DNA from: a virus
Lineage: Duplodnaviria; Heunggongvirae; Uroviricota; Caudoviricetes
Length of the DNA stretch: 41,123 nt
IMG/VR virus record: IMGVR_UViG_2565956719_000013
Reading direction: 5' to 3' (one strand)
Shown: one piece after another, positions 1 to 41,123 of the stretch
Numbering within the stretch: the first letter of the stretch is position 1
Layout of the letters: each line of letters begins with the position of its first letter
Translations under genes and position numbers: made by a program
Notes under the pieces: generated by a model
Told to the model about the DNA's origin: nothing
Database searches by the model: none
What the model saw: the letters and a program-made list of their open reading frames with translations, nothing else

Positions 1-516
1 ATGAAATTTAAAAAATGTCTTCTGCCTGTGGCAATGTTAGCGTCATTCACTCTGGCAGGATGCCAGTCAAATGCTGATGATCATGCCGCCGATGTTTATC
101 AAACCGATCAACTGAATACCAAACAAGAAACTAAAACCGTTAATATTATTTCCATTCTTCCCGCAAAAGTTGCCGTAGACAACGCCCAAAATAAACGGAA
201 CGCACAAGCCTTCGGCGCGCTTATTGGCGCTGTCGCTGGCGGTGTTATCGGCCACAACGTCGGGTCTGGCAGCAATTCCGGAACGACGGCAGGTGCAGTT
301 GGCGGCGGAGCTGTAGGCGCGGCAGCGGGTTCTATGGTGAATGATAAAACCTTAGTGGAAGGTGTTTCTTTAACATATAAGGAAGGCACCAAAGTGTATA
401 CCTCCACCCAGGTGGGTAAAGAGTGCCAGTTTACGACAGGTTTAGCCGTTGTTATTACCACGACGTATAACGAAACGCGTATTCAGCCAAATACCAAATG
501 TCCTGAAAAGAGCTAA
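1..516 (+). CDS. outer-membrane lipoprotein with glycine-zipper segment, function unknown
   Basis: ATG at position 1; signal peptide with lipobox LAGC; Gly/Ala-rich GxxxG run (GALIGAVAGGVIGH...AVGGGAVGAAAG); could be host flank or phage moron. Confidence 0.6.
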   Translation: MKFKKCLLPVAMLASFTLAGCQSNADDHAADVYQTDQLNTKQETKTVNIISILPAKVAVDNAQNKRNAQAFGALIGAVAGGVIGHNVGSGSNSGTTAGAVGGGAVGAAAGSMVNDKTLVEGVSLTYKEGTKVYTSTQVGKECQFTTGLAVVITTTYNETRIQPNTKCPEKS

Positions 517-531
517 TAATCAGGAGGAGTC

Positions 532-1071
532 ATGAAGAAAGTTTTTCTTTGCGCCATCTTAGCCTCCTTAAGCTATCCGGCTATCGCCTCATCATTGCAG
601 GATCAACTCTCGGCTGTCGCAGAAGCGGAACAGCAAGGTAAAAATGAAGAGCAAAGGCAGCATGACGAATGGGTCGCGGAGCGCAACAGGGAAATCCAGC
701 AAGAGAAGCAACGTCGCGCAAACGCCCAGGCCGCGGCTAATAAAAGAGCGGCAACGGCAGCAGCGAATAAGAAAGCTCGTCAGGATAAACTGGACGCCGA
801 AGCCACTGCGGACAAAAAACGCGATCAAAGTTATGAAGATGAGCTACGTAGCTTAGAGATTCAGAAACAAAAACTGGCGCTGGCGAAAGAAGAAGCCCGC
901 GTCAAGCGCGAAAACGAATTTATCGATCAGGAACTGAAGCACAAAGCTGCGCAAACCGATGTGGTGCAATCTGAAGCTGACGCAAACAGAAATATGACTG
1001 AAGGCGGTCGCGATCTGATGAAAAGCGTGGGTAAAGCAGAAGAGAATAAATCAGATAGCTGGTTTAACTAA
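532..1071 (+). CDS. secreted charged coiled-coil protein, function unknown
   Basis: AGGAGG RBS upstream of ATG 532; N-terminal signal peptide; remainder Lys/Glu/Ala/Gln-rich; stop TAA 1069-1071. Confidence 0.55.
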   Translation: MKKVFLCAILASLSYPAIASSLQDQLSAVAEAEQQGKNEEQRQHDEWVAERNREIQQEKQRRANAQAAANKRAATAAANKKARQDKLDAEATADKKRDQSYEDELRSLEIQKQKLALAKEEARVKRENEFIDQELKHKAAQTDVVQSEADANRNMTEGGRDLMKSVGKAEENKSDSWFN

Positions 1072-1110
1072 ACGATGTTAGTAACTTCAAACCTATAATT
1101 CTTTAGGATA

Positions 1111-1143
1111 AAAAAACCCTCTGTAGTAACAGAGGGTTTTGTT
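1111..1143. terminator. bidirectional intrinsic terminator between convergent genes
   Basis: stem CCCTCTGT (1117-1124) / ACAGAGGG (1129-1136), loop AGTA, A-tract upstream and T-tract downstream. Confidence 0.7.
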
Positions 1144-1289
1144 CATTCATAGTGCAGGGTCAAATCATTCCCACTCAATTATTTACGATAACCATAACCA
1201 ATTGAGTGATAACATTTTTCCAAATCTCAATTTTTCCCGTACCGTTTTATATACCGTCACCGGAAATCAGTACCATGAAAAATGCCATG

Positions 1290-1772
1290 CTATCTGGTCA
1301 AAGTGTCGTACTGTTTTTCGCAGACTCTTCCGGCTTCGGCTGCCCGGTCAGCATACTCTGCCAGTTGTCTGTTTCTCTCGAGAGATTTGCTGAGCACGTC
1401 GGCAAGCAAAACTCCGGTGTCTGCGGCTGACGACCCAGCGCCGACAATGGCGTTATACTGCCTGAGCTGCTCACGGATGGCAAAGAGTTGTTGCTGCAAC
1501 CGGCCAGCGCTAGCGGCAGCATCAAGAGCATCATTGCGCGCCTGGTCGATCCTCTGCTGAGCTTCACGTTCATTGGTCACTTTCTCCTGTTCGTAGTACT
1601 GACGAACTTTGTCTTCTTCGGCTTTGCGGTCTTCTTCCGCCTGAGCATACCCGGCATCGTACTGGCGACTGCCGTGTATATTCCAGGCAACCACTCCTGA
1701 TATGACCAGAACAGCAAGCACTGCCACGATAAGAAACTGTTTCCAGTATGCTTTTACGAATGCCCAGATCAT
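1290..1772 (-). CDS. Rz-like i-spanin (phage lysis protein)
   Basis: N-terminal TM helix then Glu/Arg/Gln-rich coiled coil; ATGA overlap with endolysin stop; contains an embedded out-of-frame lipoprotein ORF. Confidence 0.7.
1298..1534 (-). CDS. Rz1-like o-spanin lipoprotein embedded in Rz
   Basis: alternative frame inside Rz; [13 protein letters not shown] lipobox signal; Pro/Ser-rich; start chosen at ATGATG 1534-1529. Confidence 0.5.
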   Translation of the reverse strand: MMLLMLPLALAGCSNNSLPSVSSSGSITPLSALGRQPQTPEFCLPTCSANLSRETDNWQSMLTGQPKPEESAKNSTTL

Positions 1773-2398
1773 ACCGCCAGCACCTTACTGGCAGTGATGT
1801 ACCGCGCTCGCCGGTCGTCGATGCCGTTCCGGCCACCATTGATAATCAGAGTTACACGTGCAATATCGCCGGTATACTTCATGCATCCTTTGCTGGCGAA
1901 GAACCACGCCGCGCTACGAGCCGCATATCCGTCCTGCGCCAGCAGTTCAGGGCTCTCCAGCAGGTCAACCTTCAGACCGTTTCCGCAATCACGATAGTTA
2001 TTCAAACCGGTAATCTGGATAAGTCCGCGCCCTCGGTAATTCCAGCCATCACCAGGGGCATTGTTCCCCATGCGTTTGCTGTATACCAGATTTGCGATCG
2101 CGCGCTGGCGCTCAAGTGGCAATGGTGGTTCACCAGCACGGCGCCCCAGTGCATTAGCCTGCCCCTGAGTGAGACGCCCAGCCCGAACGAAGTTAGCCAG
2201 TCCGCTGACACTGTAGTTGAAATTCTCCTGCAACCTGGTGAAGCCCCCAGACTCATGCCCGACTTGAGCAATAAACATTGCCTGATCTTCTGCTTTGCTG
2301 ATACCAAACTCTTTCATCGCAGAAGTTATATGCGAGAACCAGCGTGCGGCCAGTGCCTCGCTGATACCAGCAGCTCGCTGGAATTGTTTAATCTCCAT
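1769..2398 (-). CDS. endolysin, glycoside hydrolase family 19 (chitinase-like) type
   Basis: ATG at 2398 with GAGG RBS; motifs [12 protein letters not shown] and GRGLIQITG recalled as GH19 lysozyme signatures; lies between holin and Rz. Confidence 0.75.
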
Positions 2399-2696
2399 GT
2401 TTAGACCTCGATACTTTAAAAATTTGAACGACGTTACCGCGCGTTTTAATAACCGCAGCCAGCATGACAGCGTTGATAATGACCTCAGATAAATCCACAG
2501 CCATTGGCGTACGTAACCAGATTGCATAGGCGACTCGAACAGGAATACTGGCCGCAGCAACAATCAGGAAATAAGCAAGCCATCCTCCCCACCTTCGATG
2601 TTGAGAGCCGTTACGCCGGAATGTGACAACGCGAATTGCTATGCCAGTGCAAATAACTGCATTAGTGATAAGCAAAAAAAACTCATGCGTTACCAT
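2388..2696 (-). CDS. small membrane protein of lysis cassette (holin/antiholin-like)
   Basis: GGGGAGA RBS; 2-3 predicted TM helices; overlaps holin end and endolysin start. Confidence 0.5.
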
Positions 2697-3087
2697 CGTC
2701 TTTTCTCCCCGGAATTAACTCGCGTGGATTATCGGAACGGTGATAGAGCCATATACCAATACGCACAGCGACAATTGCTGACACGAATGCGCCTGCAGAG
2801 AAAACAATCCCTTTTTCAAAAGAGTCCTGCGTGATGGTAGGGATCAGGCTGGCTATGCCGATAAGAATTGATGCTGCTGGTTTGTAAAAGAGAAGGCCGC
2901 AAAGAAAGCTGAGCATCGACAGGAGCACCCGGCGACGGATGGGGTACTCTACTGCAGAGGTAACAAAAATTACCGCCCCAGCCAAAGCCCCTAAAGCAAC
3001 CTCCGGAGGGACACCTGCAATAACTGCAGCAAGAGAACCAAAACTAAGCAACTGATTTAATTGCTCACTTGTTACTTGAGCAGACAT
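2683..3087 (-). CDS. putative holin
   Basis: AGGAGA RBS; several hydrophobic helices; charged C-terminus; first gene of lysis cassette. Confidence 0.55.
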   Translation of the reverse strand: MSAQVTSEQLNQLLSFGSLAAVIAGVPPEVALGALAGAVIFVTSAVEYPIRRRVLLSMLSFLCGLLFYKPAASILIGIASLIPTITQDSFEKGIVFSAGAFVSAIVAVRIGIWLYHRSDNPRELIPGRKDDGNA

Positions 3088-3370
3088 ACTTTCTCCTGTT
3101 TACTATCTATAAGCCAGTCAATTATTGATGACTAAACCCGCATAGTAAACCATATATGAATCATTATTGTTCCATATCATATATCTCAATAAAAGTACTA
3201 ATGATTTTACAGAACGAGCCAGCAGAGTGGGGGGGCAGTTGTACAGGAACCATAGACTTAATTTTGTATTTAATAATGCTATGGTGTAATAAACCTGAAC
3301 ATGTATTTAAAATACGTACTGATTCATGATAGAATTCAAAGATAACTTTTCACCAACTCCGTTTTTGATA

Positions 3371-3397
3371 CCCGCAATATTTTGCGGGCTTTTTTTT
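3371..3397 (+). terminator. intrinsic terminator oriented for + strand only
   Basis: stem CCCGCAA (3371-3377) / TTGCGGG (3382-3388), loop TATT, T8 tract 3390-3397 overlapping tailspike stop; no T-tract in the minus orientation. Confidence 0.5.
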
Positions 3398-6300
3398 AAC
3401 GTTCTTCCAGAGACTGAACCCGCTCTTTTATCTTATCCATTTCTCTGCGCTGCCATGCTGCCTCGATATAGAATAAGAGATCAGGTCTGACCCCCCATCT
3501 AGATCCTGCTGGCGTTATTTCAACGCGCTCAATGATGTCTTCTATTACCATCACTGGATTATCATCCTCATCAACAATGATGCTCCCGTCATTATCAGTC
3601 AGCGGCATTTCCCTTTGGCCAGTAATGACGTCATCATATACTGCGGGATAATCGTCATAGCAAAGAAAGGCATAGCGGCATGTTGTGCTTTCTTCTTCCA
3701 TGAGTCCGTGAGAAATAAGAACATCACGAAGTTGCTGCGCGATTACACCATGATGTATCCTCGCCCCTTCTTCCCCCTTTATAGCGACAGCGTTCAGCCA
3801 TTTATAAGCGATATACCTGACGTCACCCCAGGCATCCAGCAATGTTTCGTCAGGAGAGACCGGCTCTGTCTTTAATGTTCCGTCACTGGTAACCACAGGA
3901 TTGGAGCCAAGATAAACTATCGAGAACCTGTTTCCCGGACCACCAAGAGCATTTACATTATCAAGATAAGGTTTAACATCTCCGTTCTCAAAAAGATGTT
4001 CGAGTGCGTTATATACCGCGCGACGTGGAGTACTGCTTCTGGAACCATGCAACGTTATCATTGCACCATCTGCTGAAGACGTTGTTTCACCGCCGCTAAC
4101 GATTAATCTCTGAGCGGTAACATCATCAGACGGTACTTTCTTCGCAATAATGGCGTAATTACCCTCAAGTTTGACTTCCGCGCGAACTTGTCCTGATGTA
4201 CCTGCATGGACAGTCAGTGACTGGACGGCAACATCATCTGTGAAATCAACGGGTACAGGAACCGTCCTCACGCCTGACGTCGACATAAAAGTAGGAAGCG
4301 TTCTGTTAGGAGTGGCTCCGTAGACAAAATCCCTTGAAACAAATTCTTCCTGTTTAATTTTCACCCTGAAACAATACAAATCAGCCGGGTGACCATCGTG
4401 AACATAAGGATATTTTCTGTTGTTATCCCCTATGCTCCATGGGTTTAGAAAGTCTTCCCCACCGAAAATGTAGTACAGCCAGTTGTCTTTGATACAAACT
4501 GAACCAACACCAACCGCAGAGTTAACTATTCCGCCCTGATAAATCTGATCAGTAACATTAACCCACTCTACATTATCCAGACTCCACTCATTGACGTTAA
4601 CTCTGGTCATAAATGTTCTTGGATAATTTCCTGCATAACGGTTATCAGGTTCTCCTCCTTCCCACTCACCAAATGCGCGCTCACTGCCAAAAATAATCAG
4701 CTCATCGCCAACTTTGGCAAAAGGAAGGTTTGAGTGATGAACATTATTTGGGAAGCGAAGAGAATTCCATGATGTACCTAAATCAGAGCTTCTGTGCAAT
4801 GAACTACCGGGTTGAGTACTTAATGTCCCCCTGGTCGTCAGATACAGAATGCCATCATAATATTTTACACATGGCTCAGATGCATTCGCCTCATATTCTG
4901 CAGGTATGCGTCTGCGAACAAAGCTACCAGGAGAACCGAAAGCATCAGAGAAATAGAGTATCCCAAGCTCGCGTGGACCAATATCACCATTATGGTAGCC
5001 AACAGCAAAACTGTTATCGCTAATCGTCGCAAAACTGTGAATCTCAGTAACAGGAGTGCTTCCGTCAACAAAAGAAGGAATAGTTCCAAGACTGGTTTTT
5101 CTCCATGGTGACGAGTGAAATGATGTACCAAAACTCCAGTATCTACCCTCGTTATTCTGATCCACATCCTGGGTATTTTGCGTCGTAACTGTAAAAGTAT
5201 TTTTATCAATAACAGTAGTCACCGTCATATTCCCGGTAACACCTGTAACACCAGAGTTTGAGAAGTTGACAAAATCACCAGCAAATAATCCGTGATCAGT
5301 AATGCGAATATAAGCGACTTGCTGATTTGCTGCTTTCGTTATACCACCATAAACGCGAAGGCTGCGACTCATTGGGCGATCCCACAACTCTGCAACCTGC
5401 AGTTTATTTCCGCTCACGGTCCGCGTCTCAATTACAGCAAAAAGGCGATTTCTGACAACCCCCATACTCATGCAGTGATAGTTAACTGTGGGATAGTTTT
5501 CATGTAAATCTGTAAGCCATTCCGGCGTTGTCCAGGTCTTCCCGTCATCTCCTGAGCGAACCCATGCAACATGGAGGTTATTTACACCATGGCGGTCTCC
5601 AGCCATAAAAGGCGCATAGATGACATTGTCATATACAAACGTTTTATCCTGCGTCCAGGCGTTGTACCACGGTGTATCTGTAATTTTAAATAACTCTCCC
5701 TGGATAAAATCTTCAGAAGCATAAAAAAGAGGCTGGCCCGGTATTCTCTCAAATAAAAAACGAGCATTTTTAAATCGACTGACATCCGGAAGAGTTGATA
5801 CTTTAAAAGTAAGCCCTAATCCGTCAATTTTATAACCTGGAGATGAGGCTTCAAGGCACGCGCTTATTGCAGTGGAATCGTCATTTATACCATCACCAAC
5901 AGCTCCAAAATCTTTGGGGCTAATAGCATCACGCATTTTATCCTGGAACGTTCGGTACACAGCCCCAGAACCATACTGAATAAACCAACCAAAACCACCA
6001 ACAACCCCGGCGATTGCAGCATCGACATAATTACGCATTGAGCGATTATTTACAGCGTCCTGCTCAAATGATGGATCTGCAAGGTTAGAAATTTTGTTTT
6101 GCTTTGCATCGTAATATTTTGCAAGCAAAGATGGTTTCATCAATGCACGTCTGAACCACCCAAAACATTGCTGGATCAGCATCGTCAGGTAGTCAAAGGC
6201 ATCTTCATGCACTTCGGGGAAAAATTTTCCCTGATTGCGAAGGTCTGTCTCCTGCACTACATCAAGCACACGATCTATCGTAATTCGCCATCCAGTAGCA

Positions 6301-6515
6301 AGCGGAGACGGAAGAACCACAGAACCGCCACTATAAGTGCCCGCCCCAGTTACCGTATAACCGGTATCCAGAACCAATTCTGTTACGTTCCCGTTCAGGT
6401 CAGACACCTGAACAACCAGGTCTGATTTTCTGAAAATTCGAAAAGTATACGGAAACGACGTCGTAACGCCGTTACCGGTGTATTCGTTGTGGTCAACTTC
6501 GGTTGAGACCGTCAT
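3396..6515 (-). CDS. tailspike: T7 gp17-like N-terminal anchor, Asp-box domain, C-terminal intramolecular-chaperone-type domain; candidate endosialidase
   Basis: 1039 aa; GGAG RBS; N-terminal pattern resembles T7 tail-fibre N-domain; two Asp-box motifs (SGDDGKTW, SSDLGTSW); C-terminal SDGTLK...IAQQ... region resembles S74-type autocleaving chaperone domains. Confidence 0.85.
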   Translation of the reverse strand: MTVSTEVDHNEYTGNGVTTSFPYTFRIFRKSDLVVQVSDLNGNVTELVLDTGYTVTGAGTYSGGSVVLPSPLATGWRITIDRVLDVVQETDLRNQGKFFPEVHEDAFDYLTMLIQQCFGWFRRALMKPSLLAKYYDAKQNKISNLADPSFEQDAVNNRSMRNYVDAAIAGVVGGFGWFIQYGSGAVYRTFQDKMRDAISPKDFGAVGDGINDDSTAISACLEASSPGYKIDGLGLTFKVSTLPDVSRFKNARFLFERIPGQPLFYASEDFIQGELFKITDTPWYNAWTQDKTFVYDNVIYAPFMAGDRHGVNNLHVAWVRSGDDGKTWTTPEWLTDLHENYPTVNYHCMSMGVVRNRLFAVIETRTVSGNKLQVAELWDRPMSRSLRVYGGITKAANQQVAYIRITDHGLFAGDFVNFSNSGVTGVTGNMTVTTVIDKNTFTVTTQNTQDVDQNNEGRYWSFGTSFHSSPWRKTSLGTIPSFVDGSTPVTEIHSFATISDNSFAVGYHNGDIGPRELGILYFSDAFGSPGSFVRRRIPAEYEANASEPCVKYYDGILYLTTRGTLSTQPGSSLHRSSDLGTSWNSLRFPNNVHHSNLPFAKVGDELIIFGSERAFGEWEGGEPDNRYAGNYPRTFMTRVNVNEWSLDNVEWVNVTDQIYQGGIVNSAVGVGSVCIKDNWLYYIFGGEDFLNPWSIGDNNRKYPYVHDGHPADLYCFRVKIKQEEFVSRDFVYGATPNRTLPTFMSTSGVRTVPVPVDFTDDVAVQSLTVHAGTSGQVRAEVKLEGNYAIIAKKVPSDDVTAQRLIVSGGETTSSADGAMITLHGSRSSTPRRAVYNALEHLFENGDVKPYLDNVNALGGPGNRFSIVYLGSNPVVTSDGTLKTEPVSPDETLLDAWGDVRYIAYKWLNAVAIKGEEGARIHHGVIAQQLRDVLISHGLMEEESTTCRYAFLCYDDYPAVYDDVITGQREMPLTDNDGSIIVDEDDNPVMVIEDIIERVEITPAGSRWGVRPDLLFYIEAAWQRREMDKIKERVQSLEER

Positions 6516-6619
6516 GTTAAATCTCCAGATAGTCGCAGCACCCGTTGCGCCGCATATCTGGTTATTCTATTACCTGAAAAACCACATATGGATAGAAAGA
6601 CTGTAAATACGAATAGATA

Positions 6620-6634
6620 TTACCTTTCAGGTAA
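6620..6634. promoter_or_regulatory. operator-like dyad TTACC-N5-GGTAA
   Basis: ATTACCtttcaGGTAAT, perfect dyad between tailspike start (6515) and SOS-box gene. Confidence 0.55.
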
Positions 6635-6671
6635 TTTGCAAAACGTGCTGGATAGCAAACAAATTATTTGC

Positions 6672-6691
6672 TACTGTATAAATATACAGTT
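6672..6691 (+). promoter_or_regulatory. LexA (SOS) box
   Basis: TACTGTATAAATATACAGTT; CTGT-N8-ACAG core at 6674-6689, ~20 bp upstream of ATG 6711. Confidence 0.7.
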
Positions 6692-6710
6692 ATTGCATGG
6701 AGAAGATAAG

Positions 6711-6968
6711 ATGCAGCAGTATCACTATCCACTGGAAGACGGATTTACCGAAAGGATTCACACGCCGGGAGGCGTCAGGTCACTGGTGGAGGGATCGCAC
6801 TTGATGAAATTACTCCGGGATCTCGATAAGGATGGATTTAATGTCGATGGCCCACTTGCCGAACTGACTGCACTGATTAACTACGTCACCAGCTCACAGA
6901 TGTCTATGCAGGATCTGCAAACACATCTCGACTATTGTGCCGAACAATTACGAAAACAAACCAGATAA
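6711..6968 (+). CDS. SOS-regulated small protein, paralog of antirepressor C-terminal domain (candidate antirepressor)
   Basis: GGAGAAG RBS; 85 aa; ~35-40% identical by eye to C-terminal ~80 aa of the 7284..7994 product (shared GV, LM-LL, DG, AELT, QTH positions). Confidence 0.6.
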   Translation: MQQYHYPLEDGFTERIHTPGGVRSLVEGSHLMKLLRDLDKDGFNVDGPLAELTALINYVTSSQMSMQDLQTHLDYCAEQLRKQTR

Positions 6969-6999
6969 GATTTGAAATTACCAATAGGAGTGCTTATAT

Positions 7000-7014
7000 T
7001 TACCTTTGCGGTAA
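7000..7014. promoter_or_regulatory. operator-like dyad TTACC-N5-GGTAA
   Basis: TTTACCtttgcGGTAAA, perfect dyad upstream of antirepressor leader. Confidence 0.55.
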
Positions 7015-7104
7015 ATTTACATCGCACTCCTCTTGTGCCATAGTAATCGGGCACTGGCAAAATCCAGTGCCGGGATTGGCGTCCCGGGTTACTAAGTGGC
7101 GCAT

Positions 7105-7127
7105 ACCACGCCAGACGTGGTTTTTTT
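7105..7127 (+). terminator. intrinsic terminator/attenuator in antirepressor leader
   Basis: stem ACCACG (7105-7110) / CGTGGT (7116-7121), loop CCAGA, T7 tract to 7127. Confidence 0.55.
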
Positions 7128-7283
7128 ATGCGTTAAGCACAGCTATATCCGAATTATGGTGGGCTGGGCAGGGGTCCGAAAGGACGCCGGTACCACTTAG
7201 GCCGGTACGCCAACCTTGTCCAGTTCACCACCAGTAATTGGCGTTGCGGTGGTGATTAAAATCACTAAGTGGAGATAACCACC

Positions 7284-7994
7284 ATGGCTAATGCTCAAAC
7301 TGCCATCTTCAAATTTGAATCTGTTAACCCTATCCGTTCCATCATTATCGATGGCCAACCATGGTTTGTAGCCCAAGACGTTTGTAGTGCGCTGCGTATC
7401 CAAAACGTCACCCAAGCACTTGAAAAACTGGATGATGATGAAAGGTCTATGTTCAACATAGGGCATGAACATCGTGCAATTTTTGACAGCCGAGTAAAAG
7501 AGATCAACATTATCTCCGAGTCAGGCCTCTACACACTGATCCTCCGCTGCCGCGACGCAGTGACACCAGGCACTATCCCCTACCGCTTTCGTAAATGGGT
7601 TACAGGTGAGGTTCTTCCTCAGATCCGCCGCACCGGAAGTTACATTAAAAACTCGCTCCCGCAGGAAGAACGCATAAAGATGGTTGCCGACCAGGTAGCC
7701 AACGCCACGGCGTCAGCAGTAATGCAGGCGATGAAGATAGAGAACAAAACCTACAGTGCCCCACTGAAGCCCGGCTACCGTAGCCTGATTCATTCGCCGT
7801 CTGGTGTTCTCGGCCTGACGGAGAACTCACTGCTGATGAATCTGCTGAACCAGTTACAGGACGACGGGCACGACGTATCGGGCGCGGCGGCGGAGCTGAC
7901 CACCATGTTCTGCTACATCGTCGGTGTGAGCAAATGCCTGCGTGATATCCAGACCCACGCGGAGTACATCAACGACAAGGCAGGGTTCTTCTGA
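7284..7994 (+). CDS. antirepressor with N-terminal Bro-N domain
   Basis: ATG 7284 with AAGTGGAG RBS; N-terminus FKFESVNPIRSIIIDGQPWFVAQDVCSAL matches Bro-N pattern; C-terminal domain paralogous to 6711..6968 product. Confidence 0.7.
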   Translation: MANAQTAIFKFESVNPIRSIIIDGQPWFVAQDVCSALRIQNVTQALEKLDDDERSMFNIGHEHRAIFDSRVKEINIISESGLYTLILRCRDAVTPGTIPYRFRKWVTGEVLPQIRRTGSYIKNSLPQEERIKMVADQVANATASAVMQAMKIENKTYSAPLKPGYRSLIHSPSGVLGLTENSLLMNLLNQLQDDGHDVSGAAAELTTMFCYIVGVSKCLRDIQTHAEYINDKAGFF

Positions 7995-8065
7995 CGGCGG
8001 CGGCACAGGGACGTGCCTTTAAATAATTCTGTACAGATTGCAGACTGGGGGTGAATAGCGTACTA

Positions 8066-8080
8066 TTACCTCAAGGGTAA
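8066..8080. promoter_or_regulatory. operator-like dyad TTACC-N5-GGTAA
   Basis: ATTACCtcaagGGTAAG, perfect dyad ~60 bp upstream of ATG 8140. Confidence 0.55.
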
Positions 8081-8139
8081 GAAAGCATTTTTAATCTTCC
8101 CTTCAAAACGCGTCCTGTAGCCAAACATGGGAGGACGAA

Positions 8140-8772
8140 ATGAGAACAAATACAACAAGAAAAGCGATGCCATACATTATCCCAGAAGCAGATTTCGATA
8201 GAAAACTGAACATGTCTGAGAAGAACACTAGTCACACCGAAAGCTACTTAGCGAAAGGTGTGGTTGATTTCGTTCTTCCGGGATTCACAACACCTTATGG
8301 TTATCGCCTTGTAAAATCTTGTAATGGCGATCATTACAGAATGATTACTACCAGCGATACTCCAGAAACGGTGTATGCGGTTAAGTTAATCTTTCGGGAA
8401 GATATCGTCGAAGCCAAAAGAACATGTACGCAGATCATGGTATGGCGTACGCCTAATGTTATTCATGACCGTGCTGTTCATGGTTTGCCTCAGATTTTTT
8501 TTCAGTTCTTCCTAGAGCAATATGCGATCGTTGTATCTGATGAGCAACAAACAATCGATGGGAGAAGATTCTGGGAAAGAATGATTTCTTGGGCTATAAA
8601 CACCCCGGGATATAATGTATACGTTTCAGATGGCTCTGAAGAAGATAGACCTCTTAGCTTCATGACATCATGGGATGATTTCTATAGCCAGTGGGCTGAT
8701 TTCTGTTGGGGCAGTGATAAAGATGTGCATACCCACAGACTACTGGTTATAAGCAAAGATAAACTGCATTAA
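8140..8772 (+). CDS. hypothetical protein, 210 aa, orphan accessory gene
   Basis: GGGAGGA RBS; own upstream dyad and downstream terminator; no motif recognised. Confidence 0.65.
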   Translation: MRTNTTRKAMPYIIPEADFDRKLNMSEKNTSHTESYLAKGVVDFVLPGFTTPYGYRLVKSCNGDHYRMITTSDTPETVYAVKLIFREDIVEAKRTCTQIMVWRTPNVIHDRAVHGLPQIFFQFFLEQYAIVVSDEQQTIDGRRFWERMISWAINTPGYNVYVSDGSEEDRPLSFMTSWDDFYSQWADFCWGSDKDVHTHRLLVISKDKLH

Positions 8773-8777
8773 TAGAA

Positions 8778-8798
8778 GCCCGCAGCGCGGGCTTTTTT
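8778..8798 (+). terminator. intrinsic terminator
   Basis: GCCCGC-AGC-GCGGGC hairpin followed by T6. Confidence 0.7.
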
Positions 8799-8870
8799 GT
8801 GGACGAAACAAAAGTCAGTGCTACACTCATTGACGCCACATTGAGGTGGCTTATAGATGGAAATGTCACA

Positions 8871-9032
8871 ATGAAAAAAGCATTTGCTGCACTGTTCGTT
8901 TTGTTGTCTCTGGTAGCTTCAACTCAGGCCTTTGCCGGTCGTTGTCAGCACGACAGCGATACCGCCGCTGACGGCTCCCGCTGCGGTGGGCGTTCTGCGG
9001 ATTCCCGCCCGGGCGGCGGTGGCATTCGTTAA
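8871..9032 (+). CDS. small secreted Cys/Gly-rich peptide, hypothetical
   Basis: ATG 8871; signal peptide MKKAFAALFVLLSLVASTQAFA; 53 aa; weak RBS. Confidence 0.3.
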   Translation: MKKAFAALFVLLSLVASTQAFAGRCQHDSDTAADGSRCGGRSADSRPGGGGIR

Positions 9033-9054
9033 AAACAAGGCCGCGAAAGCGGCC
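9031..9054 (-). terminator. intrinsic terminator ending the leftward late operon
   Basis: GGCCGC-GAAA-GCGGCC hairpin (9039-9054) with T-tract in minus orientation (A5 at 9031-9035 on + strand). Confidence 0.5.
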
Positions 9055-9055
9055 T

Positions 9056-9067
9056 GTGACATGTCAC
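9056..9067. repeat. 12-bp palindrome GTGACATGTCAC (copy 2)
   Basis: perfect palindrome overlapping TGA stop (9064-9066) of 9064..9360, 1 bp from terminator hairpin. Confidence 0.9.
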
Positions 9068-9360
9068 GTTCCTTTTCTGAATGATAGCCGTTCGAAAAAT
9101 GATGACATTCCACCGCAGACAATAGCAAAGATGATCCCACCAAAGAAGAGAAGGCCAGCCTGCCACCACTCCCACCGCCATACATCCACAGCACCAACCA
9201 TACCAACAATCGCTCCAACAAATGGAATATAGCTCACGATGAAAGCAATGGGGGCTGCAATTATCCAGTGCAATCCCCACCATGATTCAAGCCCAGCCAT
9301 AATTGCTGCCAACTGAAAAAGGCCAACGACGATATAAACAATGAATCCTATCGCTTGCAT
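9064..9360 (-). CDS. small multi-pass membrane protein, hypothetical
   Basis: AGGTGA RBS; 98 aa, 3-4 hydrophobic helices, Trp-rich; last gene of late operon. Confidence 0.55.
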   Translation of the reverse strand: MQAIGFIVYIVVGLFQLAAIMAGLESWWGLHWIIAAPIAFIVSYIPFVGAIVGMVGAVDVWRWEWWQAGLLFFGGIIFAIVCGGMSSFFERLSFRKGT

Positions 9361-9372
9361 GTAGTCACCTAT

Positions 9373-9546
9373 TTACCCAGTAAAAATCAGAGGCCTCCCC
9401 TCAATAAGGCTTGCAACAAGAACTATTCCCTGCACAACAAAGATGAACCAGCAAATAGCTTGAGTCTGAGGGTTAAGAAAATATTTGTAGCGGTCAATAA
9501 ATAACAACCCACCAGAAATTATCACACTCAAAATAATTAAAAACAC
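9373..9546 (-). CDS. small 2-TM membrane peptide, hypothetical (not in ORF track)
   Basis: GTG start 9546 after GGAAG; 57 aa hydrophobic; stop TAA 9375-9373. Confidence 0.3.
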   Translation of the reverse strand: MFLIILSVIISGGLLFIDRYKYFLNPQTQAICWFIFVVQGIVLVASLIEGRPLIFTG

Positions 9547-9555
9547 AACACTTCC

Positions 9556-12030
9556 TTATTGCGGAGTGACATCCTGAGGTCGCCACCAGTATGTCTGATT
9601 AAACTCTTTCTTCGAACGTTGCTCCATTTTACGCAAATAGCCTGGTGAAAAATACTCCTGCATCTGGTTCAAGATCATATGATCGAGAGCCGCCTTTAAG
9701 TACCAGAGATTCGCACCTGGCATCAAACCTTTCCCCAGCTTCACCAGATCACCACCAGTCTGCTCACTCTTCCCTTCCACAGCATTTAACGGTATGCCCT
9801 GAGCAATCTTCACTACGTCATCAACCAGACCAGCTACCGGGCCAAGCATCGACGCCAGCGCGCCGCTTCCGTACCTAGTGTGATCTGACAATAAAAAGTC
9901 ACCGTAAAGGCCAAGGCCACCACCTTTCAGTAGAGCACCAAGCCAGAATTTTGCGGCACCTTCTCCTGTCATCTCTCGAGGATTACGACCAGACGCAAGG
10001 TCGTTAAGTTGCTGCGACAAAGCGCCAAGAATGGTCGTACTGGCAATAAACGTCGCAATATATGCCGCACGCCCACCAGCAGACGGCATACCCATAGCGC
10101 GTGACCAGTGACGCATAACAACCGAGATAGGGAACGATTTAAACAGGAAAACACGTCTCGTTAATTCACCTTTCCATGTTCCACGCTGAATACCAGAACC
10201 GGTTATCAGTTGCTCACGTGCTCCCGGTGTAATAACAGCCATATCAACTTCTTCAGTTACGGCACCGAGCAGTTTACGCATTGCCTCAAATTTCACTCGT
10301 TCAGGCTCACCAAGATGTTTAACTGCTGAATCAGGGATACGCATAATGCTTTCCGGTGTCAGCATCGTATTATTACCGTTCCCCCAGTCCTCCTGTTGCG
10401 CCAGCTTCCATACGCTCCAGTCTGTGTCAGTAATCCCTTTGCTTTTCAGGATACGAAAATCAGAGTCATCGAGGCTACGAAGGTCTGGTGTCCGTGACAC
10501 TACTTCTCCCAGGCTTCCCATCATGGTTACGCCATAGGCGCGCTTGTGCGCATCTGACCATGCTGTAAGCCCACTGGCACGCATTACGGCCGTTGCCGCC
10601 CAACGAGACACTGACGGCCCCATATTATCCATCGCCCAGCGGTTAACGCTGCCAAGTAGAGATTCCATCGCCAGACCAGCGCGGCGCGCCCGCGCAAGTT
10701 CTGTACGGTTCGTTGGGTCCATAGCTTCAAGCTGGTTGCGGAATAACTGGTTCATTGGAAGGTTGGTAACCTTCGCAGACAGATACATGGTTCCAAGATC
10801 AGAGAACGATGACAGCAACGCGGATCCGAGTCTGCTGGCAACCAGCCAGTTGCGGATATTGTCAGACCATCGCGCGATGTGCGGATTCGCTACAGGCTGT
10901 GTCTTTCCGGAAATAAAGTTGTACAGATTCTCTGTGTTGTTCGCCAGCCGCTCGACTTTACCGGTTTTACTCGGGTTAGCTGTTGCCGTTTCTGCCTTCA
11001 CCTGATCAAGAAGAGAGCGGAAAACATGATCGGGGTTTGGGCCATATGTTTCCACCAGTGCAATATCTTTACTGATACCTTCAAGGTGACCGACCATGAT
11101 TTCCCATAGAGAGCGATCGCCATAAAGTTGCTGATATTGCAGATAGGAATCTGCATCTTTGAAATGTATCTGTCGTGATGCATTACCACGGTTAGCACGT
11201 GCGCCGGAAATTCGCATTCCGGTATCAGTAAGCTTATTCAGCCCACCAGTAGCGATCGTGTTATAAGCCTCTCCAAGAAATGCAGACAACTCGGCATCGT
11301 TCATCAGTTGTCCATCGGCTCGGGTATAATATTTGCGATCCAGCTTACCTATAACATCGCTAACCCATTTATCTTTTGATACCGCCCCAACCTTTTCCAT
11401 AGAATGATGTTGAGGGATCCCCCAGTTTTCGAGATAGCCAATGTCCCCACCAGCATCATTAAACCGGCGGCGCAGCAGCTCTGTAACTTCTCTCCACGCC
11501 TTAGCACCTTTTCTTGCTTTAGCATTGCCAGTATTTTGCCCTCGCATTTCATATACCAGATCACGCACGCCAGCTTCATCTTCAAACAGGCCAAAAAAGC
11601 GAGGATCAACTGCTTCAAATGCCTCCTGCAATTGACTCAATGCATAATCACGAGTGGCTTTTGTTCTGGACTCAACAGAGAGGAAATTCGATTTACCGTC
11701 TGCATTAAAAGCAATAGTACGGTTAAGAGCGCCAAGTTTCCCATCAGCCCCTTGATAGCTATTGATAAATTTATCCAATCTCTGACGTGCGGCTATAGTG
11801 AGGGCCACACGACGTTTCTTTAATGCCGCTTCTCGCTGTAATTCTTCAGATGCCAATTGTGCTGCTCGATATAGCCGCTCTGATTCGGAAAGTTGTCTCC
11901 ACGACATCGGGTCATCACGAGCAATGGAGCGCATATTTCGATAAATGCGGTCTTCAATGTTCTGTATTTCTCGCGCCGTTAACGTGCGCTGCGCCGCCTG
12001 CTGAACCGCTTGTATACATTCCTGTCTCAT
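9556..12030 (-). CDS. large internal virion / ejection protein
   Basis: 824 aa; GAGAGG RBS; position after two other large proteins matching T7 gp15/gp16-like core order; hydrophobic segments near C-terminus. Confidence 0.55.
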   Translation of the reverse strand: MRQECIQAVQQAAQRTLTAREIQNIEDRIYRNMRSIARDDPMSWRQLSESERLYRAAQLASEELQREAALKKRRVALTIAARQRLDKFINSYQGADGKLGALNRTIAFNADGKSNFLSVESRTKATRDYALSQLQEAFEAVDPRFFGLFEDEAGVRDLVYEMRGQNTGNAKARKGAKAWREVTELLRRRFNDAGGDIGYLENWGIPQHHSMEKVGAVSKDKWVSDVIGKLDRKYYTRADGQLMNDAELSAFLGEAYNTIATGGLNKLTDTGMRISGARANRGNASRQIHFKDADSYLQYQQLYGDRSLWEIMVGHLEGISKDIALVETYGPNPDHVFRSLLDQVKAETATANPSKTGKVERLANNTENLYNFISGKTQPVANPHIARWSDNIRNWLVASRLGSALLSSFSDLGTMYLSAKVTNLPMNQLFRNQLEAMDPTNRTELARARRAGLAMESLLGSVNRWAMDNMGPSVSRWAATAVMRASGLTAWSDAHKRAYGVTMMGSLGEVVSRTPDLRSLDDSDFRILKSKGITDTDWSVWKLAQQEDWGNGNNTMLTPESIMRIPDSAVKHLGEPERVKFEAMRKLLGAVTEEVDMAVITPGAREQLITGSGIQRGTWKGELTRRVFLFKSFPISVVMRHWSRAMGMPSAGGRAAYIATFIASTTILGALSQQLNDLASGRNPREMTGEGAAKFWLGALLKGGGLGLYGDFLLSDHTRYGSGALASMLGPVAGLVDDVVKIAQGIPLNAVEGKSEQTGGDLVKLGKGLMPGANLWYLKAALDHMILNQMQEYFSPGYLRKMEQRSKKEFNQTYWWRPQDVTPQ

Positions 12031-12035
12031 TTAAT

Positions 12036-13838
12036 TTAACCTCTCAAGAAACACGCCACAGCGACATCAAACAGGCTGGAATCCTGTATTGCCTGCTCAC
12101 TTTCCATGTTCGCTTCATCCAGTACTTCACGCGCACTGCGCGATTGTGGATTACCATCATCATCCAGCACGGTGATTATCATGTCAGGTGATTCAAGCAG
12201 CGAGTCTTCAGCTATGCGCAGATCAATATCTCCTGCCGGATCTGCCATCATCTTTTGTTCTGCCTGTTGCAATATCTTACCGGGCTCAAAAGGAGCTACT
12301 TCGTCTGGCGTCCTGACCTCTGCTGTTTTATAGAATGAAACAGCCTGAGCATTAAGTTCACTTTCTGCCTGCTGTCTCCGAGCCAGTTCTGCTCGAGCTT
12401 CAAAAAACTGACCGCCAGGCTCGTGCGGTGCCAACGCGTTACGGGAAAATTCCAGGCGTTCTTGTGCCTGCCGGATTCGTTGGTCAATATCGCGAAGTCT
12501 GACCTGTTTATCTGATCGAGCACGAGACAAAGCTTTACCGCTGCCGGTTGGCTCTTCTGCAAGAATTTGTGCGCGCTGTTCAGTGAGATTTTCAATAATT
12601 CGTTGGCTATTAGCGATTTCATACTGGTAAACCTGTCTATCGCCACGCGGCAAAAGCTGCGCGGCCTGTTCTTCAAGCAACCGATTTTCTATAGCGCGCG
12701 CCGTTACTCCATCATCTACAGATGACAGAGCCTCATTAACTGCCTGAGACAGCAGACTCTTACGCCCAGGAATTTCACTGAAAGATGCAGGCTCAACAAT
12801 GCTGGCAACGTCTACAGGTCTCCCTTGGCTAACATCAGACATAGCTTTTCGCAGAGCCTGAATGTGAGAATTGCGCGAAAGCACGTTGATCGGCACGCCG
12901 GGAGAAATATCAATTTCAGCATGATGAGCGGCATTCGCCGCCAGTGCAGCATCGATATCAACTGGTGAAAAATTTGGTGCGTTTGTAGACTCGCCGCGAG
13001 AGTTAATAAATCTGCCGACACCACCAAACGCCACCCCAAGAACAGCATCAATAGCAATTGCCTGTCGATCCAACACATCATACTGGTTAGCCATTTCGCT
13101 ATAGCCACCATCACGAAGTGTTTTTGCAGTAAGCCCACGCTGTGCCATACCGAACGCAATATTTGTACCTGCGGCATAGGCAATATCTGGCGTTGCACGT
13201 ACTGCTGTTGCTGCGGCGCGTCGCACTGAACTCTCACCCGTCCGCGCAAGCTGAGCCGCCACACCTTCCGCCAGCGCACCACCAGCACGTAACCCGAGGC
13301 TCATAGGGATCAGTGTTCCGGCACCAGCAGTAATGCCCTGCACTAATCCCGCTTCCTGCGCCGTCCTGAAATCAACACCCTGTGCTGTCAGCCGTTCAAA
13401 CTCAGAAAAACCCTGTAGCGAAGTTACCGCCGCCGCACCTCCGACAGGACCACCGAGCGTTGTACCGACAACAGCCTGCCCGCCCATATCGAACAACCCA
13501 TAAAGAACCTGCCCGGCGGTTCCGGTTGTCGCGGCATCAGGCGTCAGCCGCTTAACCTGCTGCTCTGCTAGTTTTCTCTGCTCGGCAATGTATGAAACTG
13601 AAGTATCATTGAGCGAGGTGTTTTCGTTAATAAACTGAGCAATCGGGGATACGATTTTATCCATCCCTGCCCATAGCAACTGATCTGGCTTTGCCACCAG
13701 CCCGGAGTACAAACCAGACAATGCCGCTCCTACAGCATTGTCGAAAAAACCAACATCGCTGTTAAAGCCCGCTGGATTTGATGCTGCTTCGTCAAGTTGC
13801 TGATTCTGGTTTACTGGATTAAGGCCAAAGTAACTCAT
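12036..13838 (-). CDS. internal virion protein (Gly/Ala-rich)
   Basis: 600 aa; GGAG RBS; ATGA overlap with upstream gene; Gly/Ala-rich N-terminal half. Confidence 0.5.
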   Translation of the reverse strand: MSYFGLNPVNQNQQLDEAASNPAGFNSDVGFFDNAVGAALSGLYSGLVAKPDQLLWAGMDKIVSPIAQFINENTSLNDTSVSYIAEQRKLAEQQVKRLTPDAATTGTAGQVLYGLFDMGGQAVVGTTLGGPVGGAAAVTSLQGFSEFERLTAQGVDFRTAQEAGLVQGITAGAGTLIPMSLGLRAGGALAEGVAAQLARTGESSVRRAAATAVRATPDIAYAAGTNIAFGMAQRGLTAKTLRDGGYSEMANQYDVLDRQAIAIDAVLGVAFGGVGRFINSRGESTNAPNFSPVDIDAALAANAAHHAEIDISPGVPINVLSRNSHIQALRKAMSDVSQGRPVDVASIVEPASFSEIPGRKSLLSQAVNEALSSVDDGVTARAIENRLLEEQAAQLLPRGDRQVYQYEIANSQRIIENLTEQRAQILAEEPTGSGKALSRARSDKQVRLRDIDQRIRQAQERLEFSRNALAPHEPGGQFFEARAELARRQQAESELNAQAVSFYKTAEVRTPDEVAPFEPGKILQQAEQKMMADPAGDIDLRIAEDSLLESPDMIITVLDDDGNPQSRSAREVLDEANMESEQAIQDSSLFDVAVACFLRG

Positions 13839-16348
13839 TGCGGAATATCTCCGGAGAATCTCTGACGCTTCTGTGTCAGATCAAGAACAACAGGAGAACC
13901 ATCATCTTTCAGCAGATAACCAGTACCAAGTTTCACCAGGTACTGACTATCGCCGTAACTTTGCAAACCATACTGACTAGGCGGTGTTTTTATCCCGGTG
14001 CCGACCACTTGTTCATTCCAAGCCTGATTAACCTGCTTATCGAATTGCTCTGCAGACATTCCCCACGGCAAAAGGACATTCCCCATTCCGTTATAGTCAT
14101 GCACGCCACCTGTAGCTACGTTAACAGCCTGCTTCCAGATATCAGTGTCAATTTCGCCTGATATCACGCCTTTTTTCGCCATCACACCAGCGTAATAGTC
14201 CTTTGCGATCTCGTATGCCATTGATGCCCCCTGAGCATCACCAGCAAATGCATCCTTCACCATGTCAGAAAACTCAAGGCGAAGATCAGCATCTTTAGGC
14301 ATCGGAATACCTTTCGCATCATCAGTACCTTTACGAGCCGCCGCGCCAGTAAGAATTGTCTGCGCAGCGGTTTCAGGAGACACGGAAACATCCGGATTAA
14401 ACCAGTTTTTTTCTGCCAAAATACCACCAGGCTTGTCCATCAGTATCCCGGCAACGGCAGCAGATGGAGCGTTGGCACTGATCTGCTGTAGTGCTGACAT
14501 ATACACCTGCCCACCACCAGTGCTCTGCCTGATGGTATCGAGATATGCTGCCTGTAGGGAAACTGGAGCATCACGAAAGAAAACACCGATCTGATTGGCC
14601 TCGTCTTTGGAAAAGAACGTCAGTGGAGTGCCATATGACTTAGCAAGGTCACTGACCTGAGCGGAACGCAAGGCAACGCTCTGTCCAAAGTTATCCTTAT
14701 TGCTCATGTCGATAGGCTTTGTCTGTCCGGAGGCAAGAGAGAACTGCACAGGATCCGACTGCCGCTGCTTTATCACCTGATTTGCAGCCGAAACAACGTT
14801 GTCATAAAGAGCTGCGCGTGCCGCATACCCCTCCCCTGTTTCACCAGTATCCGGGCGTAATTGCTCAACATATGCTGTAATGCTGCTTGTCGGCATGTTG
14901 CGGAAAGAGCCTATATACTGTCCGGCGATCTGCGTATTCTTAAACTCGGTATATCGCAGGTTTCCTTCTCTGACTCCATAAGCTGCAATAAAATCATCCT
15001 CACCAGGTGGGTTAGGAAATTCAACGCCCCGCATATACGCAGCTGTCGCATCGCGAACCTGGCTGTCAATCATCGTTTTATATTCAGCCTGCTGCTGCCG
15101 ACGCAGTTGATCCGCCTGTCGCATAAAACTTGCCTGCGCCTCAGGAGATGCCGCATCGAATGCTGCATTACCGGTATAGCGTTTGGTGTTGGTTGGAATT
15201 GTTGATAAACCAAGTGCTGCACTGACACCAGCAGTTAACTGCTGATCACTGTATGGCTGGCTACCGTTCTCATGATGAATAATGGCTGCACAAAGCGCCT
15301 TCAGGGTATCAGGATTTGATGCATCGAGAGGCTCATCAGCAGAAACGCCAAGTTGTTCGCACACTGATTTGATATACGACATAGTGTCATTTTTATCAGT
15401 GGGCGGTGCCCAGCGATTAATTATCTCGCTGACGGTATCGATACCCTGCCGCTGATACGACATCAGGTTCCGCCCTAATGCACGAATCCCGTGTTCAGGT
15501 GTTTCGAATTTAGCAAATCGACCATCATCACCGGTCTGGCCTACCCACGGATTAGTTTTGCTGTATTCGAGATTTCCTGGGTTATTGTTGCGTATGCCAC
15601 GGGCACGATCGGAATAGCTACTATCTGCTACAGCACGGCGAGCTCCAGCAGCAGTATCACTTAACTCGCCATTACTTTGGATGAATGCGGTCGCATTGTT
15701 TGCCGACCACTGGGACAATGCAGCATCAGCAACCTTCTCTTTAAACTCGATTTTCTTGGCCTGGATTTGCTCGTCACTCCAGCCATGTGCAATGCCGTAA
15801 TCCTCAATTTGCTGGAAAGTTTGCTTATTAGCCAATACGTATGCGGCGTTGTCGCCATACAATGCTGCGGCATTTTTACCATTGTTCAGCAGCGTAGCCT
15901 GAAACTGGCCTTCTTCGTAGGCATTTATTTGCCCTATCTCGTGCCGCCCTGCCTGCGTAGTGAACTGAATGCGCTGCTGCTGCGCCTGCTGCATGAAAGC
16001 ATTACGAGCCTGTTCATCCGGCAGCGACATAGCCAGTTGTTCGACCTGAGCATCAAACTGCTGCGTATACTCCTGACCTTTTCCAATAGCATTTTTCCCT
16101 TTCAGGTTAAGCAATCCTGTTTCAGGATTATTCAGCAGATCACTGCTTATCTGACTGAGGTTAAGAGATGCCTCCTGAGCCAGAGCGATATTGGCACGCT
16201 GTTTTGCCTGACCAAAAACATCAATTGCCTCTGTCCCTGCCCGAACAAAAGCATCACCAATACCTGGCTGAGAAAACGTCTGCAAGCCTGCTGACTGAAC
16301 TCCACGGCTCTGAACCTGACGGCCGGATACTGTTGGTACGACTGGCAT
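13835..16348 (-). CDS. large internal virion protein
   Basis: start moved to ATG 16348 (GGAGG RBS, TAATG overlap with upstream stop); contains GIRNNNPGNL motif of unverified significance. Confidence 0.55.
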   Translation of the reverse strand: MPVVPTVSGRQVQSRGVQSAGLQTFSQPGIGDAFVRAGTEAIDVFGQAKQRANIALAQEASLNLSQISSDLLNNPETGLLNLKGKNAIGKGQEYTQQFDAQVEQLAMSLPDEQARNAFMQQAQQQRIQFTTQAGRHEIGQINAYEEGQFQATLLNNGKNAAALYGDNAAYVLANKQTFQQIEDYGIAHGWSDEQIQAKKIEFKEKVADAALSQWSANNATAFIQSNGELSDTAAGARRAVADSSYSDRARGIRNNNPGNLEYSKTNPWVGQTGDDGRFAKFETPEHGIRALGRNLMSYQRQGIDTVSEIINRWAPPTDKNDTMSYIKSVCEQLGVSADEPLDASNPDTLKALCAAIIHHENGSQPYSDQQLTAGVSAALGLSTIPTNTKRYTGNAAFDAASPEAQASFMRQADQLRRQQQAEYKTMIDSQVRDATAAYMRGVEFPNPPGEDDFIAAYGVREGNLRYTEFKNTQIAGQYIGSFRNMPTSSITAYVEQLRPDTGETGEGYAARAALYDNVVSAANQVIKQRQSDPVQFSLASGQTKPIDMSNKDNFGQSVALRSAQVSDLAKSYGTPLTFFSKDEANQIGVFFRDAPVSLQAAYLDTIRQSTGGGQVYMSALQQISANAPSAAVAGILMDKPGGILAEKNWFNPDVSVSPETAAQTILTGAAARKGTDDAKGIPMPKDADLRLEFSDMVKDAFAGDAQGASMAYEIAKDYYAGVMAKKGVISGEIDTDIWKQAVNVATGGVHDYNGMGNVLLPWGMSAEQFDKQVNQAWNEQVVGTGIKTPPSQYGLQSYGDSQYLVKLGTGYLLKDDGSPVVLDLTQKRQRFSGDIPQ

Positions 16349-16893
16349 TATAATCCTCCGGGTAATCTGGTTCCTGCTGCTGCCCCGATTGGCGCAGGGG
16401 TGCTTTGAGTAAACGGACTCCACGTCCCACCAAACATCTGGTACGCACCGTATGCCTTCAGAGGCGCAGTGAGCAATGTTGTTGCTGCTCCCACATTCCC
16501 CTGTTTACGGGCTGAACTGGCTTCTGCTTTATAGTTGGCAGCCTGAACCTGATAACCGTAAGCCTCGCGTTGCGCGTTATTCACCGTCGTCAGAGAATCA
16601 AGAGCGCCAAACTGGGCAGTGTCGCCAAATATATCCAGCGCGTTACCTGTAGATAAATCAGCGCCGGTAGCCCCCATTGTCGCCGCCTGTGTACCAAGCC
16701 GCTGTCGGGTCTCTCTGCGCCGTTGCTCAGCTTCAGCGTTACCTCTGTTTATTGCATCATTTGCCTGAGCTGTGGCTATATCTGTGTTCGCTTCTGCAAC
16801 CTTCGAGACATACTTTCCCTGTTGGTACTGGGTGTATGCCTGAATGCCACTCATGGCGAGCATTGCGCCACCAGCAATAACCGGATCGCACAT
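16348..16893 (-). CDS. small virion protein, hypothetical
   Basis: GGAGAG RBS; 181 aa Ala/Gly/Gln-rich; TAATG coupling both sides. Confidence 0.5.
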   Translation of the reverse strand: MCDPVIAGGAMLAMSGIQAYTQYQQGKYVSKVAEANTDIATAQANDAINRGNAEAEQRRRETRQRLGTQAATMGATGADLSTGNALDIFGDTAQFGALDSLTTVNNAQREAYGYQVQAANYKAEASSARKQGNVGAATTLLTAPLKAYGAYQMFGGTWSPFTQSTPAPIGAAAGTRLPGGL

Positions 16894-17357
16894 TATTTTC
16901 TCTCCATGTGAAATCTGTGGAAATTAAGACCAAGAGCACCATAAGGCGCGGCTTCTTCAAGCCTGAATCCAAGCCAGTGCAGCCATGCTTTGGCAACATG
17001 GTTTCGCTCGTCGACGTAGTTTTCCAGGCGCGGATAAACTGCCAGCATCTGCTGCAATACAGGGCGGCAGTGGCGAAGAAATGTCTTCTGATATTTTTCA
17101 ATACGGCTGGTTCCTACCAGCCAGGGCGTACCATTGCCACCGATCATTGACGCCGGAGATACGCCAAACATGGTTACCAGTTCTCCGTTCGCAAATCCTG
17201 ACCAGGCCATAGTCGCAGTGCGAAGACCAACACGCAGCGCATCTTCGGTAGTCATCAGCGATACCGCATACAGTTCGTCAATATCAGCCTGACGAACATC
17301 CGGCAAAATCATCTGAAGATGCTCTTCGGTAGCGGGAATAATTTGAACGTCAATCAT
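16893..17357 (-). CDS. hypothetical virion/assembly protein
   Basis: GGGGGA RBS; 154 aa; position equivalent to T7 gp13/gp14. Confidence 0.45.
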   Translation of the reverse strand: MIDVQIIPATEEHLQMILPDVRQADIDELYAVSLMTTEDALRVGLRTATMAWSGFANGELVTMFGVSPASMIGGNGTPWLVGTSRIEKYQKTFLRHCRPVLQQMLAVYPRLENYVDERNHVAKAWLHWLGFRLEEAAPYGALGLNFHRFHMERK

Positions 17358-19828
17358 CAGAATCCCCCAACAGTAAGGCGAGGAATAACGGCAAGAACAG
17401 ACAGCGGCAACGGGTCAAGCTGACGGATTTTTACACGTCCGTTTTTGCCCCAGTTACTGTCCAGTTTCACTTCTACTTTTCCGGTAGCATCATCAACAGG
17501 ATCATCGTAGAACTCGAATTCACGCTGTGGATATTCGTACCATTTACCGCCGGGCGTAGTCGCCCAGATGCCGCGACTGGCATTCACAACCAGAGTAACG
17601 GACGGGATCACCTGTTTTTTGTCCAGCAGCGTTTCCTGTCCGTTAATGTTGATATCCAGTGTTTCGAATTCAGCAGTTATTGGCAGGCCGATGTGCACTA
17701 CAGCCCCCGGTGATTCCAGCGTGACGGCACCTCCGGAAACCACTTTCTGTGGTTCCACGTTCGCATCAGAGAGAATGTTTACGGTCTGGCCTTCAAGATG
17801 AGACAAGCCGCCAAATGTCCGGCGCGCCATCTGCCAGTTCGTGGTGGCCACATTCCTGAGGGATGGCGGGACGTTCCTGTTAGCACGAACCACTACAGCG
17901 GTATTGCTGGTTACAGAAATAATGTCGCAACGTAATTCTTTTGACACCTCATCGCCAGTATCAGGATCAGTTCCGGTATAAGGGAACTGTAGTTGCGCGC
18001 CGACATCACTACTGGTGAAGTACGCACCACCAGAAACACTGATTGTATATTCCGCGCGGTAATCCCATTCGCCAGAACCACCAGTGATAATCATCGTTCT
18101 GTCAGACGTATTTCTTCCATCATAGCTAAGGCCAGAATCAACAAAGAAAGCATCTTCATCGCTGGTAAATAAACGGCTGGACAGTCGCTCGATGTATCTC
18201 ACTGTTTGCCCGTTAACGGTTCGGTTAACGACGAAATACACCGCATCTTCATTGCCTTCGCTGATACTGCATGTGCTTTCATATTTTCCGGTACTGGATT
18301 GTGGTGCCCATGCAAAAACCTGCTGATCACGCAAATAGGTCATCACCAGTAATTTACCGTCATCACGGATGCAGAAGGCGCTGGAGTAAGGGACTATTGA
18401 GAAGCACCAGTCAACAATGCTGTGCTTCTGAAAAAGATGATTGGCAAGGATAGTAAGGTCGTTCCCCTGATAGCCGTCAACATCGAATGAGTAGGCCAGA
18501 TCACGGACAACACTGCCTTTCTCCTGGACGAACAGAGCAATATTCGCCACGGCAATTGGTGGGACATTGCTCGAGCCATTTGATCCCTGAGAGCTGAATG
18601 CAAATGATGATGGGGTAAGCACTTTGTTCTGGTCGCCAGTGATGACGTACTCACCTCCGGAAGTCAGCGCCACCAGCGAACCAACATCAATCAGGTGACG
18701 GATCTCATTAACCTGACGCCCGGCATAGGTGTAGATAATTCTGTCGTCATCCTGCGTAGGATTGCTTTTGCCAAAATCCTTATAATCCCCGGTACGGCTG
18801 GCCCAGATAGTCTGAGGAAACGCAGTCGATGCGGCGAAGTAAAGACGTTGTTGATAATAAACAACAGTGCCAGGATAACCATTAACACTGTTCCAGGCAT
18901 ATTTAGCCCATTTATAGCTGGCATTATCCTCGCCAACTACCTGCGAAGGGATATAGGAAATCACCTCGGCAGTTGCAGTAGTTCCATTTGCAGCAGTGAT
19001 ACGGGCAATGCCAAAACCACTGTGCAGATATTCCCACTCAATGCCAGTATCATCATCACCGGATCCGCCCCAGCCATCCCATGATGTGCCTTCTGTATGC
19101 GAAGGGCGCAAAGTACCTGTTTTGCCTGCTGTAACGGCGCGATAGTAGTTACTGTCTGCACGGCGAATATCGCCAATCGACGTACTCTTACTGGTTTCCC
19201 ATACCGGCACAGAATCCACTGCAGGCTGTTCCAGATAGAACAATTTGCCTACCTGCTCCGCGCCAAAAATAGAGGCGCTTGCCGTTAGCGTAATTGTCCC
19301 GGTGCTGGCGCTGGCATAAACCGTCACTGACTCGTCAATATTGATATCTTCAAATGGCCCGTTCTTCGTTACCACATCAACCAGTTGCCAGTTGTCATGC
19401 GCATAGCGGCGCAACTCTTTCGGCGGGTATGCCGGATGAACCAGCGTAAGCACGTCTGCGCTTTGCGTGAATTTAATTCGGAACAGATCGGCTTCAGTAT
19501 ATGGCGTGGAAATTTCATAAATAACATTGCTGCTGTTCAGCACCAACGCACCATCTTTGATAACGCGCATGTACTGGTGTCCGAACTCCAGAGCATAAGT
19601 CTGAACCGTCGAGAACTGGAACGGGATCAGGCGGCATTTCCGATTTGGGTATTTGGCGGCACCGACAAAACGCGTACCAGGTCGATTCTCAACTCCGCCA
19701 TACTGCCGCACGATAAAGTTATCGCACTTGCGCAATGCCACCTGGTACTTCGCCATGTCAATACGACCGTACAACGACGGTCCAATCTCACCACCGGCAA
19801 AGCTGGGCTGGATCCAACTGATAGCCAT
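17357..19828 (-). CDS. tail tubular protein B-like (nozzle)
   Basis: 823 aa; GAGGT RBS; N-terminal FAGGEIGPSLYGR resembles T7 gp12 N-terminus; follows adaptor-like gene. Confidence 0.55.
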   Translation of the reverse strand: MAISWIQPSFAGGEIGPSLYGRIDMAKYQVALRKCDNFIVRQYGGVENRPGTRFVGAAKYPNRKCRLIPFQFSTVQTYALEFGHQYMRVIKDGALVLNSSNVIYEISTPYTEADLFRIKFTQSADVLTLVHPAYPPKELRRYAHDNWQLVDVVTKNGPFEDINIDESVTVYASASTGTITLTASASIFGAEQVGKLFYLEQPAVDSVPVWETSKSTSIGDIRRADSNYYRAVTAGKTGTLRPSHTEGTSWDGWGGSGDDDTGIEWEYLHSGFGIARITAANGTTATAEVISYIPSQVVGEDNASYKWAKYAWNSVNGYPGTVVYYQQRLYFAASTAFPQTIWASRTGDYKDFGKSNPTQDDDRIIYTYAGRQVNEIRHLIDVGSLVALTSGGEYVITGDQNKVLTPSSFAFSSQGSNGSSNVPPIAVANIALFVQEKGSVVRDLAYSFDVDGYQGNDLTILANHLFQKHSIVDWCFSIVPYSSAFCIRDDGKLLVMTYLRDQQVFAWAPQSSTGKYESTCSISEGNEDAVYFVVNRTVNGQTVRYIERLSSRLFTSDEDAFFVDSGLSYDGRNTSDRTMIITGGSGEWDYRAEYTISVSGGAYFTSSDVGAQLQFPYTGTDPDTGDEVSKELRCDIISVTSNTAVVVRANRNVPPSLRNVATTNWQMARRTFGGLSHLEGQTVNILSDANVEPQKVVSGGAVTLESPGAVVHIGLPITAEFETLDININGQETLLDKKQVIPSVTLVVNASRGIWATTPGGKWYEYPQREFEFYDDPVDDATGKVEVKLDSNWGKNGRVKIRQLDPLPLSVLAVIPRLTVGGF

Positions 19829-20433
19829 CAGGACAACCTCGCAATGGTAAACTCGTCAACCGGTGGCAGTGGTTCCTGTGATTCATTCTGGCTATGCGAG
19901 CCAGCACTAAGAATCACGCGATTGTACATATTGAGGGCAAACGTACCGAGGTCTGCATTCCCAGTCAGCGCCATGTTAATAGCTGCCGCAAGACGCCAGG
20001 CCAACGCCTCCATAAAAATGGCATCAAACATGTTCACATCTGAAACGCGAGAGACATACTTGAGCCATGCCTGCGGCTGGTCTGTGTAGATCAACTTTCC
20101 TGTTCCGTTGGTGTCTGCACCAACTTCGTACTGAACGCGCATTGCTGCTGTTGGATTGCGTACACCAGGAAGCATAATTTCAGTAATGCGCAGACAATCG
20201 GACGGGTACTGATACGCATATTCCCAGTCAGGCGGTGGATTGCTCGTATCTGCAAGCGCCACGCGTTTGGTAGCAAAGTTCCAGTCAAAATCAGAAAGCA
20301 CAGCATCACGGCAGGCCTCAAAGTGCAGCGAACATTCCCCCGCTTCCTTGCTGGCTTCCGTCAGGCTGTTAATGCTGCGGCTATTGCCAATATTGGACAG
20401 CGCACGATTGCAGATCTCTACTACAGAGGCCAT
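19828..20433 (-). CDS. tail tubular protein A-like (adaptor)
   Basis: 201 aa, size and position of T7 gp11; GGGGGTGA RBS; ATGA overlap with next gene. Confidence 0.5.
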   Translation of the reverse strand: MASVVEICNRALSNIGNSRSINSLTEASKEAGECSLHFEACRDAVLSDFDWNFATKRVALADTSNPPPDWEYAYQYPSDCLRITEIMLPGVRNPTAAMRVQYEVGADTNGTGKLIYTDQPQAWLKYVSRVSDVNMFDAIFMEALAWRLAAAINMALTGNADLGTFALNMYNRVILSAGSHSQNESQEPLPPVDEFTIARLS

Positions 20434-20756
20434 TACTCACCCCCATTGCCGTACAGGGTTTCAGCCGCTGATTTTTCTACATCCCCGGAAACAGGAGCGA
20501 TCGCCATATCAGTGATCTGCAGATCGGCGCTGCGATTAACACCATCGTCAGTTTCTCTGGCAGACAGGCCTCGAATAACAGCTTTTGCAGTTATCATCAC
20601 TTCTGTTCCGACGCCCTGAGGTTGCGCCTTCAGCTTATTCAATGTGTCGTTATTAAGAGTGATGCACAGCCCCCACGGGTATTCATCGCGAGTTCTGGTT
20701 TCTCCGCTCTCATCCTGGTAGCTGTCAGTGCCGGTTTTGAGGTTTACGAGTTCCAT
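20433..20756 (-). CDS. hypothetical protein
   Basis: start moved to ATG 20756 (AGGAG RBS 5 nt upstream); 107 aa. Confidence 0.45.
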   Translation of the reverse strand: MELVNLKTGTDSYQDESGETRTRDEYPWGLCITLNNDTLNKLKAQPQGVGTEVMITAKAVIRGLSARETDDGVNRSADLQITDMAIAPVSGDVEKSAAETLYGNGGE

Positions 20757-20772
20757 ATACACTCCTGCAATA

Positions 20773-20790
20773 AAGGGGCCGAAGCCCCTT
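20773..20790 (-). terminator. intercistronic hairpin with UUCG tetraloop, possible attenuator
   Basis: minus strand AAGGGGC-UUCG-GCCCCUU followed by UUUAUUG, immediately before RBS of 20433..20756. Confidence 0.4.
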
Positions 20791-20806
20791 GTCGGATTCG
20801 CGAGGC

Positions 20807-21142
20807 TTACACGCCTAGTTCTTTACGCTTATCTGCGATCTTCTCGCGGAGCGTTTCGGCTTTAGCGTTATGGTGTGGCTTCTCGTTAAAGAGCAATTCG
20901 TACTCTTCACGGAGCTTATCCAGTTCACCATCATCTGACACATCGTTGATGATTTTGGTGCTGGTTGCTGCCATTGACACCTTTCCTGCAACTTTTGCTT
21001 TTGCCTGTCTGGCTGCATCGTTAACAGGTTCCAGTGCGCTACCAGGCTCACCTTCGTATTCGATTTCTGCCCCCTCCGGCCACAGTGTGTTATGGATATG
21101 AGAGAGGCGCAGAACGCGGTATCTTGGTTTCTCACCTGACAT
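20807..21142 (-). CDS. hypothetical protein
   Basis: start moved to ATG 21142 (AAGGTGA RBS); 111 aa, Lys/Glu-rich C-terminus. Confidence 0.45.
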   Translation of the reverse strand: MSGEKPRYRVLRLSHIHNTLWPEGAEIEYEGEPGSALEPVNDAARQAKAKVAGKVSMAATSTKIINDVSDDGELDKLREEYELLFNEKPHHNAKAETLREKIADKRKELGV

Positions 21143-21152
21143 CGATATCACC

Positions 21153-21590
21153 TTAACCAGTTACTTTTGAGCGGATCGGATACGGCGTATTGGCATCAAC
21201 ATCAAGACTGATACCAGCAGTGAATTCGCCAGCCGTTAGCGGGCCAGTTGCGACGGAGTAGTTAACACGCAGATATCGCTGAACACCGGCAGGCACCTTT
21301 GCAGAAACAACTCGTTTACCTGCTGTCAGGGCGGTCTTTGCCAGTGCACCACTATCATAAATAGTGGTCCATGAGCTGTTATCCTCACTCGTCTGCAACT
21401 GGATGTTTACAGTTGCATCACCGCTTGCTGCGGCGGCTGTGTTAACCAGCGCCCAAAACTCAAGCGGGTAACCCACGCCGATATCACGACGTTTTCCGTC
21501 AATTGGACCGAGATCGATTACGTCAGTAGAAGCCGCGGTATCAGTTACCGCCTGTGCTTCGGAGAACATCAACAGTTTGTCGGTGATCAT
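21153..21590 (-). CDS. hypothetical head-associated protein
   Basis: GGAGAAAG RBS; 145 aa; directly after capsid gene. Confidence 0.5.
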   Translation of the reverse strand: MITDKLLMFSEAQAVTDTAASTDVIDLGPIDGKRRDIGVGYPLEFWALVNTAAAASGDATVNIQLQTSEDNSSWTTIYDSGALAKTALTAGKRVVSAKVPAGVQRYLRVNYSVATGPLTAGEFTAGISLDVDANTPYPIRSKVTG

Positions 21591-21641
21591 CTTCTTTCTC
21601 CATTAGTGGGTCTGTTACGACCCACAGGTTAATAACAGGCG

Positions 21642-22634
21642 TTACACCACGCGGGCTTCTGTTTCCAGAAGCGCATCAGTTTCACGGATTGGTACACCAC
21701 GGAATGAAGTCCACCACTCGCCTTCTGTCTCTTTTACGCTGATAGCCAGAGATGTTTTCTCCAGAGACTGCAGATCAAGAGCCTGGCCTACAGTGCGGTT
21801 CATGTAGAACACCGGGCGGCCCATGCCACGGTTTGGAATGCGATGCAGTGCTTTAACCATCAACTTCGCAATATTTGCGGCAGAGGATGGTTCTGAAAGA
21901 TTGCTGACATCGATGTTTGCAATGCGAACAACATAACGCCAGTCACGCAGAGCAAGTCCGTTATCCCATTTGTAATGGGTGCGATAGCCTTCGTACTTGC
22001 CGCCATTAGCATCTTCCAGTGTCACCTGGCCTTTATCTTCCATCTGGATGCCAGCCTTCTGCCCTTTCGGGAAGATGCCATGCACGGTGTTTTCGCCCCA
22101 CACCACTAACCAGATTGAGGTGTTATCTGTACCCGTGCCACCAGCATCAATGATGTTCTGAGCATTACCCGCAGACAGGCTGGAATAGCGGGAGGACAGT
22201 CCCATAAACTGCTGAGGATTAACGCTGGAATCACCATAAAACAGCGTCTGCGCCATCTGCTGATTCATCGCTTCAATAAATGCGCGGTCTTCAGAAAGGC
22301 GGAATTCGGCGGTATTGCCGTTCAGATCAGCCAGTGACTTATCGACTTCCGCATAGGTTTCCAGCATGCCAACGGAATCGGTTACCTGCACTGTGGTTGA
22401 TTTGCTTGGCTGTACGCCATAGTTCAGCAAACGCCAGGTAGCTGAAGGTAAACCAGAACGAATGGTGGTTCGGTGTCCGGTAGGAAGGTTCCCTTCGACA
22501 AAAGGCATATCCTGAAGGATCGGGTTAGTTTGACCGAGAAGCTCGATAATCTTATCGACTTTCCCGTTTGGATCGACGCGCTTACCCCAGTCAGCCAGCG
22601 TTAGCGCAGTTAAGCCTTTAACAGCCATTGTCAT
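21642..22634 (-). CDS. major capsid protein (by position and size)
   Basis: 330 aa; GAGAGGAA RBS; follows scaffold-like gene; stem-loop between it and next gene. Confidence 0.55.
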   Translation of the reverse strand: MTMAVKGLTALTLADWGKRVDPNGKVDKIIELLGQTNPILQDMPFVEGNLPTGHRTTIRSGLPSATWRLLNYGVQPSKSTTVQVTDSVGMLETYAEVDKSLADLNGNTAEFRLSEDRAFIEAMNQQMAQTLFYGDSSVNPQQFMGLSSRYSSLSAGNAQNIIDAGGTGTDNTSIWLVVWGENTVHGIFPKGQKAGIQMEDKGQVTLEDANGGKYEGYRTHYKWDNGLALRDWRYVVRIANIDVSNLSEPSSAANIAKLMVKALHRIPNRGMGRPVFYMNRTVGQALDLQSLEKTSLAISVKETEGEWWTSFRGVPIRETDALLETEARVV

Positions 22635-22642
22635 TTCCTCTC

Positions 22643-23338
22643 TTATTTGCCATAGAGCACTTCGGCCGCACTACGCTGGCCTTCATTACTACCGGTGACC
22701 ATGCCATCTTCAGACATCGCCTTTCCGATTTTCACGAACGTTTTGACCAGATCAGGGTGATTACCCAGCCCGGTGGTGTTCAGATATTCTTTGAGTTCAG
22801 GTGTCCCGAACTGGTCAAGCGCACGCTGTGCGGCGCTAAGGTTAGAAATCAACTTGTCGCCACCGATTTCTTTGTCAGCTTTTACATCAGCAGCCCACTG
22901 CTCGGTTGTTTTCTGCCAGGCTTCTGCCTGGCGCTGCTGCACACCTGCCAGAATCTTCGGATAAGCATCAACCAGCTTTTGCGCTTGCTCGTTGGTCAGG
23001 TTTAGTTCTCGCGCCACCGGCTCGAATTCCTTCAACGCTTCTGTATCCAGCTCTACGCCTTCGGCAGCCTGAAACTCGTACTTCTCAGGCGCACCCTCTG
23101 GTTTATCGCCGTCCTTTTTTTCATCCTGCTTATCGTTTTCAGGCTTTTTGTCATCAGCAGGTTTATCGCCATCAGCAACAGGTTGTGGCTTATCACCTTC
23201 CAGTTGTGATGGATCACCAACTGGAGCAGGGTTATCACCTGCAGGCGCTGACGGTTCTGACGCAGCCGGAGCTGCTCCACCATCGACTGGTTGCTCATTG
23301 CAAAGACGGCGATACAGCAAACGCTCAAATAAATTCAT
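22643..23338 (-). CDS. scaffolding protein
   Basis: start moved to ATG 23338 (AGGAG RBS); acidic, low-complexity Pro/Asp/Lys-rich N-terminus then helical region; between portal and capsid. Confidence 0.55.
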   Translation of the reverse strand: MNLFERLLYRRLCNEQPVDGGAAPAASEPSAPAGDNPAPVGDPSQLEGDKPQPVADGDKPADDKKPENDKQDEKKDGDKPEGAPEKYEFQAAEGVELDTEALKEFEPVARELNLTNEQAQKLVDAYPKILAGVQQRQAEAWQKTTEQWAADVKADKEIGGDKLISNLSAAQRALDQFGTPELKEYLNTTGLGNHPDLVKTFVKIGKAMSEDGMVTGSNEGQRSAAEVLYGK

Positions 23339-23340
23339 GA

Positions 23341-23637
23341 TCACTCCTGTTCACTGGCCTCTTTGGCCATCTTCAAATACTGTTCAGGGCAATGCGCCAT
23401 AACGCGCTGAAACAGTTCAAGCGCCAGATTGCGTTGCCCCTCATTAAATGCCATTGCCATAGCGTCCATCGGTGAGATAGCGGAAAACACACGGCCTTTC
23501 TCCAGCACAGACCAGACAACGCGACGCCCCTGTTCACTGCTCATGACAAAGCGAATGTCATCAATTTCACGCTGCTCCATGTCACGTTGCTTACGGGCGT
23601 TTTCTTCTTTCAGTTGATCGTCTTCGTAATCTGTCAT
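23341..23637 (-). CDS. hypothetical protein
   Basis: 98 aa; ATGA overlap with portal stop. Confidence 0.45.
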   Translation of the reverse strand: MTDYEDDQLKEENARKQRDMEQREIDDIRFVMSSEQGRRVVWSVLEKGRVFSAISPMDAMAMAFNEGQRNLALELFQRVMAHCPEQYLKMAKEASEQE

Positions 23638-25313
23638 TGTGATTGCCCACCCTGACCACTAACTGCATTCGCCATAGCTGACAAAACACTCGGATCCGAA
23701 GTTTTAGCTTCGCTTAGCGTCTTGGCGCCCTGTGCCGCCGCCATCCCCATCGCCATCATTTGTTGCTGCTGTTGCTGCTGTGCCCGTTGCTGGCGAGCCT
23801 GCTCAACCTGTTCCTGCGGAACAATGACGGTTGGAGACACTCCGGACATATCAGCGAATGCATCGATCGCCTGATCAACGTTGAGTTTGTCGAGAGCTTC
23901 TGGTTTCGCTTGCGCAAGTTGACCAATGAAGTTAACCGTGGACGCCAGACTGGACAGGCCGATAGACTTCTGCGCCTGAGCCATGACGGAAATGTATTCG
24001 ACCTTCAGGGGCATACCTTCCATCACGTCTGGCGGTGGCGGCAGCATGTTTTTACGCACCATCATCGAGAAAGAGCGGTCAATGAGAGGATTAAGACATT
24101 CGTCGTTCAGACGCTCCAGAACCGGCCCCAACATCAGAAGTTTTTCTTCTTTCATTTCGATCACCGCTTCAACAGGCATCGAGCGGGTATTGATGTTCTG
24201 CAACATCATGAACAGATCGACAAAGTAGGCGCTGTTAATGATTTGACGAGTGTCCTGAATGTCTGCCACCAAATCTGCTGTACTGGGGTTAACCAGATAA
24301 GCAGGCCTGAAACCATCCTGACCAGTAATCTGATCGATATACGTGATGTCGCCAGGAAGAAGGGAGGCACGCTGATTCTTGAGGGAAGTCGGAGCAACCA
24401 TCGGCGGATTGGTGGCTTTATCAATCAACTGCGACTTGCGCTTCTGGAGAAGCTGCAATGCCTTAACAGGTCCAAGCGCCAGCATACCCGGGCATGATGA
24501 TCCATAAACATCTTCGCCGTTAACTTCCCAGCGCGGAGCCATAATTGGAAACTCATCGAATCCGGACTCACGCAACAACTTGTCGTTATCGCCACCAACC
24601 TCGTAATAAACCGATTTGAATGGCTTGTTCTTGCTATCCAGCTTCGATGTATCGCGGTCAATGTTCGGGTAAACCGAATGCATCACTTCAATCCACTTCT
24701 CGTAGGTTCCGCTTTCCCACATGCTTTTTACGGATTCGCTGACGTTATTTAGCCCGAACTCCTGAACAAGCTGACGAACAGTCATAGAGAACTTGCGAAA
24801 ACAGGTGTCCACACTGCCACGAGGTGAGTTAGCCAGGTAGTAACTGCCTATCGGGAATGGCATTGTGCGAATGATGTCCTCGTCATCCTCCAGCACTGCC
24901 ATTGCACCAGTGCTGTATGTGCCGAGGCTTCCGTATAACTGCGGCAGCGACTGATAGAGATTCGACTTATTGAACATATCGTTCATGCGGTTCTGCACCG
25001 CCTCAAGCCACAACTTAACAGGGCCATAATCCATCATTTCAGGATCTGGCGTAGCCAGGCGAAACCACGGACGCGCGGGGCTTGTGATGCCTGACATCAT
25101 GCCGCTGGCGAGAGTGCGCGCCGCCATAGTCCCGGTCGAATCAATAATGCGTGTATTGCGTCGATCGTTACGGTTGGCCTCAGAAGTCAGAAAGCGGGAA
25201 CCACGCGGGTTGATGTAATCACTCAACTCGCGCCAGTGCGGCTCGAACGACTGACGCTCGCTTTCAAGTTGTGCGAACTGTTTGTTCAATCGCTCTTTAG
25301 TTGTTTCCGCCAT
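23634..25313 (-). CDS. portal (head-tail connector), T7 gp8-like
   Basis: 559 aa; GGAG RBS; C-terminal QQQQQMMAMGMAAAQGAKT resembles T7 gp8 C-terminus; follows terminase. Confidence 0.8.
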   Translation of the reverse strand: MAETTKERLNKQFAQLESERQSFEPHWRELSDYINPRGSRFLTSEANRNDRRNTRIIDSTGTMAARTLASGMMSGITSPARPWFRLATPDPEMMDYGPVKLWLEAVQNRMNDMFNKSNLYQSLPQLYGSLGTYSTGAMAVLEDDEDIIRTMPFPIGSYYLANSPRGSVDTCFRKFSMTVRQLVQEFGLNNVSESVKSMWESGTYEKWIEVMHSVYPNIDRDTSKLDSKNKPFKSVYYEVGGDNDKLLRESGFDEFPIMAPRWEVNGEDVYGSSCPGMLALGPVKALQLLQKRKSQLIDKATNPPMVAPTSLKNQRASLLPGDITYIDQITGQDGFRPAYLVNPSTADLVADIQDTRQIINSAYFVDLFMMLQNINTRSMPVEAVIEMKEEKLLMLGPVLERLNDECLNPLIDRSFSMMVRKNMLPPPPDVMEGMPLKVEYISVMAQAQKSIGLSSLASTVNFIGQLAQAKPEALDKLNVDQAIDAFADMSGVSPTVIVPQEQVEQARQQRAQQQQQQQMMAMGMAAAQGAKTLSEAKTSDPSVLSAMANAVSGQGGQSQ

Positions 25314-25327
25314 TTCAATGACTCCGG

Positions 25328-25534
25328 TTACTGACCAAGCAGCGTTTTACCGCTGGTATTAGCGGTTGATGTGTCACCCTGAGAACCGGTAAGCAGCGTA
25401 GAACTACGACCAGCAGCAGCGCGACGGCGACGAGTTTCTTCGTCGCGGGCATCAACAACGGCGGCATCCTGCTCCTGTGGTGCTGCCTGAACTTCTGGTG
25501 TTGCAGGCACTGACGGTGAGCTACCCATGCACAT
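25328..25534 (-). CDS. small hypothetical protein
   Basis: ATG 25534 with GGAG RBS in a 14-nt initiation region almost identical to the portal one (CGGAGTCATTGA(A/T)ATG). Confidence 0.4.
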   Translation of the reverse strand: MCMGSSPSVPATPEVQAAPQEQDAAVVDARDEETRRRRAAAGRSSTLLTGSQGDTSTANTSGKTLLGQ

Positions 25535-25624
25535 ATCAATGACTCCGTACGCAATTAAATTATTACCAATTTAACCACATATGATTTATTTATCGTAGAT
25601 AGTTGACATTTAACGCACGAATTA

Positions 25625-25639
25625 TTACCTTTCAGGTAA
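25625..25639. promoter_or_regulatory. operator-like dyad TTACC-N5-GGTAA
   Basis: ATTACCtttcaGGTAAG, ~90 bp upstream of the portal-operon first ORF. Confidence 0.55.
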
Positions 25640-25961
25640 GCAAATGGTTCATTCCGGTTATTAACCTGACTGGCTTGTCGTTAAATTGAACAGGTGGAGT
25701 GAGCTTTTATTTTGAGCAGTACGGCGTATGGCACATGCGCCGATAGCGGTCTGGATACGTTTAAGGGGCACCCTCCCTTGCTCGGGCAAACGAACCAGGT
25801 AGCCGGAATGTGCAAGTCGAGCGGTTTTATTCCGCGCACGGGGATTCACCATCCCGGCGATTCGGTGTGACGCCTCGGAAGAGACGAGGGTACAACGATG
25901 AGAGCATTTATGGAGCCGCGACAAAGTGTGGTGCCTTAACAGGCTAAGTGCTCTCAGCGTT

Positions 25962-26038
25962 GTGGCATTAGCTCAGTCGGACAGAGCAACCGCCTTCTAA
26001 GCGGTTGGTCGCAGGTTCGAATCCTGCATGCCACGCCA
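25962..26038 (+). tRNA. tRNA-Arg (anticodon UCU)
   Basis: 77 nt; acceptor stem GTGGCAT/ATGCCAC, anticodon stem ACCGC/GCGGT with loop CTTCTAA, T-arm GCAGG-TTCGAAT-CCTGC, discriminator G, CCA encoded. Confidence 0.85.
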
Positions 26039-26081
26039 GAATCACGCCTAAGGACCGTGATGCCAGAAGTTCCAGGTGCTT

Positions 26082-26123
26082 GGCGGTGATGGTTTCCCTT
26101 GAAGGACTATCACCGCCCTTTTT
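26082..26123 (+). terminator. intrinsic terminator after tRNA
   Basis: GGCGGTGAT (26082-26090) / ATCACCGCC (26109-26117) stem, T5 at 26119-26123. Confidence 0.7.
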
Positions 26124-26241
26124 ACAGCAGGACGCCATTGCGATGACTTCATGCTGTAAACCAGTACAGCCACGGAAGGCATAACTCATTGCTTCCAGTT
26201 CGCCCGGTTCGCAGGGCATTTTTTTAAGGTGAGATTAGACT

Positions 26242-26613
26242 ATGAGTGAAAAAGACATTGAATCTGAAATTCAGGCTAAAGGTTTAGCCGCGCCGCGCGT
26301 TACGCCAGACCATATCGAGAGCATTATTGCTCAGGAGGCATATTTCACAGCAGAAGATGGTGCCTTTGGCGTAGCCATAAAAGCGAAACATACTGGCGGA
26401 GAGGTAAACTACCAGCCGCACGAATCACTTTCTCTGCTGACGTTCTGCGTCCTGGTGCTGCGCAACGGCTTCACCGTCACCGGAGAGAGCGCCTGTGCAA
26501 GCCCGGAAAACTTTGATGCAGAAATTGGTCGGAAGATTGCCCGACAGAATGCTGTAAACAAAATCTGGATGCTTGAAGGTTACTTGCTGAAGCAGAAGTT
26601 AAGCGAGCAATAA
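26242..26613 (+). CDS. Gp49-like small phage protein (N4 Gp49 / Sf6 gp66 family, from memory)
   Basis: AAGGTGAG RBS; 123 aa; C-terminal pattern FDAEIGRKIARQNAVNKIWMLEGYLL recalled for this family. Confidence 0.45.
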   Translation: MSEKDIESEIQAKGLAAPRVTPDHIESIIAQEAYFTAEDGAFGVAIKAKHTGGEVNYQPHESLSLLTFCVLVLRNGFTVTGESACASPENFDAEIGRKIARQNAVNKIWMLEGYLLKQKLSEQ

Positions 26614-26617
26614 CACC

Positions 26618-26629
26618 GTGACATATCAC
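26618..26629. repeat. near-palindrome GTGACATATCAC (copy 3, one mismatch)
   Basis: 5 bp after Gp49-like stop and 4 bp before terminator hairpin. Confidence 0.8.
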
Positions 26630-26633
26630 AAAC

Positions 26634-26660
26634 AGCCAGCCTATGAGCTGGCTTTGTTTT
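26634..26660. terminator. terminator between convergent Gp49-like gene and large terminase
   Basis: AGCCAGC (26634-26640) / GCTGGCT (26647-26653), loop CTATGA, then TTTGTTTT. Confidence 0.55.
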
Positions 26661-26703
26661 ATCCTCATCAGAGGATATCAACAACATTATCCCCTCAAGC
26701 GGA

Positions 26704-28179
26704 TTAAGCATAGGGATCGTAATCTGTAATGGCCCTTCCCTGCTGGCTTTGCTGTCCTGGTATATTTATGCGTTTCGAGACCGGGAAAGCAAACGTCAGC
26801 AGTAGCGCATCGCCTTTACCCGGCGAACGCCCAAGCCGCTCCTTGATATCTTCCTTCGGTTCGATAACGATTTTACCGTCCACTCGAACTTTGTACTCTG
26901 CCGCCGACAGGTCGTCCGCTGTTTCCTGGTCATCCAGCATGCCGCCCAGCCTCAGCCATGTCTTGCATGAGTTGAACATCTCCCCACGCTTGTTGAGCAT
27001 CTGCGGGTCAGTAGACGCGCCACCGAACGGAACAAGTTGCCATGTACGACCCCAGCCGTCACCGATTGACTTCAAACCGGTTCCGTAACCGAAGTCGATG
27101 AACACCGCGTCAGCCTGATACTGGTCTTCAAAGTCAGCGATACGCTTCGCCATAATCAGATCGTCGGTAGTCTTGTTGCCAGTCCACAGCACCTTACTGT
27201 GTAGCCCCTGCCGCAGGTATATCACCGCGTCATCAACGCCTGAATATGCCGGGTCAACACCGATTATCACCGGAGCATGTGCCACCTGCGCAGCGGTTAC
27301 CACCCGTTTCATTGCCTCGTCAGTAAGACCGGTAGGGATAAACTGCAATTCAGATGCATCAGGGAATATGCCACGCACACGGATTTTAACGAAGTCGCTA
27401 TCTTCCCCGTAGTCATCAACCCATTTCTGCAACTGCTGTTTGTTGGTGCCTTCCACCGTCCTGCTGTCAATCTGCGCAGTTTTCCAGCGGTGTTTGTATT
27501 TGCGGAAACATTCACGGAAACGCCCGGTGTTACGTGTAGGGTTTCCGAAAGCCACCCAGATAATCTCAGTGTCTTCGTCCGTTAGCGCACCCTCGGCAAC
27601 TTCCCACACCAGATCCGCAATGTTCGACGCTTCATCAAATACCACGATGATGCGTTTACGCTCGTTGTGTAGTCCGGCGAATGCCTCAGTGTTGTGCTCA
27701 GACCAGGGGATTGCGTCAGCTCGCCACCGCTTGTCGTGCCCAGGGTCATTGCTGTACATCGCGGTAGCGGTACAGGTAAACCAGTCTTTCGTGATAGCAA
27801 GGTTTGACCACTTGATAATTTCCGGCCAGGTCTTCGTTCGTAGCTGGTTGTCGGTGTTGGCGGTCACCACGACCTTACAATCCTCGCAAGTGGACATGCC
27901 CCAGTTGATCAGCATTGAGATGAATGCGGATTTACCAATACCGTGACCAGAAGCACGTGCCAGCATAAGCGGCTGATATCGCGTCTCTGGATTCTGCAGG
28001 TGATCACGTATCTCTCGGAACGCATCAGCCTGCCACTGACGTGGGCCGGTGGCATGTGCCAGTTCAGTCCCCTCTTCCCCCCATGGGAACGCATAGAGGG
28101 CATAGCCAAGCGGATCGTGAGTGAACCCTGCAATATCCTCGATTAACTGCTCTTCAGGAGATAACGCTGTATCTGTCAC
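26704..28179 (-). CDS. terminase large subunit
   Basis: 491 aa; Walker A-like ARASGHGIGKS and Walker B-like IIVVFDEAS; ATGA overlap with small subunit. Confidence 0.85.
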   Translation of the reverse strand: MTDTALSPEEQLIEDIAGFTHDPLGYALYAFPWGEEGTELAHATGPRQWQADAFREIRDHLQNPETRYQPLMLARASGHGIGKSAFISMLINWGMSTCEDCKVVVTANTDNQLRTKTWPEIIKWSNLAITKDWFTCTATAMYSNDPGHDKRWRADAIPWSEHNTEAFAGLHNERKRIIVVFDEASNIADLVWEVAEGALTDEDTEIIWVAFGNPTRNTGRFRECFRKYKHRWKTAQIDSRTVEGTNKQQLQKWVDDYGEDSDFVKIRVRGIFPDASELQFIPTGLTDEAMKRVVTAAQVAHAPVIIGVDPAYSGVDDAVIYLRQGLHSKVLWTGNKTTDDLIMAKRIADFEDQYQADAVFIDFGYGTGLKSIGDGWGRTWQLVPFGGASTDPQMLNKRGEMFNSCKTWLRLGGMLDDQETADDLSAAEYKVRVDGKIVIEPKEDIKERLGRSPGKGDALLLTFAFPVSKRINIPGQQSQQGRAITDYDPYA

Positions 28180-28775
28180 TGATTGCCATCCTGACGTTCT
28201 TTCAGTCTCTTCCTGGCTGCCGCTATGCGATCAGCAATTGTCACATTCACATTAACATCCAGGCGTTCTTTGAATGCGTTGACGTCGACGTGCTTACCAA
28301 TCAGTTCGAGGTTCTTCACCTTGTCAGGCCATTTAATTTTTTTGAGGATGCCAACCAGCTCTTTCTCGTCTCCACGGCCTTCGAACATGTCGGCCAGTTC
28401 GAAACCTGTCAGGTACTGCCGCCAGACCTTAGGCCATTCCGAGACCGGCTTGATGCTCATATCGTCGTTGAGAATGTCAATCACGTCCATCTGGTCGATC
28501 TCCACCAGGCGCATGAGAACGTAATCAGCACTGACGCGCATTCGTTTGTTGCGCTCCTCCATCAACTCGGCAATCCGTTTTTGAATGCGTTCATCGCGCA
28601 TCATGACACTGGCTTTAACTGCCGCTGTATTTGGGGAGAATCCTGCGTTAATCGCTGCCTGAGTCTGGTTTTCAGGCGTTTTGATGTATGACTGGCAATA
28701 AGCCTCCTGCATTGCTGTTAGTGGCTTAAATTGCGTTGATTTGCGTTTATAGGTTTTAGGTTCAGCAGGCATCAT
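28176..28775 (-). CDS. terminase small subunit
   Basis: start moved to ATGATG 28775-28770 (MMPAEPK...); immediately upstream of large terminase. Confidence 0.65.
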   Translation of the reverse strand: MMPAEPKTYKRKSTQFKPLTAMQEAYCQSYIKTPENQTQAAINAGFSPNTAAVKASVMMRDERIQKRIAELMEERNKRMRVSADYVLMRLVEIDQMDVIDILNDDMSIKPVSEWPKVWRQYLTGFELADMFEGRGDEKELVGILKKIKWPDKVKNLELIGKHVDVNAFKERLDVNVNVTIADRIAAARKRLKERQDGNQ

Positions 28776-28782
28776 AACCACC

Positions 28783-28814
28783 GTGGTAATAGTTACCGTT
28801 GTGGTAATAGTACC
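28783..28814. repeat. two direct copies of GTGGTAATAGT(T)ACC upstream of terS
   Basis: 28783-28797 and 28801-28814; each is a GGTAA-N3/4-TACC inverted arrangement. Confidence 0.8.
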
Positions 28815-28818
28815 ATGC

Positions 28819-28844
28819 AAAATAAAGCCGCCATAGTTGGCGGC
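28819..28844 (-). terminator. intrinsic terminator immediately upstream of terS
   Basis: GCCGCC (28827-28832) / GGCGGC (28839-28844), loop ATAGTT; minus-strand T-tract UUUAUUUU (28826-28819). Confidence 0.6.
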
Positions 28845-28885
28845 AGTATTCAAAACCCATCAAATTCATCATGCATAATCTACTC

Positions 28886-28897
28886 GTGACATGTCAC
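28886..28897. repeat. 12-bp palindrome GTGACATGTCAC (copy 1)
   Basis: perfect palindrome overlapping TGA stop (28894-28896) of the Cys-rich gene, 41 bp before terminator. Confidence 0.9.
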
Positions 28898-29232
28898 ACT
28901 ATTAATTTCGTTTCATGCCAGCCTTTAGTCACCCAGCATTGCGAGTCACCATTACACGGGCATGAATTAACGGGAACTCTCTCGCCGCACTTACCGCAAA
29001 GTTTTCTGCTGATCGATTTTATACGCCCGCGCACACGTGCATCATCCTGGCGGATCAGCAGCGCGATGTACTCGGCCATTTCATAGGGATCGCGACCAGG
29101 GCGCCGGGCGGCGCAGTTCCGCTCAAGCATTTCAATTTCCTGAGCATCAAGCACAATCTCCAGCTTACGCACACCAGATGCAGCTTGTCTGGCTCTCTGA
29201 GCGGCTTTGCGCTCTGCTGCTGATTTAGCCAT
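28894..29232 (-). CDS. basic protein with C-terminal Cys cluster (zinc-finger-like); candidate regulator
   Basis: ATG 29232 (ORF-track start 29235 is TTG); Arg/Ala-rich N-terminus, CGKCGERVPVNSCPCNGDSQC; last gene before terS. Confidence 0.5.
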   Translation of the reverse strand: MAKSAAERKAAQRARQAASGVRKLEIVLDAQEIEMLERNCAARRPGRDPYEMAEYIALLIRQDDARVRGRIKSISRKLCGKCGERVPVNSCPCNGDSQCWVTKGWHETKLIV

Positions 29233-29506
29233 CAATATTTACCTTTATCGCGAACACCTTTACCGGTTTATCGCCGAAGTGCGGATGTGTGATTGTCTTG
29301 ATTTCATATCCGTCATACGGGACGTCAATTCTGCGGCTGGAATCGTCGCGCTTCGGATATCCCTTTGTGATAATCAGGCGGTCATACTCGCGGAACATAA
29401 TTCGCTTATTCCAGTAGTCATTACACAGGCGATACTCTTCCGTTTTCTCTCCGCGAATCATGGCATCGAAGTATTCACCTTTAACGGCAAGTTGCAGGTT
29501 AGCCAC
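29225..29506 (-). CDS. small protein, possibly ASCH/PUA-like fold
   Basis: GTG start 29506 with strong AAGGAGGAAGG RBS; 93 aa; family assignment tentative. Confidence 0.4.
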   Translation of the reverse strand: MANLQLAVKGEYFDAMIRGEKTEEYRLCNDYWNKRIMFREYDRLIITKGYPKRDDSSRRIDVPYDGYEIKTITHPHFGDKPVKVFAIKVNIDG

Positions 29507-29822
29507 GACCTTCCTCCTTTGGCTTGTGAATTTGTATCGTCATGCCGCTTTGAGTGGTGACTACAACGACAGAACCAGGCTGAAGACTGTTAAGATTGAA
29601 TGCTTCGTAAAACGAAGCCAAGGCCAGCGCTTTTTTATTCTTTCGGTTCCACCAACGCCATCCATTGCTACAGGCTACACTGACAATCCACTGCCCACTC
29701 CTGTAAGCCATATAAAACCAGATGAGCAAAACCTGAATGAATGCTATCCAGTCAATAATCGTATATTTCGCGAAGGAGTCCATCACTTCACCTCCTGTCG
29801 TATATTTCGCGAAGGAGTCCAT
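29499..29822 (-). CDS. small membrane protein; N-terminus spans a 39-bp tandem duplication
   Basis: ATG 29822 overlaps DUF551 stop (TGATG); identical RBS+ATG recurs 39 bp downstream at 29783; one TM helix. Confidence 0.45.
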   Translation of the reverse strand: MDSFAKYTTGGEVMDSFAKYTIIDWIAFIQVLLIWFYMAYRSGQWIVSVACSNGWRWWNRKNKKALALASFYEAFNLNSLQPGSVVVVTTQSGMTIQIHKPKEEGRG

Positions 29823-29836
29823 CACTTCACCTCCTG
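29759..29836. repeat. perfect 39-bp tandem duplication (2 copies)
   Basis: TCGTATATTTCGCGAAGGAGTCCATCACTTCACCTCCTG at 29759-29797 and 29798-29836. Confidence 0.9.
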
Positions 29837-30580
29837 CGGCGGTTCTGGTAGCGGCATCCAGAACAAGGCGTTCCCTAACCACGATAAAGTGCCGTCGCTC
29901 AACTCCACGTATTCCCCTTGTACCTGTCCTGCCATATACTCGCCGTGCTTTGAATAAATTAAAATCCAATCATCTTGAGGGGGCATTCGCTCACTACAGC
30001 TTATCCAACCATCCGGAGTTACCGGAGAGTTGCCAGCCAGTCTACGCAAAACAGCCTTAACAGCCTCAATACGGTCATCATCGCAATTTTCCAGCGTATC
30101 TATGCGGTCGAGCATGATGATGGCGTTATCAATATCAGGATTGCCAGTCCACTCATTACCGCGATTGGATTCGGCAGCCTGGTTGCCAGATGCTGGCTGA
30201 TTGTCGGCTTGGCTATAGCTAACAGCACGGCAGGCATCCTCTACGCCTTTAACTGCATCTGCACAGTAGTTATAGCGATTGCATTCCACTAACTTCTGCT
30301 TGAGATTTTCAATTGCTTGCGCGACATCAGCCTGTATTACGGGAACGGGGGGAGCGGCGTATACTTCAATTGTCCCATTATCAATAGGCCACTCTCCATC
30401 CTTGATGTAGTCACTTGTACCGTCAACTTGCTGTTCTGCAATGTGGAATGCACCTATTGGTTTTGTCTCAAGCGATGCCAGTGCAATTCGTGCCACTTCC
30501 ATTTGTTCGCCACGGGTAAGCCCGTTATCAAGCGGATTTTTAATGAATAATTCGATACGTTCTTTGGTAATAGTGGTCAT
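29822..30580 (-). CDS. DUF551-domain protein
   Basis: AAGGTGA RBS; C-terminal WISCSERMP...FWMPLPEPP matches DUF551 pattern from memory. Confidence 0.6.
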   Translation of the reverse strand: MTTITKERIELFIKNPLDNGLTRGEQMEVARIALASLETKPIGAFHIAEQQVDGTSDYIKDGEWPIDNGTIEVYAAPPVPVIQADVAQAIENLKQKLVECNRYNYCADAVKGVEDACRAVSYSQADNQPASGNQAAESNRGNEWTGNPDIDNAIIMLDRIDTLENCDDDRIEAVKAVLRRLAGNSPVTPDGWISCSERMPPQDDWILIYSKHGEYMAGQVQGEYVELSDGTLSWLGNALFWMPLPEPPQEVK

Positions 30581-30582
30581 AG

Positions 30583-30774
30583 CTATTTCACCTTAATCTC
30601 AACATTTCGCAGCTTTAGCTCTACTGGCAGGTCTGACTTTCCGGTTAATGCTAATGCGAGATTTTCTGGAGTAATGAGAGCCGTTATTGTTTTCCCCATC
30701 GCCAGACGAATAATCATTCGTATCTCGCGATCGTCACATGCTCCCGGCCGAACAATTGAGATTTGTCCGTTCAT
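30583..30774 (-). CDS. small hypothetical protein
   Basis: ATG 30774 two nt after upstream stop; 63 aa. Confidence 0.4.
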   Translation of the reverse strand: MNGQISIVRPGACDDREIRMIIRLAMGKTITALITPENLALALTGKSDLPVELKLRNVEIKVK

Positions 30775-30775
30775 C

Positions 30776-31585
30776 TCACTCTCCTTTGATGCGAATGCCA
30801 GGGGCGCGTGGCACATTAACTTCCACGATGCGCACTGTTGGTTTGTACATCTCAATCGCTGTCAGCCAGTCAGCTCCTGTCATGCGCTTTTCCACATCGC
30901 CATTAGTCCACTGAACCGGTACACCAATAGCCTTCATCGCGATTTCTATTTCCCCGGCGATGGCGCTTTTTCCGCAACCAGTAAAACCAGAAACAACGAC
31001 AAGAACTTCGCCTTTGGCTGGTTTTATTTCCCGTGCTTCCAGTTCTGCAATGCGCTTCTCTGCGGCTTCCAGCTTCTCGCGCATATCGTCAACGTACTCG
31101 ACCAGAGATCCGCCAGCAGGAATTTCGCATTCCTCGACCAGTTGGAAGTAGATATCAGCTGCGGCCCGTGTGTTGCTATGCCTAGCGTCGCCCATCTCAC
31201 CTTCACGAAGAGCATCGCGTTCGGCGGTAAGATTGGCTATTTTGCTGTCTTTGCCTTCCAGCTCAACACGCAGTTTCCCTACCGTTAGCGCAATATCCTC
31301 GTTCTCCTGATCGCGGGATTTGATGTATTGCTGGTTCCTTTCCCGTTCATCCAGCAGCGCCAAGACGGTAGCCGGATTGGCTGCGGCGATGAATTCAGCA
31401 TCACGAGATTCGTTTTCACTGAACACCATAGCTATTTGCTCATGGTTTATGCCGTCAGTGGAGTAAATCTCATCGTCGAATTCAACAGCCCACTTACCTT
31501 TCGTAGCCTTCTCCGCCGCCTCACGCAGTGCCTGATAGTCAATCTTGCTCACTGGTTGCCTCCTTTGCGAATCTGTTCCGCCCAT
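30776..31585 (-). CDS. Ead/Ea22-like protein with C-terminal P-loop-like motif
   Basis: N-terminal IDYQALREAAEKATKGKW, central coiled coil, GFTGCGKS Walker-A-like near C-terminus; start uncertain (no clear RBS, 37-nt overlap upstream). Confidence 0.45.
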   Translation of the reverse strand: MGGTDSQRRQPVSKIDYQALREAAEKATKGKWAVEFDDEIYSTDGINHEQIAMVFSENESRDAEFIAAANPATVLALLDERERNQQYIKSRDQENEDIALTVGKLRVELEGKDSKIANLTAERDALREGEMGDARHSNTRAAADIYFQLVEECEIPAGGSLVEYVDDMREKLEAAEKRIAELEAREIKPAKGEVLVVVSGFTGCGKSAIAGEIEIAMKAIGVPVQWTNGDVEKRMTGADWLTAIEMYKPTVRIVEVNVPRAPGIRIKGE

Positions 31586-32097
31586 TCTTCAAGGGATTTC
31601 TCCGCATATTCACCGGACAGGCCATCAATCGGGTGCGGTTCATTAGCCAACTCTTCTTTCGCTGACAGAATCATGCGTGTAACGTCGAAAACTTCACGTA
31701 AAGACTTATTGATAAATCCGTGGTTGAAAGCAGCAGCAAGACGGCTTGCGGTATAGTTAATCCCCTCGTTGCGAGCCTCCGCACGAATTTCAGCCAGAAA
31801 AGCATCGGTGGCTGGAGTTTCGCTGTGGTGCAGGGCATCGTTGATAATCATTGCAGCAACTCCGGCCTGCCCTGCATCCGTGACCGACACATGCTCAAGA
31901 GTTACAGCCATTGCATGTTTCAGCCCAGCATTCTCCGCCGCCAGCGCATTAGCACGCACCAGTTGCACTTCCAGTTGCGTTGCCAAATCGCTGATCAGCT
32001 TTGCCACACTGCGCATATCAACGGCACCACATTCTGCTTTCAGTTCCGAAGCCATCTCATGCCCGGCGGCAACTAACCCTTTGATATTACTTTCCAT
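31549..32097 (-). CDS. hypothetical protein
   Basis: GAGGGT RBS; 182 aa, Ala-rich helical. Confidence 0.5.
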   Translation of the reverse strand: MESNIKGLVAAGHEMASELKAECGAVDMRSVAKLISDLATQLEVQLVRANALAAENAGLKHAMAVTLEHVSVTDAGQAGVAAMIINDALHHSETPATDAFLAEIRAEARNEGINYTASRLAAAFNHGFINKSLREVFDVTRMILSAKEELANEPHPIDGLSGEYAEKSLEEWAEQIRKGGNQ

Positions 32098-32158
32098 CTT
32101 TACCCTCGCTTATCCACATAACTTATTGATTACATTGATAACTAAAAAGATCGTCGAT

Positions 32159-32503
32159 TCAGAACTCTTCGATGTTCCAGCCACCACCTGCTTTCTTTGG
32201 CTTAACCGTTACCCCGATGATTCGGAACGGATACTGATCTGCGGCGACTTTGGTTTTCACCCTGGCGTCGTCGGTCCAGAAACCTTTCACTTCGTGCAGT
32301 TCCATCTCGCCGGTGGCGAGCATCACAGCGAAATCTGGCGTATAGAACGTGTTGTCAGCTAACCGCAGCTTGATACCCTCGAATCGATACCAGGCGATTT
32401 CCCCTGCACGTTTACGCAGCTCAAGGTGCTGGCAATACGCAGATTCAGTTTTGTTCATCTGGCCTGTTTTGAGTCGACCAAGAGCCTGTATCTGTTTTCT
32501 CAT
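32159..32503 (-). CDS. DUF1064-like phage protein
   Basis: 114 aa; pattern QHLELRKRAGEIAWYRFEGIKL recalled for DUF1064; RBS lies inside the dyad at 32507. Confidence 0.5.
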   Translation of the reverse strand: MRKQIQALGRLKTGQMNKTESAYCQHLELRKRAGEIAWYRFEGIKLRLADNTFYTPDFAVMLATGEMELHEVKGFWTDDARVKTKVAADQYPFRIIGVTVKPKKAGGGWNIEEF

Positions 32504-32506
32504 GAT

Positions 32507-32521
32507 TTACCTCTTAGGTAA
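32507..32521. promoter_or_regulatory. operator-like dyad TTACC-N5-GGTAA overlapping RBS
   Basis: TTTACCtcttaGGTAAT, 4 nt upstream of ATG 32503. Confidence 0.5.
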
Positions 32522-32568
32522 TTAAAAACCACATAAGACACGAAATCAATAGATTTTAGAACATTTTA

Positions 32569-32583
32569 TTACCTAACAGGTAA
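32569..32583. promoter_or_regulatory. operator-like dyad TTACC-N5-GGTAA
   Basis: ATTACCtaacaGGTAAT between P-like gene stop and DUF1064 gene. Confidence 0.55.
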
Positions 32584-32620
32584 TTATCGAGACGTAAAAA
32601 AATGCGCTATCGCGCTGGTA

Positions 32621-33421
32621 TTACTTGATAAATCCTGCCGCCTTTCCCCGCCTGTACTCCTCCATCAGCCACTGCGCCGGTGTTATTCCACCAAGGGTGG
32701 CGGCGTTAGGCATGCACCCGAAACTTCGCCCTGGTGGATGGTAAACGTCTCTCCCTGTGTCCGGAGGTGTACTCATGGGCTCTGGCTTTGCCTGTATGCT
32801 GATCACCGGATCGGGTATCTGCTGTCCCGAAGCCACCTTTTTCGCCCAATCATCGAGCAGCCTGCGCGCGTGTTTCTCAACCTCAATCTCGCTAAGCTGG
32901 CGCTGATACATTGCACGGCGGGTATCACATACGACCCAGTACATAACCGGATGCCGCCACGGGAATCTTTCGGGACCACCAGGATATAAACTTTTTTCCT
33001 TGCTGTACCGGTGAAACTCCGCCATCACATCGTCAATGGTGACGCCAAGAACCATCTTGCTGTCTTTGCACCACTTGATAAATTGCCCTGGAGACGGCCA
33101 GAACGGAGATTCACTGGCGCGGGCGTGGCGCATACCAGCAGAAACCTGTTCACGGGTTCGGATCCCCCCTTCGGCAAACGCAGCAATCCACTGCTGTTTT
33201 GCAGCAACTTCCTGCTCTGGCGTCTTCAGGTTGGTTACCACTGCCGCCGGAAACAGTTGTTTCAGCTGTTTAAAAAGGGCATCAACAAGCCTCTCTGCTG
33301 ACATGTTCACCACATTGTCATTGTTGACGTACTGATGCTCATAACCTGACATGCGAGAAAGGGCTTCTCCGTCACGGTTTTGTATCGCGGTAAAAACGTT
33401 GTTCACAAGAAATCCTCCCAT
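32621..33421 (-). CDS. replication protein P-like (helicase loader)
   Basis: QEVAAKQQWIAAFAEGGIRTREQVSAGMRHARASESPFWPSPGQFIKWCKD closely parallels lambda P as recalled; true start may be an internal ATG (33352). Confidence 0.7.
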   Translation of the reverse strand: MGGFLVNNVFTAIQNRDGEALSRMSGYEHQYVNNDNVVNMSAERLVDALFKQLKQLFPAAVVTNLKTPEQEVAAKQQWIAAFAEGGIRTREQVSAGMRHARASESPFWPSPGQFIKWCKDSKMVLGVTIDDVMAEFHRYSKEKSLYPGGPERFPWRHPVMYWVVCDTRRAMYQRQLSEIEVEKHARRLLDDWAKKVASGQQIPDPVISIQAKPEPMSTPPDTGRDVYHPPGRSFGCMPNAATLGGITPAQWLMEEYRRGKAAGFIK

Positions 33422-34218
33422 GCTTCAGGGCTGTTCCAGTGCGGAACGTTGTTATCAGGTAATGTTGATTGCTTCTGTCTGCTAATCTGCAGCCGCCTTG
33501 CCAGCTTCTGCTCCCACTGTGCCTGATGGTATGCCTTACCCTCAGCCATCCAGTAAATTCTGAACTCTGCAAGTTCCTGTGCCGTTGGCAGACTGTCCAG
33601 GTAGATCCCCTGCAATGAGCTTTTCCGAAGAAAGTCATCTGATGGCTGCCATTGTTCATGCATGACAAATTTGCCTAATTGCCCTGGCCCACCAGGAGGA
33701 ACAAAGTTATTCATCACGGCGTTGTTTGCGCCGGGGTCATGAGGCACAGAATCCCCGCTTTTTGTCCTGCTCTCCCTCTCTTGGTTAAATGACTGGTTAT
33801 ATGACTGGTTCTGGATCCCGTTTTTGGGATCATTCAACATCCCGTTTTTGGGATCATTCAACATCCCGTTTTTGGGTATATTCCCATTTTCGGTAACATT
33901 ACCGTTTTCGGGTTCATTACCCCCTTCCCGGTTGCCTTTAATGTTCCCGTTTTTGGTTATATTAAGAGAGAAAACCCGCACTCTTTTCGTCGCTCCCTTT
34001 CTCTCTCCGGTATCTGAAATAAGCCCCATTTTCATGAGCGATATAAGCCCGGCCTGCACGGTTTTTTTATTCAGGCAAGTGTCTTTAACGAGGCGTTCTA
34101 TGCTGGGGTAGCAGAGGTTATATTCATCGGCTCTGTCAGCCATCGAGAGCAGTATGAGCTTTAATGACGAGCTACCTGGATCTGTCTCCCAGGCCCAATC
34201 TGTTGCATGTCTGCTCAT
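33403..34218 (-). CDS. replication initiator, O-like, with origin iterons inside the gene
   Basis: GGAGAT RBS; N-terminal HTH-like region; central NG(N/M)-repeat peptide encoded by DNA iterons. Confidence 0.6.
   Translation of the reverse strand: MSRHATDWAWETDPGSSSLKLILLSMADRADEYNLCYPSIERLVKDTCLNKKTVQAGLISLMKMGLISDTGERKGATKRVRVFSLNITKNGNIKGNREGGNEPENGNVTENGNIPKNGMLNDPKNGMLNDPKNGIQNQSYNQSFNQERESRTKSGDSVPHDPGANNAVMNNFVPPGGPGQLGKFVMHEQWQPSDDFLRKSSLQGIYLDSLPTAQELAEFRIYWMAEGKAYHQAQWEQKLARRLQISRQKQSTLPDNNVPHWNSPEAWEDFL
33815..33959. repeat. origin-like iteron array
   Basis: ATCCCGTTTTTGGGAT at 33815, 33839, 33863 (24-bp spacing) plus degenerate copies at 33881, ~33899, 33944; adjacent ATGACTGGTT x2 at 33789-33810. 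Confidence 0.6.
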
Positions 34219-34233
34219 GATTAATCTCCGCTA

Positions 34234-34434
34234 TCAGCTTGAATGTTGTGGGGAGGAATTAATCATGATCTGCTTAATCTCTGCCCTGATGCGACGGTTT
34301 GATTCCATGGTGCACTCAACACAGTGTCCGTTGTAAACCCAGCGTTCACTGTCATGTCCGTGCTTACATGGTTTTCCGGTGTAGTAGCGTTTAAGTCCGC
34401 GCTTTGCGGCATCAATACGTGTAATGATTTCCAT
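34234..34434 (-). CDS. small Cys-rich (zinc-ribbon-like) protein
   Basis: ATG 34434; 66 aa with CKHGH...CVEC; first gene after cro-like terminator. Confidence 0.4.
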   Translation of the reverse strand: MEIITRIDAAKRGLKRYYTGKPCKHGHDSERWVYNGHCVECTMESNRRIRAEIKQIMINSSPQHSS

Positions 34435-34514
34435 GGTAAGCCCTGTTATTAGTATTGGGATTACGGTCATTTTGTGCTGACACAAAAAAAAGATCAACCA
34501 GATTTGGTTATTTA

Positions 34515-34529
34515 TTACCTTTGAGGTAC
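34515..34529. promoter_or_regulatory. operator-like dyad, imperfect (TTACC-N5-GGTAC)
   Basis: ATTACCtttgaGGTACG just downstream of cro-like terminator. Confidence 0.4.
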
Positions 34530-34537
34530 GAATAGAT

Positions 34538-34562
34538 ATGAAAAGACCGCCGGGTGGCGGTC
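34538..34562 (-). terminator. intrinsic terminator after cro-like gene
   Basis: GACCGCC (34545-34551) / GGCGGTC (34556-34562), loop GGGT; minus-strand UUUUCAU. Confidence 0.55.
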
Positions 34563-34584
34563 TACAGAGGGTTGTAGCTGGATA

Positions 34585-34815
34585 TCATGAGTAGAAGAAG
34601 TATGCCAGTTCTGCTTTTGAGCGCAGCCATTGTCTTGTTTTACAGGCTTTAAAAAGCCCATTCATCAATACTTTACCTGGCATTTTGCGCTTACCTGTTA
34701 AGTGAGTCTGGATATAGTGACTCGTCGTTCCGGCTTCCTGTGCGAAGGCTTCACGCTCATCCGGAGTAAGTGCAAGCCAGTGCTTTTTGAAATCGAAATG
34801 TCCGTTATCGCTCAT
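34585..34815 (-). CDS. Cro-like small DNA-binding regulator
   Basis: 76 aa; HTH-like EREAFAQEAGTTSHYIQTHL; divergent from CI-like gene; transcribed toward replication genes. Confidence 0.55.
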   Translation of the reverse strand: MSDNGHFDFKKHWLALTPDEREAFAQEAGTTSHYIQTHLTGKRKMPGKVLMNGLFKACKTRQWLRSKAELAYFFYS

Positions 34816-34882
34816 AGCTATTGCCTGATATTTATTTCAGATAATAAATATTCACCCATAAGGTAACAAAAATCAAGGATAG

Positions 34883-34897
34883 TTACCTATGAGGTGC
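34883..34897. promoter_or_regulatory. operator-like dyad, imperfect (TTACC-N5-GGTGC), in switch region
   Basis: AGTTACCtatgaGGTGC; 16 bp centre-to-centre from the next dyad. Confidence 0.45.
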
Positions 34898-34898
34898 A

Positions 34899-34913
34899 TT
34901 TACCTGTTGGGTA
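34899..34913. promoter_or_regulatory. operator-like dyad TTACC-N5-GGTAA in switch region
   Basis: TTTACCtgttgGGTAAT between cro-like and CI-like genes. Confidence 0.6.
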
Positions 34914-34969
34914 ATATTGCTTTAAATTGAATCATCTACTGATTCATATATGAGGCGATTTTCCAGAAA

Positions 34970-35554
34970 ATGAAAAGTATCCAGGACGTCCGCAGGCAAA
35001 ATCTCAACGACTTGATCGACCGTGAATTCAATGGTGTTCAGACGCGGATGGCAGAAAAACTTGGAACTCAGGCAAATCTGGTAAACCGCTGGGCTCTTGG
35101 CAAGAAGGTTATCGGCGACCAGGTTGCGCGAAAAATTGAAGCTGCCGCCAATAAACCCCGTAACTGGCTTGATATTGATCGCTCGCTTTCTCAGGAGGGT
35201 TTTCAGCCTGTCGGCCCGAGCGATATAGGTCAGCTGGCGGCTCACAACCTGGAACGCTGGATGAGCGAAAGCCGCGACCTTTCAACGCAGGGAAAACTAC
35301 ACCGCGCATCCGGCGTCGCCCAGGTGACAATCAGCCGCCTGTTAAACAATGAGGTCAGCGTTTCCATTTCCACCCTGGAGAATGTTGCATCCGCATTCGG
35401 GCGTCACGGCTATGAACTACTGATTCACCCGCACGACCCTGCGACTATCAACTATGACCGCTCACGCTACGCATTGTTACCCGAAACCGAGAAAGCAAAG
35501 ATCGAAAGTTACATTGAATTTGTCATCAACCAGAACGAAAAAAACAAACAATAA
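34970..35554 (+). CDS. CI-like repressor with two HTH domains, no S24 peptidase domain
   Basis: 194 aa; HTH-like segments QTRMAEKLGTQANLVNRW and SGVAQVTISRLLNNEVSVSISTLENVASAF; no Ser-Lys protease region; poor RBS; 7-codon upstream mini-ORF ends in ATGA at the start. Confidence 0.65.
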   Translation: MKSIQDVRRQNLNDLIDREFNGVQTRMAEKLGTQANLVNRWALGKKVIGDQVARKIEAAANKPRNWLDIDRSLSQEGFQPVGPSDIGQLAAHNLERWMSESRDLSTQGKLHRASGVAQVTISRLLNNEVSVSISTLENVASAFGRHGYELLIHPHDPATINYDRSRYALLPETEKAKIESYIEFVINQNEKNKQ

Positions 35555-35574
35555 AATCATACTTTTCAGTAAGT

Positions 35575-35598
35575 AAGCCGCCTTCTGGCGGCTTTTTT
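35575..35598 (+). terminator. intrinsic terminator after CI-like gene
   Basis: GCCGCC-TTCT-GGCGGC hairpin followed by T6. Confidence 0.7.
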
Positions 35599-35611
35599 AT
35601 TGCCTATACTA

Positions 35612-35626
35612 TTACCTAATGGGTAA
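35612..35626. promoter_or_regulatory. operator-like dyad TTACC-N5-GGTAA
   Basis: ATTACCtaatgGGTAAT downstream of CI-like terminator. Confidence 0.55.
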
Positions 35627-35673
35627 TTTTTTTAACTCATATCTATTGACATCAAACCAAATACGCATAATTA

Positions 35674-35688
35674 TTACCTCAACGGTAA
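35674..35688. promoter_or_regulatory. operator-like dyad TTACC-N5-GGTAA at early rightward promoter
   Basis: ATTACCtcaacGGTAAC; TTGACA at 35646-35651 upstream; ~20 bp before ATG 35708. Confidence 0.55.
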
Positions 35689-35707
35689 CAGACCGAGGTA
35701 ACAAGTT

Positions 35708-35860
35708 ATGCAGTGGAAAATCATCAACGGTTGGTACTGCGTTACTGCATGCGGATTCATGAGCTGGAAGTTCCGCACCTTACAGGAAGGCATTAAGTGG
35801 GCTTTCGTCAGCAAAGAAGCTCGCGATGTGGCCAACGATAACGAGATATGGGAGGGCTGA
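35708..35860 (+). CDS. small hypothetical protein, 50 aa (not in ORF track)
   Basis: GAGGT RBS; ATG 35708; stop TGA 35858-35860. Confidence 0.3.
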   Translation: MQWKIINGWYCVTACGFMSWKFRTLQEGIKWAFVSKEARDVANDNEIWEG

Positions 35861-35862
35861 TA

Positions 35863-36162
35863 ATGAACGTTAATCAGCAGAAAAATCTTCAAAAAATCAT
35901 GCTGGCATTCGACAAGGACTACCGCCTGTCAGAACAGCTATATGACCGACAAGTTGAACTGATCGAGAGCATCCGGCTTCATCAACTGGCCTCAACTTTT
36001 GACGCTGTAACAGGCAAAGGAGTTCGCCATGAAGTGCTGGAGGCAGCTAAAGACAGCCCTGAGTTCGAAGAACTTATGGATGCCTACCGGCGCGAGGCAA
36101 TGGCAATTATCGCCCGCTGGGATCTGGCGGATCAGCTTGATGGACAGAGGGACGCGGCATGA
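35863..36162 (+). CDS. hypothetical protein
   Basis: start moved to ATG 35863 (GGGAGGG RBS); ATGA overlap with nuclease gene. Confidence 0.5.
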   Translation: MNVNQQKNLQKIMLAFDKDYRLSEQLYDRQVELIESIRLHQLASTFDAVTGKGVRHEVLEAAKDSPEFEELMDAYRREAMAIIARWDLADQLDGQRDAA

Positions 36163-36980
36163 AACCGGGAATTTATTTCGACATCAGCAACGAAGACTAC
36201 CACGCCGGTGACGGCGTGAGTAAGTCGCAACTGGACATGGTTGCCAAGAATCCGGCGCTTCTTAAATGGGTTCAGGCAGCACCAGAAGACGAAGAGAAAA
36301 AGTCTGCACTGGATATGGGAACCGCATTGCACTGTCTGCTTCTGGAGCCTGGAGAGTTCGACAAACGCTTCATTGTTTCACCGAAATTCGATCGTCGGAC
36401 GAAACAAGGTAAAGCTGACGAAGAGGCATTTCTTCGTGATATTGCGGATATGGGGATTTCGGTACTTGATGCAGAGCAGTGGCGGAAACTGGAGCTGATG
36501 CGTGATAGCGCAATGGCTCACCCGGCGGCACGCTGGATGCTGGAAGCACCTGGTTACTGCGAAGCATCAATGTACTGGAACGATGAAGATACTGGTGAGT
36601 TGTGCCGCATTCGTCCAGACAAATGGCTGAACGAGCACAACGTGATCGTCGACGTGAAAAAGGTTGCAGATATGGACCGTTTTGCACGCCACATCGAGGA
36701 ATTCCGCTACCACGTGCAGGACGCAATGTACCGCGAAGGCGCAATGAGGGTTACTGGTCAGCCGCATGGTTTTTTCTTTCTTGCCGTGAGCGAAAGCATT
36801 GATTGTGGTCGATATCCGGTACGCGTGTTCGAGCTGGATGCGCCGGATGTCGATGCCGGGCACGCTCTGTTCCGCCGGGATCTGAATACCTATCACGAAT
36901 GCCGCATCAACGATGAGTGGGGCGGAGTGGAAATTATTAAACGCCCTGACTGGGCACGTAAACAGGATATGTACGTATGA
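36159..36980 (+). CDS. PD-(D/E)xK-type exonuclease (RecE C-terminal-domain-like)
   Basis: 273 aa; N-terminal GIYFDISNEDYHAGDGVSKSQL recalled for this family; coupled to annealase gene. Confidence 0.55.
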   Translation: MKPGIYFDISNEDYHAGDGVSKSQLDMVAKNPALLKWVQAAPEDEEKKSALDMGTALHCLLLEPGEFDKRFIVSPKFDRRTKQGKADEEAFLRDIADMGISVLDAEQWRKLELMRDSAMAHPAARWMLEAPGYCEASMYWNDEDTGELCRIRPDKWLNEHNVIVDVKKVADMDRFARHIEEFRYHVQDAMYREGAMRVTGQPHGFFFLAVSESIDCGRYPVRVFELDAPDVDAGHALFRRDLNTYHECRINDEWGGVEIIKRPDWARKQDMYV

Positions 36981-37858
36981 GCAATGATATCGCAATCACA
37001 TCACAACCAGGCGCAACTGTAGGTACTGCTGCGGCAATCTTCAGCCCGGAGGGCATGAATCAACTGGTGCGTTTCGCGGAGTTGATGTCACAAAGCAAAG
37101 CGACTGTACCGAAACATCTTGAAGGCAAACCTGCCGATTGTCTGGCGGTGACCATGCAGGCGGCACAGTGGGGAATGAACCCTTTCGCCGTGGCGCAGAA
37201 AACGCATGTGGTAAACGGAACGTTAGGCTACGAAGCACAGTTGGTAAACGCGGTCGTATCCTCTTCCAGCCTGCTGGCGACACGCCTTAATTATCGCTGG
37301 AGCGGTGACTGGTCGAATGTTAACGGCAAAACAGATAAATCACCGAATCTGACGGTAACTGTGTCAGCAGTTCTTAAAGGTGAAACAGAACCCCGTGAGC
37401 TTACCATCAGTATGGCGCAAGCCGGAGTGCGTAACTCTCCATTGTGGGAACAGGATCCGCGCCAGCAGCTTGCCTATCTTTGCACGAAACGATGGGCTCG
37501 CCTGCACGCTCCTGATGTGCTTCTCGGTGTTTACACCCCTGACGAATTACAGGAAACGGCACCGCGCGTTGAGCGAGACATTACTCCGCAAACAACTACT
37601 GCTGCGGGAATGAACAGTCTGATCAACGCTAAACCAGTGAAAAAGCCTGATGAGCAAACTCGTAAAGCGGATAGCCGTGATCCAGAAGAAATGCTGATGG
37701 CCTTTACCAGCGCAGCGATGAATTACAGCACTGTCTCCGAACTGGATAAGGCTTACAAATACATTGCACAAAAACTTTCAGATGATGACGAACTGCTGGC
37801 AAAAGCCACCGACGTTTACAGCGTTCGTCGGGAAGAATTAAACGAAACATCTATGTAA
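36977..37858 (+). CDS. single-strand annealing protein, Bet/RecT family
   Basis: 293 aa; ERDITP and NPFAVAQ segments parallel lambda Bet as recalled. Confidence 0.6.
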   Translation: MSNDIAITSQPGATVGTAAAIFSPEGMNQLVRFAELMSQSKATVPKHLEGKPADCLAVTMQAAQWGMNPFAVAQKTHVVNGTLGYEAQLVNAVVSSSSLLATRLNYRWSGDWSNVNGKTDKSPNLTVTVSAVLKGETEPRELTISMAQAGVRNSPLWEQDPRQQLAYLCTKRWARLHAPDVLLGVYTPDELQETAPRVERDITPQTTTAAGMNSLINAKPVKKPDEQTRKADSRDPEEMLMAFTSAAMNYSTVSELDKAYKYIAQKLSDDDELLAKATDVYSVRREELNETSM

Positions 37859-37907
37859 CCACCACCGCGGCGCCACGCGCGCCGCACTGCAACCAAGAGA
37901 GGTATTT

Positions 37908-38156
37908 ATGAAAGGTGCATTAGGTAAGAAGGAACTCCTGGCGGTGGTGCCACTGTCATGGAGCACTATCGACCGTATGGAGCGCGCAGGGGAATTTCCT
38001 AAACGCTGGTATATCACCGATAAACGCTGCGCATGGAACCGTGACGAAGTTGAGCGTTGGCTTGATGAACGTCAGGCAGCAAGCCCGGCAGAGTTCCAGG
38101 GTAAAAAACCTCCTGTTCAGCAACGTGTATATCGTCCCGTGAGCAACGCTGCATGA
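37908..38156 (+). CDS. AlpA-family DNA-binding protein (excisionase/regulator-like)
   Basis: GAGAGG RBS; 82 aa; LLAVVPLSWSTIDRMERAGEFPKRWYITDKRCAWNRDEVERWL fits AlpA HTH pattern. Confidence 0.6.
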   Translation: MKGALGKKELLAVVPLSWSTIDRMERAGEFPKRWYITDKRCAWNRDEVERWLDERQAASPAEFQGKKPPVQQRVYRPVSNAA

Positions 38157-38265
38157 GTGCGCTGCTAAGGCACTGGATCAAATGGTCAGGATGGTACTTA
38201 TTCCTGGCCTCTGTTTCAGCATGGCTTTATCTGCTGGCATTAATTTTCAGAGAGGGTTGGATTAA

Positions 38266-38565
38266 GTGAGAAAGTTAAGCCGACTTGAAAAATATAACAT
38301 GAACAAGGTTTCAATGCGCAGCCATTCAAAGATTGTCGCCGTTACTCCTGCGGCGATAGAGATCGAAAAACGCGCGATTGAAAGAGAGAAAAAAGGGCAG
38401 TTCCGCATTGCCGCTCACCTTTGGCTTCAGTGTATGGATGTTGCTTCTGGTGATGTTGAGCGTGCAAGGATCGCGGTTCGCAGGGACCAATGTATCACAA
38501 AAGGTAACGGCCTTCGCCGTGGAGACTATAGCGGTATAGGATGTTGCGGGGTGGTTTATGACTAA
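38266..38565 (+). CDS. small hypothetical protein, possible regulator
   Basis: GTG start with GAGAGGG RBS or internal ATG 38314; start uncertain. Confidence 0.35.
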   Translation: MRKLSRLEKYNMNKVSMRSHSKIVAVTPAAIEIEKRAIEREKKGQFRIAAHLWLQCMDVASGDVERARIAVRRDQCITKGNGLRRGDYSGIGCCGVVYD

Positions 38566-39208
38566 GAAATACACACTAATCTATGCAGATCCACCCTGGG
38601 TATACCGGGACAAAGCCGCAGATGGTAATCGCGGTGCCGGTTTTAAATATCCGGTTATGAGTGTGCTGGATATCTGCCGCCTTCCTGTGTGGGATTTGGC
38701 CGATGAAAACTGTCTGTTGGCCATGTGGTGGGTGCCAACACAACCACTCGAAGCACTAAAAGTTGTTGAAGCCTGGGGATTCCGTCTGATGACGATGAAG
38801 GGCTTCACGTGGATAAAATGTGGTAGTCGACAACCAGATAAACTGGTTATGGGTATGGGACACATGACTCGCGCCAATAGTGAAGATTGCCTGTTTGCGG
38901 TAAAGGGAAAACTACCTACGCGCATTAATGCAGGGATCGTTCAGTCATTTACCGCACCGCGGCTTGAGCATTCAAGAAAACCAGATATCGTTCGTGAAAA
39001 ACTTGTGCAATTGTTAGGCGATGTTTCTCGCATTGAACTGTTCGCCCGCCAGACGTCTCATGGCTTTGATGTTTGGGGTAATCAGTGCGAAGACCCGGCA
39101 GTGCAACTACATCCTGGATACGCGTTGGATATTGGCGGATTAACAAATGCATTCAGCAATGCTCCGCTGTCACCAACAGACAACCAGGGGCGGGAGCGTG
39201 CAGCATGA
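38558..39208 (+). CDS. MT-A70-family DNA N6-adenine methyltransferase
   Basis: 216 aa; IYADPPWVY (DPPW) motif near N-terminus; no adjacent restriction gene. Confidence 0.8.
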
Positions 39209-39864
39209 ACCTATATCAACGCATCAATGGCGCTGACTGGTGCAATATCTTCGTCGTCGGCGATCTGCATGGGTGCTACACACTGCTGATGAACGAACTC
39301 GACAAAGTTTCATTCGACCCGGCGCGCGATTTGCTTATTTCCGTTGGTGACCTTGTTGACCGCGGCGCTGAAAACGTCGAATGCCTGGATTTGATTACTA
39401 TGCCGTGGTTCCGAGCTGTTCGTGGCAACCATGAGCAGATGATGCTGGATGCACTGGTCAACGGCGGAAGTTTCGGACATTGGATGTCAAACGGCGGTGG
39501 ATGGTGGCACCAACTTGATTCTGAGCAGGATGTGCAACTCAAATACCTTCTGCCAAAGGTTACCAACCTCCCGATGATTATCGAACTGGTTACCGGCAAT
39601 AAGAAGGTCGTCATCTGCCACGCAGACTACCCGCACAACGAATACGCATTCGATAAGCCAGTACCGGAAGAAATGGTGATATGGAATCGTGAGCGGGTTA
39701 GCGACGCGCAGGACGGTATTGTCTCGGAGATAACCGGTGCCGATTTGTTCATCTTCGGTCATACGCCAGCACATCACCCACTGGTGTATGCAAACCAAAT
39801 GTACATCGACACCGGCGCAGTGTTCTGCGGAAATCTGACGCTTACCAAAGTCCAGGAAGGATAG
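39205..39864 (+). CDS. Ser/Thr protein phosphatase (metallophosphoesterase)
   Basis: GDLHG, GDLVDRG and GNHE motifs; ATGA overlap with methyltransferase stop. Confidence 0.85.
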
Positions 39865-39866
39865 AA

Positions 39867-41123
39867 TTATTTATTACTGTCTTCCATCCACCTCTCAAAC
39901 TTCGACGGGGAGAACGGAATCAGATCTGTATGCTCCCCGTTAATCCAGGAATCAATCATATCGGCCCACTGCTGCAACATGTAGGCGCGCTGTCTGGCGT
40001 ATTCCGCTTTGTTATATACGGCGCGCACACCTTTCTGCTCATGTGCCAGAGCCTTTTCAATCCAGTCTGAAGGATAACCAGCCTCATGCAACAACGTACT
40101 GGCTGTACGGCGCATATCGTGTACGGTGAAGCCCTGAATATGCTCACCATCTTCATTTATTATTTTCACCGTTCTGTCGATCAGAGAGTTCAGCGCGGCA
40201 TTAGATAATGGCTTCCGGAAATTGTAACGACCAGGAACCAGATATTCACTTCCACCAGCGCACATCTGCAACCCGACCAATATATCCTGAGCCTGTTTAG
40301 GCAGGTAAATAACATGCGCCCGGCTTCCCTTCATGCGGTCTGAAGGAATTGTCCATGTCCATTTTTTAAAATCTATTTCATCCCACGTTGCATTGGTGAA
40401 TTCGCCCTTACGAACCATAGTGATAAGCACCAGTTTTAAAGCCATTTTCATAGTGCCCATAGCACCAATGGCATCCAGCGTGCGGAAGAACAGGCCAATT
40501 TCTTCTGGTGTCAGTGTTCGCTCTCGTGGTTTAAATATGGCGATAGACGAAGGTTTAATGTCAGCCGCAGGATTAAACAAACCATGACCACGGTCATTGG
40601 CGTGACGGTATACGCTGCTGATGATCTCCCTGGCCTGTACTGCTGTTGCCCGACCACCGCGTTCGACAATCCGGTCACACAAATCACGAACCATCGATGT
40701 GGTAATTTCAGCCATCATTTTGTTACCAAGAACAGGAAGTATGTCACGGTCGATCACCGCCTGCTTCATTGCGCGGGTACTGTCAGCCAGGATGACGTGT
40801 TTCATATAACTGTCGGTATGTACCGCAAACGTCTCGGCACCACGAATCTTTTTGATACCGTCACGTTTAGCCGCAGCCGGTGACTGGCCTGCTTTAAGCA
40901 GCTTCTTTGCAGCAATCAGTTCTTCTCGCGCTTCTGCCAGGCTGATACCGTCACGCCCATACTGCCCGATTACCAGTGTTTCGCGGCGACCGTTGATACG
41001 GTAGTCATAGCGAAACGAGACCGTGCCTGACGTAAGCACAGCTACATACAGCCCGTCACGATCGGAGACCTTGTACAGTTTGTCCTGCGGCTTGAGGTTT
41101 TTTAATTTTGTATCGGTAAGCAC
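39867..41123 (-). CDS. tyrosine integrase (P4-like family); 5' end at or just beyond window edge
   Basis: 418 aa in window; N-terminal LTDTKLKNLKP...DRDGLYVAV pattern; C-terminal catalytic region with HDMRRT and final Tyr-containing segment; first in-window codon is GTG. Confidence 0.85.
   Translation of the reverse strand: MLTDTKLKNLKPQDKLYKVSDRDGLYVAVLTSGTVSFRYDYRINGRRETLVIGQYGRDGISLAEAREELIAAKKLLKAGQSPAAAKRDGIKKIRGAETFAVHTDSYMKHVILADSTRAMKQAVIDRDILPVLGNKMMAEITTSMVRDLCDRIVERGGRATAVQAREIISSVYRHANDRGHGLFNPAADIKPSSIAIFKPRERTLTPEEIGLFFRTLDAIGAMGTMKMALKLVLITMVRKGEFTNATWDEIDFKKWTWTIPSDRMKGSRAHVIYLPKQAQDILVGLQMCAGGSEYLVPGRYNFRKPLSNAALNSLIDRTVKIINEDGEHIQGFTVHDMRRTASTLLHEAGYPSDWIEKALAHEQKGVRAVYNKAEYARQRAYMLQQWADMIDSWINGEHTDLIPFSPSKFERWMEDSNK

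Follow-up and report, generated by a model that had tools for sequence, protein, structure and literature searches.

The window analysed here is a stretch of 41,123 nt of viral DNA in which about 300 bp of AT-rich sequence separate the tailspike gene from the lysis cassette. The initial annotation had described in this spacer a terminator for rightward transcription with no + strand gene upstream, a run of seven Gs and a 42-codon open reading frame (ORF). This raises the question of what the spacer is, where it came from and which transcripts its terminator would stop.

Module boundaries around the spacer

The host element is a Uetakevirus-like (epsilon15/phiV10-like) prophage of E. coli that adjoins yfgI and carries an endosialidase tailspike specific for the K1 capsule. 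The gap covers 3088-3395 (308 nt) and lies between a holin-like gene (2683-3087, - strand) and the gene of the 1039-aa endosialidase tailspike (3396-6515, - strand). Its GC content is 0.335-0.355 compared to ∼0.45-0.50 in the flanks. The AT-rich spacer is where the initial annotation had placed it, and both of its module labels are correct. The holin-like gene encodes a membrane protein (Pfam Phage_holin_8, 1.4e-11; PHROG 198 holin, 5.6e-41), is annotated as 'putative holin' in RefSeq relatives and opens the lysis cassette, in which a holin, a GH19 endolysin and an Rz-like spanin come next.

We compared the tailspike with its relatives segment by segment. The N-terminal adaptor (5920-6515, - strand) is of the Uetakevirus type, with 97.7% identity to EC.W1-9 and 84% to phiV10, and this homology extends upstream to ∼6968. 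The endosialidase block at 3425-5817 (- strand; Pfam End_beta_propel, End_tail_spike and Peptidase_S74) is 99.6% identical to siaK1 of CUS-3. The last tailspike codons (3396-3424, - strand) are part of a lineage-specific segment that is not in CUS-3: the C-terminus reads ...WQRREMDKIKERVQSLEER here and ...WQRREIERIKARLDLIEGKH in CUS-3, and the divergence sets in ∼10-13 codons before the stop. As the near-identity to CUS-3 ends at 3425, the exchanged block ends inside the gene. A tblastn search with the C-terminal 32 aa returned the same tail in three phage records of the same lineage only, and the donor was not found among them.

On the other side of the spacer, the megablast homology of the lysis module with other Uetakeviruses stops at 3074-3112 and a weaker, structured homology continues to ∼3160. 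The spacer core at 3161-3424 belongs to neither partner, and the two end points, ∼3160 against the other Uetakeviruses and 3425 against CUS-3, make this a mosaic junction. The proposal of a recombination junction is thus supported, with the breakpoints now placed by alignment. The K1 endosialidase graft on the epsilon15-like backbone is located as well: the shared block sits between the adaptor of the family and a 3' tail of the lineage. The gap itself is an ordinary module boundary, which in related phages is the site of a surface-sugar-modifying gene. It is a composite of three pieces, namely a leader (3088-3160), AT-rich DNA (3161-3370) and a terminator (3371-3397). When the whole spacer was folded, the + strand gave z = −0.3 and the - strand z = −2.2, the latter explained by two hairpins; an inverted repeat at 3249-3285 was not significant on folding (z = −1.4 and −2.4).

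A conserved RNA hairpin in front of the lysis genes

The leader of the lysis genes, conserved and structured, makes up the left 70 nt of the spacer, a feature that the initial annotation had passed over. A Shine-Dalgarno sequence AGGAG can be read at 3093-3097 (- strand), 5 nt upstream of the ATG at 3087; in relatives GGTGG is found at this position. The leader hairpin (3098-3150, - strand) abuts it with its 3' arm. Its lower stem is formed by GUUUACUAU and AUAGUAAAC (3142-3150 with 3098-3106) and its upper stem by AGUCA and UGACU. Across 38 distinct sequences 91.9% of the cells were paired, compared to 35-52% with slid partners, and the covariation score was 0.304 compared to 0.228 ± 0.011 in shuffles, none of which reached it (0/500). 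Six pairs showed changes on both sides; at pair 29-69, for example, 21 sequences have G-C and 14 have A-U. The structure is also specific to the strand of the late mRNA, where the 91.9% of paired cells include 20.9% G-U, whereas only 73.1% pair on the opposite strand. The mean minimum free energy was −22.8 kcal/mol on the late-mRNA strand compared to −9.6 kcal/mol on the opposite one, the sense strand being more stable in all 38 sequences. Pairs that are kept through compensatory and wobble changes, on one strand, are what we expect of a conserved cis-acting RNA structure. A covariance model of the leader scored 67.9 bits with its sole match at this site, and scanning 2900-3600 and the phiV10 leader against Rfam returned sub-threshold noise only and no family for the hairpin.

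The hairpin probably sets the processing, the stability or the translation of the lysis message. The stretch at 3088-3160 is the leader that the family shares in front of its lysis cassettes, and on the late (- strand) mRNA its long hairpin runs up to the Shine-Dalgarno sequence from which the holin-like gene is translated. In the alignments with other Uetakevirus relatives the hairpin is preceded by the palindrome AACCATATATGGTT, of which the window has a degenerate copy, AAACCATATATGAA, at 3146-3159. The pattern AACCA-N4-TGGTT has seven matches in the window compared to 1.4 expected, and three of them are intergenic and upstream of - strand genes; sites of this type lie at 3146, 6580, 25573 and 34496. 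Hairpin and palindrome stand before the lysis cassette in all sampled Uetakevirus relatives and are not in Rfam. They are an element of wider use and a candidate handle on lysis timing in these phages.

Several sigma-70 promoter readings were considered for the lysis leader and none was adopted, their positions differing between lineages. As these sigma-70-like matches overlap the hairpin variably by lineage, some transcripts may lack the 5' arm.

The terminator and the AT-rich core

The predicted intrinsic terminator at 3371-3397 faces + strand transcription, which is antisense to the late genes. Its hairpin CCCGCAA-TATT-TTGCGGG (3371-3388) has a 7-bp stem with five G-C pairs and a 4-nt loop, and a folding energy of −12.1 kcal/mol (z = −3.5; 0/200 shuffles were as stable). 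It is followed by a C and then by eight Ts (3390-3397), which overlap the tailspike stop codon (3396-3398). On the - strand UAUCAAAAAC lies 3' of the hairpin and there is no U tract. The GC-rich short-loop hairpin and the U tract of an intrinsic terminator are thus found together for the + strand only, so the description of a strong, rightward-only terminator holds. We counted one terminator-like site in the spacer, where shuffles led us to expect 0.1 ± 0.3. The stem is invariant across more than 100 copies of the locus, while the loop comes in two mutually reverse-complementary forms, TATT and AATA, and the length of the T tract varies from 7 to 9 nt. Since the late strand has no U tract, late transcription should be able to continue beyond the tailspike and reach the lysis genes; the hairpin, we infer, can cap the 3' end of the processed tailspike message. 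Shielding from host read-through is provided by a bidirectional terminator at 1113-1140, and the terminator at 3371 is therefore not needed for that.

To see what occupies the same place in related phages we surveyed the slot in 80 relatives, where its length ranges from 111 to 2458 nt, and inspected 10 representative slots for antisense ORFs. These encode proteins of 259-646 aa: seven matched Acyl_transf_3 (two of them with SGNH), one Wzy_C and one DUF2142, and one had no match. In phiV10 the oac gene is antisense and its stop lies 12 nt from the stop of the tail-fiber gene. Most slot types have a GC-rich hairpin right after the tailspike stop. The IMG/VR relative L085 shows the geometry of the window: its stop codon lies in an A run, the hairpin that follows has no T run behind it, and an antisense ORF of 321 aa is kept. 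The terminator of the window sits exactly where the antisense conversion genes of the relatives end. The slot in relatives holds serotype-conversion genes (acyltransferase-3, Wzy-like or DUF2142), often antisense to the late genes and ended by a hairpin against the tailspike stop. Lying between tailspike and holin-like gene, the spacer has the place of a Uetakevirus conversion moron. No polysaccharide-modifying protein (AT3, Wzy or Gtr-like) was found in it: none of its ORFs is conserved, and Pfam and PHROG gave no match.

We think that the spacer is probably the moron slot of an epsilon15/phiV10-like prophage whose tailspike was rebuilt into a K1 endosialidase, with the three pieces as its composite content and the G run and the ORF as incidental features. 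The terminator at 3371 is best read as that of an emptied or never-filled slot. With the conversion gene absent, the only transcription left for it to stop would be antisense transcription that arises in the lysis cassette or the AT-rich spacer and heads for the structural genes. No sequence similarity was found between the core or the terminator and the moron-bearing slots, so the argument for an emptied slot is one of position and geometry, and an unknown donor is equally possible.

The AT-rich core (3161-3370) has no detectable homolog outside endosialidase-carrying prophages of the same type. It occurs in 72 of 5426 complete E. coli genomes, three phage records, ∼20 IMG/VR contigs and eight metagenome contigs; the conversion-gene slot would be vacant in a prophage that is widespread in ExPEC and APEC. 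With the spacer as query, blastn in distant mode against phages, plasmids and E. coli genomes gave copies from the same lineage only, and both exact and degenerate pattern scans of the GTDB species representatives for the core gave 0 matches. The IMG/VR and metagenome matches to the core are all colinear with the window; in none did the core have different surroundings or a gene inserted into it. When the core was compared by short-word blastn with 62 other slots and with CUS-3, phiV10, TL-2011b, EC.W1-9 and phiv142-3, chance matches of 12-17 nt were all that appeared. The suggestion of a remnant gene found no support in a tblastn search of 14 slot proteins against the spacer (353-nt subject), in which the best E value of ∼0.05 was noise and no coding remnant was detectable. 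Nucleotide diversity in the core (π = 0.0060) was compared to synonymous diversity at the 3' end of the tailspike (πS = 0.0085) and in the holin-like gene (0.016); the comparison showed no excess conservation in the spacer and is a test without power. With all copies at least 97% identical, conservation does not tell a functional sequence from one that simply has a recent common ancestor. The core may be described as AT-rich filler peculiar to this lineage, with no gene and no detectable selective constraint.

A diversity at the neutral level and the lack of homologs elsewhere would also fit a different origin, in which the core including the terminator (3161-3397) is an inert hitch-hiker from illegitimate recombination at the grafting of the endosialidase and the hairpin persists merely because the lineage is young. 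The segment is bracketed by a 12-nt direct repeat (GACTAAACCCGC at 3130-3141 and GACTGAACCCGC at 3412-3423), and lysogeny by the related phage ZX5 had no host phenotype (PMC9782041). However, by our estimate a region this large would contain ∼0.16 direct repeats as good as this one by chance alone. Moreover, the stem has not taken a single substitution in more than 100 copies despite the inversion of the loop and the length changes of the T tract, and a hairpin stands at exactly the same position in most slot types of the relatives. We regard this origin as unlikely.

Slightly less likely still is a small RNA gene. A promoter-like site, TTTAAA-18-TGaTAGAAT with an extended -10 (3306-3335, + strand), would together with the terminator (3371-3397) delimit an RNA of ∼57 nt (5'-AGAUAACUUUUCACCAACUCCGUUUUUGAUA-hairpin-U8), that is, an Hfq-type sRNA expressed from the prophage as an 'RNA moron' in the conversion-gene slot. 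The extended -10, a consensus match only, lies ∼55 nt upstream of the strong U8 terminator, and a U-rich stretch precedes the hairpin. There are five promoter-like sites in the spacer compared to 1.5 ± 1.1 in shuffles, and neither of the two hexamers nor the stem varies among 28 aligned copies, though the overall diversity is too low for this to mean much. The Pas sRNAs of lambdoid prophages directly adjoin holin/lysozyme operons (bioRxiv 10.64898/2026.05.13.724894). Against this, the -35 is weak (TTTAAA, 18-nt spacing) and the best Rfam score was 19 bits compared to a gathering threshold of 99 (E ∼1-8). The sole common polymorphism outside the loop, C/A at 3354 (12 vs 16 copies), falls in the middle of the putative single-stranded seed. 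With the overall diversity at the neutral level, the seed is not conserved beyond neutral as in an Hfq-dependent sRNA, a comparison of low power. A blastn match was found in no EPEC or EHEC genome, so the candidate is not a Pas homolog at ∼70% identity or more. An extended form of this proposal seems more doubtful again: that the slot carries such an RNA moron (∼57 nt, Hfq-type, ∼3342-3397, + strand) in ExPEC/NMEC lysogens instead of a capsule or O-antigen enzyme, and that the adjoining, undescribed family-wide leader (hairpin plus AACCA-N4-TGGTT) gates the expression of the Uetakevirus lysis genes.

The G run and the 42-codon ORF are incidental to the moron slot. The seven Gs (3229-3235, + strand) are present as the initial annotation reported; length variation among isolates, which a phase-variable homopolymeric tract would show, was not borne out. 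The 72 complete E. coli genomes that have the spacer all match at 95-99% identity, and each of the 60 matches listed for them spans 74 nt and not 76. GGGGG or GAGGG stands in every one of these genomes, of the 48 locus records and of the eight metagenome contigs. The G7 is private to the window, as a 2-nt expansion of the GGGGG/GAGGG tract, or it may be a sequencing error. With a tract length of 5 in all other copies this is not a length-variable site in the population. The ORF (ATG 3201 to TGA 3329, + strand) exists, lies within a longer ORF of 57 aa beginning at 3156 and, as first described, has no Shine-Dalgarno sequence. As a gene we judge it spurious: with G5 in place of G7 the frame shifts after codon 10 (alternatives of 43 and 28 aa), so the ORF is broken in relatives by the 2-nt difference; it has no Pfam or PHROG match and is unannotated in ZX5 and in nine RefSeq genomes. 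A phase-variable switch for the small ORF (3156/3201-3329) is highly improbable and already refuted at the population level, for although the G7 lies inside the ORF and homopolymeric G tracts can slip, a length other than 5 was seen in none of more than 100 independent copies, GAGGG breaks up the run in 4 of 28 aligned copies, and the ORF lacks a ribosome-binding site and homologs and differs over its C-terminal two-thirds in every other copy. In the main these findings tidy the annotation, from which the ORF and the 'variable' G tract can be dropped as spurious.

Comparison with known systems

Structured mRNA leaders and processing hairpins between cistrons exist in other phages, such as the RNase III sites of T7 and lambda sib. 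The leader described here resembles them in being a G-U-rich two-tier hairpin of ∼20 bp between an upstream cistron and the next Shine-Dalgarno sequence, conserved on the mRNA strand; it differs in having no Rfam entry. Within the family, the phiV10 hairpin reaches −30 kcal/mol, whereas the copy in the window is shorter (9 + 5 bp, −17 kcal/mol). If the small RNA were real, it would, like the Pas sRNAs of EPEC/EHEC lambdoid prophages (bioRxiv 10.64898/2026.05.13.724894), be a small terminator-ended unit beside the lysis cassette, but in another phage type and other pathovars and without a sequence match in EPEC/EHEC genomes.

The closest systems are vB_EcoP_ZX5 (MW722083) and the prophages of APEC O18, IHE3034, CE10 and APEC O1, which are the same element with the same gene order and a spacer that is 97-99.4% identical. 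They have G5 where the window has G7, and most carry the AATA allele of the loop. The spacer is described neither in the ZX5 paper (PMC9782041) nor in the annotations of ZX5 and the related prophages. CUS-3, a P22-like K1 prophage, shares the endosialidase block (99.6% over 2393 nt), and its siaK1 is followed by the phase-variable O-acetyltransferase gene neuO, so that the position of the conversion gene is directly downstream of the tailspike as it is here. However, the backbone of CUS-3 is Lederbergvirus and that of the window Uetakevirus, the last ∼13 tailspike codons differ, and the window has neither neuO nor its heptanucleotide repeats. The G7 does not vary and so does not correspond to the repeat tract of neuO. 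Compared to the moron slots of epsilon15/phiV10-like phages (phiV10 oac, the O-acetyltransferase of TL-2011b), the window differs in having no conversion gene and no similarity to any filled slot, its tailspike and holin-like genes being only 308 nt apart. It shares with them the position, the flanking modules and a hairpin or terminator where the tailspike gene stops. Its terminator also faces the direction in which phiV10 oac and the L085 ORF run, antisense to the late genes.

Composition of the spacer between lysis cassette and tailspike

The window opens with the host genes yfgH and yfgI (1-1071). The prophage part extends from ~1290 onward, with the lysis genes and the tailspike on the - strand: an Rz-like spanin (1290-1772), a GH19 endolysin (1772-2398), a holin (2388-2696), a holin-like membrane protein (2683-3087) and a 1039-aa tailspike (3396-6515) with the full endosialidase domain set and an S74 intramolecular chaperone. 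The initial annotation had described the spacer between the last two genes correctly, both in its extent (3088-3395) and in its sequence features, including its AT-richness (GC 0.34-0.35 versus ~0.45-0.50 in the flanks). A palindrome between yfgI and the spanin (1113-1140, AAAACCCTCTGT-TACT-ACAGAGGGTTTT, perfect 12-bp stem with A4/T4 flanks) is likely a bidirectional terminator at the host-prophage border, blocking yfgI read-through. The nearest published phage was vB_EcoP_ZX5 (99.3% over 2600-3900), a temperate Uetakevirus (PMC9782041). We found the spacer in 72 of 5426 complete E. coli genomes, in every case on the chromosome and always beside or under an annotated endosialidase; the K1 strains carrying it include APEC O18, IHE3034, CE10 and APEC O1, and a plasmid search returned no copy.

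On the lysis side, megablast homology to Uetakevirus-like phages (HEMP4, EC.W1-9, phiv142-3, TL-2011b, phiV10 and Tyrion) ends between 3074 and 3112, and recognisable homology extends to ~3160 by alignment. On the tailspike side, 3425-5817 is 99.6% identical to CUS-3 siaK1, the identity falls abruptly to ~65% in the last 10-13 codons and the sequence past the stop is unalignable. The N-terminal adaptor and upstream region (5920-6968) are of Uetakevirus type, with 97.7% to EC.W1-9. These shifts in identity indicate that the tailspike is a three-part chimera of a Uetakevirus adaptor (5920-6515), a CUS-3-type endosialidase (3425-5817) and a private C-terminal tail of ~10-13 codons, whose peptide returned only three same-lineage records from the phage records searched.

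The segment 3161-3424 matches neither parent. Comparison with CUS-3, four named phages and the other types of slot (the interval from tailspike stop to holin-like gene in Uetakevirus relatives) gave chance matches only, two scans of GTDB species representatives gave no match, and all IMG/VR and metagenome contigs with the segment are colinear with the window. Since this orphan segment, which includes the AT-rich core (3161-3370), is flanked by two homology breaks, the earlier reading as a recombination junction was right. The alignments add a refinement: the endosialidase block ends within the tailspike gene, and the composite spacer has a left portion of 70 nt that belongs to the lysis module.

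A 12-nt direct repeat (GACTAAACCCGC at 3130-3141 and GACTGAACCCGC at 3412-3423, 11/12 identical) brackets the lineage-specific segment; its ACCCGC is also the 5' arm of the terminator. Chance alone would give about 0.16 repeats of this kind, so this one may be coincidental or may be microhomology left at the original joint. In the locus records L027/L111 (IMGVR_UViG_2740892258_000015) window position 3494 is joined to ~31929 via ~217 nt unlike the window; most structural genes are lost, the spacer and lysis cassette are retained, and the arrangement is either a ~28-kb deletion derivative or a misassembly. Among 28 copies the synonymous diversity of the endolysin (1772-2398) was 0.082, 4-10 times the 0.009-0.022 of the neighbouring holin genes and the 3' end of the tailspike; this contrast suggests a separate recombination within the lysis cassette.

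G tract, small ORF and diversity of the core

A run of seven Gs (3229-3235) and a 42-codon ORF without a Shine-Dalgarno sequence (ATG at 3201, TGA at 3329) had also been pointed out. Both exist, but the G7 is private to the window, and a check of population copies found no length variation among genomes, locus records and metagenome contigs. Ten of ten aligned relatives have GGGGG or GAGGG, a 76-nt probe over the tract placed 72 of 72 genomes in the 95-99% band, with each of the 60 matches listed aligning over 74 nt, and the 5-nt tract recurs in 48 locus records and eight metagenome contigs. As the other copies all have 5 nt, the G7 reflects either slippage confined to this copy or an error in sequencing. 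The difference of 2 nt also means that the C-terminal two-thirds of the ORF differ in every other copy. We rejected the ORF as a gene and judge it spurious: its frame is altered elsewhere, the Shine-Dalgarno is missing, Pfam and PHROG searches gave zero matches and it is unannotated in ZX5 and nine RefSeq genomes. The spacer contains no conserved ORF, and neither the tract nor the ORF should be retained as a feature.

Across 28 copies pi was 0.0087 for the whole spacer and 0.0060 for the core, compared to piS values of 0.016 for the holin-like gene, 0.022 for the holin and 0.0085 for the adjacent 1.2 kb of the tailspike. In this low-power test with little divergence, the core appears to evolve at about the local neutral rate, and the comparison lends no support to a gene or a small RNA.

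Terminator and lysis leader

The strong terminator reported for the + strand only (3371-3397) is a real intrinsic terminator and is explained by its position. Its hairpin (3371-3388, -12.1 kcal/mol, a stability that none of 200 shuffles reached) is followed by T8, and it is the sole terminator-like site in the spacer (0.1 expected); in the - direction UAUCAAAAAC comes after the hairpin, which does not qualify there as a terminator. The stem is invariant in every copy examined, and the T tract has a length of 7, 8 or 9 nt. The loop (3378-3381) is AATA in the majority of copies; the window, like 10 further locus records, has TATT. These alleles are exact reverse complements and hence reflect a single loop inversion with the stem intact, not two substitutions. 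Loop inversion is a typical hairpin-templated event, and because of it the terminator shows the peak nucleotide diversity of the spacer.

During lytic growth, late transcription would cross the hairpin, U-tract-less in this direction, from the tailspike into the lysis cassette. In the lysogen, antisense transcripts from the AT-rich spacer or the lysis cassette would halt at 3371-3397, which would keep antisense transcription out of the structural genes. The spacer contains five promoter-like sites compared to 1.5 expected. The main alternative is that an extended -10 site (3306-3335) and the terminator yield a putative small RNA of ~57 nt, as the initial annotation had considered. The architecture fits and prophage small RNAs beside lysis cassettes are known (Pas sRNAs, bioRxiv 10.64898/2026.05.13.724894), but a common C/A polymorphism lies within the seed and conservation is not in excess.

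In all sampled relatives, the 70 nt adjoining the holin-like gene (the leader) conserve a structure that the initial annotation missed. The 38 distinct leaders share a palindrome (consensus AACCATATATGGTT) and, after it, a two-tier hairpin of 21 bp that runs up to the Shine-Dalgarno with its 3' arm. The window's copy of the hairpin lies at 3098-3150 (- strand, 9 + 5 bp, -17 kcal/mol) and a degenerate palindrome at 3146-3159; a covariance model found a single strong copy in the window (67.9 bits), and no Rfam family resembles the hairpin. Standard pairs occupy 91.9% of cells versus 35-52% with partners slid by 1-3 columns, and the covariation score is 0.304 versus 0.228 ± 0.011 (0 of 500 shuffles), in tests on related sequences with a structure derived from members of the tested set. 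Both sides changed at six pairs; pair 29-69, for instance, occurs as G-C in 21 sequences and as A-U in 14. G-U accounts for one fifth of paired cells, so the structure forms only on the late-mRNA strand; pairing on the opposite strand is 73.1%, and the mean MFE is -22.8 kcal/mol for sense versus -9.6 for antisense, with sense the stabler strand in each of the 38 leaders. Owing to indels, RNAalifold gives a weak consensus on the raw alignment (-2.0 kcal/mol). The hairpin would shape expression of the holin-like gene; its candidate roles for the lysis message are translational gating and a processing or stability function. Common to the whole phage group, it is the sole mildly novel item here.

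The leader's internal loop at 3136-3139 varies more than any other spot in the spacer (AAACCC, AACCCC, AACTTC or AAACCT, with an extra base in one copy). Pairing there is predicted to be weak or absent, while neither stem varies within the lineage.

The inverted-repeat half-site motif AACCA-N4-TGGTT has seven matches in the window with at most one mismatch (1.4 expected; 0 of 100 shuffles reach seven). Copies lie at 3146-3159, 6580-6593 (intergenic, upstream of the tailspike), 25573-25586 (intergenic, upstream of the portal operon), 34496-34509 (intergenic, after the cro-like gene) and 38979-38992; the replication genes, too, have one of the intergenic copies upstream. Most other Uetakevirus relatives have a perfect copy ahead of the leader hairpin. 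The over-representation and intergenic placement hint at a putative phage-regulator binding site.

The conversion-gene slot in related phages

Among 80 IMG/VR relatives retrieved using the holin-like protein, the tailspike stop and the holin-like start are 111 to 2458 nt apart, and many slots hold one large ORF opposite the late-gene strand. Ten such ORFs were tested: seven are acyltransferase-3 proteins (two of them SGNH fusions), one is Wzy_C-like, one DUF2142 and one without assignment. phiV10 carries oac (O-antigen acetyltransferase) antisense in the slot, its stop 12 nt from the tail-fiber stop; TL-2011b has its acetyltransferase in late-strand orientation, small hypothetical genes occur in EC.W1-9 and phiv142-3, and in CUS-3 neuO occupies the equivalent position after the endosialidase. 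The conversion genes in these slots identify the site as the family's serotype-conversion (moron) slot. In the endosialidase lineage it is a slot without a gene, and no coding relic is detectable in the window's slot, contrary to the suggestion of a remnant gene.

In most slot types a GC-rich hairpin sits immediately past the tailspike stop, with sense, bidirectional or antisense polarity depending on the lineage. One relative (L085) has exactly the window's geometry, a stop codon within an A run and then a hairpin without a downstream T run, but unlike the window it retains an antisense ORF of 321 aa directed at the hairpin. On this basis the 'orphan' terminator is best read as that of an antisense moron slot, empty in the window. 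The spacer is an ordinary mosaic junction of a known prophage type.

Follow-up and report, generated by a model that had tools for sequence, protein, structure and literature searches.

Endosialidase tailspikes give phages their specificity for the K1 capsule of the Escherichia coli that causes neonatal meningitis and sepsis, they serve as reagents for the removal of polysialic acid, and their spread over different phage backbones is a textbook case of tailspike domain swapping. The backbones on which an endosialidase was seen include those of the T7-like K1F, the Vectrevirus K1E, the P22-like CUS-3, the Kagunavirus K1G (where the enzyme is annotated as '63D sialidase'), and the ~150-kb phages ESCO5 and PNJ1809-36. 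In endoNF, the K1F enzyme, the beta-barrel domain is a polysialic-acid binding domain.

Several described systems lie close to the locus considered here. The tailspike of the virulent, T7-like phage K1F (gp17/endoNF; Kayfunavirus; GH58; structures 1v0e, 3gvl and 3gw6) has H350, R549, E581, R596 and R647 as its key catalytic residues (PMC12632334), and its GenBank record places the last codon of the mature gp17* at 910 and the first codon of the C-terminal domain at 911; a Ser-Lys dyad and an arginine of the stalk have roles in autocleavage by the S74 chaperone domain (PMC8326128). CUS-3 (Lederbergvirus, P22-like; CP000711, ABQ88383.1) is temperate and, like the prophage described below, has E. 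coli K1 as host; its tailspike siaK1, which derives from the K1 strain RS218, totals 981 aa with a P22 gp9-type head-binding N-terminus; GenBank credits it with endo-alpha-sialidase activity (evidence IDA, PMID 16689790). The Salmonella phage epsilon15 and the E. coli phage phiV10, both of the genus Uetakevirus, carry O-antigen-specific tailspikes according to the literature (epsilon15 preprint). Finally, the Uetakevirus vB_EcoP_ZX5, reported in 2022, is a viable temperate phage forming plaques on an O87:H52:K1 strain, and the relevant paper describes the same three tailspike domains as those found here, together with the attachment-site core ATTGAGTGGGAATGATT (PMC9782041).

The window, i.e., the whole stretch of 41,123 nucleotides that was analysed, is a Uetakevirus (epsilon15-like) prophage at the guaA/yfgI attachment site. 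Its tailspike gene is one intact ORF on the minus strand (Table 1), occupying exactly the coordinates assigned to it in a first-pass annotation that had left the strand unstated; the frame read on the plus strand over the same interval is riddled with stops, which places the gene on the minus strand. The start codon ATG (6515-6513) is preceded at a distance of 7 nt by a Shine-Dalgarno sequence (GGAG, 6526-6523), and the stop codon lies at 3398-3396. The hairpin beyond it, which has an A-run (gene strand) and a T-run (plus strand) as its flanks, looks like a terminator and is listed as putative.

Table 1. Features of the tailspike gene, its product and the surrounding prophage (positions are those of the window; aa, residues of the 1039-aa protein).
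Feature	Residues (aa)	Position	Strand	Evidence
Complete tailspike gene, endosialidase (endo-N-acetylneuraminidase) precursor; 1039 codons + stop		3396..6515	-	ORF list and translation
Particle-binding (anchor) module, epsilon15/Uetakevirus tailspike type	1-204	5904..6515	-	epsilon15 gp20/phiV10 identity, Foldseek
Endosialidase N-terminal extension, End_N_terminal	205-271	5703..5903	-	Pfam E 6e-32
Catalytic six-bladed beta-propeller, End_beta_propel (PF12217)	272-721	4353..5702	-	Pfam E 1.4e-233, full profile coverage
Asp-box SGDDGKTW	321-328	5532-5555	-	S.D.G..W pattern match
Beta-barrel inserted in propeller, End_beta_barrel (PF12195)	383-465	5121..5369	-	Pfam E 3.2e-46, full profile coverage
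Asp-box SSDLGTSW	576-583	4767-4790	-	S.D.G..W pattern match
Stalk, triple beta-helix, End_tail_spike (PF12219)	722-876	3888..4352	-	Pfam E 7.5e-78
C-terminal intramolecular chaperone domain (Peptidase S74)	877-1039	3399..3887	-	Pfam and PDB 3gw6
Exchanged receptor-binding module, CUS-3 siaK1-like (2393 nt)	233-1030	3425..5817	-	99.7% DNA identity; megablast and blastn
G+C-rich hairpin, putative terminator, 8 nt 3' of tailspike stop		3371..3388		Terminator scan and sequence
Lysis cassette, directly 3' of tailspike		1290..3087	-	Pfam
Holin-family genes		2683-3087, 2388-2696	-	Pfam Phage_holin_8, Phage_holin_3_7
GH19 endolysin		1769-2398	-	Pfam Glyco_hydro_19
Spanin-like gene, DUF2514		1290-1772	-	Pfam DUF2514
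Attachment-site core ATTGAGTGGGAATGATT, prophage end beside yfgI		1163..1179	-	Exact single match vs 0 expected by chance
Integrase gene, opposite prophage end		39867..41123	-	98.7% DNA identity to ZX5 site-specific integrase (ZX5 8083-9322)

Pfam searches of the 1039-aa protein returned all four endosialidase domains plus Peptidase_S74 above the curated cut-offs, and a PDB search aligned residues 205-876 with the endoNF crystal structures 1v0e and 3gvl at E = 0. With E-values of 1e-233 for the propeller profile and 0 for the endoNF structures, assignment of the endosialidase domains is beyond chance, and a sialidase beta-propeller carrying two Asp-boxes, as originally proposed, is present. 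The S.D.G..W pattern occurs exactly twice in the protein, on both occasions within the propeller, and the two motifs align with SGDDGQTW and SRDIGQTW of K1F endoNF. Comparison with the catalytic residues of endoNF, which the first-pass annotation had suggested as a check, demonstrated that H309, R515, E547, R562 and R613 of the propeller are the aligned equivalents of H350, R549, E581, R596 and R647, respectively, and that none is altered; when the residues concerned with autocleavage are included, 8/8 functional endoNF residues are conserved. The K1F-type architecture claimed for the protein is likewise upheld by 61.6% identity to K1F gp17 over residues 196-1039, throughout which the order of domains from N-terminal extension to chaperone, both Asp-boxes and the position of cleavage correspond. 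The window protein differs from endoNF in a 7-residue insertion in the FVDGSTP region (~aa 482-488).

The stalk forms the C-terminal end of the predicted mature protein, the 1v0e_A chain ending in ...GSNPIVT where the aligned query reads ...GSNPVVT876. Beyond this triple beta-helix, Peptidase_S74 (PF13884) scored 40.6 bits (cut-off 22) over the C-terminal residues 877-937, and the endoNF chaperone structure 3gw6 matched residues 757-1038 (PDB search, E 4.3e-92). The motif SDGTLK (residues 877-882; window 3870-3887) supplies the first residues of the C-terminal domain, exactly where a chaperone domain had been said to begin, although its length was found to be 163 residues rather than ~150. In the alignment S877, K882 and the stalk residue R863 occupy the positions of endoNF S911, K916 and R897; their conservation and the two matches favour the autocleaving chaperone domain that had been envisaged, with cleavage predicted, by homology with the 910/911 boundary of K1F, to fall between T876 and S877 by means of the S877-K882 dyad plus R863.

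At the other end of the protein, the resemblance to the T7 tail-fibre anchor noted in the first-pass annotation survived as a remote likeness of fold, but the close relative proved to be the epsilon15 tailspike. Residues 1-165 are 71.5% identical to epsilon15 gp20 and 68.5% identical to the phiV10 tailspike; the module also matched PDB 28lx_A/8ck1 (Dpo31/Dpo36; E 1.5e-32) and the first 160-205 positions of >20 different PHROG tail spike and tail fibre families. The Pfam family Phage_T7_tail (PF03906), by comparison, was recorded below its gathering score (15.9 vs 25.2 bits, E 0.011; best stretch aa 135-161), and membership of the T7 gp17 family was rejected; the N-terminus was classed instead as an anchor of the epsilon15 type whose fold is T7-like. 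Foldseek searches were conducted with an AlphaFold model of residues 1-205 (32 homologues, mean pLDDT 66) that is confident only over aa ~6-85, mostly below pLDDT 60 over aa 87-205, and used for fold-level assignment only. They gave Carin-1 8ck1_B (E 3.5e-11) as well as T7 gp17 (7boz_a, E 3.1e-4; 7ey9_a, E 1.5e-4; 7ey7_a, E 3.7e-3), the latter matches having a probability of 1.0 and 15-17% identity; the large rmsd values of the search reflect the partial confidence of the model. For aa ~6-125 the model supports a fold found at the N-termini of podovirus fibres and spikes, that of T7 gp17 among them, at the level of the fold and not of its details. K1F, by contrast, has a true T7 gp17-type anchor, which has only its fold in common with the anchor of the window protein (33/155 aligned residues identical).

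The receptor-binding parts of epsilon15 and phiV10, two phages which share both backbone and genome position of the gene with the window, are unrelated to that of the window protein, and the alignment with epsilon15 gp20 ends at residue 165. The counterpart of the remainder lies in CUS-3. At gene nt 699 (window 5817), within the N-terminal extension, DNA identity to siaK1 leaps from ~50% to >99%, and the module that starts there contains 9 mismatches in all, whereas just beyond both of its ends identity is ~40-50%. Residues 233-1025 are near-identical to siaK1 (2-3 substitutions), with 450/450 propeller and 155/155 stalk residues the same, while the final 14 residues differ and the P22-type head-binding domain is replaced by the epsilon15-type anchor. 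As judged by these alignments, the protein is a chimera of modules in which the anchor is joined, within residues 205-233, to a CUS-3-like endosialidase module. Its origin may have involved two steps, an older, divergent endosialidase having been overwritten by a CUS-3 allele, a possibility relevant to residues 193-232, which are ~42% identical to every endosialidase compared. A single crossover in the conserved cap region would explain the junction equally well, because epsilon15-type spikes with unrelated receptor-binding domains also share residues 166-204 and the GAxGDGxxDD motif region next to them.

The specificity for polysialic acid (K1) that had been proposed gains support from the complete identity of residues 272-876 to CUS-3 siaK1, an enzyme assayed according to its GenBank record, and from the K1 host on which the near-identical ZX5 forms plaques; on this evidence the window protein would be a K1 endosialidase. 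That its target might instead be another polysaccharide, such as the alternating alpha-2,8/2,9 polysialic acid of K92 or some other sialic-acid capsule, is extremely improbable: although the specificity is a predicted one, and a more distant homologue in a Mannheimia phage (37% identity) indicates that the fold also occurs outside K1 phages, the propeller and stalk are those of an enzyme from a K1 strain, the host of ZX5 is K1, and the gene resides in the well-known K1 strains APEC O1, IHE3034 and APEC O18. These strains are among the 72/5426 complete E. coli genomes in which the full-length gene was found.

The genomic setting closely follows that of ZX5, with which most of the window shares 94-99% identity. 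Both combine an epsilon15-like backbone with an att core at the 3' end of guaA, and they differ in mosaic patches of the early region and in accessory genes between the antirepressor and tail genes. Similarity to ZX5 stops at the att core, leftward of which the sequence is that of the APEC O1 chromosomal flank (RefSeq yfgH/yfgI); with att core, integrase and chromosomal flank all located within the window, the phage is temperate, as had been supposed. The lysis genes are arranged in identical order in ZX5 and APEC O1, and the tailspike gene itself shares 99.7% DNA identity over its full length with the ZX5 tail gene and 99.7-99.9% with a RefSeq gene annotated 'endosialidase catalytic beta-propeller domain-containing protein'. 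The ZX5 tail protein also comprises 1039 aa, and differs from the window protein by 6 amino acids; the window allele, unlike that of ZX5, agrees with CUS-3 at residues 826, 866 and 891.

These comparisons bear on whether the gene might be in decay, left over in a cryptic prophage from which no working tailspike is made, given that it lies in a chromosome and that many prophages are defective. Such decay is nevertheless very unlikely: the ORF of 1039 codons is intact and has lost none of the functional residues, its product is only 6 residues removed from the tail protein of a viable, plaque-forming phage, and the window retains a complete complement of genes for structure, lysis, regulation and integration, collinear with those of ZX5.

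Genes of conversion or defence beside the spike were considered and discounted. The small ORFs at 8140-8772, 6711-6968 and 9064-9360 matched no PADLOC family and only PHROG families of unknown function, with an additional weak antirepressor-type match for 6711-6968. In CUS-3, neuO and the integrase come after the tailspike gene; here the lysis cassette takes that place, and, unlike in CUS-3, no neuO-like acetyltransferase adjoins the spike in the window.

With high confidence, therefore, the gene product can be regarded as a receptor-destroying tailspike, belonging to a temperate, epsilon15-like podophage (Uetakevirus) whose host is E. coli K1. The mechanism proposed is extrapolated from endoNF and CUS-3 siaK1, both characterised homologues, and the activity from sequence identity to the CUS-3 and K1F enzymes. 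The 1039-aa precursor would trimerise, after which the chaperone domain would remove itself, the T876/S877 bond being cut by the S877-K882 dyad with the aid of R863, to leave a mature spike of 876 aa. The epsilon15-type module (residues 1-204) would plug the trimer into the tail hub, an attachment inferred from family membership because the N-terminal model is confident only over aa ~6-85. The beta-barrel and stalk would then bind alpha-2,8-polysialic acid, and the six-bladed propeller, through its five conserved catalytic residues, would cleave it endolytically, so that the virion could bore its way across the K1 capsule and reach the outer membrane.

Several K1 strains, including IHE3034, APEC O18, EC69 and ST95-32, harbour both the epsilon15-type gene and a CUS-3 copy, the two prophages often lying ~170 kb apart in one chromosome; against the 72 genomes with the full-length epsilon15-type gene, ~154 were counted with the 5' end of the CUS-3 type. 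A comparison of 12 sequences over 2379 nt yielded 14 variable sites with a mosaic of haplotypes, and there is about an even chance that gene conversion or homologous recombination moves sequence between the endosialidase modules of these two unrelated prophages, the epsilon15-like one and the P22-like CUS-3. Alternatively, the near-identity to CUS-3 may reflect a single old acquisition, and the SNP mosaics between co-resident copies may be artefacts of assembly or polishing, a reading that is tenable if somewhat doubtful: the variable sites are few, and two 2.4-kb repeats at >99.6% identity are prone to cross-mapping of reads during polishing. Against this, an A at gene nt 1686 is private to the two copies in ST95-32, the CUS-3-type copy of APEC O18 retains its own 5' sites yet has, across nt 797-2671 at the least, the haplotype of the epsilon15 type, and different mosaics are evident in several independent assemblies.

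The interpretation offered in the first-pass annotation is thus correct, but the gene was already known, ZX5 having been published in 2022 and the gene annotated in dozens of genomes. The three-part architecture is indeed present, yet it is not a discovery, having been described for ZX5 (PMC9782041), and the window amounts to one more copy of the epsilon15-backbone endosialidase that adds nothing to that paper and the RefSeq annotation. The sole fresh point suggested by the data, one of modest value, concerns the many K1 strains with two prophages and the SNP mosaics between their copies. Should the co-resident, near-identical modules recombine, they would constitute a natural system for studying the exchange of receptor-binding genes between prophages; and if the proposed exchange is true, two receptor-binding genes would evolve in concert inside double lysogens.

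The interval 3396-6515 is occupied on the minus strand by one open reading frame of 1039 codons, as given by the ORF list and translation, with GGAG 7 nt upstream of its ATG at 6515. The coordinates and motif strings of the first-pass annotation were all as written, strand being absent from that claim; a plus-strand reading was rejected owing to stops throughout the frame. Only two matches to S.D.G..W were found in the whole protein. A G+C-rich hairpin (3371-3388) lies 8 nt past the stop, preceded by an A-run when read along the gene strand and followed, on the plus strand, by a T-run; it scored as a terminator on the plus strand only, though the neighbouring genes are on the minus strand.

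A Pfam scan of the tailspike returned five domains, all exceeding curated cut-offs. Structures of endoNF, the reference endosialidase of phage K1F (1v0e, 3gvl and others), matched residues 205-876 with E = 0, endosialidase entry 4hiz matched the same span (E 2e-271), and the endoNF chaperone-domain structure 3gw6 matched residues 757-1038 (E 4e-92). The proposed endosialidase beta-propeller with two Asp-boxes and the C-terminal chaperone domain opening with SDGTLK are thereby both supported. In the suggested comparison with endoNF catalytic residues, a multiple alignment gave counterparts for all listed functional residues. Deep mutational scanning of K1F (PMC12632334) is the source for the catalytic roles, and PMC8326128 that for the Ser-Lys dyad and R897. 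The K1F GenBank record puts the last codon of the mature spike at 910 and the first of the released C-terminal domain at 911, a boundary that predicts cleavage of the tailspike between T876 and S877.

Features of the tailspike and of the surrounding prophage
Feature	Tailspike residues	Window position	Evidence or role
End_N_terminal	205-271		Pfam E 6e-32
End_beta_propel	272-721		Pfam E 1.4e-233
End_beta_barrel, inserted	383-465		Pfam E 3.2e-46
End_tail_spike	722-876		Pfam E 7.5e-78
Peptidase_S74	877-937		Pfam 40.6 bits, cut-off 22
Asp-box SGDDGKTW	321-328	5532-5555	pattern match
Asp-box SSDLGTSW	576-583	4767-4790	pattern match
SDGTLK	877-882	3870-3887	
endoNF H350	H309		catalysis
endoNF R549	R515		catalysis
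endoNF E581	E547		catalysis
endoNF R596	R562		catalysis
endoNF R647	R613		catalysis
endoNF R897	R863		autocleavage
endoNF S911	S877		autocleavage dyad
endoNF K916	K882		autocleavage dyad
Lysis cassette (DUF2514, GH19 endolysin, two holins)		1290-3087	
Integrase		39867-41123	right end of window

BLASTP with the full-length query gave 61.6% identity to K1F gp17 (over residues 196-1039), 56.8% to K1E gp47 and 55.1% to the tailspike of K1G, which carries the annotation '63D sialidase'. Among 5426 complete E. coli genomes, 72 contain a full-length copy of a gene that RefSeq names 'endosialidase catalytic beta-propeller domain-containing protein' and that is 99.7-99.9% identical to the tailspike gene; APEC O1, IHE3034 and APEC O18 are among them. 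Gene nt 699-3091 (window 5817-3425) are 99.7% identical to siaK1 of the P22-like prophage CUS-3, and DNA identity drops sharply beyond either end of this block, to about 40-50%. In protein, propeller and stalk show 100% identity to CUS-3, with only 2-3 differences over residues 233-1025. In the CUS-3 record, endo-alpha-sialidase activity is annotated under evidence code IDA (PMID 16689790).

The N-terminal 165 residues share 71.5% identity with epsilon15 gp20 and 68.5% with the tailspike of phiV10, and the first 160-205 residues match N-termini in more than 20 PHROG spike and fibre families of varied length; database homologues sharing this N-terminus, conserved to about residue 204, carry unrelated receptor-binding domains. 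The CUS-3 identity block and the recurrence of the N-terminus on unrelated spikes thus mark the tailspike, on the alignments, as a chimera of an epsilon15-type anchor and a CUS-3-type endosialidase module joined within residues 205-233, a region containing the widely conserved cap motif GAxGDGxxDD. P0010, a 277-aa Kluyvera cryocrescens protein, bears the annotation 'N terminal extension of bacteriophage endosialidase'. It shares 80% identity with the anchor module and diverges into unrelated sequence past about residue 205; its alignment indicates that other spikes, from beyond E. coli, also have the anchor and junction motif.

The N-terminus had been likened to the T7 tail-fibre anchor, a resemblance that holds at the level of fold but not of sequence family: Pfam Phage_T7_tail reached 15.9 bits where its cut-off requires 25.2, whereas a predicted model of residues 1-205, confident for about 6-85, matched T7 gp17 (7ey9_a, E 1.5e-4; 7boz_a, E 3.1e-4; 15-17% identity) among N-terminal fibre and spike domains of other podoviruses. 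Ahead of these in the PDB search came the N-terminus of the Carin-1 fibre (8ck1_B, 48% identity, E 3.5e-11). The domain is a member of the epsilon15 anchor family; the paper on the temperate Uetakevirus phage ZX5 labels it 'T7 like' (PMC9782041).

By analogy with characterised homologues, the precursor would trimerise and its C-terminal domain would excise itself through the S877-K882 dyad, leaving an 876-aa mature spike that its epsilon15-type N-terminus would fix to the tail hub. Beta-barrel and stalk, which bind polysialic acid in the endoNF structure literature, would do likewise here, while the propeller would cut the polymer endolytically, opening a path through the K1 capsule.

The left end of the window matches the APEC O1 chromosome at yfgH and yfgI (RefSeq), and similarity to ZX5 starts at the ZX5 att core ATTGAGTGGGAATGATT, which occurs once (1163-1179). 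The lysis cassette is followed by the tailspike, a BRO-N antirepressor, ZX5-collinear virion genes and the integrase. Within the DUF2514 (Rz-like) gene (1290-1772, minus strand) lies an other-frame ORF (1298-1573, minus strand) whose peptide contains the lipobox-like motif LALAGC; an embedded ORF with a lipobox is the usual layout for an Rz1-type outer-membrane spanin. Between antirepressor and virion genes, a 210-aa ORF (8140-8772, plus strand) in a low-GC patch (about 0.41-0.42) had no Pfam or PADLOC match and only PHROG 1349 (function unknown); APEC O1 has a 633-bp hypothetical gene at this position and ZX5 two different annotated ORFs, the ZX5 blastn alignment here reaching only 8018. The ORF is a possible accessory (moron) gene. 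A tRNA-Arg (anticodon TCT; 25962-26038, plus strand) between the terminase and portal regions is also annotated in the APEC O1 copy. The terminase and early/regulatory region (26328-34492) is mosaic relative to ZX5, with patches 94.5-98.4% identical separated by gaps (e.g. 29232-30452, 33151-34492) lacking any blastn alignment of at least 200 nt, which is ordinary modular variation among such prophages.

The att core and integrase bear out a temperate phage. The ZX5 paper describes a temperate phage integrating at the guaA 3' end, forming plaques on an O87:H52:K1 strain and encoding in ORF7 a T7-like N-terminus, endosialidase and endosialidase chaperone; the reading of a temperate phage with a K1 endosialidase is consequently correct and already published (PMC9782041).

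Four strains (IHE3034, APEC O18, EC69 and ST95-32; loci L008-L015) are double lysogens, with epsilon15-type and CUS-3-type tailspike genes about 170 kb apart in each. In the shared 2379 nt (within window 3425-5817), 14 variable sites among 12 sequences, a small sample, sort into two main haplotypes plus mosaics. In APEC O18 the CUS-3 copy has the epsilon15-type haplotype over a stretch that begins at about nt 797 and extends to at least 2671. In ST95-32 the epsilon15-type copy has CUS-3-type bases at several sites, and the window allele has them at nt 2476, 2597 and 2671. A private A at nt 1686 is confined to the two copies, epsilon15-type and CUS-3-type, of ST95-32. These mosaics, the private SNP included, suggest that the endosialidase genes of the two prophages have exchanged sequence by recombination or gene conversion; they may alternatively represent polishing cross-talk between near-identical repeats.

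Overall, the first-pass observation was confirmed and its interpretation supported. Only the apparent exchange between co-resident endosialidase genes may merit more study.

Follow-up and report, generated by a model that had tools for sequence, protein, structure and literature searches.

Three leftward operons of the prophage analysed here, which carry the tailspike gene, the gp3/portal genes and the DUF1064 gene, are each preceded by a module in which a TTACCT-N3-AGGTAA dyad is followed by the nonamer TATGTGGTT, and the question is what this module does there. The window, that is the whole stretch of DNA analysed (41,123 nucleotides), is a phiV10/epsilon15-type (Uetakevirus) E. coli prophage with a region identity of 99.7% to vB_EcoP_ZX5 and 75% to epsilon15. 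This prophage family is common, and its members phiV10, SPC32H and SPN1S serve as reporter and biocontrol tools; the region of the portal module was present in 517 of 5426 complete E. coli genomes. Literature searches yielded no paper on the late promoters of these phages and no experimental one on the module promoters. With a probability of about 0.6, each module would be a Rep-controlled restart promoter, in which an operator of the prophage repressor Rep stands at a fixed distance upstream of a host sigma70-type promoter.

A module repeated before three leftward operons

The three modules, termed M1 (tailspike), M2 (portal) and M3 (DUF1064), were read directly from the minus strand at the coordinates given in an earlier note on this DNA. 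The M1 dyad TTACCTGAAAGGTAA (6620-6634) is followed by TATGTGGTT at 6588-6580 and a GGTAAT half-site at 6574-6569; the M2 dyad, also TTACCTGAAAGGTAA (25625-25639), by TATGTGGTT at 25581-25573 and GGTAAT at 25567-25562; and the M3 dyad TTACCTGTTAGGTAA (32569-32583) by TATGTGGTT at 32535-32527. As the earlier note had claimed, the 20-mer TATGTGGTT-N5-GGTAAT is common to M1 and M2. Its statement that a half-site follows the nonamer holds for the lone GGTAAT of these two modules, but M3 has a second full dyad, TTACCTAAGAGGTAA, and its distance of 40-50 bp is an approximation of dyad-nonamer gaps of 31, 43 and 33 nt (46, 58 and 48 nt from start to start).

The arrangement is far from chance expectation. 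Dyads with at most two mismatches number 16 in the window against 0.62 expected, and exact copies of TATGTGGTT occur three times in the window, solely within M1, M2 and M3. A dyad followed within 15-60 nt by TAT[GA]TGGTT was found three times, compared with a mean of 0.007 and a maximum of 1 in 300 dinucleotide shuffles. Epsilon15, SPC32H, Tyrion and Klebsiella phage Kp4865-1 carry the modules with unchanged dyad-to-motif spacing; Sodalis phage phiSG1, with a portal protein 58% identical, has neither dyad nor motif. Upstream of the modules lie a LexA/antirepressor block (M1), a tRNA-Arg/gp49-66 block and a bidirectional terminator (M2), and a short GC hairpin plus T7 (M3). These positions agree with the restart role proposed before, the modules being promoter regions for leftward transcription after plus-strand insertions or terminators.

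The dyad as probable operator of the prophage repressor

GenBank annotation and genomic logic point to the TTACCT-N3-AGGTAA dyad as the operator of Rep. In the epsilon15 record (AY150271.2), sites homologous to all three dyads, to those at terS and to those at PL are annotated 'protein_bind repressor/lysogeny'. The exact O2-type dyad upstream of the tailspike promoter at M1 corresponds to epsilon15 19895-19911 ('protein_bind repressor'), and the dyads of M2 and M3 correspond to 2931-2947 and 35906-35922, both annotated as repressor-binding. The window dyads share the ATTACC-N5-GGTAAT 17-bp palindrome arms with these sites, and the genomic positions are homologous. Instead of part of an activator site, the dyad is taken here as a Rep operator, annotated at homologous places in AY150271.2, which would exert negative control.

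The putative dyad binder is encoded by rep (34970-35554, plus strand). It carries an HTH_3 domain, is a homologue of SPC32H Rep (PDB 5D50, E = 4e-42) and is overall about 42% identical to the Salmonella proteins. As a tetramer, SPC32H Rep recognises palindromic sites, its DNA-binding pairs being contributed by different dimers (PMC9638917). More than 10 dyad copies are found at PL, PR, terS and the antirepressor block, with clustering around rep at PL and PR. PL (35612-35688, plus strand) consists of an operator (35612-35626), TTGACA (35646-35651), TAATTA (35668-35673) and a second operator (35674-35688), whereas the PR/PRM region (34848-34914, minus strand) comprises dyads at 34914-34900, 34897-34883 and 34866-34852 and the PR hexamers TTGATT (34876-34871)-17-GAATAT (34853-34848). 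Two tandem dyads lie just before terS (28775-28807), and the epsilon15 site homologous to the first (12-27) is annotated as repressor-binding. The two operators of PL are 62 bp apart in 4 of 5 genomes and 63 bp apart in Kp4865-1; the operator pair of M3 shows the same 62 bp in 5/5 genomes. Another dyad, at 7000, belongs to a plus-strand promoter, TTGAAA-17-TATATT. Its combination with TTATCTGGTT (6968-6959) into a further antisense promoter, 'M6', was rejected, as the 'motif' there consists of the codons of the Ant C-terminus and stop codon.

As RNA, the dyads can also form 6-7 bp hairpins with energies between -4.2 and -5.5 kcal/mol (z-scores from -2 to -3.2) and a GAA loop that recalls the lambda boxB loop, as if they were boxB/nut-like antitermination or processing signals in the leader RNA and not DNA sites. 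We regard this as extremely improbable. The hairpins are weak, and TATGTGGTT is unstructured (-0.6 kcal/mol, z = 0.12). No covariation supports a stem, as the arms are constant; the central 3 nt vary freely. Moreover, copies are found at PL, PR, terS and plus-strand promoters, overlapping -10 or +1 positions on both strands, and the dyads are annotated as repressor sites.

Promoter hexamers and a model of restart

At its threshold, a simple consensus scan is blank at M1 and M2, in line with the earlier note that no sigma70 pair is present, but weaker conserved hexamer pairs do exist. At M1, a PWM scan and a cross-species table gave a -35-like hexamer TCCATA (6587-6592, minus strand; TTCATA in most relatives) and, 17 bp after it, the -10 hexamer TAGAAT (6564-6569, minus strand), with a predicted start at about 6557 and the tailspike ATG at 6515. 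The comparison covered 15 genomes of about a dozen enterobacterial species plus one Pseudomonas, among them Citrobacter, Kluyvera, Erwinia, Klebsiella and Pseudomonas lundensis. TTCATA-17-TAGAAT, matching 9/12 consensus positions (8/12 for TCCATA-17-TAGAAT in the window), was present in most of them, and the -10 position is occupied by TAGAAT, TAAACT or TAAAAT. The distance from the dyad to the -35-like hexamer is a constant 29 nt in the 15 genomes, the 17 bp between the hexamers do not change either, and the hexamers are more conserved than this upstream gap, whose sequence is unrelated, and than the partly variable spacer. Within the spacer, directly upstream of the -10, GGTAA (6570-6574, minus strand) is a putative Rep half-site. 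All 39 distinct E. coli prophage variants have it unchanged, and 12 of 14 species retain it; it is absent in Pseudomonas lundensis.

The M1 dyad may serve a second promoter as well. TTGCAA (6641-6636), 1 nt, the dyad and TATCTA (6619-6614) make up a possible upstream promoter on the minus strand (6614-6641), the 16-bp spacer of which is filled by the operator; most relatives have (T/A)TGCAA-N1-dyad-TAAnnT, and with such weak hexamers it is only a candidate. A LexA box (6674-6689) and an SPC32H-type ant gene adjoin M1. One case weighed as a natural M1 without a dyad proved uninformative, since a deletion has joined replication genes to the tailspike region there.

M3 follows the same plan with two full operators. 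Its promoter, TTGATT (32549-32544)-17-TTTAAT (32526-32521), occupies 32521-32549 on the minus strand and has CTTATGTGGTT (32537-32527) in its spacer. The downstream operator O1, TTACCTAAGAGGTAA (32507-32521), is 62 bp centre to centre from the upstream operator O2 and overlaps the predicted start and the ribosome-binding site of the DUF1064 gene (ATG at 32503). O2 lies in the spacer of a further pair, TCGATA (32590-32585)-16-TAAAAT (32568-32563), which matches 9/12 consensus positions. TTTAAT has no A at -11 in the window; the epsilon15 counterpart is TAAATT. PWM scores are 7.5-11.3 for M1, 10.4-12.6 for M3 (5 genomes) and 5.9 for M2.

At M2, the core (25557-25596, minus strand) contains AATCATATGTGGTT (25586-25573), ATCATA (25585-25580), GGTAA (25567-25563) and TAATTT (25562-25557), and also an alternative hexamer pair, ACGATA (25596-25591) and TAAATT (25573-25568). 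The core is invariant across genera, and Klebsiella phage ST512-KPC3phi13.3 shares it unaltered despite only 60% identity in the portal protein. Thus, in contrast to M1, the hexamers do not stand out from their flanks. ATCATA-17-TAATTT is weak (6/12 consensus positions), which counts against Rep-controlled restart from a sigma70-type promoter, given that this promoter must drive about 16 kb of structural genes. By coordinates, the M2 dyad lies 62 bp from a pseudo-dyad ending in GGTAA. It also contains the -10 of a divergent plus-strand promoter, TTGACA (25603-25608)-17-TACCTT (25626-25631), which spans 25603-25631, points to tRNA-Arg(UCU) (25962-26038) and is conserved as TTGAC(A/C)-17-TACC(T/C)T in 5 genomes. 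The main target of this dyad could therefore be the divergent promoter rather than the portal promoter.

Taken together, the starts predicted here, about 6557 for M1, 25550 or 25561 for M2 and 32514 for M3, match those proposed earlier near 6560, 25560 and 32520. The proposed dependence on a phage factor fared less well. M1 and M3 need no special factor, because conserved hexamers of sigma70 type stand there at the right distance, but weak M2 and a further unit without a -35 (M4, below) leave room for a positive factor.

From the sequence, its conservation, the spacing and the homology of Rep, we infer promoter activity, looping and timing as follows. TCCATA-17-TAGAAT would serve the tailspike gene, ATCATA-17-TAATTT the gp3/portal/head-tail operon and TTGATT-17-TTTAAT the DUF1064 operon, the last with a PL-like two-operator layout and one operator on the start site. 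In the lysogen, Rep would hold the module promoters shut, at M3 via both operators. A dyad centred near -70 (M1) or -82 (M2) cannot alone block RNA polymerase; at these modules, one Rep DNA-binding pair might sit on the dyad and the other on the GGTAA beside the -10, looping out the DNA in between. The dyads of M1 and M3 would, in addition, each fill the spacer of the second, upstream promoter. Upon SOS induction, the LexA-controlled antirepressor would be made and remove Rep from the DNA. Finally, leftward transcription would start anew from the freed promoters, past the terminators and the insertions of opposite orientation.

The palindrome and comparison with known phages

No promoter hexamer itself, the nonamer TATGTGGTT forms the right arm of a 14-bp palindrome, AACCATATATGGTT, that overlaps the -35/spacer region. 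Its registers differ, covering the end of the -35 plus spacer at M1 and M2 and the spacer at M3. As a -10 or extended -10 it was rejected (G at -7, no TG at -15/-14), and compared by eye with consensus sequences it fits no sigma54, sigma32, sigmaE, sigmaS, CRP, DnaA, IHF or PhoP/CpxR site. At M1, the palindrome-like element ATCCATATGTGGTT (6580-6593, minus strand) includes TATGTGGTT and alternates between TATGTGGTT and TATATGGTT among E. coli prophages; of 14 species-level genomes, 11 retain its GG(T/A)T part and 3 have lost it. The palindrome, which is dispensable at M1, probably binds a further protein. Neither the palindrome nor the promoter hexamers carry annotation in the records examined, and the palindrome is the only potentially new feature.

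Two related units show the palindrome in other surroundings. M4 (3142-3161, minus strand), ahead of the lysis operon, consists of ATTCATATATGGTT (3161-3148) and, directly after it, a -10-like TACTAT (3147-3142), with no Rep dyad. M5 (34490-34529, minus strand), after the terminator of the cro-like gene, consists of a one-mismatch dyad (34529-34515), AACCAAATCTGGTT (34509-34496) and GATCTT (34495-34490); here GGTTGATCTTTTTT is conserved in 5 genomes. Across 41 distinct M4 variants in 25 unrelated upstream contexts, information content is about 0 upstream of position -3 and 1.7-2.0 bits at most motif positions (1.1 at the central W), followed by a -10 pattern TAtnnT. M4 has no -35, and many variants have no Rep dyad. 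The palindrome thus abuts a -10 without a -35 in 25 unrelated contexts, so a phage activator may be involved. A -10 with the palindrome in place of a working -35 fits M4 and plausibly M5 and M2; M1 and M3 retain conserved -35-like hexamers. Sigma70 recognition does not account for the strong conservation of the palindrome.

A possible reading, which we hold with less confidence than Rep-controlled restart, is that the modules are activator-dependent middle/late promoters, in which AACCATATATGGTT binds a dimeric phage protein that replaces a good -35 and Rep adds just negative control. Besides M4, where only the palindrome and the abutting TAtnnT are conserved, the palindrome with GATCTT at M5 in 5 genomes argues for it, as do the 45-bp core of M2, invariant across genera in spite of its weak sigma70 match, and the persistence of the palindrome upstream of the tailspike gene in Proteus, Morganella and Samsonia prophages without a TTACC dyad. 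The palindrome centre would be near -20 at M4, M5 and M3 and near -30 at M1 and M2; lambda CII and T4 MotA act near -30. P1 Lpa, with its conserved sequence centred at -22, is a further precedent (PMC3152322). However, two registers 10 bp apart are unusual for one activator. In addition, the right arm at M1 is lost in Pseudocitrobacter, Kluyvera and Buttiauxella with TTCATA-17-TAGAAT kept, and, at M3 and the PL of Tyrion, the -35 hexamers are good and the palindrome falls within the spacer, a typical place for a repressor.

No activator was identified in the window: Pfam, PHROGs and NCBIfam scans gave no homologue of Lpa, CII, MotA, Ogr, Mor/C or Q. The candidates left are uncharacterised proteins, namely a PerC-family protein (38266-38565), a Cro-like HTH protein (34585-34815), an AlpA-like protein and a gp49-like protein. 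The Cro-like and PerC-like proteins, the candidates favoured under an activator reading, were found only in phage records carrying the modules; Rep is confined to the same phages, and phyletic profiling cannot separate the three for this reason. The gp49-like Cys-rich protein (28894-29232), encoded by the last gene before terS, was dropped as a leading candidate for a late activator. It had no match in Pfam, NCBIfam or PDB, and its AlphaFold model (pLDDT 64.7) is too poor for a fold search. Homologues of this 'regulator' occur in P2-like Yersinia, N15-like and Vibrio phages, and the one P2-like Yersinia genome checked is without the motif.

In its boldest form, AACCATATATGGTT abutting a -10 would define an undescribed -35-less promoter class that runs the Uetakevirus post-cro programme (replication, DUF1064/RuvC, head-tail, tailspike and lysis units) and is switched on by a lineage-specific protein, a proposal we rate as improbable. 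To our knowledge, the only role described for members of the PerC/Pch family is activation of the LEE virulence island in EPEC and EHEC; were the proposal true and the protein the PerC-family member of the PL operon, it would reveal a native phage function and a DNA target of this family. Even as an activator site in general, the palindrome would fill a gap in the timing of late gene expression in these phages.

The palindrome and GGTAA might instead be weak secondary Rep sites or Cro-like operators, purely negative and with no positive factor, which seems unlikely, if less so than a new promoter class. The palindrome, ACC-N6-GGT, resembles the ACC-N5-GGT of the operator, and it lies between -35 and -10 at M3 and the PL of Tyrion. 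Dyad and palindrome centres are 40.5 to 43.5 bp or 52.5 bp apart, about 4 or 5 helical turns, and Rep is expected to offer two DNA-binding pairs per tetramer; the Cro-like protein shares an HTH with the N-terminal domain of Rep (27% identity, E = 0.001). On the other hand, HTH dimers usually cope poorly with an additional base between their half-sites. In many M4 variants, the palindrome has no dyad as a looping partner, and at M4, a promoter that must be active, nothing upstream but the palindrome is conserved.

We therefore return to Rep-controlled restart and compare the modules with known systems. Closest are the Rep operators of the Salmonella phages epsilon15 and SPC32H, which have the same ATTACC-N5-GGTAAT dyad, the same sites before terS, gp3/portal, tailspike and the RuvC/DUF1064 gene and at PL, a LexA box and small ant gene adjoining the tailspike module, and a repressor homologous to 5D50. 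Unlike them, the window also carries a second antirepressor block, P1-like in make-up (isrK, C4 RNA, Bro-N) and served by operators of its own. The modules would be a Rep-repressed restart-promoter cassette of known kind, with dyad operators that are already annotated; the promoter coordinates are usable for engineering. With lambda CII and T4 MotA promoters, M1 and M2 share a palindrome on a poor -35-like hexamer, centred about 29.5 bp upstream of the predicted start. This likeness is positional only. The conservation of the M1 hexamers suffices for them to function unaided, and no homologous activator is present. P1 resembles the window in the one repressor, C1, acting on many dispersed operons, and in its C4 antisense RNA plus antirepressor module. 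M4, with its palindrome abutting the -10 and no -35, shares the reported layout of the P1 late promoters, in which the conserved Lpa site is centred at -22 (PMC3152322), but the window has no detected Lpa homologue, the motif sequence is unrelated, and the palindrome at M1 and M2 is near -30. As in lambda PL and PR, a sigma70 promoter is overlapped by palindromic operators, paired on one helical face, and an oligomeric repressor is able to bridge two sites. In lambda, direct control extends to PL and PR only and the late genes are reached via Q, whereas in the window the operators of the immunity repressor also stand before late structural and replication-proximal operons, with operator pairs 62 bp apart that flank the promoter. 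In contrast to the lambda paradigm, one repressor would directly gate early, replication-proximal, structural and tailspike units via dispersed operators at fixed spacing.

Predicted repressor operators in three repeated modules

The 600 bases around the noted position (6560-6645) match Escherichia phage vB_EcoP_ZX5 at 99.7% identity, phiV10 at 91% and the Salmonella phages epsilon15 and SPC32H at ~75%; thus by sequence the window is assigned to a Uetakevirus-type prophage, in the orientation opposite to the epsilon15 record. Its minus strand carries the late genes and the PR operon, and its plus strand the repressor gene rep and the PL operon. The earlier note had described a minus-strand module repeated before the tailspike gene (M1), the portal operon (M2) and the DUF1064 gene (M3), and reading the sequence located every element there. 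Each module starts with the dyad TTACCT-N3-AGGTAA (ATTACC-N5-GGTAAT), at 6634-6620, 25639-25625 and 32583-32569, followed by the nonamer TATGTGGTT at 6588-6580, 25581-25573 and 32535-32527, respectively. A GGTAAT half-site closes M1 (6574-6569) and M2 (25567-25562), and a second complete dyad closes M3 (32521-32507). With at most two mismatches the dyad has 16 copies in the window against 0.62 expected, and the exact nonamer occurs in the window only in M1, M2 and M3; their combination was observed three times against 0.007 in 300 dinucleotide shuffles. The same modules, with identical internal spacing, recur in epsilon15, SPC32H, Enterobacter phage Tyrion and Klebsiella phage Kp4865-1. Of 5426 complete E. 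coli genomes, 517 contain the 126-bp M2 region; nearly all copies are chromosomal, mostly one per genome.

Sequence matches identify the dyad as the predicted operator for Rep, the prophage repressor, with physical binding taken from annotation and genomic logic; a role of the dyad as an RNA hairpin is very unlikely. In the epsilon15 record AY150271.2, features labelled 'protein_bind, repressor, lysogeny' precede gp3/portal (2931-2947), the tailspike gene (19895-19911), a RuvC-like gene (35906-35922) and terS (12-27), and three more flank the repressor gene on its PL side. These sites read ATTACC-N5-GGTAAT. A relative's record thus already marks the operator part. In the window, rep (34970-35554) encodes a 194-residue HTH protein matching the SPC32H repressor structure (PDB 5D50, E = 4e-42). 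Further dyads flank TTGACA-16-TAATTA at PL (35612 and 35674), lie at PR (34852-34914, one in the spacer of TTGATT-17-GAATAT), stand in tandem before terS (28775-28807) and mark two plus-strand promoters of the antirepressor block (7000 and 8066). In four of five genomes the centre-to-centre spacing of the paired operators is 62 bp at both PL and M3; in Kp4865-1 the PL pair is spaced by 63 bp. This pairing fits the tetramer that SPC32H Rep forms on DNA, with DNA-binding pairs drawn from different dimers, as a later paper summarises (PMC9638917).

Predicted promoters within the modules

The earlier note saw no convincing sigma70 pair in the modules. A simple consensus scan indeed found none in M1 or M2 of the window, but it found one in M3, and a weight-matrix scan combined with cross-genome comparison, which is more informative, revealed a conserved hexamer pair in M1 as well. 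The top M1 match, T[TCA]CATA, 17 bp and TAGAAT, holds the same position in all five phage genomes. Scanning species-representative genomes for the tailspike N-terminal domain yielded 20 loci. One M1 arrangement is shared by 15 genomes, among them Citrobacter, Superficieibacter, Scandinavium, Erwinia, Kluyvera, Klebsiella, Pseudescherichia and Pseudomonas lundensis: the dyad and, after 29 unrelated nucleotides, TTCATA (TCCATA in the window), then 17 bp and TAGAAT, TAAACT or TAAAAT. Conservation that is higher in the hexamers than in spacer and flanks is what marks a sigma70 promoter, and from it we infer promoter activity. The M1 nonamer spans the end of the -35-like hexamer (two bases) and the start of the spacer (seven bases). 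Of 14 species, 11 keep its GG(T/A)T, which Pseudocitrobacter, Kluyvera and Buttiauxella have lost, and 12 keep the GGTAA beside the -10. M3 is organised as PL is: an operator comes first, then TTGATT, a 17-bp spacer that includes the nonamer, TTTAAT, and a second operator on the predicted start site (weight-matrix scores 10.4-12.6). A second, upstream promoter with a 16-bp spacer exactly filled by the dyad is plausible at both M1 (TTGCAA-A-dyad-TATCTA) and M3 (TCGATA-A-dyad-TAAAAT).

M2 has an M1-like layout with weak hexamers (ATCATA-17-TAATTT, or alternatively ACGATA-17-TAAATT), and its 45-bp core does not differ in any genome examined, even in a Klebsiella phage with only 60% identity in the portal protein. 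A conserved divergent promoter on the plus strand is also predicted from 25603, TTGACA-17-TACCTT, directed at a tRNA-Arg(UCU) gene (25962-26038, plus strand) found at the same place in SPC32H and a Klebsiella relative. The M2 dyad supplies its -10, and therefore the tRNA would be repressed in the lysogen.

Antirepressor blocks and a proposed model of induction

Upstream of ant (6711-6968, plus strand) lies a near-consensus LexA box, CTGTATAAATATACAG (6674-6689). The product, 85 residues long, is an antirepressor like SPC32H Ant (phrog_450 and an anti-repressor PHROG); as its start codon the ATG at 6711 fits better than the listed position 6588, which is probably an error. The M1 dyad might act on the ant promoter too, as it is located ~63 bp upstream of the likely start site of ant. 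A second antirepressor module (6972-8080, plus strand) resembles P1 immI. It comprises a strong promoter (TTGAAA-17-TATATT, 6972-7000) with a Rep dyad at +1 (7000-7014), isrK (7051-7127; Rfam, 67.7 bits), a C4 antisense RNA (7152-7235; Rfam, 66 bits), a Bro-N antirepressor gene (7269-7994) and a second dyad (8066-8080), followed by a plus-strand gene (8140-8772).

We propose that in the lysogen Rep tetramers would occupy the dyads, holding both operators at M3 and PL, and at M1 and M2 the dyad together with the GGTAA next to the -10, with a DNA loop between these two sites, and so keep the restart promoters closed. As to timing, SOS induction would relieve LexA repression of the small ant gene; Ant would then strip Rep, and each unit would fire from its own promoter, downstream of terminators and plus-strand insertions. 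The modules are best filed as further repressor-controlled phage promoters.

Separately, the 12-bp palindrome GTGACATGTCAC occurs at 9056-9067, 26618-26629 and 28886-28897 (three copies, one with a single mismatch, against 0.1 expected). Each copy adjoins an intrinsic terminator ending a transcription unit, and the element is also found in epsilon15 and SPC32H; it may act as a regulated terminator, in processing, or as a binding site for a protein.

The nonamer palindrome and its possible binder

The nonamer forms the centre and right arm of a 14-bp palindrome, AACCATATATGGTT, whose best copies lie outside M1-M3. Neither this palindrome nor the promoter hexamers are annotated in any examined record, and a literature search returned no paper on either. 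Before the lysis operon, the minus-strand unit M4 (3142-3161, palindrome 3161-3148) reads AACCATAWATGGTT abutting TAYYRT. Across 41 distinct variants from viral contigs with 25 unrelated upstream contexts, information content is ~0 upstream of position -3, 1.7-2.0 bits at most motif positions and 1.1 at the central W. The abutting hexamer follows a -10 pattern, T(2.0) A(1.7) t(1.3) n n T(1.8); no -35 appears across these variants and contexts, and the Rep dyad is often absent. No other promoter of this phage group looks as clearly factor-dependent as M4. Another minus-strand copy, M5 (34490-34509), follows the cro-like gene terminator beside GATCTT and is kept in five genomes. GATCTT places a Dam site, conserved in the five genomes, in the -10-like hexamer, and therefore this promoter might be sensitive to methylation. 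Prophages of Samsonia, Proteus and Morganella (L177-L182), with a homologous tailspike N-terminus and without the TTACC dyad, retain CAAATATGG(T/A)T or CCGTATGTGGTT upstream of the tailspike gene; in Proteus and Morganella AACCATTATT precedes the kept motif, as if the palindrome arms had shifted ~8 bp apart.

The palindrome may be the site of a phage activator. Two proteins are candidates for binding it, a Cro-type HTH protein (34585-34815), 27% identical to the Rep HTH, and a PerC-family protein of the PL operon (38266-38565, plus strand; Pfam PF06069, E = 5.6e-7), both confined to phages carrying the modules. The PL operon also encodes an AlpA-like protein (37908-38156, plus strand). The last gene before terS (28894-29232, minus strand) encodes a highly conserved gp49-like protein of 112 residues with a Cys-rich C-terminus (CxxC...CxC...C), labelled 'transcriptional regulator' in PHROGs and without a Pfam or PDB match; it extends beyond module-carrying phages, with homologues in N15-like, P2-like and Vibrio phages.

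The palindrome may also act purely negatively, since it resembles the Rep operator (ACC-N6-GGT against ACC-N5-GGT) and is separated from the dyad by four or five helical turns. A single activator fits poorly with a palindrome centred at about -20 in M3, M4 and M5 but about -30 in M1 and M2, dispensable at M1 in three species, and placed in the spacer even where the promoter has a good -35 hexamer of its own. The M4 layout, a palindrome abutting a -10 with no -35, keeps alive the earlier note's idea of a phage factor, as it resembles the late promoters of P1, at which Lpa recognises a conserved site centred at -22 (PMC3152322).

Follow-up and report, generated by a model that had tools for sequence, protein, structure and literature searches.

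Two antirepressor modules, probably aimed at one repressor, in an epsilon15/phiV10-like prophage of E. coli

The locus studied here is best explained as two antirepressor modules that are both aimed at one repressor, Rep, a reading to which we assign a probability of about 0.8. Module 1 appears to be controlled by LexA. Module 2 appears to be controlled by Rep together with an antisense RNA, in the manner of P1 immI and of Gifsy-1 isrK-anrP. Judged by its sequence, the window, by which we mean the whole stretch of 41,123 nucleotides that was analyzed, is an epsilon15/phiV10-like (Uetakevirus) E. coli prophage, and the locus is its antirepressor region. The DNA of phiV10, HEMP4, TL-2011b, and ZX5 is 92 to 98% identical to the window, and the gene order is epsilon15-like. 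By homology, the locus is the E. coli counterpart of the switch of Salmonella phage SPC32H, in which DNA damage frees a small antirepressor gene from LexA and its product acts against an uncleavable repressor, and this mechanism is already known. The fresh point is the adjoining second antirepressor, which is predicted to be RNA controlled and carries a copy of the Ant domain. No description of this composite of both modules was found in the searchable literature, nor any of a repressor-binding domain that is present twice and placed under two orthogonal controls, one being a protein repressor plus LexA and the other an antisense RNA.

The gene of module 1, ant (6711-6968, + strand), encodes an 85-aa antirepressor that is an ortholog of SPC32H Ant on the basis of PDB 5D50_E, tblastn, and PHROG 450. 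The 85-aa gene proposed in the sequence-only reading holds, with an ATG at 6711, a stop codon at 6966-6968, and a GGAG at 6699-6702. Its product matched chain E of PDB 5D50, which is SPC32H Ant, over residues 2-84 with an E value of about 4e-47 (4.1e-47). The identity to SPC32H Ant is about 85-88% (88% by tblastn), and Ant is 97.6-100% identical in phiV10, ZX5, and TL-2011b (tblastn). The locus thereby has the small Ant protein (about 86 aa, homologous to SPC32H Ant) that is a trait of the SPC32H-type system. A word-index protein search with the small Ant gave 136 matches, all of them members of the small-Ant family and none of them a fusion. The family is labeled "unknown function" in PHROGs and "hypothetical protein" in PGAP, and there is no Pfam or NCBIfam model for it, although the crystal structure has been solved. 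No gene other than the small one lies between the tailspike gene and gp18 in SPC32H and epsilon15, so that small Ant is sufficient by itself. The SPC32H Ant/Rep pair was reportedly described by Kim & Ryu in 2013 (J Virol 87:11775) and by Kim et al. in 2016 (PNAS 113:E2480), with the structures PDB 5D50 and 5D4Z. According to one review, SPC32H Ant is produced upon LexA cleavage and binds and inhibits the repressor (PMC7380047), and another states that tetrameric Ant binds two Rep dimers, breaking the Rep tetramer (PMC9638917).

Upstream of ant, TACTGTATAAATATACAGT at 6672-6690 is a near-consensus LexA box, and the CTGT-N8-ACAG core that the sequence-only reading had placed at 6674-6689 was found exactly there (CTGTATAAATATACAG). 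As delimited by pattern search and conservation, the SOS box TACTGTATAAATATACAGTT spans 6672-6691 (core 6674-6689) and lies 21 nt upstream of the ant ATG. This 20-mer agrees at 18 of 20 positions with TACTGTATATATATACAGTA, which we take to be the E. coli LexA consensus. The loose pattern CTGT-N8-ACAG has 3 sites in the window against 0.55 expected, and the strict pattern TACTGTATNNNNATACAGT has only the ant-box site against 0.02 expected. The loose sites at 21612 and 26154 were rejected as LexA sites, having GC-rich cores and failing the strict pattern. CTGT-N8-ACAG is retained in phiV10, TL-2011b, SPC32H, and epsilon15, and the left half-box of the Klebsiella phage BUCT711, ATGT, has one mismatch (alignment A1). 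The single difference between SPC32N and SPC32H in this intergenic region is a C-to-A change within the ACAG of the box (alignment A1).

It had also been proposed that the box overlaps the −10 region of ant. This is plausible, as two candidate −10 hexamers fall inside the box: TACTGT (6672-6677), which pairs with a conserved TGGATA at 6649-6654 across a 17-nt spacer, and, alternatively, TATAAA (6677-6682). However, because the consensus scan misses the ant promoter, with no site of at least 9/12 at the box region, we only infer this overlap. The LexA box at the ant promoter, another trait of the SPC32H-type system, was found, with the exact hexamers being putative. The divergent tailspike/ant intergenic region also contains a Rep-type operator of the TTACC-N5-GGTAA pattern, TTACCTTTCAGGTAA (6620-6634), which most likely serves the leftward tailspike promoter. 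In the epsilon15 record, the homologous site is annotated "protein_bind repressor" next to an IHF-site annotation, and the operator occurs again, together with its flanking block, ahead of the late operon at 25625. The tailspike of the window is an endosialidase.

The proposed target of Ant is the product of rep (34970-35554, + strand), a 194-aa repressor without an autocleavage domain (PDB 5D50_A, Pfam). Rep matched chain A of PDB 5D50, SPC32H Rep, over residues 1-190 with an E value of 4e-42, so that the homology covers both domains as expected of the SPC32H-type system. The Pfam scan placed HTH_3 at residues 106-147 and a weak YdaS_toxin HTH, below the Pfam cut-off, at residues 21-61. It found no Peptidase_S24 at E 0.01 or better, and Rep does not fall into the lambda CI/LexA-type autocleavable class. 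The description of the repressor as having tandem HTH domains and no autocleavage domain is borne out at the level of a domain scan, with a weak second HTH. Rep is 100% identical in phiV10, ZX5, and others. Its identity to SPC32H Rep is 42% overall, 52% in the N-terminal domain, and 38% in the C-terminal domain. Because Rep is 42% and Ant 85-88% identical to the SPC32H proteins, conservation of the Ant-Rep interface is not guaranteed.

The pattern TTACC-N5-GGTAA has 13 sites in the window against 0.73 expected, clustered around rep and at every operon boundary, and the homologous epsilon15 sites carry repressor-site annotation. Two of these Rep-type operators (34852-34866 and 34900-34914) lie between a cro-like gene (34585-34815, − strand) and rep. 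Downstream of rep, the operators at 35612-35626 and 35674-35688 flank the early-left promoter (35646-35674), whose operator is the one at 35674-35688. A further operator (8066-8080) lies upstream of a 210-aa ORF of unassigned function (8140-8772); PADLOC and NCBIfam scans of this ORF, Ant, and the Bro-N protein gave no match.

Taken with the box at the homologous position, the orthology of Ant and Rep to the SPC32H proteins supports the earlier proposal that induction works through a LexA-controlled antirepressor and not through repressor cleavage. In a lysogen, host LexA bound to the 6672-6691 box would silence ant, as is established for the SPC32H ortholog. DNA damage would lead to cleavage of LexA and production of the 85-aa Ant, which, by homology to SPC32H Ant/Rep (PDB 5D50), would bind and dismantle tetrameric Rep. 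By the same homology, Rep would then leave the roughly 13 TTACC-N5-GGTAA operators, and all phage transcription units would be derepressed.

The putative second antirepressor is a 236-aa protein encoded at 7284-7994 (+ strand) with matches to Pfam Bro-N, 5D50_E, and PHROG 130 and 450. Its Bro-N domain (PF02498) occupies residues 17-112 (7332-7619; E = 9.5e-20; score 71.5 bits, cut-off 25.6) and is followed by a helical linker, after which residues 155-231 (7746-7976) form the Ant-like C-terminal domain. This domain matched 5D50_E with an E value of 2.2e-13. The paralogy that the sequence-only reading had noticed by eye was confirmed by BLASTP: Ant and residues 155-228 of the Bro-N protein are 42% identical over 74 aa without a gap (E = 2e-15). 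The paralogs have 13 invariant positions in common (alignment A4). Only two Ant-like copies were found in the window by tblastn. A third copy, hinted at by "3 places" in HEMP4 and TL-2011b, was rejected, the best extra tblastn match having an E value of 0.021 over 32 aa. The AF2 model of the full Bro-N protein had a mean pLDDT of 46.8, with the Bro-N half below 50, and the C-domain alone was modeled as a two-helix hairpin with a pLDDT of 80. A Foldseek search of the PDB with this C-domain model had no match that reached E 0.001, and it missed 5D50_E. Of the proposed comparison of the two proteins by alignment and structure, the alignment was thus positive and the structural part was negative, and because Foldseek recovered no 5D50, the homology of Ant and the Ant-like domain rests on sequence (E = 2e-13 and 2e-15).

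A protein search with the C-domain gave 31 proteins, many of them partial, whose N-terminal domains are in some cases Bro-N and in others AntA/AntB. Phages whose Rep is identical differ in the Bro-N domain, which has been swapped (66% identity), and agree at 99-100% in the linker and Ant-like domain. The Ant-like domain and Rep vary together in identity, with paired values of 100/99, 78/78, and 45/52. We infer from these sequences that the Bro-N protein would also bind Rep via its Ant-like domain. In ZX5, which encodes identical Ant and Rep, overexpression of the homologue ORF4 lowered lysogens from 1e9 to 1e6 and rep mRNA by 75% (PMC9782041). That 2022 study treated the Bro-N protein alone as "the" antirepressor and left LexA unmentioned (PMC9782041). 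In phiV10, a frameshift lies within the Ant-like domain, and module 2 is therefore dispensable.

The stretch between ant and the Bro-N gene, with isrK, C4, and an operator, was overlooked in the sequence-only reading. A promoter-like site, TTGAAA-17-TATATT (6972-7000, + strand; 10/12 in the consensus scan), is conserved in relatives (alignment A2). Its −10 ends at the start of a Rep-type operator between ant and isrK, TTACCTTTGCGGTAA (7000-7014; TTACC-N5-GGTAA pattern), the same geometry as that of the early-left promoter and the operator at 35674-35688. Across 7 phages, the half-sites of the operator are invariant and the 5-nt spacer is freely variable (A2). A second promoter-like site from the consensus scan, the putative P-isrK (7016-7044, + strand), reads TTTACA-17-CATAGT with a TG extension, and its predicted start at about 7051 coincides with nucleotide 1 of isrK. 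TTTACA is retained in 6 of the 7 phages, and TGCCATAGT is invariant (A2). The operator at 7000-7014 overlaps the first promoter-like site and abuts the −35 of the second.

The RNAs that follow are all on the + strand. The isrK-like RNA (7051-7127; Rfam RF01394, 67.7 bits, gathering score 50) is a structural homologue of P4 seqA, has an intrinsic terminator at 7105-7127, and carries box a1 (AUUGGCGU, 7075-7082) and box b1 (CUAAGUGG, 7092-7099). The C4-type antisense RNA (7152-7235; Rfam RF01695, 66.0 bits, gathering score 45) carries box b2 in its loop (CCACUUAG, 7193-7200) and box a2 (ACGCCAA, 7207-7213). The leader of the Bro-N gene (7237-7274) contains the C4 targets, namely, box a3 (AUUGGCGU, 7237-7244) and box b3 (CUAAGUGG, 7265-7272), the latter overlapping the Shine-Dalgarno sequence GGAG at 7271-7274. 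Both Rfam matches exceed the gathering scores in the window and in 6 relatives, and isrK and C4 are present in 6/6 relatives with the Bro-N gene and in 0/3 relatives without it. Box-level pairing matrices were used in place of full-length RNAduplex, whose duplexes over-extend. In each of the 7 phages, the cognate C4/leader and C4/isrK boxes pair along their full length (7/7, 8/8, or 9/9), which most cross-class combinations do not; the compensatory changes form 3 box-a classes and 4 box-b classes. Folding of the leader sequesters the Shine-Dalgarno sequence and the AUG, and the whole RNA has a z score of −4.4. No icd/orf45-type coupling ORF is conserved upstream of the Bro-N gene in the window. 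The sole small ORF in the cassette (34 aa, 7096-7200) terminates within the C4 loop, leaving 84 nt to the Bro-N ATG, and the phiV10 cassette, read from the aligned sequence, has a different 35-aa ORF. No terminator was predicted between ant and isrK.

In P1 and P4, the antisense RNA is cut from the same transcript and has two short boxes that pair upstream and downstream of itself. The downstream target covers the RBS of the antirepressor operon, which also has an operator for the primary repressor. The window likewise has the two boxes complementary to an upstream site and a downstream RBS site that characterize a C4 cassette. The tandem promoter-like sites would drive the isrK-like RNA, the C4-type RNA, and the Bro-N protein. 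C4, which pairs with the leader across the Shine-Dalgarno sequence, would block translation, and IsrK, bearing the same two boxes, would act as a decoy for C4, as suggested by P1 c4, P4 CI, and Gifsy-1 IsrK. The Bro-N protein might then be a reinforcing step once Rep falls or an SOS-independent route to induction. The "two-gene split architecture" suggested earlier is misleading, as small Ant is complete alone and the Bro-N gene is separate, with its own promoters, operator, and RNAs. Because isrK, C4, and a Rep-type operator lie between the genes, we regard them as two antirepressor modules and not as one split gene.

More tentatively, and in a reading that we hold to be less likely than not, the modules could act on the one repressor in two stages, as a commitment circuit, with SOS and Ant acting first and the IsrK-unmasked Bro-N protein acting second. 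As Rep falls, the promoter overlapped by an operator (6972-7014) would open, and IsrK would titrate C4, unmasking the ribosome site of the Bro-N-fused Rep-binding domain. With no predicted terminator on the way from ant to isrK, the LexA-controlled transcript would carry IsrK as its 3′ end. If true, such a circuit would be a positive feedback that locks in induction, and P-isrK could, like IsrK in Gifsy-1, serve as a trigger that is independent of SOS.

It can be argued that the Bro-N protein hits other repressors, those of related heteroimmune prophages, in anti-immunity or cross-talk, and that small Ant handles its own Rep. In favor of this, the Ant-like domain and Ant share only about 42% identity, the Rep-type operator on the Bro-N operon implies that this operon cannot start the induction of its own prophage, phiV10 does without an intact Bro-N protein, and antirepressor cross-talk is documented for Gifsy/Fels-1 (PMC3121763). 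We nevertheless consider this unlikely, since the identity of the Ant-like domain goes with that of the phage's own Rep, at 99% where Rep is identical despite the exchange of the Bro-N domain, and since the ZX5 homologue lowered the lysogeny of its own phage. More doubtful still is the idea, in the sense of the earlier "split" proposal, that the two proteins act as a unit and that the Ant-like domain and small Ant form mixed tetramers, with the Bro-N protein recruiting or tuning Ant and not binding Rep. SPC32H Ant is a tetramer according to a review (PMC9638917), the paralogs share the 13 invariant positions, and the genes are adjacent with no predicted terminator from ant to isrK. However, SPC32H and epsilon15 manage with small Ant alone, the genes are separated by an insertion of roughly 0.8-1.1 kb in TL-2011b and several E. 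coli genomes, and the Bro-N gene is served by promoters and RNA control of its own.

The LexA control of module 1 could also be questioned. It seems highly improbable to us that the LexA-like palindrome is no working SOS operator and that ant is controlled by Rep via 6620-6634 or expressed at a low constitutive level. Although the ant promoter is not pinned down and a Rep-type operator lies about 54 bp upstream, the box has 18/20 consensus positions, is unique at the strict pattern, is conserved across genera, and is where SPC32N differs from SPC32H. In addition, the recurrence of the 6620 operator at the late operon and the epsilon15 IHF annotation fit a late/tailspike promoter.

The locus was found in 535 of 5426 complete E. 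coli genomes, K1 strains among them. The O157:H7 phage phiV10 encodes the same Rep and an almost identical Ant, and so does TL-2011b. The source of TL-2011b is an O103:H25 outbreak strain. As the mechanism itself is not new, the value lies in annotation and in the prophage biology of pathogenic E. coli. With the SOS wiring through Ant recognized, DNA-damaging antibiotics are predicted to induce these prophages. The paired Ant-domain proteins would be a case of natural module shuffling, in which the repressor-binding domain is kept constant and the N-terminal domain and control logic are exchanged, and the locus offers a tractable system for the question of why one phage keeps two routes to the same repressor.

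The likeness to 186 Tum and the Gifsy prophages that the sequence-only reading had drawn stands at the level of function. Coliphage 186 Tum and Gifsy GfoA/GfhA are likewise small proteins under LexA repression that bind and disable a repressor of the non-cleavable type. However, the repressors belong to different families, Pfam, PHROG, and NCBIfam profile scans gave no match of Ant to the Tum or DinI family, and the closest relative of Ant is SPC32H Ant. In N15, a prophage that is a linear plasmid, a LexA-controlled antirepressor is needed for induction (AntC; Mardanov & Ravin 2007; PMC3121763). The Bro-N domain recurs in the N15 protein gp30 (43% identity over residues 7-151), but its match shows no Ant-like C-terminal domain, and one LexA-controlled operon holds the antirepressor genes of N15, whereas in the window LexA appears to govern only the small gene.

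In Gifsy-1, the mRNA for the antirepressor arises by read-through and is translationally inactive (Hershko-Shalev et al. 2016, PMC4825925). The isrK-orf45-anrP-isrJ unit resembles module 2 in having a promoter, IsrK with a leaky terminator, a processed C4/CI-like RNA (STnc1160), and an antirepressor gene. However, AnrP (STM2616) is unrelated in sequence to the Bro-N protein of the window (E = 24), the orf45 coupling ORF is not conserved in the window, and Gifsy-1 has no pair of Ant paralogs. A general design of a LexA-controlled antirepressor plus an isrK-controlled paralog fusion was rejected in Gifsy-1, where AnrP showed no similarity to the 73-aa ORF after dinI, presumably GfoA (E = 8.2). 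P1/P7 immI (c4-icd-ant) and P4 CI/seqA/seqC share with the window the two-box antisense RNA, the RBS target, and the repressor operator. The window differs from P1 immI in lacking an icd-like gene, in having a Bro-N/Ant-domain fusion and not P1 Ant as the antirepressor, and in having an SPC32H-type Rep and not C1 as the primary repressor. SPC32H has a Rep that is 42% identical and no isrK, C4, or Bro-N gene downstream of its ant. Its likeness to module 1 extends to an orthologous Ant, a homologous two-domain Rep without a peptidase domain, a LexA box at the same position, the location of ant between the tailspike and gp17/18 genes, and the operator half-sites TTACC/GGTAA.

Ant, the 85-aa product of a plus-strand gene at 6711-6968, is the homolog of Ant of Salmonella phage SPC32H (88% identity, tblastn). 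It matched one PDB entry, chain E of 5D50, "Anti-repressor protein" (E 4.1e-47, residues 2-84), and shows identities of 97.6-100% in phiV10, ZX5, and TL-2011b and 84% to epsilon15 gp19. The gene proposed from the sequence alone was recovered with ATG at 6711, GGAG at 6699-6702, and the stop codon at 6966-6968. A crystal structure exists for the Ant family, but neither Pfam nor NCBIfam has a model of it; PHROG 450 carries the label "unknown function", and in hundreds of E. coli genomes PGAP names the product "hypothetical protein". The 194-aa repressor Rep (34970-35554, plus strand) matches chain A of 5D50, "Repressor", along its entire length (E 4e-42). Its description as a tandem-HTH repressor holds, with a weaker HTH-type match at residues 21-61 (YdaS_toxin, short of the Pfam cut-off) ahead of HTH_3 at 106-147, and the claim that it lacks an autocleavage domain agrees with the Pfam scan, in which it had no Peptidase_S24 match.

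The LexA box CTGTATAAATATACAG is present at 6674-6689, as claimed. The loose LexA-box pattern occurs at three sites in the window against 0.55 expected, and the strict 19-mer TACTGTATNNNNATACAGT has a single match, at the ant box, with 0.02 expected. In an alignment of the tailspike-ant intergenic stretch from seven phages, the box coincides exactly with that of SPC32H, and the sole difference between SPC32H and SPC32N in this stretch is a C to A change in the ACAG half of the box. Kim and Ryu reportedly found in 2013 that this mutation makes Ant constitutive and SPC32N virulent-like. The proposal that the box overlaps the -10 region stands in part: both plausible -10 hexamers, TACTGT (6672-6677, 17 nt after a conserved TGGATA) and TATAAA (6677-6682), lie inside the box, but the consensus promoter scan found no site of at least 9/12 at ant. 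Even with this negative scan, a non-functional box would be highly improbable, considering its uniqueness and its exact coincidence with the SPC32H box. A weak CTGT-N8-ACAG with a GC-rich core at 26154-26169, about 75 bp upstream of a 123-aa Phage_gp49_66 ORF (26242-26613), is probably not a LexA site.

The Bro-N protein, a second antirepressor (7284-7994, plus strand), carries an Ant-like C-terminal domain. The similarity first seen by eye was confirmed by pairwise alignment, in which Ant aligns without gaps to residues 155-228 (42% identity, E 2e-15); the C-terminal 80 residues also match SPC32H Ant directly (E 2.2e-13), and tblastn found no third Ant-like copy in the window. The N-terminal half is an ordinary Bro-N domain (E 9.5e-20) that most resembles N15 gp30 and other Ant proteins. 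Full-length relatives, 18 of 618 matching records, come only from Uetakevirus-like phages, and related Ant-like C-domains can also follow N-terminal domains of the AntA/AntB type. In E. coli phages whose Rep is 98.5-100% identical, the Bro-N half has been swapped (66% identity to the window in TL-2011b) and the linker and Ant-like domain remain 99-100% identical. The identity of the Ant-like domain tracks that of Rep (78% and 78%, respectively, in Tyrion; 52% and 45% in the Klebsiella phages). This swap pattern would be expected if the Ant-like domain were a Rep-specific module with an interchangeable N-terminal half. ZX5 shares Rep and Ant with the window, and its Bro-N protein is 81% identical; overexpression of this protein (ORF4) brought lysogens down from 1e9 to 1e6 and rep mRNA down by 75% in a study whose authors overlooked the small Ant and the LexA box (PMC9782041). 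With these observations, it is unlikely that the Bro-N protein targets heterologous repressors. Co-assembly with Ant seems less likely still. In phiV10 the Bro-N gene (phiV10 3262-3941) is frameshifted within the Ant-like domain, giving 194 aa and a 29-aa ORF; therefore, either the second antirepressor is dispensable or the phiV10 record has a sequencing error.

The 15-mer TTACC-N5-GGTAA occurs at 13 sites in the window, compared with 0.73 expected. Five flank rep (34515, 34852, 34900, 35612, and 35674), and the remaining eight lie at operon boundaries or beside gene starts, three in the ant region (6620, 7000, and 8066) and the others at 25625, 28775, 28793, 32507, and 32569. Homologous sites are annotated as repressor-binding in the epsilon15 GenBank record. 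Based on enrichment, position, and annotation, we infer that these are putative Rep operators, a set that looks like a P1-C1-style global operator set. The operator at 6620-6634 is repeated with its flanks upstream of the late operon at 25625 and is thus probably an element of the tailspike promoter and not of ant. The stretches 6516-6680 and 25555-25720 (minus strand) have in common the operator and the CATATGTGGTT and GGTAATA blocks, a candidate late-promoter architecture for both the tailspike and the late operon under Rep. Between the E. coli and Salmonella phages, Ant is 85-88% identical but Rep only 42% (N-terminal domain, 52%; C-terminal, 38%). Ant has diverged far less than the repressor it targets, which may allow cross-induction between heteroimmune relatives.

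The 315 bp separating ant from the Bro-N gene, missed by the sequence-only reading, is not a mere spacer: it holds two RNAs that exceed their Rfam gathering scores, isrK (7051-7127, 67.7 bits) and the antisense RNA C4 (7152-7235, 66 bits). The two RNAs occur in all six relatives having the Bro-N gene (phiV10, TL-2011b, Tyrion, and three Klebsiella phages) and are both absent from those without it, SPC32H, epsilon15, and BUCT711, so the Bro-N gene arrives as a cassette with its RNAs. In SPC32H and epsilon15, ant is the sole gene between the tailspike and gp18. C4 has two boxes: the loop of its second hairpin contains CCACUUAG, and ACGCCAA follows immediately 3'. Each is complementary to isrK (CUAAGUGG, AUUGGCGU) and to the Bro-N leader, where AUUGGCGU lies at 7237-7244 and CUAAGUGG (box b) at 7265-7272, overlapping the Shine-Dalgarno GGAG (7271-7274). 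Across seven phages, box a falls into three sequence classes and box b into four; cognate pairs are fully paired (7/7, 8/8, or 9/9) in all seven, most pairs mixed from different classes are not, and isrK, C4, and the leader show three-way compensatory covariation. The read-through RNA (7051-7300) folds into a strong structure (z = -4.4), in which a local hairpin also buries the Shine-Dalgarno sequence and AUG.

Two promoter-like sequences precede isrK. In TTGAAA-17-TATATT (6972-7000), the operator 7000-7014 starts at the last base of the -10, the same geometry as in the early-left promoter by rep (35646-35674, operator 35674-35688). The second, TTTACA-17-CATAGT with a TG extension (7016-7044), has a predicted start at about 7051, nucleotide 1 of isrK. 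Since the stretch from the ant stop codon to isrK has no predicted terminator, LexA-controlled transcripts may end at the isrK terminator, delivering IsrK with Ant. In TL-2011b and some E. coli genomes, an insertion of about 0.8-1.1 kb separates ant from isrK and would break this coupling. The isrK-C4 cassette (7040-7290) has DNA-level matches in 256 phage records, about 170 of them Stx-converting phages, and precedes unrelated antirepressor genes in the Uetakevirus relatives and Gifsy-1 examined; it is a widely shared portable control module.

The mechanism put forward from the sequence alone proved to be the published one for this protein family, given the homology of Ant and Rep to those of SPC32H (PMC7380047, PMC9638917). 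There, Ant is synthesized once LexA has cleaved itself, and it disables the repressor through protein-protein contact (PMC7380047); the DNA-binding form of Rep is a tetramer, which breaks apart when an Ant tetramer engages two Rep dimers (PMC9638917). By this homology, LexA would keep ant off, SOS would release Ant, and Ant would take Rep apart, opening all Rep-controlled units. In the lysogen, Rep at 7000-7014 and C4 at the ribosome site would both keep the Bro-N antirepressor silent. A drop in Rep, or a rise in IsrK titrating C4, would then allow it to be made and to reinforce Rep inactivation. Because IsrK triggers Gifsy-1 induction during stationary phase and in response to several stresses (PMC4825925), an SOS-independent input is a reasonable alternative role.

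The DNA around the locus is 92-98% identical to Escherichia phages HEMP4, TL-2011b, vB_EcoP_ZX5, and phiV10, all of the genus Uetakevirus (epsilon15-like podoviruses), and the gene order is that of epsilon15. The tailspike (3396-6515, minus strand) is an endosialidase of the K1 type (End_beta_propel, E 1.4e-233) that carries an S74 intramolecular chaperone, suggesting that the phage is specific for E. coli with a K1 capsule. E. coli O7:K1 strain CE10 has the ant region at 98.8% identity. A 1.6 kb stretch of the ant locus is present in 535 of 5426 complete E. coli genomes. A short plus-strand insert separates the tailspike from the gp17-like gene (9556-12030, minus strand), which is followed by the remaining late operon. 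Besides ant, the insert contains a 210-aa ORF (8140-8772; phrog_1349, unknown function), preceded by a Rep-type operator and with no match in Pfam, NCBIfam, or PADLOC, and then a 52-aa membrane "moron" (8874-9032, phrog_14503); both look like cargo genes. A terminator-like hairpin at about 8776-8797, after the 210-aa ORF, was read by eye and is unlisted by the terminator scan. A tRNA-Arg (UCU) gene lies at 25962-26038.

Every sequence-testable feature of the SPC32H-type system was found in the window, and the sequence-only reading is a correct rediscovery of a characterized system in an uncharacterized host phage. The likeness it drew to coliphage 186 Tum and Gifsy extends to functional analogues (Tum and GfoA) and no further. 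A paralog pair as a general design was rejected, as it fails in Gifsy-1. Only the arrangement of two adjacent Ant-domain antirepressors, one under LexA and the other under Rep/C4, was not found described in the limited literature covered; the two SPC32H papers may mention the Bro-N homologues. The tandem promoter-like sites of the window, one of them putatively under the primary repressor, resemble P51a and P51b of P1. The locus also has the sequence features of the C4/isrK cassette family, apart from a conserved coupling ORF (icd or orf45). The pairing of C4 with isrK and the leader works on the same principle as P1 c4 and as P4 CI with seqA and seqC, and the Gifsy-1 study describes IsrK as a structural homologue of seqA (PMC4825925).

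Follow-up and report, generated by a model that had tools for sequence, protein, structure and literature searches.

A probable c4/IsrK-type RNA immunity cassette in the structured leader of a Bro-N antirepressor gene of a phiV10/epsilon15-like podophage

Introduction

Phages P1 and P7 carry the immI locus c4-icd-ant, in which c4 RNA acts in trans and determines heteroimmunity (PMC12197685); P1 c4 is processed by RNase P (PMC11143913, citing Hartmann 1995). The Gifsy-1 prophage carries isrK-'orf45'(STnc1160)-anrP. There, IsrK supplied in trans raises translation of anrP 139-fold and its transcription 8-fold, and the middle element was taken for an ORF and a structure of the mRNA rather than for a c4-type antisense RNA (Hershko-Shalev et al. 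2016, PMC4825925). STnc1160 and IsrK accumulate in Salmonella as separate stable RNAs. The P1 route is a translational block followed by Rho polarity, and the Gifsy-1 route is coupling through an upstream ORF. In P4, the CI RNA (seqA, seqC) acts by premature termination; it is cut by RNase P from the leader of its own operon and has complementary sites upstream and downstream (PMC4825925). The sar RNA of P22 is a small RNA that blocks antirepressor translation.

Here we analyse positions 7016-7290 of a phage DNA of 41,123 nucleotides (IMG/VR record IMGVR_UViG_2565956719_000013; "the window" denotes this whole stretch). The element is a phiV10/epsilon15-like podophage. An original prediction, made from the letters alone, had described 7021-7290 as a structured leader controlling the antirepressor gene behind it. 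We find that this "structured leader" is a new copy of a known kind of cassette, that of P1 c4 and Gifsy-1 IsrK, and nothing out of the ordinary. We estimate at about 85% the probability that 7016-7290 is an immI-type RNA immunity cassette homologous both to c4-icd-ant of P1/P7 and to isrK-'orf45'(STnc1160)-anrP of Gifsy-1.

Results

Homology, architecture, folds, accessibility and a three-way complementarity with covariation were all observed directly at the cassette. In the window, and in 16/16 relatives tested, the Rfam models isrK and C4 exceed their gathering thresholds; the same holds for both in Gifsy-1 and for C4 in P1. The order of parts agrees point by point with the curated P1 annotation (operator, promoters, a1, b1, c4, a2, b2, RBS), and the cassette is kept across many genera. 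All elements listed in the original prediction, namely the hairpins, the terminator, the 8-9-mers, the segments GGTGGTGA, TCACCACC and ACCACC, the Shine-Dalgarno (SD) sequence and the ATG, were found where it had placed them. That they are chance repeats and hairpins devoid of function has next to no probability: the individual elements are short and nothing else speaks for such a view, while Rfam E-values of 1e-12 to 1e-13, conservation over many genera and compensatory changes already refute it.

The cassette opens with a predicted sigma-70 promoter on the + strand, as are all transcribed features below (7016-7044; -35 TTTACA at 7016-21, extended -10 TGcCATAGT at 7036-44; promoter scan), which is kept in all phiV10-like relatives. 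Its predicted start, about 7051, is position 1 of the Rfam isrK model. An operator-type perfect dyad, ATTTACC-TTTGC-GGTAAAT (6998-7016, no strand assigned), overlaps or abuts the -35. The dyad core TTACC-N5-GGTAA recurs at 6620, 8066, 25625, 28793, 32507, 32569, 34515, 34900, 35612 and 35674; with up to 3 mismatches allowed, it has 45 matches where 7.9 are expected, and the family clusters around an HTH_3 repressor candidate (34970-35554). By analogy, the dyad at 6998-7016 would be the counterpart of the C1 operator Oc4 of P1, and a repressor would bind there.

The first RNA of the cassette is an IsrK-like, or a1b1, small RNA of 77 nt (7051-7127; Rfam isrK, RF01394, 67.7 bits, GA 50, E 1.2e-13), with two 5' hairpins, a linker and a Rho-independent terminator. 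Hairpin 1 joins GGCACTGG (7050-57) to CCAGTGCC (7064-71), of which 7051-57/7064-70 fall within the isrK RNA, and hairpin 2 joins CGGGA (7071-75) to TCCCG (7082-86). The terminator, ACCACG-CCAGA-CGTGGT-T7 at 7105-7127, was found again by a terminator scan. The fold has a z of -2.4; across 18 diverse loci the hairpins are 96-97% paired, with compensatory changes, and the terminator is only 62% paired on the MAFFT alignment. The c4-a1b1 model (RF03163) stays marginally under its threshold at 7038-7090 (44.1 bits vs GA 46.7) and is passed by phi296, Stx2 II, P1 and Gifsy-1; as this motif overlaps the isrK match, both models describe the same element. The hairpins and terminator had thus been seen correctly in the original prediction, and their identity as the IsrK/a1b1 RNA had been missed. 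This RNA holds two sites. The loop of hairpin 2 presents site a1, TTGGCGT (7076-82), which corresponds by homology to the a1 annotated in P1 and is complementary to the segment a' at 7207-13 (duplex -10.3 kcal/mol). Site b1, ACTAAGTGG (7091-99, pairing core 7092-99), is complementary to the loop b' (duplex -12.6 kcal/mol).

The second RNA is a c4 antisense RNA (7158-7232, ends predicted after P1 c4). Rfam C4 (RF01695) matches over its full length at 7152-7235 with 66.0 bits (GA 45, E 6.4e-12), close to the 68.8 bits of P1, and P1 c4, cited in the original prediction as an analogy, is a homologue. The RNA folds into a long closing stem around two inner hairpins, followed by a 3' ACC(A) tail. 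Its minimum free energy is -43.1 kcal/mol, the centroid equals this structure, z is -4.5 and 0/200 shuffles are as stable; the outer stem is 100% paired in the 18 loci. The 12-mer GAATTATGGTGGG is identical in P1 around the annotated 5' end of c4, and the 3' end in the window reads CCACC(A). By homology with P1, RNase P would excise c4 here too. ARAGORN returned no tRNA or tmRNA match at the CCACCA end, and the microRNA-size RNA 24B_1 of the Stx phage Phi24B belongs to another locus, lom-vb_24B_43.

Two segments of c4 are exposed. The specificity loop b', CCACTTAG (7193-7200, unpaired probability 0.85), pairs with b1 and b2 at -12.6 kcal/mol, and the single-stranded segment a', ACGCCAA (7207-13, unpaired probability 0.99), pairs with a1 and a2 at -10.3 kcal/mol. 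The repeat noticed earlier in three copies therefore consists of b1 (7091-99), the b' loop (7193-7200) and b2 (7264-72); its middle copy is indeed complementary, as an exposed loop of a separate c4 RNA with two-part targets and not as plain leader. A second specificity element, TTGGCGT at 7076-82 and 7238-44 with its complement ACGCCAA at 7207-13, had gone unnoticed, as had the fact that 7152-7235 is an RNA gene of its own. Co-folding in RNAcofold, with either the leader or IsrK as partner of c4, yielded no intermolecular pairs of note, since the program cannot form pseudoknots and loop-loop contacts are of that kind; the contacts were judged by accessibility and duplex energies in its place. 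Elsewhere in the window there is no further tandem of a and b targets for c4, the only other matches being lone 8-mers at 2503, 40596 and 35792.

The second set of targets lies in the leader of the antirepressor gene. Site a2, TTGGCGT (7238-44), sits in a small hairpin (GUAA 7234-37 / UUGC 7244-47) and is collinear with the annotated P1 a2. Site b2, ACTAAGTGG (7264-72), overlaps the SD sequence GGAG (7271-74), and b' pairs with its positions 7265-72; b1 and b2 are the only two exact copies of this 9-mer in the window. The gene itself (7284-7994) encodes a Bro-N antirepressor of 236 aa (Pfam Bro-N 9.5e-20; PHROG anti-repressor Ant 5e-56), whose C-terminal domain is 42% identical to an SPC32H-type small Ant encoded at 6711-6968. 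The small ant gene beside the cassette is presumably under SOS (LexA) control. In phage ZX5, overexpression of ORF4, which occupies the position homologous to the Bro-N gene, lowers lysogeny (PMC9782041).

We then assessed covariation by counting pairs in the 18 diverse loci, with slid partners as controls. Overall, 88% of the positions are paired vs 37-46% with a slid partner, and 35 pairs show two-sided changes. Compensatory changes in relatives accompany the conservation of every helix and of both pairings between RNAs. Pairing reaches 94% for a1:a' (two-sided changes in 4/6 pairs), 86% for b1:b' (7/8 pairs) and 97.5% for a':a2 (5/7 pairs). An alignment-free comparison covered 91 distinct c4 loci with 67 different b' loops and 22 different a' segments. 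A complement of at least 7 nt was present on both sides of c4 in 92% of cognate loci vs 4% of controls for b, and in 93% vs 2% for a. These values come from a strict test that allows at most one G-U pair, unlimited G-U pairs giving a background of 21-29%; the upstream second copy of the target (a1, b1) was seen in 85/91 loci when thresholds were permissive and in 92-93% when they were strict. In the 91 loci, b2 pairing most frequently ends 8-11 nt upstream of the next start codon. Sequestration of the SD by complementary 8-9-mers, and hence control of the antirepressor at the RNA level, had been proposed in the original prediction, and the complementarities point the same way. Its short terminated or processed RNA would likewise correspond to the predicted 77-nt isrK RNA (7051-7127) and to c4.

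Between a2 and b2 lies a putative switch segment, GGTGGTGA (7248-55), which can pair either with the 3' strand of c4, TCACCACC (7225-32), or with ACCACC (7278-83) directly 5' of the ATG at 7284. Both pairings had been foreseen and are conserved, at 96% in the 18 diverse loci: the helix with 7278-83 is 96.3% paired, and that with 7225-32 is 96.5% paired with 3 compensatory pairs, P1 included (CTGCCACC : GGTAGCAG). The switch-segment helix has at least 7 bp in 46/86 loci (mean 6.4 vs 3.8 for shuffles). Could the leader then be a purely cis-acting switch, in which alternative hairpins of one transcript control both transcriptional attenuation and access to the SD, and no RNA acts in trans? The conserved alternative helices would suit it, as would the intrinsic terminator in the leader and the conformers A and B that the Gifsy-1 authors describe for the read-through RNA (PMC4825925). 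We nevertheless consider it very unlikely. The central element is a bona fide member of the C4 family with an RNase P context common to P1, P1/P7 c4 works in trans, and the Salmonella homologues are separate stable RNAs. Moreover, a and b types assort independently: phiV10-like phages have 3 a-types and 3 b-types, in 6/9 possible combinations, which fits a diffusible specificity determinant. What stands of the attenuation or anti-SD switch of the original prediction is masking of the SD, not a primarily cis-acting attenuator of competing hairpins.

Comparison with Gifsy-1 gives the pairing experimental ground in a homologue. The a-type is identical (UUGGCGU / ACGCCAA), the geometry near-identical, GGUGGUGA conserved and b2 lies over the SD of an antirepressor there as well, whereas the b-type is UCACCG / CGGUGA. 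Its 'orf45/STnc1160' element belongs to the C4 family of RNAs. The compensatory mutants published for Gifsy-1, G28A/C162U and G31A/C159U, sit exactly on a1:a' pairs. In that homologue, both a1:a' pairing and activation by the short RNA are experimentally proven (PMC4825925). The same study found that a1 mutations in cis raised, not lowered, expression (PMC4825925), an effect that the simple decoy model fails to predict.

Gifsy-1 also offers another mode of control, in which the IsrK-like RNA would activate an ORF starting at AUG 7157 and thereby switch ant on by translational coupling. Mutations of the orf45 start and stop codons lower activation in Gifsy-1 (PMC4825925), and AUG 7157 is conserved with its context. 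In Gifsy-1, however, a 45-codon ORF runs from the AUG at the c4 5' end to the anrP start. The ORF in the window has 14 codons and ends at TAG 7199-7201 within the b' loop, 83 nt short of the ant ATG, so that it does not overlap the antirepressor start codon. Its length is not conserved and varies between 3 and >50 codons in the 91 loci, no SD precedes AUG 7157, and the conserved AUGGUGGG doubles as RNase P site and c4 stem. Such positive control is thus highly improbable here.

A layer resembling P4 may be added to c4 action; we propose it tentatively and think it more unlikely than not. In the window, UGGCG (7097-7101), overlapping b1, can pair with CGCCA (7109-13) in the 5' half of the terminator, which is suggestive of an antiterminator. 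By binding a1/b1 of the nascent leader, c4 would break this helix, enforce termination at 7127 and so limit both itself and ant. The cross-helix folds in the nascent RNA of 63/66 loci, the cognate duplex has -7.3 kcal/mol vs -4.1 for shuffled partners, and in 24/32 loci a variant 5' strand matches its own terminator (-6.3) more closely than those of the main class (-4.0). The 8-fold effect of IsrK on a transcriptional fusion and the P4 CI/seqA precedent cited by the Gifsy-1 authors point in the same direction (PMC4825925). Against it, the antiterminator helix is 51% paired on the MAFFT alignment, no better than controls; the non-cognate energy is also low (-6.25), because GGCG/CGCC are common to most loci; and the Gifsy-1 authors' own test of the termination idea gave no support (PMC4825925). 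The two helices could moreover coexist in some loci, whose partner strand falls entirely within the loop of the terminator.

Discussion

Experiments on P1 and Gifsy-1 suggest how the cassette would work, by c4 processing, repression of translation and decoy action. Transcription would initiate near 7051 from the promoter overlapped by the repressor-type operator, and the terminator at 7105-27 would halt most transcripts, yielding the 77-nt IsrK-like RNA with the decoy sites a1 and b1. Read-through transcripts would contain c4 RNA (about 7158-7232), which RNase P would excise at U7157|G7158, by homology with P1, so that a stable tRNA-acceptor-like RNA accumulates. Through its loop b' and its single strand a', c4 would bind the ant leader at b2 and a2, respectively, and cover the SD; synthesis of the Bro-N antirepressor would be blocked and the prophage repressor protected. 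The same c4 segments would also be bound by the short RNA with its a1/b1 sites, and by a1/b1 acting in cis, and c4 would thereby be counteracted. Specificity would be set by the a and b sequences, as in heteroimmunity.

As the window contains no icd- or orf45-like coupling ORF, the P1 and Gifsy-1 routes are not literally transferable. One conceivable arrangement, which we rate as doubtful, is a riboregulator with two checkpoints: c4 would enforce the stop at the IsrK terminator, and GGUGGUGA (7248-55) would toggle between 7225-32 and the pre-AUG 7278-83, coupling the folding and excision of c4 to accessibility of the ant start site. If true, this arrangement and the mapping of the Gifsy-1 mutants would merge P1 c4, Gifsy-1 IsrK and P4 CI into one mechanism; in the literature searched, we found no publication linking the three in this way. 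P4 CI resembles the c4 of the window in its RNase P processing from its own operon's leader and in its flanking complementary sites, and differs in acting by premature termination, which for the window is a proposal.

The likeness to P1/P7 immI extends beyond the order of parts: a is carried by a hairpin loop, b follows 14-15 nt further on and b2 covers the RBS; the promoter has a repressor-type operator, b1 is followed by a terminator-like hairpin, and the same 12-mer stands around the 5' end of c4. In contrast to P1, the window has no icd, and b2 covers the antirepressor's own SD; the antirepressor is a Bro-N protein instead of Ant1/Ant2; the a and b sequences are unlike; the upstream RNA scores 67.7 bits with isrK and only 35 bits in P1; and the element is a 40-kb integrating podophage, while P1 is a plasmid prophage. 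The comparison with P22 sar drawn in the original prediction did not hold beyond a small RNA blocking antirepressor translation. Sar is an opposite-strand RNA across the ant RBS, whereas the regulator in the window is encoded on the same strand, upstream, and would act through two short contacts, loop and single strand; Rfam gave no sar match at E ≤ 1, and no minus-strand promoter was predicted in 6400-8200.

For the window, an "unknown structured leader" becomes a well-understood immunity cassette, and two RNA genes that had lacked annotation receive exact coordinates. Public records of close relatives mark this stretch with no more than a 'terminator' feature, with spurious small ORFs or with an antirepressor CDS extended at its 5' end. 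In the phiV10/epsilon15 lineage, a portable c4 cassette is inserted beside a small antirepressor gene under presumed SOS control. The findings help annotation and the prediction of cross-immunity among prophages; for the field they are incremental. The APSE phages of Hamiltonella, represented by APSE-2 in the cassette alignment, have the same cassette, with c4 and isrK upstream of a Bro-N gene (PMC7313666), but other a/b types (TTGACCT; ACTAACAAGG).

A c4/IsrK cassette precedes the antirepressor gene

The Bro-N antirepressor gene ant (7284-7994, plus strand; Bro-N domain 9.5e-20, PHROG 'anti-repressor Ant' 5e-56) is preceded by an RNA cassette (7016-7290) that adds a new member, so far unannotated, to the known system of P1 c4 and Gifsy-1 IsrK. 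When the window was scanned against Rfam, three matches were found in this region: isrK at 7051-7127 (67.7 bits, threshold 50, E 1e-13), C4 antisense RNA at 7152-7235 (66 bits, threshold 45, E 6e-12) and c4-a1b1 at 7038-7090, slightly below threshold (44.1 bits, threshold 46.7). The isrK model, which has no clan, overlaps c4-a1b1, which belongs to the C4 clan, and both describe one element.

The original prediction of a structured leader at 7021-7290 was confirmed as a whole, since inspection of the sequence located every element that it named. Two hairpins (7050-57/7064-71 and 7071-75/7082-86) precede a terminator at 7105-7127, which a pattern scan also detects; ACTAAGTGG lies at 7091-99 and 7264-72, with no further exact copies in 41 kb, and its complement CCACTTAG at 7193-7200; GGTGGTGA occupies 7248-55, TCACCACC 7225-32 and ACCACC 7278-83. 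A second repeated element had been missed: TTGGCGT is present at 7076-82, where it forms the loop of hairpin 2, and again at 7238-44, with its complement ACGCCAA at 7207-13. The proposed interpretation (attenuation, an anti-Shine-Dalgarno switch or a processed small RNA) was right in part, the feature being an unannotated member of the P1 c4/Gifsy-1 IsrK system. Read in this way, the triple 8-9-mer corresponds to b1, b' and b2, a' and b' being the segments of c4 complementary to the target sites a1/a2 and b1/b2; TCACCACC provides the 3' strand of the stem that closes c4, together with its ACC tail, and the two 5' hairpins with the terminator are the IsrK, or a1b1, RNA. The order is thus a candidate operator dyad (6998-7016), a predicted plus-strand promoter (7016-7044; -35 TTTACA at 7016-21, extended -10 at 7036-44), a1 (7076-82), b1 (7091-99), the terminator (7105-27), the predicted c4 RNA (about 7158-7232), a2 (7238-44), b2 (7264-72), the Shine-Dalgarno GGAG (7271-74) and the ant ATG (7284).

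These parts are collinear, point by point, with phage P1 as annotated in its curated GenBank record, which runs from the C1 operator Oc4 through two promoters, a1 (TTGACAG), b1 (GTTAGTGC), c4 (annotated as a 77-nt RNA), a2 and b2 to the start of icd. Window and P1 also have the 12-mer GAATTATGGTGGG in common; it surrounds the annotated 5' end of c4, where the RNase P site of P1 lies (PMC11143913, citing Hartmann et al. 1995). The c4 RNA ends in CCACC in both.

A cassette of this kind also makes up the isrK locus of Gifsy-1 (isrK 79 bits, C4 69 bits, c4-a1b1 48 bits), with an a-type identical to that of the window. Numbered from the isrK start, the published 'first AUG' (A107) falls exactly on the conserved AUGGUGGG, and the 'second AUG' (119-121) is the AUG 12 nt downstream of it. 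G28 and G31 lie within a1 (UUGGCGU, 26-32) and C159 and C162 within a' (ACGCCAA, 158-164); the compensatory pairs reported for this locus, G28A/C162U and G31A/C159U (PMC4825925), are therefore a1:a' pairs. In Gifsy-1, the short RNA supplied in trans raised antirepressor translation 139-fold and transcription 8-fold (PMC4825925). The same paper calls the middle element 'orf45' and names P4 CI/seqA as its sole relative; a link from IsrK/STnc1160 to c4 was found in no paper within the literature searched. The 'orf45/STnc1160' element itself (our locus L214; NC_010392, 34131-34316, minus strand) matches Rfam C4 with 69 bits.

Structure and pairing are conserved across the family

The predicted c4 fold has an energy of -43.1 kcal/mol (z = -4.5; 0 of 200 shuffles equally stable), and its centroid and minimum free energy structures are the same. 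Within it, the predicted probability of being unpaired is 0.85 for the b' loop and 0.99 for the a' segment, and duplex energies come to -12.6 kcal/mol (b) and -10.3 kcal/mol (a). For comparison, we gathered 79 loci from IMG/VR via the antirepressor protein and added 11 diverse phages (Tyrion, Klebsiella, Stx phages, APSE-2, Hafnia, Yersinia), P1, Gifsy-1 and 120 genome loci from a c4 core pattern search. All 16 relatives scanned contain both isrK and C4. In an 18-locus alignment the full model was 88.4% paired, against 37-46% with partners slid by 1-3 columns, with two-sided changes at 35 pairs. Pairing reached 94% for a1:a', 97.5% for a':a2, 86% for b1:b' and, on the MAFFT register, 66% for b':b2, the two b helices each showing two-sided changes at 7 of 8 pairs. 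We also used an alignment-free test on 91 distinct c4 loci (67 different b' loops, 22 different a' segments), in which a complement of at least 7 nt with at most one G-U was sought both upstream and downstream. It was found on both sides for b' in 92% of loci (4% for shuffled or non-cognate loops) and for a' in 93% (2% for controls). Among phiV10-like phages, 6 of the 9 combinations possible between three a-types and three b-types are seen, as would be expected of a two-part specificity determinant by analogy with P1/P7 heteroimmunity.

Both alternative pairings proposed for GGTGGTGA proved to be real family features. GGUGGU:ACCACC (7248-53 with 7278-83) is 96.3% paired, and TCACCACC:GGTGGTGA (7225-32 with 7248-55) is 96.5% paired with three compensatory pairs, including P1's CTGCCACC:GGTAGCAG; the latter helix reaches at least 7 bp in 46 of 86 loci. 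Through them, access to the start site may be tied to the folding or excision of c4.

A model for control of ant

The model that we propose combines the homology, architecture, structure and covarying complementarity observed here with c4 processing, repression and decoy action carried over by analogy from P1, P7 and Gifsy-1. Transcription from the promoter at 7016-7044 would start near 7051; termination at 7127 would give the a1/b1 RNA, and read-through would give c4, then excised, together with the ant leader. Bound to a2 and b2, c4 would cover the Shine-Dalgarno and keep the antirepressor off, and the a1/b1 RNA would compete for c4. A nascent-RNA helix between UGGCG at 7097-7101 (the b1 3' end) and CGCCA at 7109-13, overlapping the 5' half of the terminator, might add a further layer, which we consider rather unlikely: helices of this type are predicted in 63 of 66 loci at -7.3 kcal/mol, against -4.1 for shuffles, and variant 5' strands pair better with their own terminators than with those of the main class, but non-cognate partners also reach -6.25 kcal/mol, and the helix does not exceed controls when scored on the MAFFT alignment. 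As to how c4 would repress ant, the P1 and Gifsy-1 models both include a coupling ORF, whereas the window lacks one. The ORF from AUG 7157 has 14 codons and stops inside the b' loop, and ORF length at this position varies from 3 to >50 codons among the 91 loci; direct occlusion of the ant Shine-Dalgarno by c4 is therefore the simplest reading.

Operators, a second antirepressor and insertion of the cassette

The dyad at 6998-7016 belongs to a TTACC-N5-GGTAA family with about 11 occurrences in the window (6619-6635, 6998-7016, 8066-8080, 25625, 28793, 32507, 32569, 34515, 34900, 35612 and 35674); at up to three mismatches, 45 matches were observed against 7.9 expected. The dyads are concentrated around a candidate HTH_3 repressor (34970-35554), and each of the two antirepressor genes also has one at its promoter. 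The main repressor, whose binding we infer, probably uses them as operators; at 6998-7016 this would parallel repressor control of c4 in P1. The latter dyad sits within a longer imperfect palindrome (6987-7031, GGAGTGC ... GCACTCC), whose phiV10 counterpart is a perfect 18-nt inverted repeat with inverted spacer orientation.

Upstream of the cassette, a perfect LexA/SOS-box palindrome, TACTGTATAAATATACAGTT (6672-6691), precedes an 85-aa ORF (6711-6968) with 88% identity to the antirepressor annotated in Salmonella phage SPC32H. That phage shares the SOS box and the upstream dyad, and both the RNA cassette and the Bro-N gene are absent from it; the cassette is therefore an insertion. Epsilon15 likewise lacks the whole cassette. 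The C-terminal domain of the Bro-N protein (aa 155-228) is 42% identical (2e-15) to this small Ant, a likeness that supports an antirepressor role, and both proteins match phrog_450 and phrog_15539. The phage thus carries two antirepressors with a homologous effector domain, which would be under different controls, LexA for the small Ant and c4 RNA for Bro-N.

Over the 761 bases that surround the cassette, the match is 97.6% with Escherichia phage HEMP4 and about 89-94% with the phiV10/epsilon15 group (genus Uetakevirus). Similarity to most phiV10-group relatives (nucleotide matches H3-H13) stops exactly at the ant start codon (7286), the antirepressor gene being replaced behind an RNA cassette that is itself conserved. 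In phage ZX5, overexpression of the ORF at the corresponding position lowers lysogeny, in a paper that makes no mention of any RNA (PMC9782041). The cassette neighbours an endosialidase tailspike gene (3396-6515, minus strand). Directly downstream of ant, the dyad at 8066-8080 stands before a 210-aa ORF of unknown function (8140-8772; phrog_1349, no Pfam match), and a tRNA-Arg(TCT) gene lies at 25962-26038.

Protein annotations cover the isrK-c4 cassette in several public phage records (in the compared records L083, 531-1673; L088, 734-1279; L089, 573-1595; L090, 688-1371; L084, 932-1099; L001, 3549-3616). The annotations in question, either coding sequences extended at the 5' end ('antirepressor', 'transcriptional regulator' or 'Ash family') or small hypothetical ORFs, are likely to be wrong.

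Follow-up and report, generated by a model that had tools for sequence, protein, structure and literature searches.

A cassette slot with a predicted repressor operator carries a gene for a protein of GNAT-like predicted fold in a phiV10-like prophage of Escherichia coli

A short segment of a phiV10/epsilon15-like (Uetakevirus) prophage of E. coli, positions 8066-8798 of the 41,123-nucleotide stretch of DNA analysed here (the window), most probably represents one filling of a gene-cassette slot: a fixed left flank would supply a promoter and an operator, a fixed right flank a terminator, and recombination between these flanks would swap the cargo. The present cargo is a gene for a 210-aa soluble protein of PHROG 1349 with a GNAT-like predicted fold (8140-8772, plus strand, ATG start). 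In the lysogen, the cargo would be silent, controlled by an operator shared with the repressor region and with the c4/antirepressor promoter; upon infection or induction, repressor-free promoters would fire and the cassette would be transcribed along with the antirepressor in the first minutes. The GNAT-like product would most likely bind an acyl donor and modify, or at least bind, a component of the host or of a competing element, serving host takeover or counter-defence rather than lysogenic conversion. We hold the cassette and its operator to be the likely part of this explanation; the whole picture, in which an early, repressor-gated cassette delivers a GNAT-like protein to a host or rival target, is tentative, with our confidence falling a little short of even.

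Over positions 8000-9100, the window is 99.5% identical to the partial records of Escherichia phages Phi05_2388 B and Phi05_1999 B, and the flanking sequence matches phiv142-3, TL-2011b, and phiV10. The initial annotation placed here an accessory gene in an island between tailspike and late operon. This placement is borne out, with a tail-fibre/tailspike gene as the upstream border, and the gene can be called moron-like and its island variable: the gene is carried by 93 of the 540 E. coli genomes that have the region (its locus is found in 93 of 5426 complete E. coli genomes), is low in G+C, and has solo homologues elsewhere. The anatomy of the gene was also read correctly. The 210-codon frame starts 5 nt after a strong ribosome-binding site (GGAGG, 8130-8134), part of a cargo-specific 5′ leader (8081-8139, plus strand). 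Upstream lies the dyad, a perfect TTACC-TCAAG-GGTAA (TTACCTCAAGGGTAA; 8066-8080), and downstream a clean intrinsic terminator (plus strand, about 8776-8798), identified by folding and by slot comparison, in which a stem of about 8-10 bp (8776-8783/8787-8794) with a 3-nt loop is followed by a T-run to 8798 (−16.8 kcal/mol; z = −3.2). A putative σ70 promoter of the slot (8038-8066, plus strand: −35 TTGCAG, 8038-8043; 17-nt spacer; −10 TACTAT, 8061-8066) is located inside the conserved left flank; it is weak, matching the consensus at 7/12 positions, under the threshold of the promoter scanner. The leader has conserved features of its own: a block CGTCC...GGAGGACG is retained upstream of distant homologues too, and an anti-SD block able to pair with the SD is present in the leaders of nearly all homologues. 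A leader hairpin that sequesters the SD was considered and found unsupported, as the pairing probability of the SD does not exceed that of shuffled leaders (the fraction of shuffles reaching the observed value was 0.13-0.86). Rfam returned nothing credible in 8000-9100: Trp_leader scored 19.6 bits (gathering score 41) and overlaps the terminator, and STnc310 and snoR66 each scored under half of their own gathering scores.

Do the operator and the terminator belong to this gene, as initially proposed? Comparison of the slot in the window, TL-2011b, phiv142-3, ETEC H10407, and three other E. coli genomes shows that they do not, because the same flanks surround unrelated cargo genes. Homology takes in the 3′ end of the antirepressor gene together with promoter and operator, ends right after GGTAA (8080), and resumes at ~8777 in the terminator stem, which stands directly 3′ of the stop codon in every alternative cargo. 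These cargos include a 59-aa ORF with a YafO-family toxin, a DUF4760 protein, a 108-aa ORF with a DUF2335 membrane protein, two small ORFs (H10407), and Orf9 with Orf10 (phiv142-3); in phiV10 and O157 strain TT12B, there is no cargo or the slot is missing. Among 45 records sampled at even spacing from 543 matching ones, the slot holds the 210-aa gene in 8, YafO in 10, DUF4760 in 4, DUF2335 in 4, and other ORFs in about 10, with the remainder deleted or partial. The cargo segment has a G+C content of about 41%, as compared to 51-57% in the flanks. When searched against PADLOC, the other slot cargos gave nothing convincing: two matches with E-values of 0.009-0.04, to Cas8b and a type II MTase, are read as chance. 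The segment is thus a cassette in the moron/accessory sense: bracketed by transcription signals, dispensable, and variably present.

The palindrome at 8066-8080 is the last element of the conserved left flank, and it is far from unique in this phage. With one mismatch allowed, TTACC-N5-GGTAA occurs at 13 sites in the 41-kb window as compared to 0.73 expected, a count reached by no shuffle. The repressor gene has two sites just downstream (35612 and 35674) and two more (34852 and 34900) in the gap that separates it from a divergent 76-aa ORF in the cro position (34585-34815); three are in the plus-strand accessory island (6620, 7000, and 8066), and further sites are found at 32507/32569, 28775/28793, and 25625. 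The 76-aa ORF has no Pfam match and may be cro-like, judging by its position and sequence. At most sites, the first T of TTACC is the final base of a −10-like hexamer, and promoter-like layouts accompany the motif at 7000 (TTGAAA-17-TATATT, called by the scanner, 10/12), at 8066 (TTGCAG-17-TACTAT), and at 35674 (TTGACA-16-TAATTA). The slot variants share the half-sites but differ in the 5-nt spacer (TCAAG, CCAAA, TTAAA, CGATT, TTACG). Because the motif abuts −10 boxes and brackets the repressor gene, we read it as a phage-wide operator; similar ATTACC...GGTAAT operators are reportedly described in the epsilon15 genome paper.

The predicted ligand of this operator is the prophage repressor (34970-35554, plus strand), a 194-aa protein with an HTH_3 domain (E = 1.2e-9) and a weaker N-terminal YdaS-like match in profile searches. 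It is 100% identical to the repressors of phiV10, phiv142-3, and vB_EcoP_ZX5; overexpression of the ZX5 repressor, ORF21, blocks the lytic cycle, abolishes free phage, and cuts lysis-gene transcripts by > 99.9% (PMC9782041). Given this result with an identical repressor, and given that the motif recurs in the gap between the repressor gene and the cro position and at the c4/antirepressor promoter, the promoter before the 210-aa gene is predicted to be repressed in the lysogen and to act early after infection or induction. The options listed in the initial annotation (lysogenic conversion, exclusion, defence, or anti-defence) are thereby narrowed: expression from the prophage, which most of them imply, is at odds with a phage-wide operator motif that overlaps the −10/+1 region of the promoter, a position that speaks for anti-defence or host takeover.

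The slot does not stand alone. In phage P1, the immI operon consists of the c4 antisense RNA, icd, and ant under control of the C1 repressor. Directly upstream of the slot, on the same strand, the window has an operator (7000-7014), a1b1 targets, isrK, and a C4 antisense RNA (7038-7235), and a Bro-N antirepressor ORF (7269-7994; Bro-N E = 1e-19; PHROG "anti-repressor Ant"); isrK (67.7 bits) and C4 (66 bits) both exceed their Rfam gathering scores. Since C4, isrK, and a1b1 directly precede the Bro-N ORF, we identify the island by its Rfam, Bro-N, and PHROG matches as an operator-controlled, P1-type immI module (7000-7994, plus strand) with a swappable slot behind it. The likeness extends to the C4/isrK-type RNA and a1b1 targets upstream of the antirepressor and to the repressor-type operator at the promoter; the differences are that the antirepressor of the window is of the Bro-N type and that its cassette lies immediately downstream of the module, and, to our knowledge, the P1 immI operon has no such swappable cargo slot. 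A weak hairpin (z = 0.36) stands between ant and the slot, so that transcripts started at the operator-controlled promoter at 7000 may also read through into the slot.

The gene is not confined to this slot. Its homologues are solo genes in four phage architectures (that of the window, lambdoid, siphovirus-like, and P1-like), often in the opposite orientation to their neighbours, with a tandem paralogue next to one distant member (P0063). In the lambdoid phage LLS, an 84% identical homologue is the last gene, after the lysis cassette; in Serratia siphovirus-like prophages, the homologue is found between the DUF6246 and tape-measure genes, beside a P22-type antirepressor and Arc; P1-like elements have it between baseplate/tail-fibre genes and an SLT transglycosylase. 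A strong ribosome-binding site and a downstream terminator accompany each copy in the window, LLS, Serratia, and P1-like contexts. The region upstream of the LLS homologue keeps GTACTATTACC-N5-GGTAA, the sole perfect copy of the motif in the LLS genome, which argues that gene, promoter, and operator moved together.

This anatomy recalls the morons of lambdoid phages, reportedly described in 2000 by Juhala et al. and by Hendrix et al. as single genes with a promoter and a terminator, atypical in G+C, variably present, and located between functional modules. The gene in the window is likewise bracketed, atypical in G+C, present in some relatives and absent from others, and located between modules. 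Classical morons, however, are expressed from a repressed prophage, whereas the gene in the window has a phage operator at its promoter and is held in constant flanks between which the cargo changes. The find is of a familiar type, a phage accessory cassette that carries a member of a large uncharacterised GNAT-like family, and not a categorical novelty.

How large is that family? The initial annotation called the gene an orphan, a label that must be dropped: PHROG 1349 covers the whole protein (E = 3e-113), and the identical sequence is present on at least 1000 public contigs, annotated as hypothetical every time. The 63 close homologues (37-100% identity; ~200-237 aa, most exactly 210 aa) come from prophages of Enterobacterales, including Escherichia, Enterobacter, Klebsiella, Serratia, Yersinia, Pectobacterium, Dickeya, Photorhabdus, Xenorhabdus, Providencia, and others. 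Searching 1.8 billion cluster representatives with a profile (E ≤ 1e-3) extends the family to 903 clusters, defined at 50% identity, nearly all of them single-domain proteins of ~200 aa; a jumbo phage genome (Burkholderia phage BCSR5) encodes distant members, and BFVD has others among its phage proteins, one of them from Agrobacterium phage Atu_ph07. Because there are so many relatives, close and distant, and because the dyad motif is so strongly in excess, the features picked out initially cannot be put down to chance. Rare fusions, each observed once, join the protein to an MqsA-type zinc ribbon, to DUF5397, or to an N-terminal region with weak SRA/AspBHI-N-like matches (E = 0.002 and 0.075); the SRA-like assignment stays weak because the N-terminal domain of the last fusion (P0134) has no PDB sequence match. 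One fusion protein gave a weak match to the Pfam model T4_MRH, and a relationship to T4 Mrh was set aside after hhalign comparisons with both T4 Mrh paralogues returned probabilities < 0.2. The sensitive profile and structure searches that the initial annotation recommended yielded a family and a fold and failed to yield a functional name: literature searches by accession, by PHROG number, and for phage GNATs, morons, and anti-defence were blank within the library searched. The 210-aa protein has no match at E ≤ 1 in Pfam, which has no model for the family, or in PADLOC-DB 2.0, and thus falls into no known defence family; it has no match in NCBIfam, and PDB sequence searches with the protein and two family profiles gave no meaningful match.

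The fold comes from a structure model of the 210-aa protein (pLDDT 79.5, pTM 0.77), which has no transmembrane segment, a mass of 24.6 kDa, and a pI of about 6. The best 50 Foldseek matches in the PDB, KacT and AtaT being among these weak structural matches, are all GNATs, with E-values of ~1e-2 and TM-scores of ~0.3; matches in BFVD are uncharacterised phage proteins (E about 1e-10) and NAT_SF proteins. The model has the mixed α/β fold of GNATs. Its C-terminal half is a β-α-β-α-β unit (strand 130-132, helix 139-154, strand 159-163, helix 178-189, strand 201-205), and the strongest family-wide conservation, D134..Q137-T138..G141..F144-W145, falls at the first strand-to-helix junction of the model. 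In GNATs, a junction of this kind binds the pyrophosphate of CoA; from the order of elements, the D134/Q137/T138/G141 region would be its counterpart. Motif A of the superfamily (Q/R-x-x-G-x-G/A, in the β4-α3 loop) is only partly present, as judged by secondary-structure order rather than residue-level superposition: the protein in the window has Q136-Q-T-I-D-G141 at this position, the family consensus is D-x-x-Q-T-x-x-G-x-x-F-W, and the central Gly is absent. As compared to superfamily members such as NatD, HAT1, and the C-terminal domain of ICL2/Rv1916, the protein thus replaces Q/R-x-x-G-x-G/A with D-x-x-Q-T-x-x-G, lacks a sequence-profile match, and has an N-terminal half that is atypical in element order, so that only about 55-60% aligns. 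No GNAT profile in Pfam matches any of 135 family members (E ≤ 0.01). Using hhalign, no relation was detected to E. coli RimI (probability 0.04), and similarity to Mu Mom was likewise undetectable (0.15). Because profiles do not match, motif A is not kept, and hhalign is blank, we regard the 210-aa protein as GNAT-like by predicted fold rather than as a demonstrated GNAT enzyme.

If the GNAT signature is so incomplete, could the protein still be an enzyme? Six polar residues, D134, Q137, T138, Q98, R103, and Y79, are nearly invariant across a very divergent family, and it is conceivable, with somewhat less than even confidence, that the modelled protein is catalytic. An alternative keeps the cassette and its timing and makes the protein a non-catalytic GNAT-like binder, an acyl-CoA sensor or a stoichiometric blocker of a host protein; we think this unlikely, since near-invariant residues of this kind are more typical of an active site than of a surface that binds fast-evolving targets. 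Phage accessory GNAT-type proteins known to act on host machinery, phage DNA, or defence proteins offer precedents, among them the anti-CRISPR AcrVA5, a phage-encoded effector of GNAT fold. Rac of phiKMV-like phages inactivates host transcription via cleavage of the RNAP α subunit (PMC7552054), and Mu Mom, a phage GNAT, transfers glycine from Gly-tRNA to adenine in DNA for restriction evasion (PMC13219725). Mom has no detectable sequence relation to the protein in the window. A counter-defence role for the 210-aa protein, taken by itself, is suggested with reserve and is on balance doubtful.

Next in standing is the view taken in the initial annotation, that prophage expression of the gene serves to protect or convert the lysogen, by superinfection exclusion, defence, or lysogenic conversion. 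The moron-like anatomy, the terminator, the low G+C, and the variable carriage all suit it, and so does the hotspot, which also houses the YafO toxin and membrane proteins; a slot that can also hold a toxin-antitoxin-like pair is hard to square with a purely "early lytic" role for the cassette. Against lysogenic expression stand the operator over the −10/+1 region, the failure of PADLOC to place the 210-aa gene or, convincingly, the other cargos, and the distant members in BCSR5 and, in BFVD, Atu_ph07, and we consider this view rather improbable. A bolder extension of the repressor-gated reading would make PHROG 1349 and its ~900 relatives a new branch of phage GNAT-fold enzymes that, like Mu Mom, use an unconventional donor or acceptor (e.g., aminoacyl-tRNA as donor; a nucleic acid or a defence protein as target) and form an early, repressor-gated counter-defence cassette which moves with its promoter and operator between unrelated temperate phages; this is a long shot. 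Still less probable is a Mom-like enzyme, in which a GNAT fold with a donor other than acetyl-CoA (e.g., aminoacyl-tRNA) would modify DNA or RNA to evade restriction. Mu Mom is an example of an atypical phage GNAT with such an activity (PMC13219725), and one family member is fused to the region with SRA/AspBHI-N-like matches; however, those matches are below threshold and lack a PDB counterpart in sequence, hhalign did not detect similarity to Mom, the near-neutral pI and the sequence offer no obvious basic surface, and no Com-like partner accompanies the gene, a small upstream ORF not having been found. Finally, a GNAT-type toxin (AtaT/TacT/KacT-like) acting in abortive infection or addiction would accord with KacT and AtaT among the weak structural matches, YafO in the same slot of other prophages, and one distant member fused to an MqsA-type zinc-ribbon antitoxin domain, yet it is highly improbable: the cassette has no antitoxin-sized ORF (it consists of a 58-nt leader, the gene, and, immediately after it, the terminator), most of the contexts examined have the gene on its own (LLS, Serratia, P1-like), the tandem paralogue beside P0063 being the exception, and no Acetyltransf_1-type profile match was found.

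Beyond the terminator lies a second gene, a unit separate from the 210-aa cassette. The initial annotation proposed a signal-peptide-bearing, Cys/Gly-rich 53-aa peptide, and the gene is indeed present at 8871-9032 (plus strand) and conserved, with 57 homologues in E. coli, Shigella, Klebsiella, Citrobacter, Cronobacter, Salmonella, Pectobacterium, and Dickeya, where it is called a "transmembrane anchored protein"; the ORF matches PHROG 14503 ("membrane associated protein") and 3117. The precursor starts with MKK, continues with a 13-residue hydrophobic core (AFAALFVLLSLVA) and STQAFA|G, has no lipobox, and ends in a Cys/Gly-rich tail; the signal peptide, MKKAFAALFVLLSLVASTQAFA, is encoded by 8871-8936 and the mature 31-aa peptide, with two Cys, by 8937-9029 (both plus strand). 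By eye, the features of a Sec-exported peptide (n-region, core, −3/−1 residues, drifting signal) are all in place: in 20 homologues, residue −1 is Ala and −3 is A, S, or V, and the signal part drifts, whereas the mature peptide is almost invariant, C-x12-C followed by G-G-R-S-A-D-S-R-P-G-G, with 16 invariant residues. Drift in the signal with retention of the mature part is what an exported peptide should show if the mature part is its functional unit; from its sequence, the peptide is probably exported to the periplasm, where its two Cys could form a disulfide. A putative promoter (TTGACG, 16 nt, TATAGA; 8830-8857, plus strand) ends 13 nt upstream of the ATG; it is absent from the promoter scanner's list and has no TTACC-N5-GGTAA site, so the peptide gene, unlike the 210-aa gene, may be expressed in the lysogen. 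The G+C-rich hairpin at 9038-9055, common to the convergent genes, is a terminator in the phiV10 annotation; its T-run is on the minus strand, and it therefore serves mainly the convergent gene at 9064-9360. In some prophages (loci L020, L023, and L031), a deletion removes the 5′ half of the peptide gene, which is therefore dispensable.

What does a swappable slot behind an immunity module mean for these phages? A phage operator and a terminator can act as recombination anchors for the exchange of cargo, and the slot analysis gives a regulatory prediction that lends itself to testing: the cassette should be off in the lysogen and on at induction. The cargo found here brings to light a large unnamed family with an enzyme-like conservation pattern and a recognisable fold; the alternative cargos form a ready list for screening for host-takeover and anti-defence functions in phiV10-like prophages, a frequent type in pathogenic E. 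coli.

The Bro-N antirepressor gene (7269-7994, + strand), the upstream neighbour of the 210-aa gene, is itself preceded immediately on its 5' side by a cluster of RNA elements (7038-7235, + strand). Two of these exceed their Rfam gathering scores: an isrK RNA (7051-7127, + strand; 67.7 bits) and a C4 antisense RNA (7152-7235, + strand; 66 bits); an a1b1 target element (7038-7090, + strand) falls slightly under threshold at 44.1 bits. Judged by these matches, the cluster and the antirepressor make up an immI control module of the P1/P7 type, housed in a podovirus prophage. Further upstream lies an 85-aa ORF (6711-6968, + strand; PHROG 450) whose product shows homology to the antirepressor's C-terminal part, and both proteins match PHROGs 450, 15539 and 1760; the ORF is a free-standing copy of the antirepressor C-terminal domain, with a predicted operator in its own upstream region.

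We compared the leader (8095-8136) of the 210-aa gene (8140-8772) with those of homologues 47-100% identical (loci L003, L006, L012, L039, L041, L044, L046, L053, L056, L057 and L062). An anti-SD block, CGTCC, ACTCC or TGTCC, is kept in the ~35 nt preceding the ATG and is able to pair with the Shine-Dalgarno region (GGAGGACG and variants) across these leaders; in a shuffle test of the leaders, SD pairing was not above chance. In several homologues, a hairpin followed by a T-run lies directly upstream of the anti-SD/SD stretch.

Downstream, three homologous loci (L020, L023 and L031, at ~5634-5700 in each) carry a deletion that fuses the cassette terminator to the 3' part of the secreted-peptide ORF, taking out the peptide's putative promoter and signal sequence; the junction reads …TTTTTTGTG joined to TCTGCGGATTCC…, and these prophages are identical in other respects. 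The peptide gene shares a hairpin (9038-9055) with a convergent 98-aa ORF (9064-9360, - strand; PHROG 3075, unknown function), which has predicted membrane helices and a weak holin-family match (E 0.027).

Members of PHROG 1349, the family of the 210-aa protein, also occur in tandem: an uncultured phage-like contig carries two, 15 nt apart (tandem-member loci L010, 851-2148, and L011, 4186-5480), and hhalign gives E 1e-43 for the second copy. Fusions of the PHROG 1349 domain are rare (proteins P0151, P0152, P0134 and P0142). One partner is an MqsA/YgiT zinc ribbon at the N-terminus (E 3e-20) and another is DUF5397 at the C-terminus; a third, again N-terminal, is a PHROG 15103 region whose matches to SRA/AspBHI-N are weak, and the fourth is a 300-aa N-terminal extension of no recognised identity.

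TTACC-N5-GGTAA palindromes number 13 in the window, against 0.73 expected, and -10-like hexamers adjoin most of them. They start at 6620, 7000, 8066, 25625, 28775, 28793, 32507, 32569, 34515, 34852, 34900, 35612 and 35674; one (25625) lies ahead of the late region, and there are also sites inside the early region. Together, the 13 sites outline the likely repressor regulon of this prophage.
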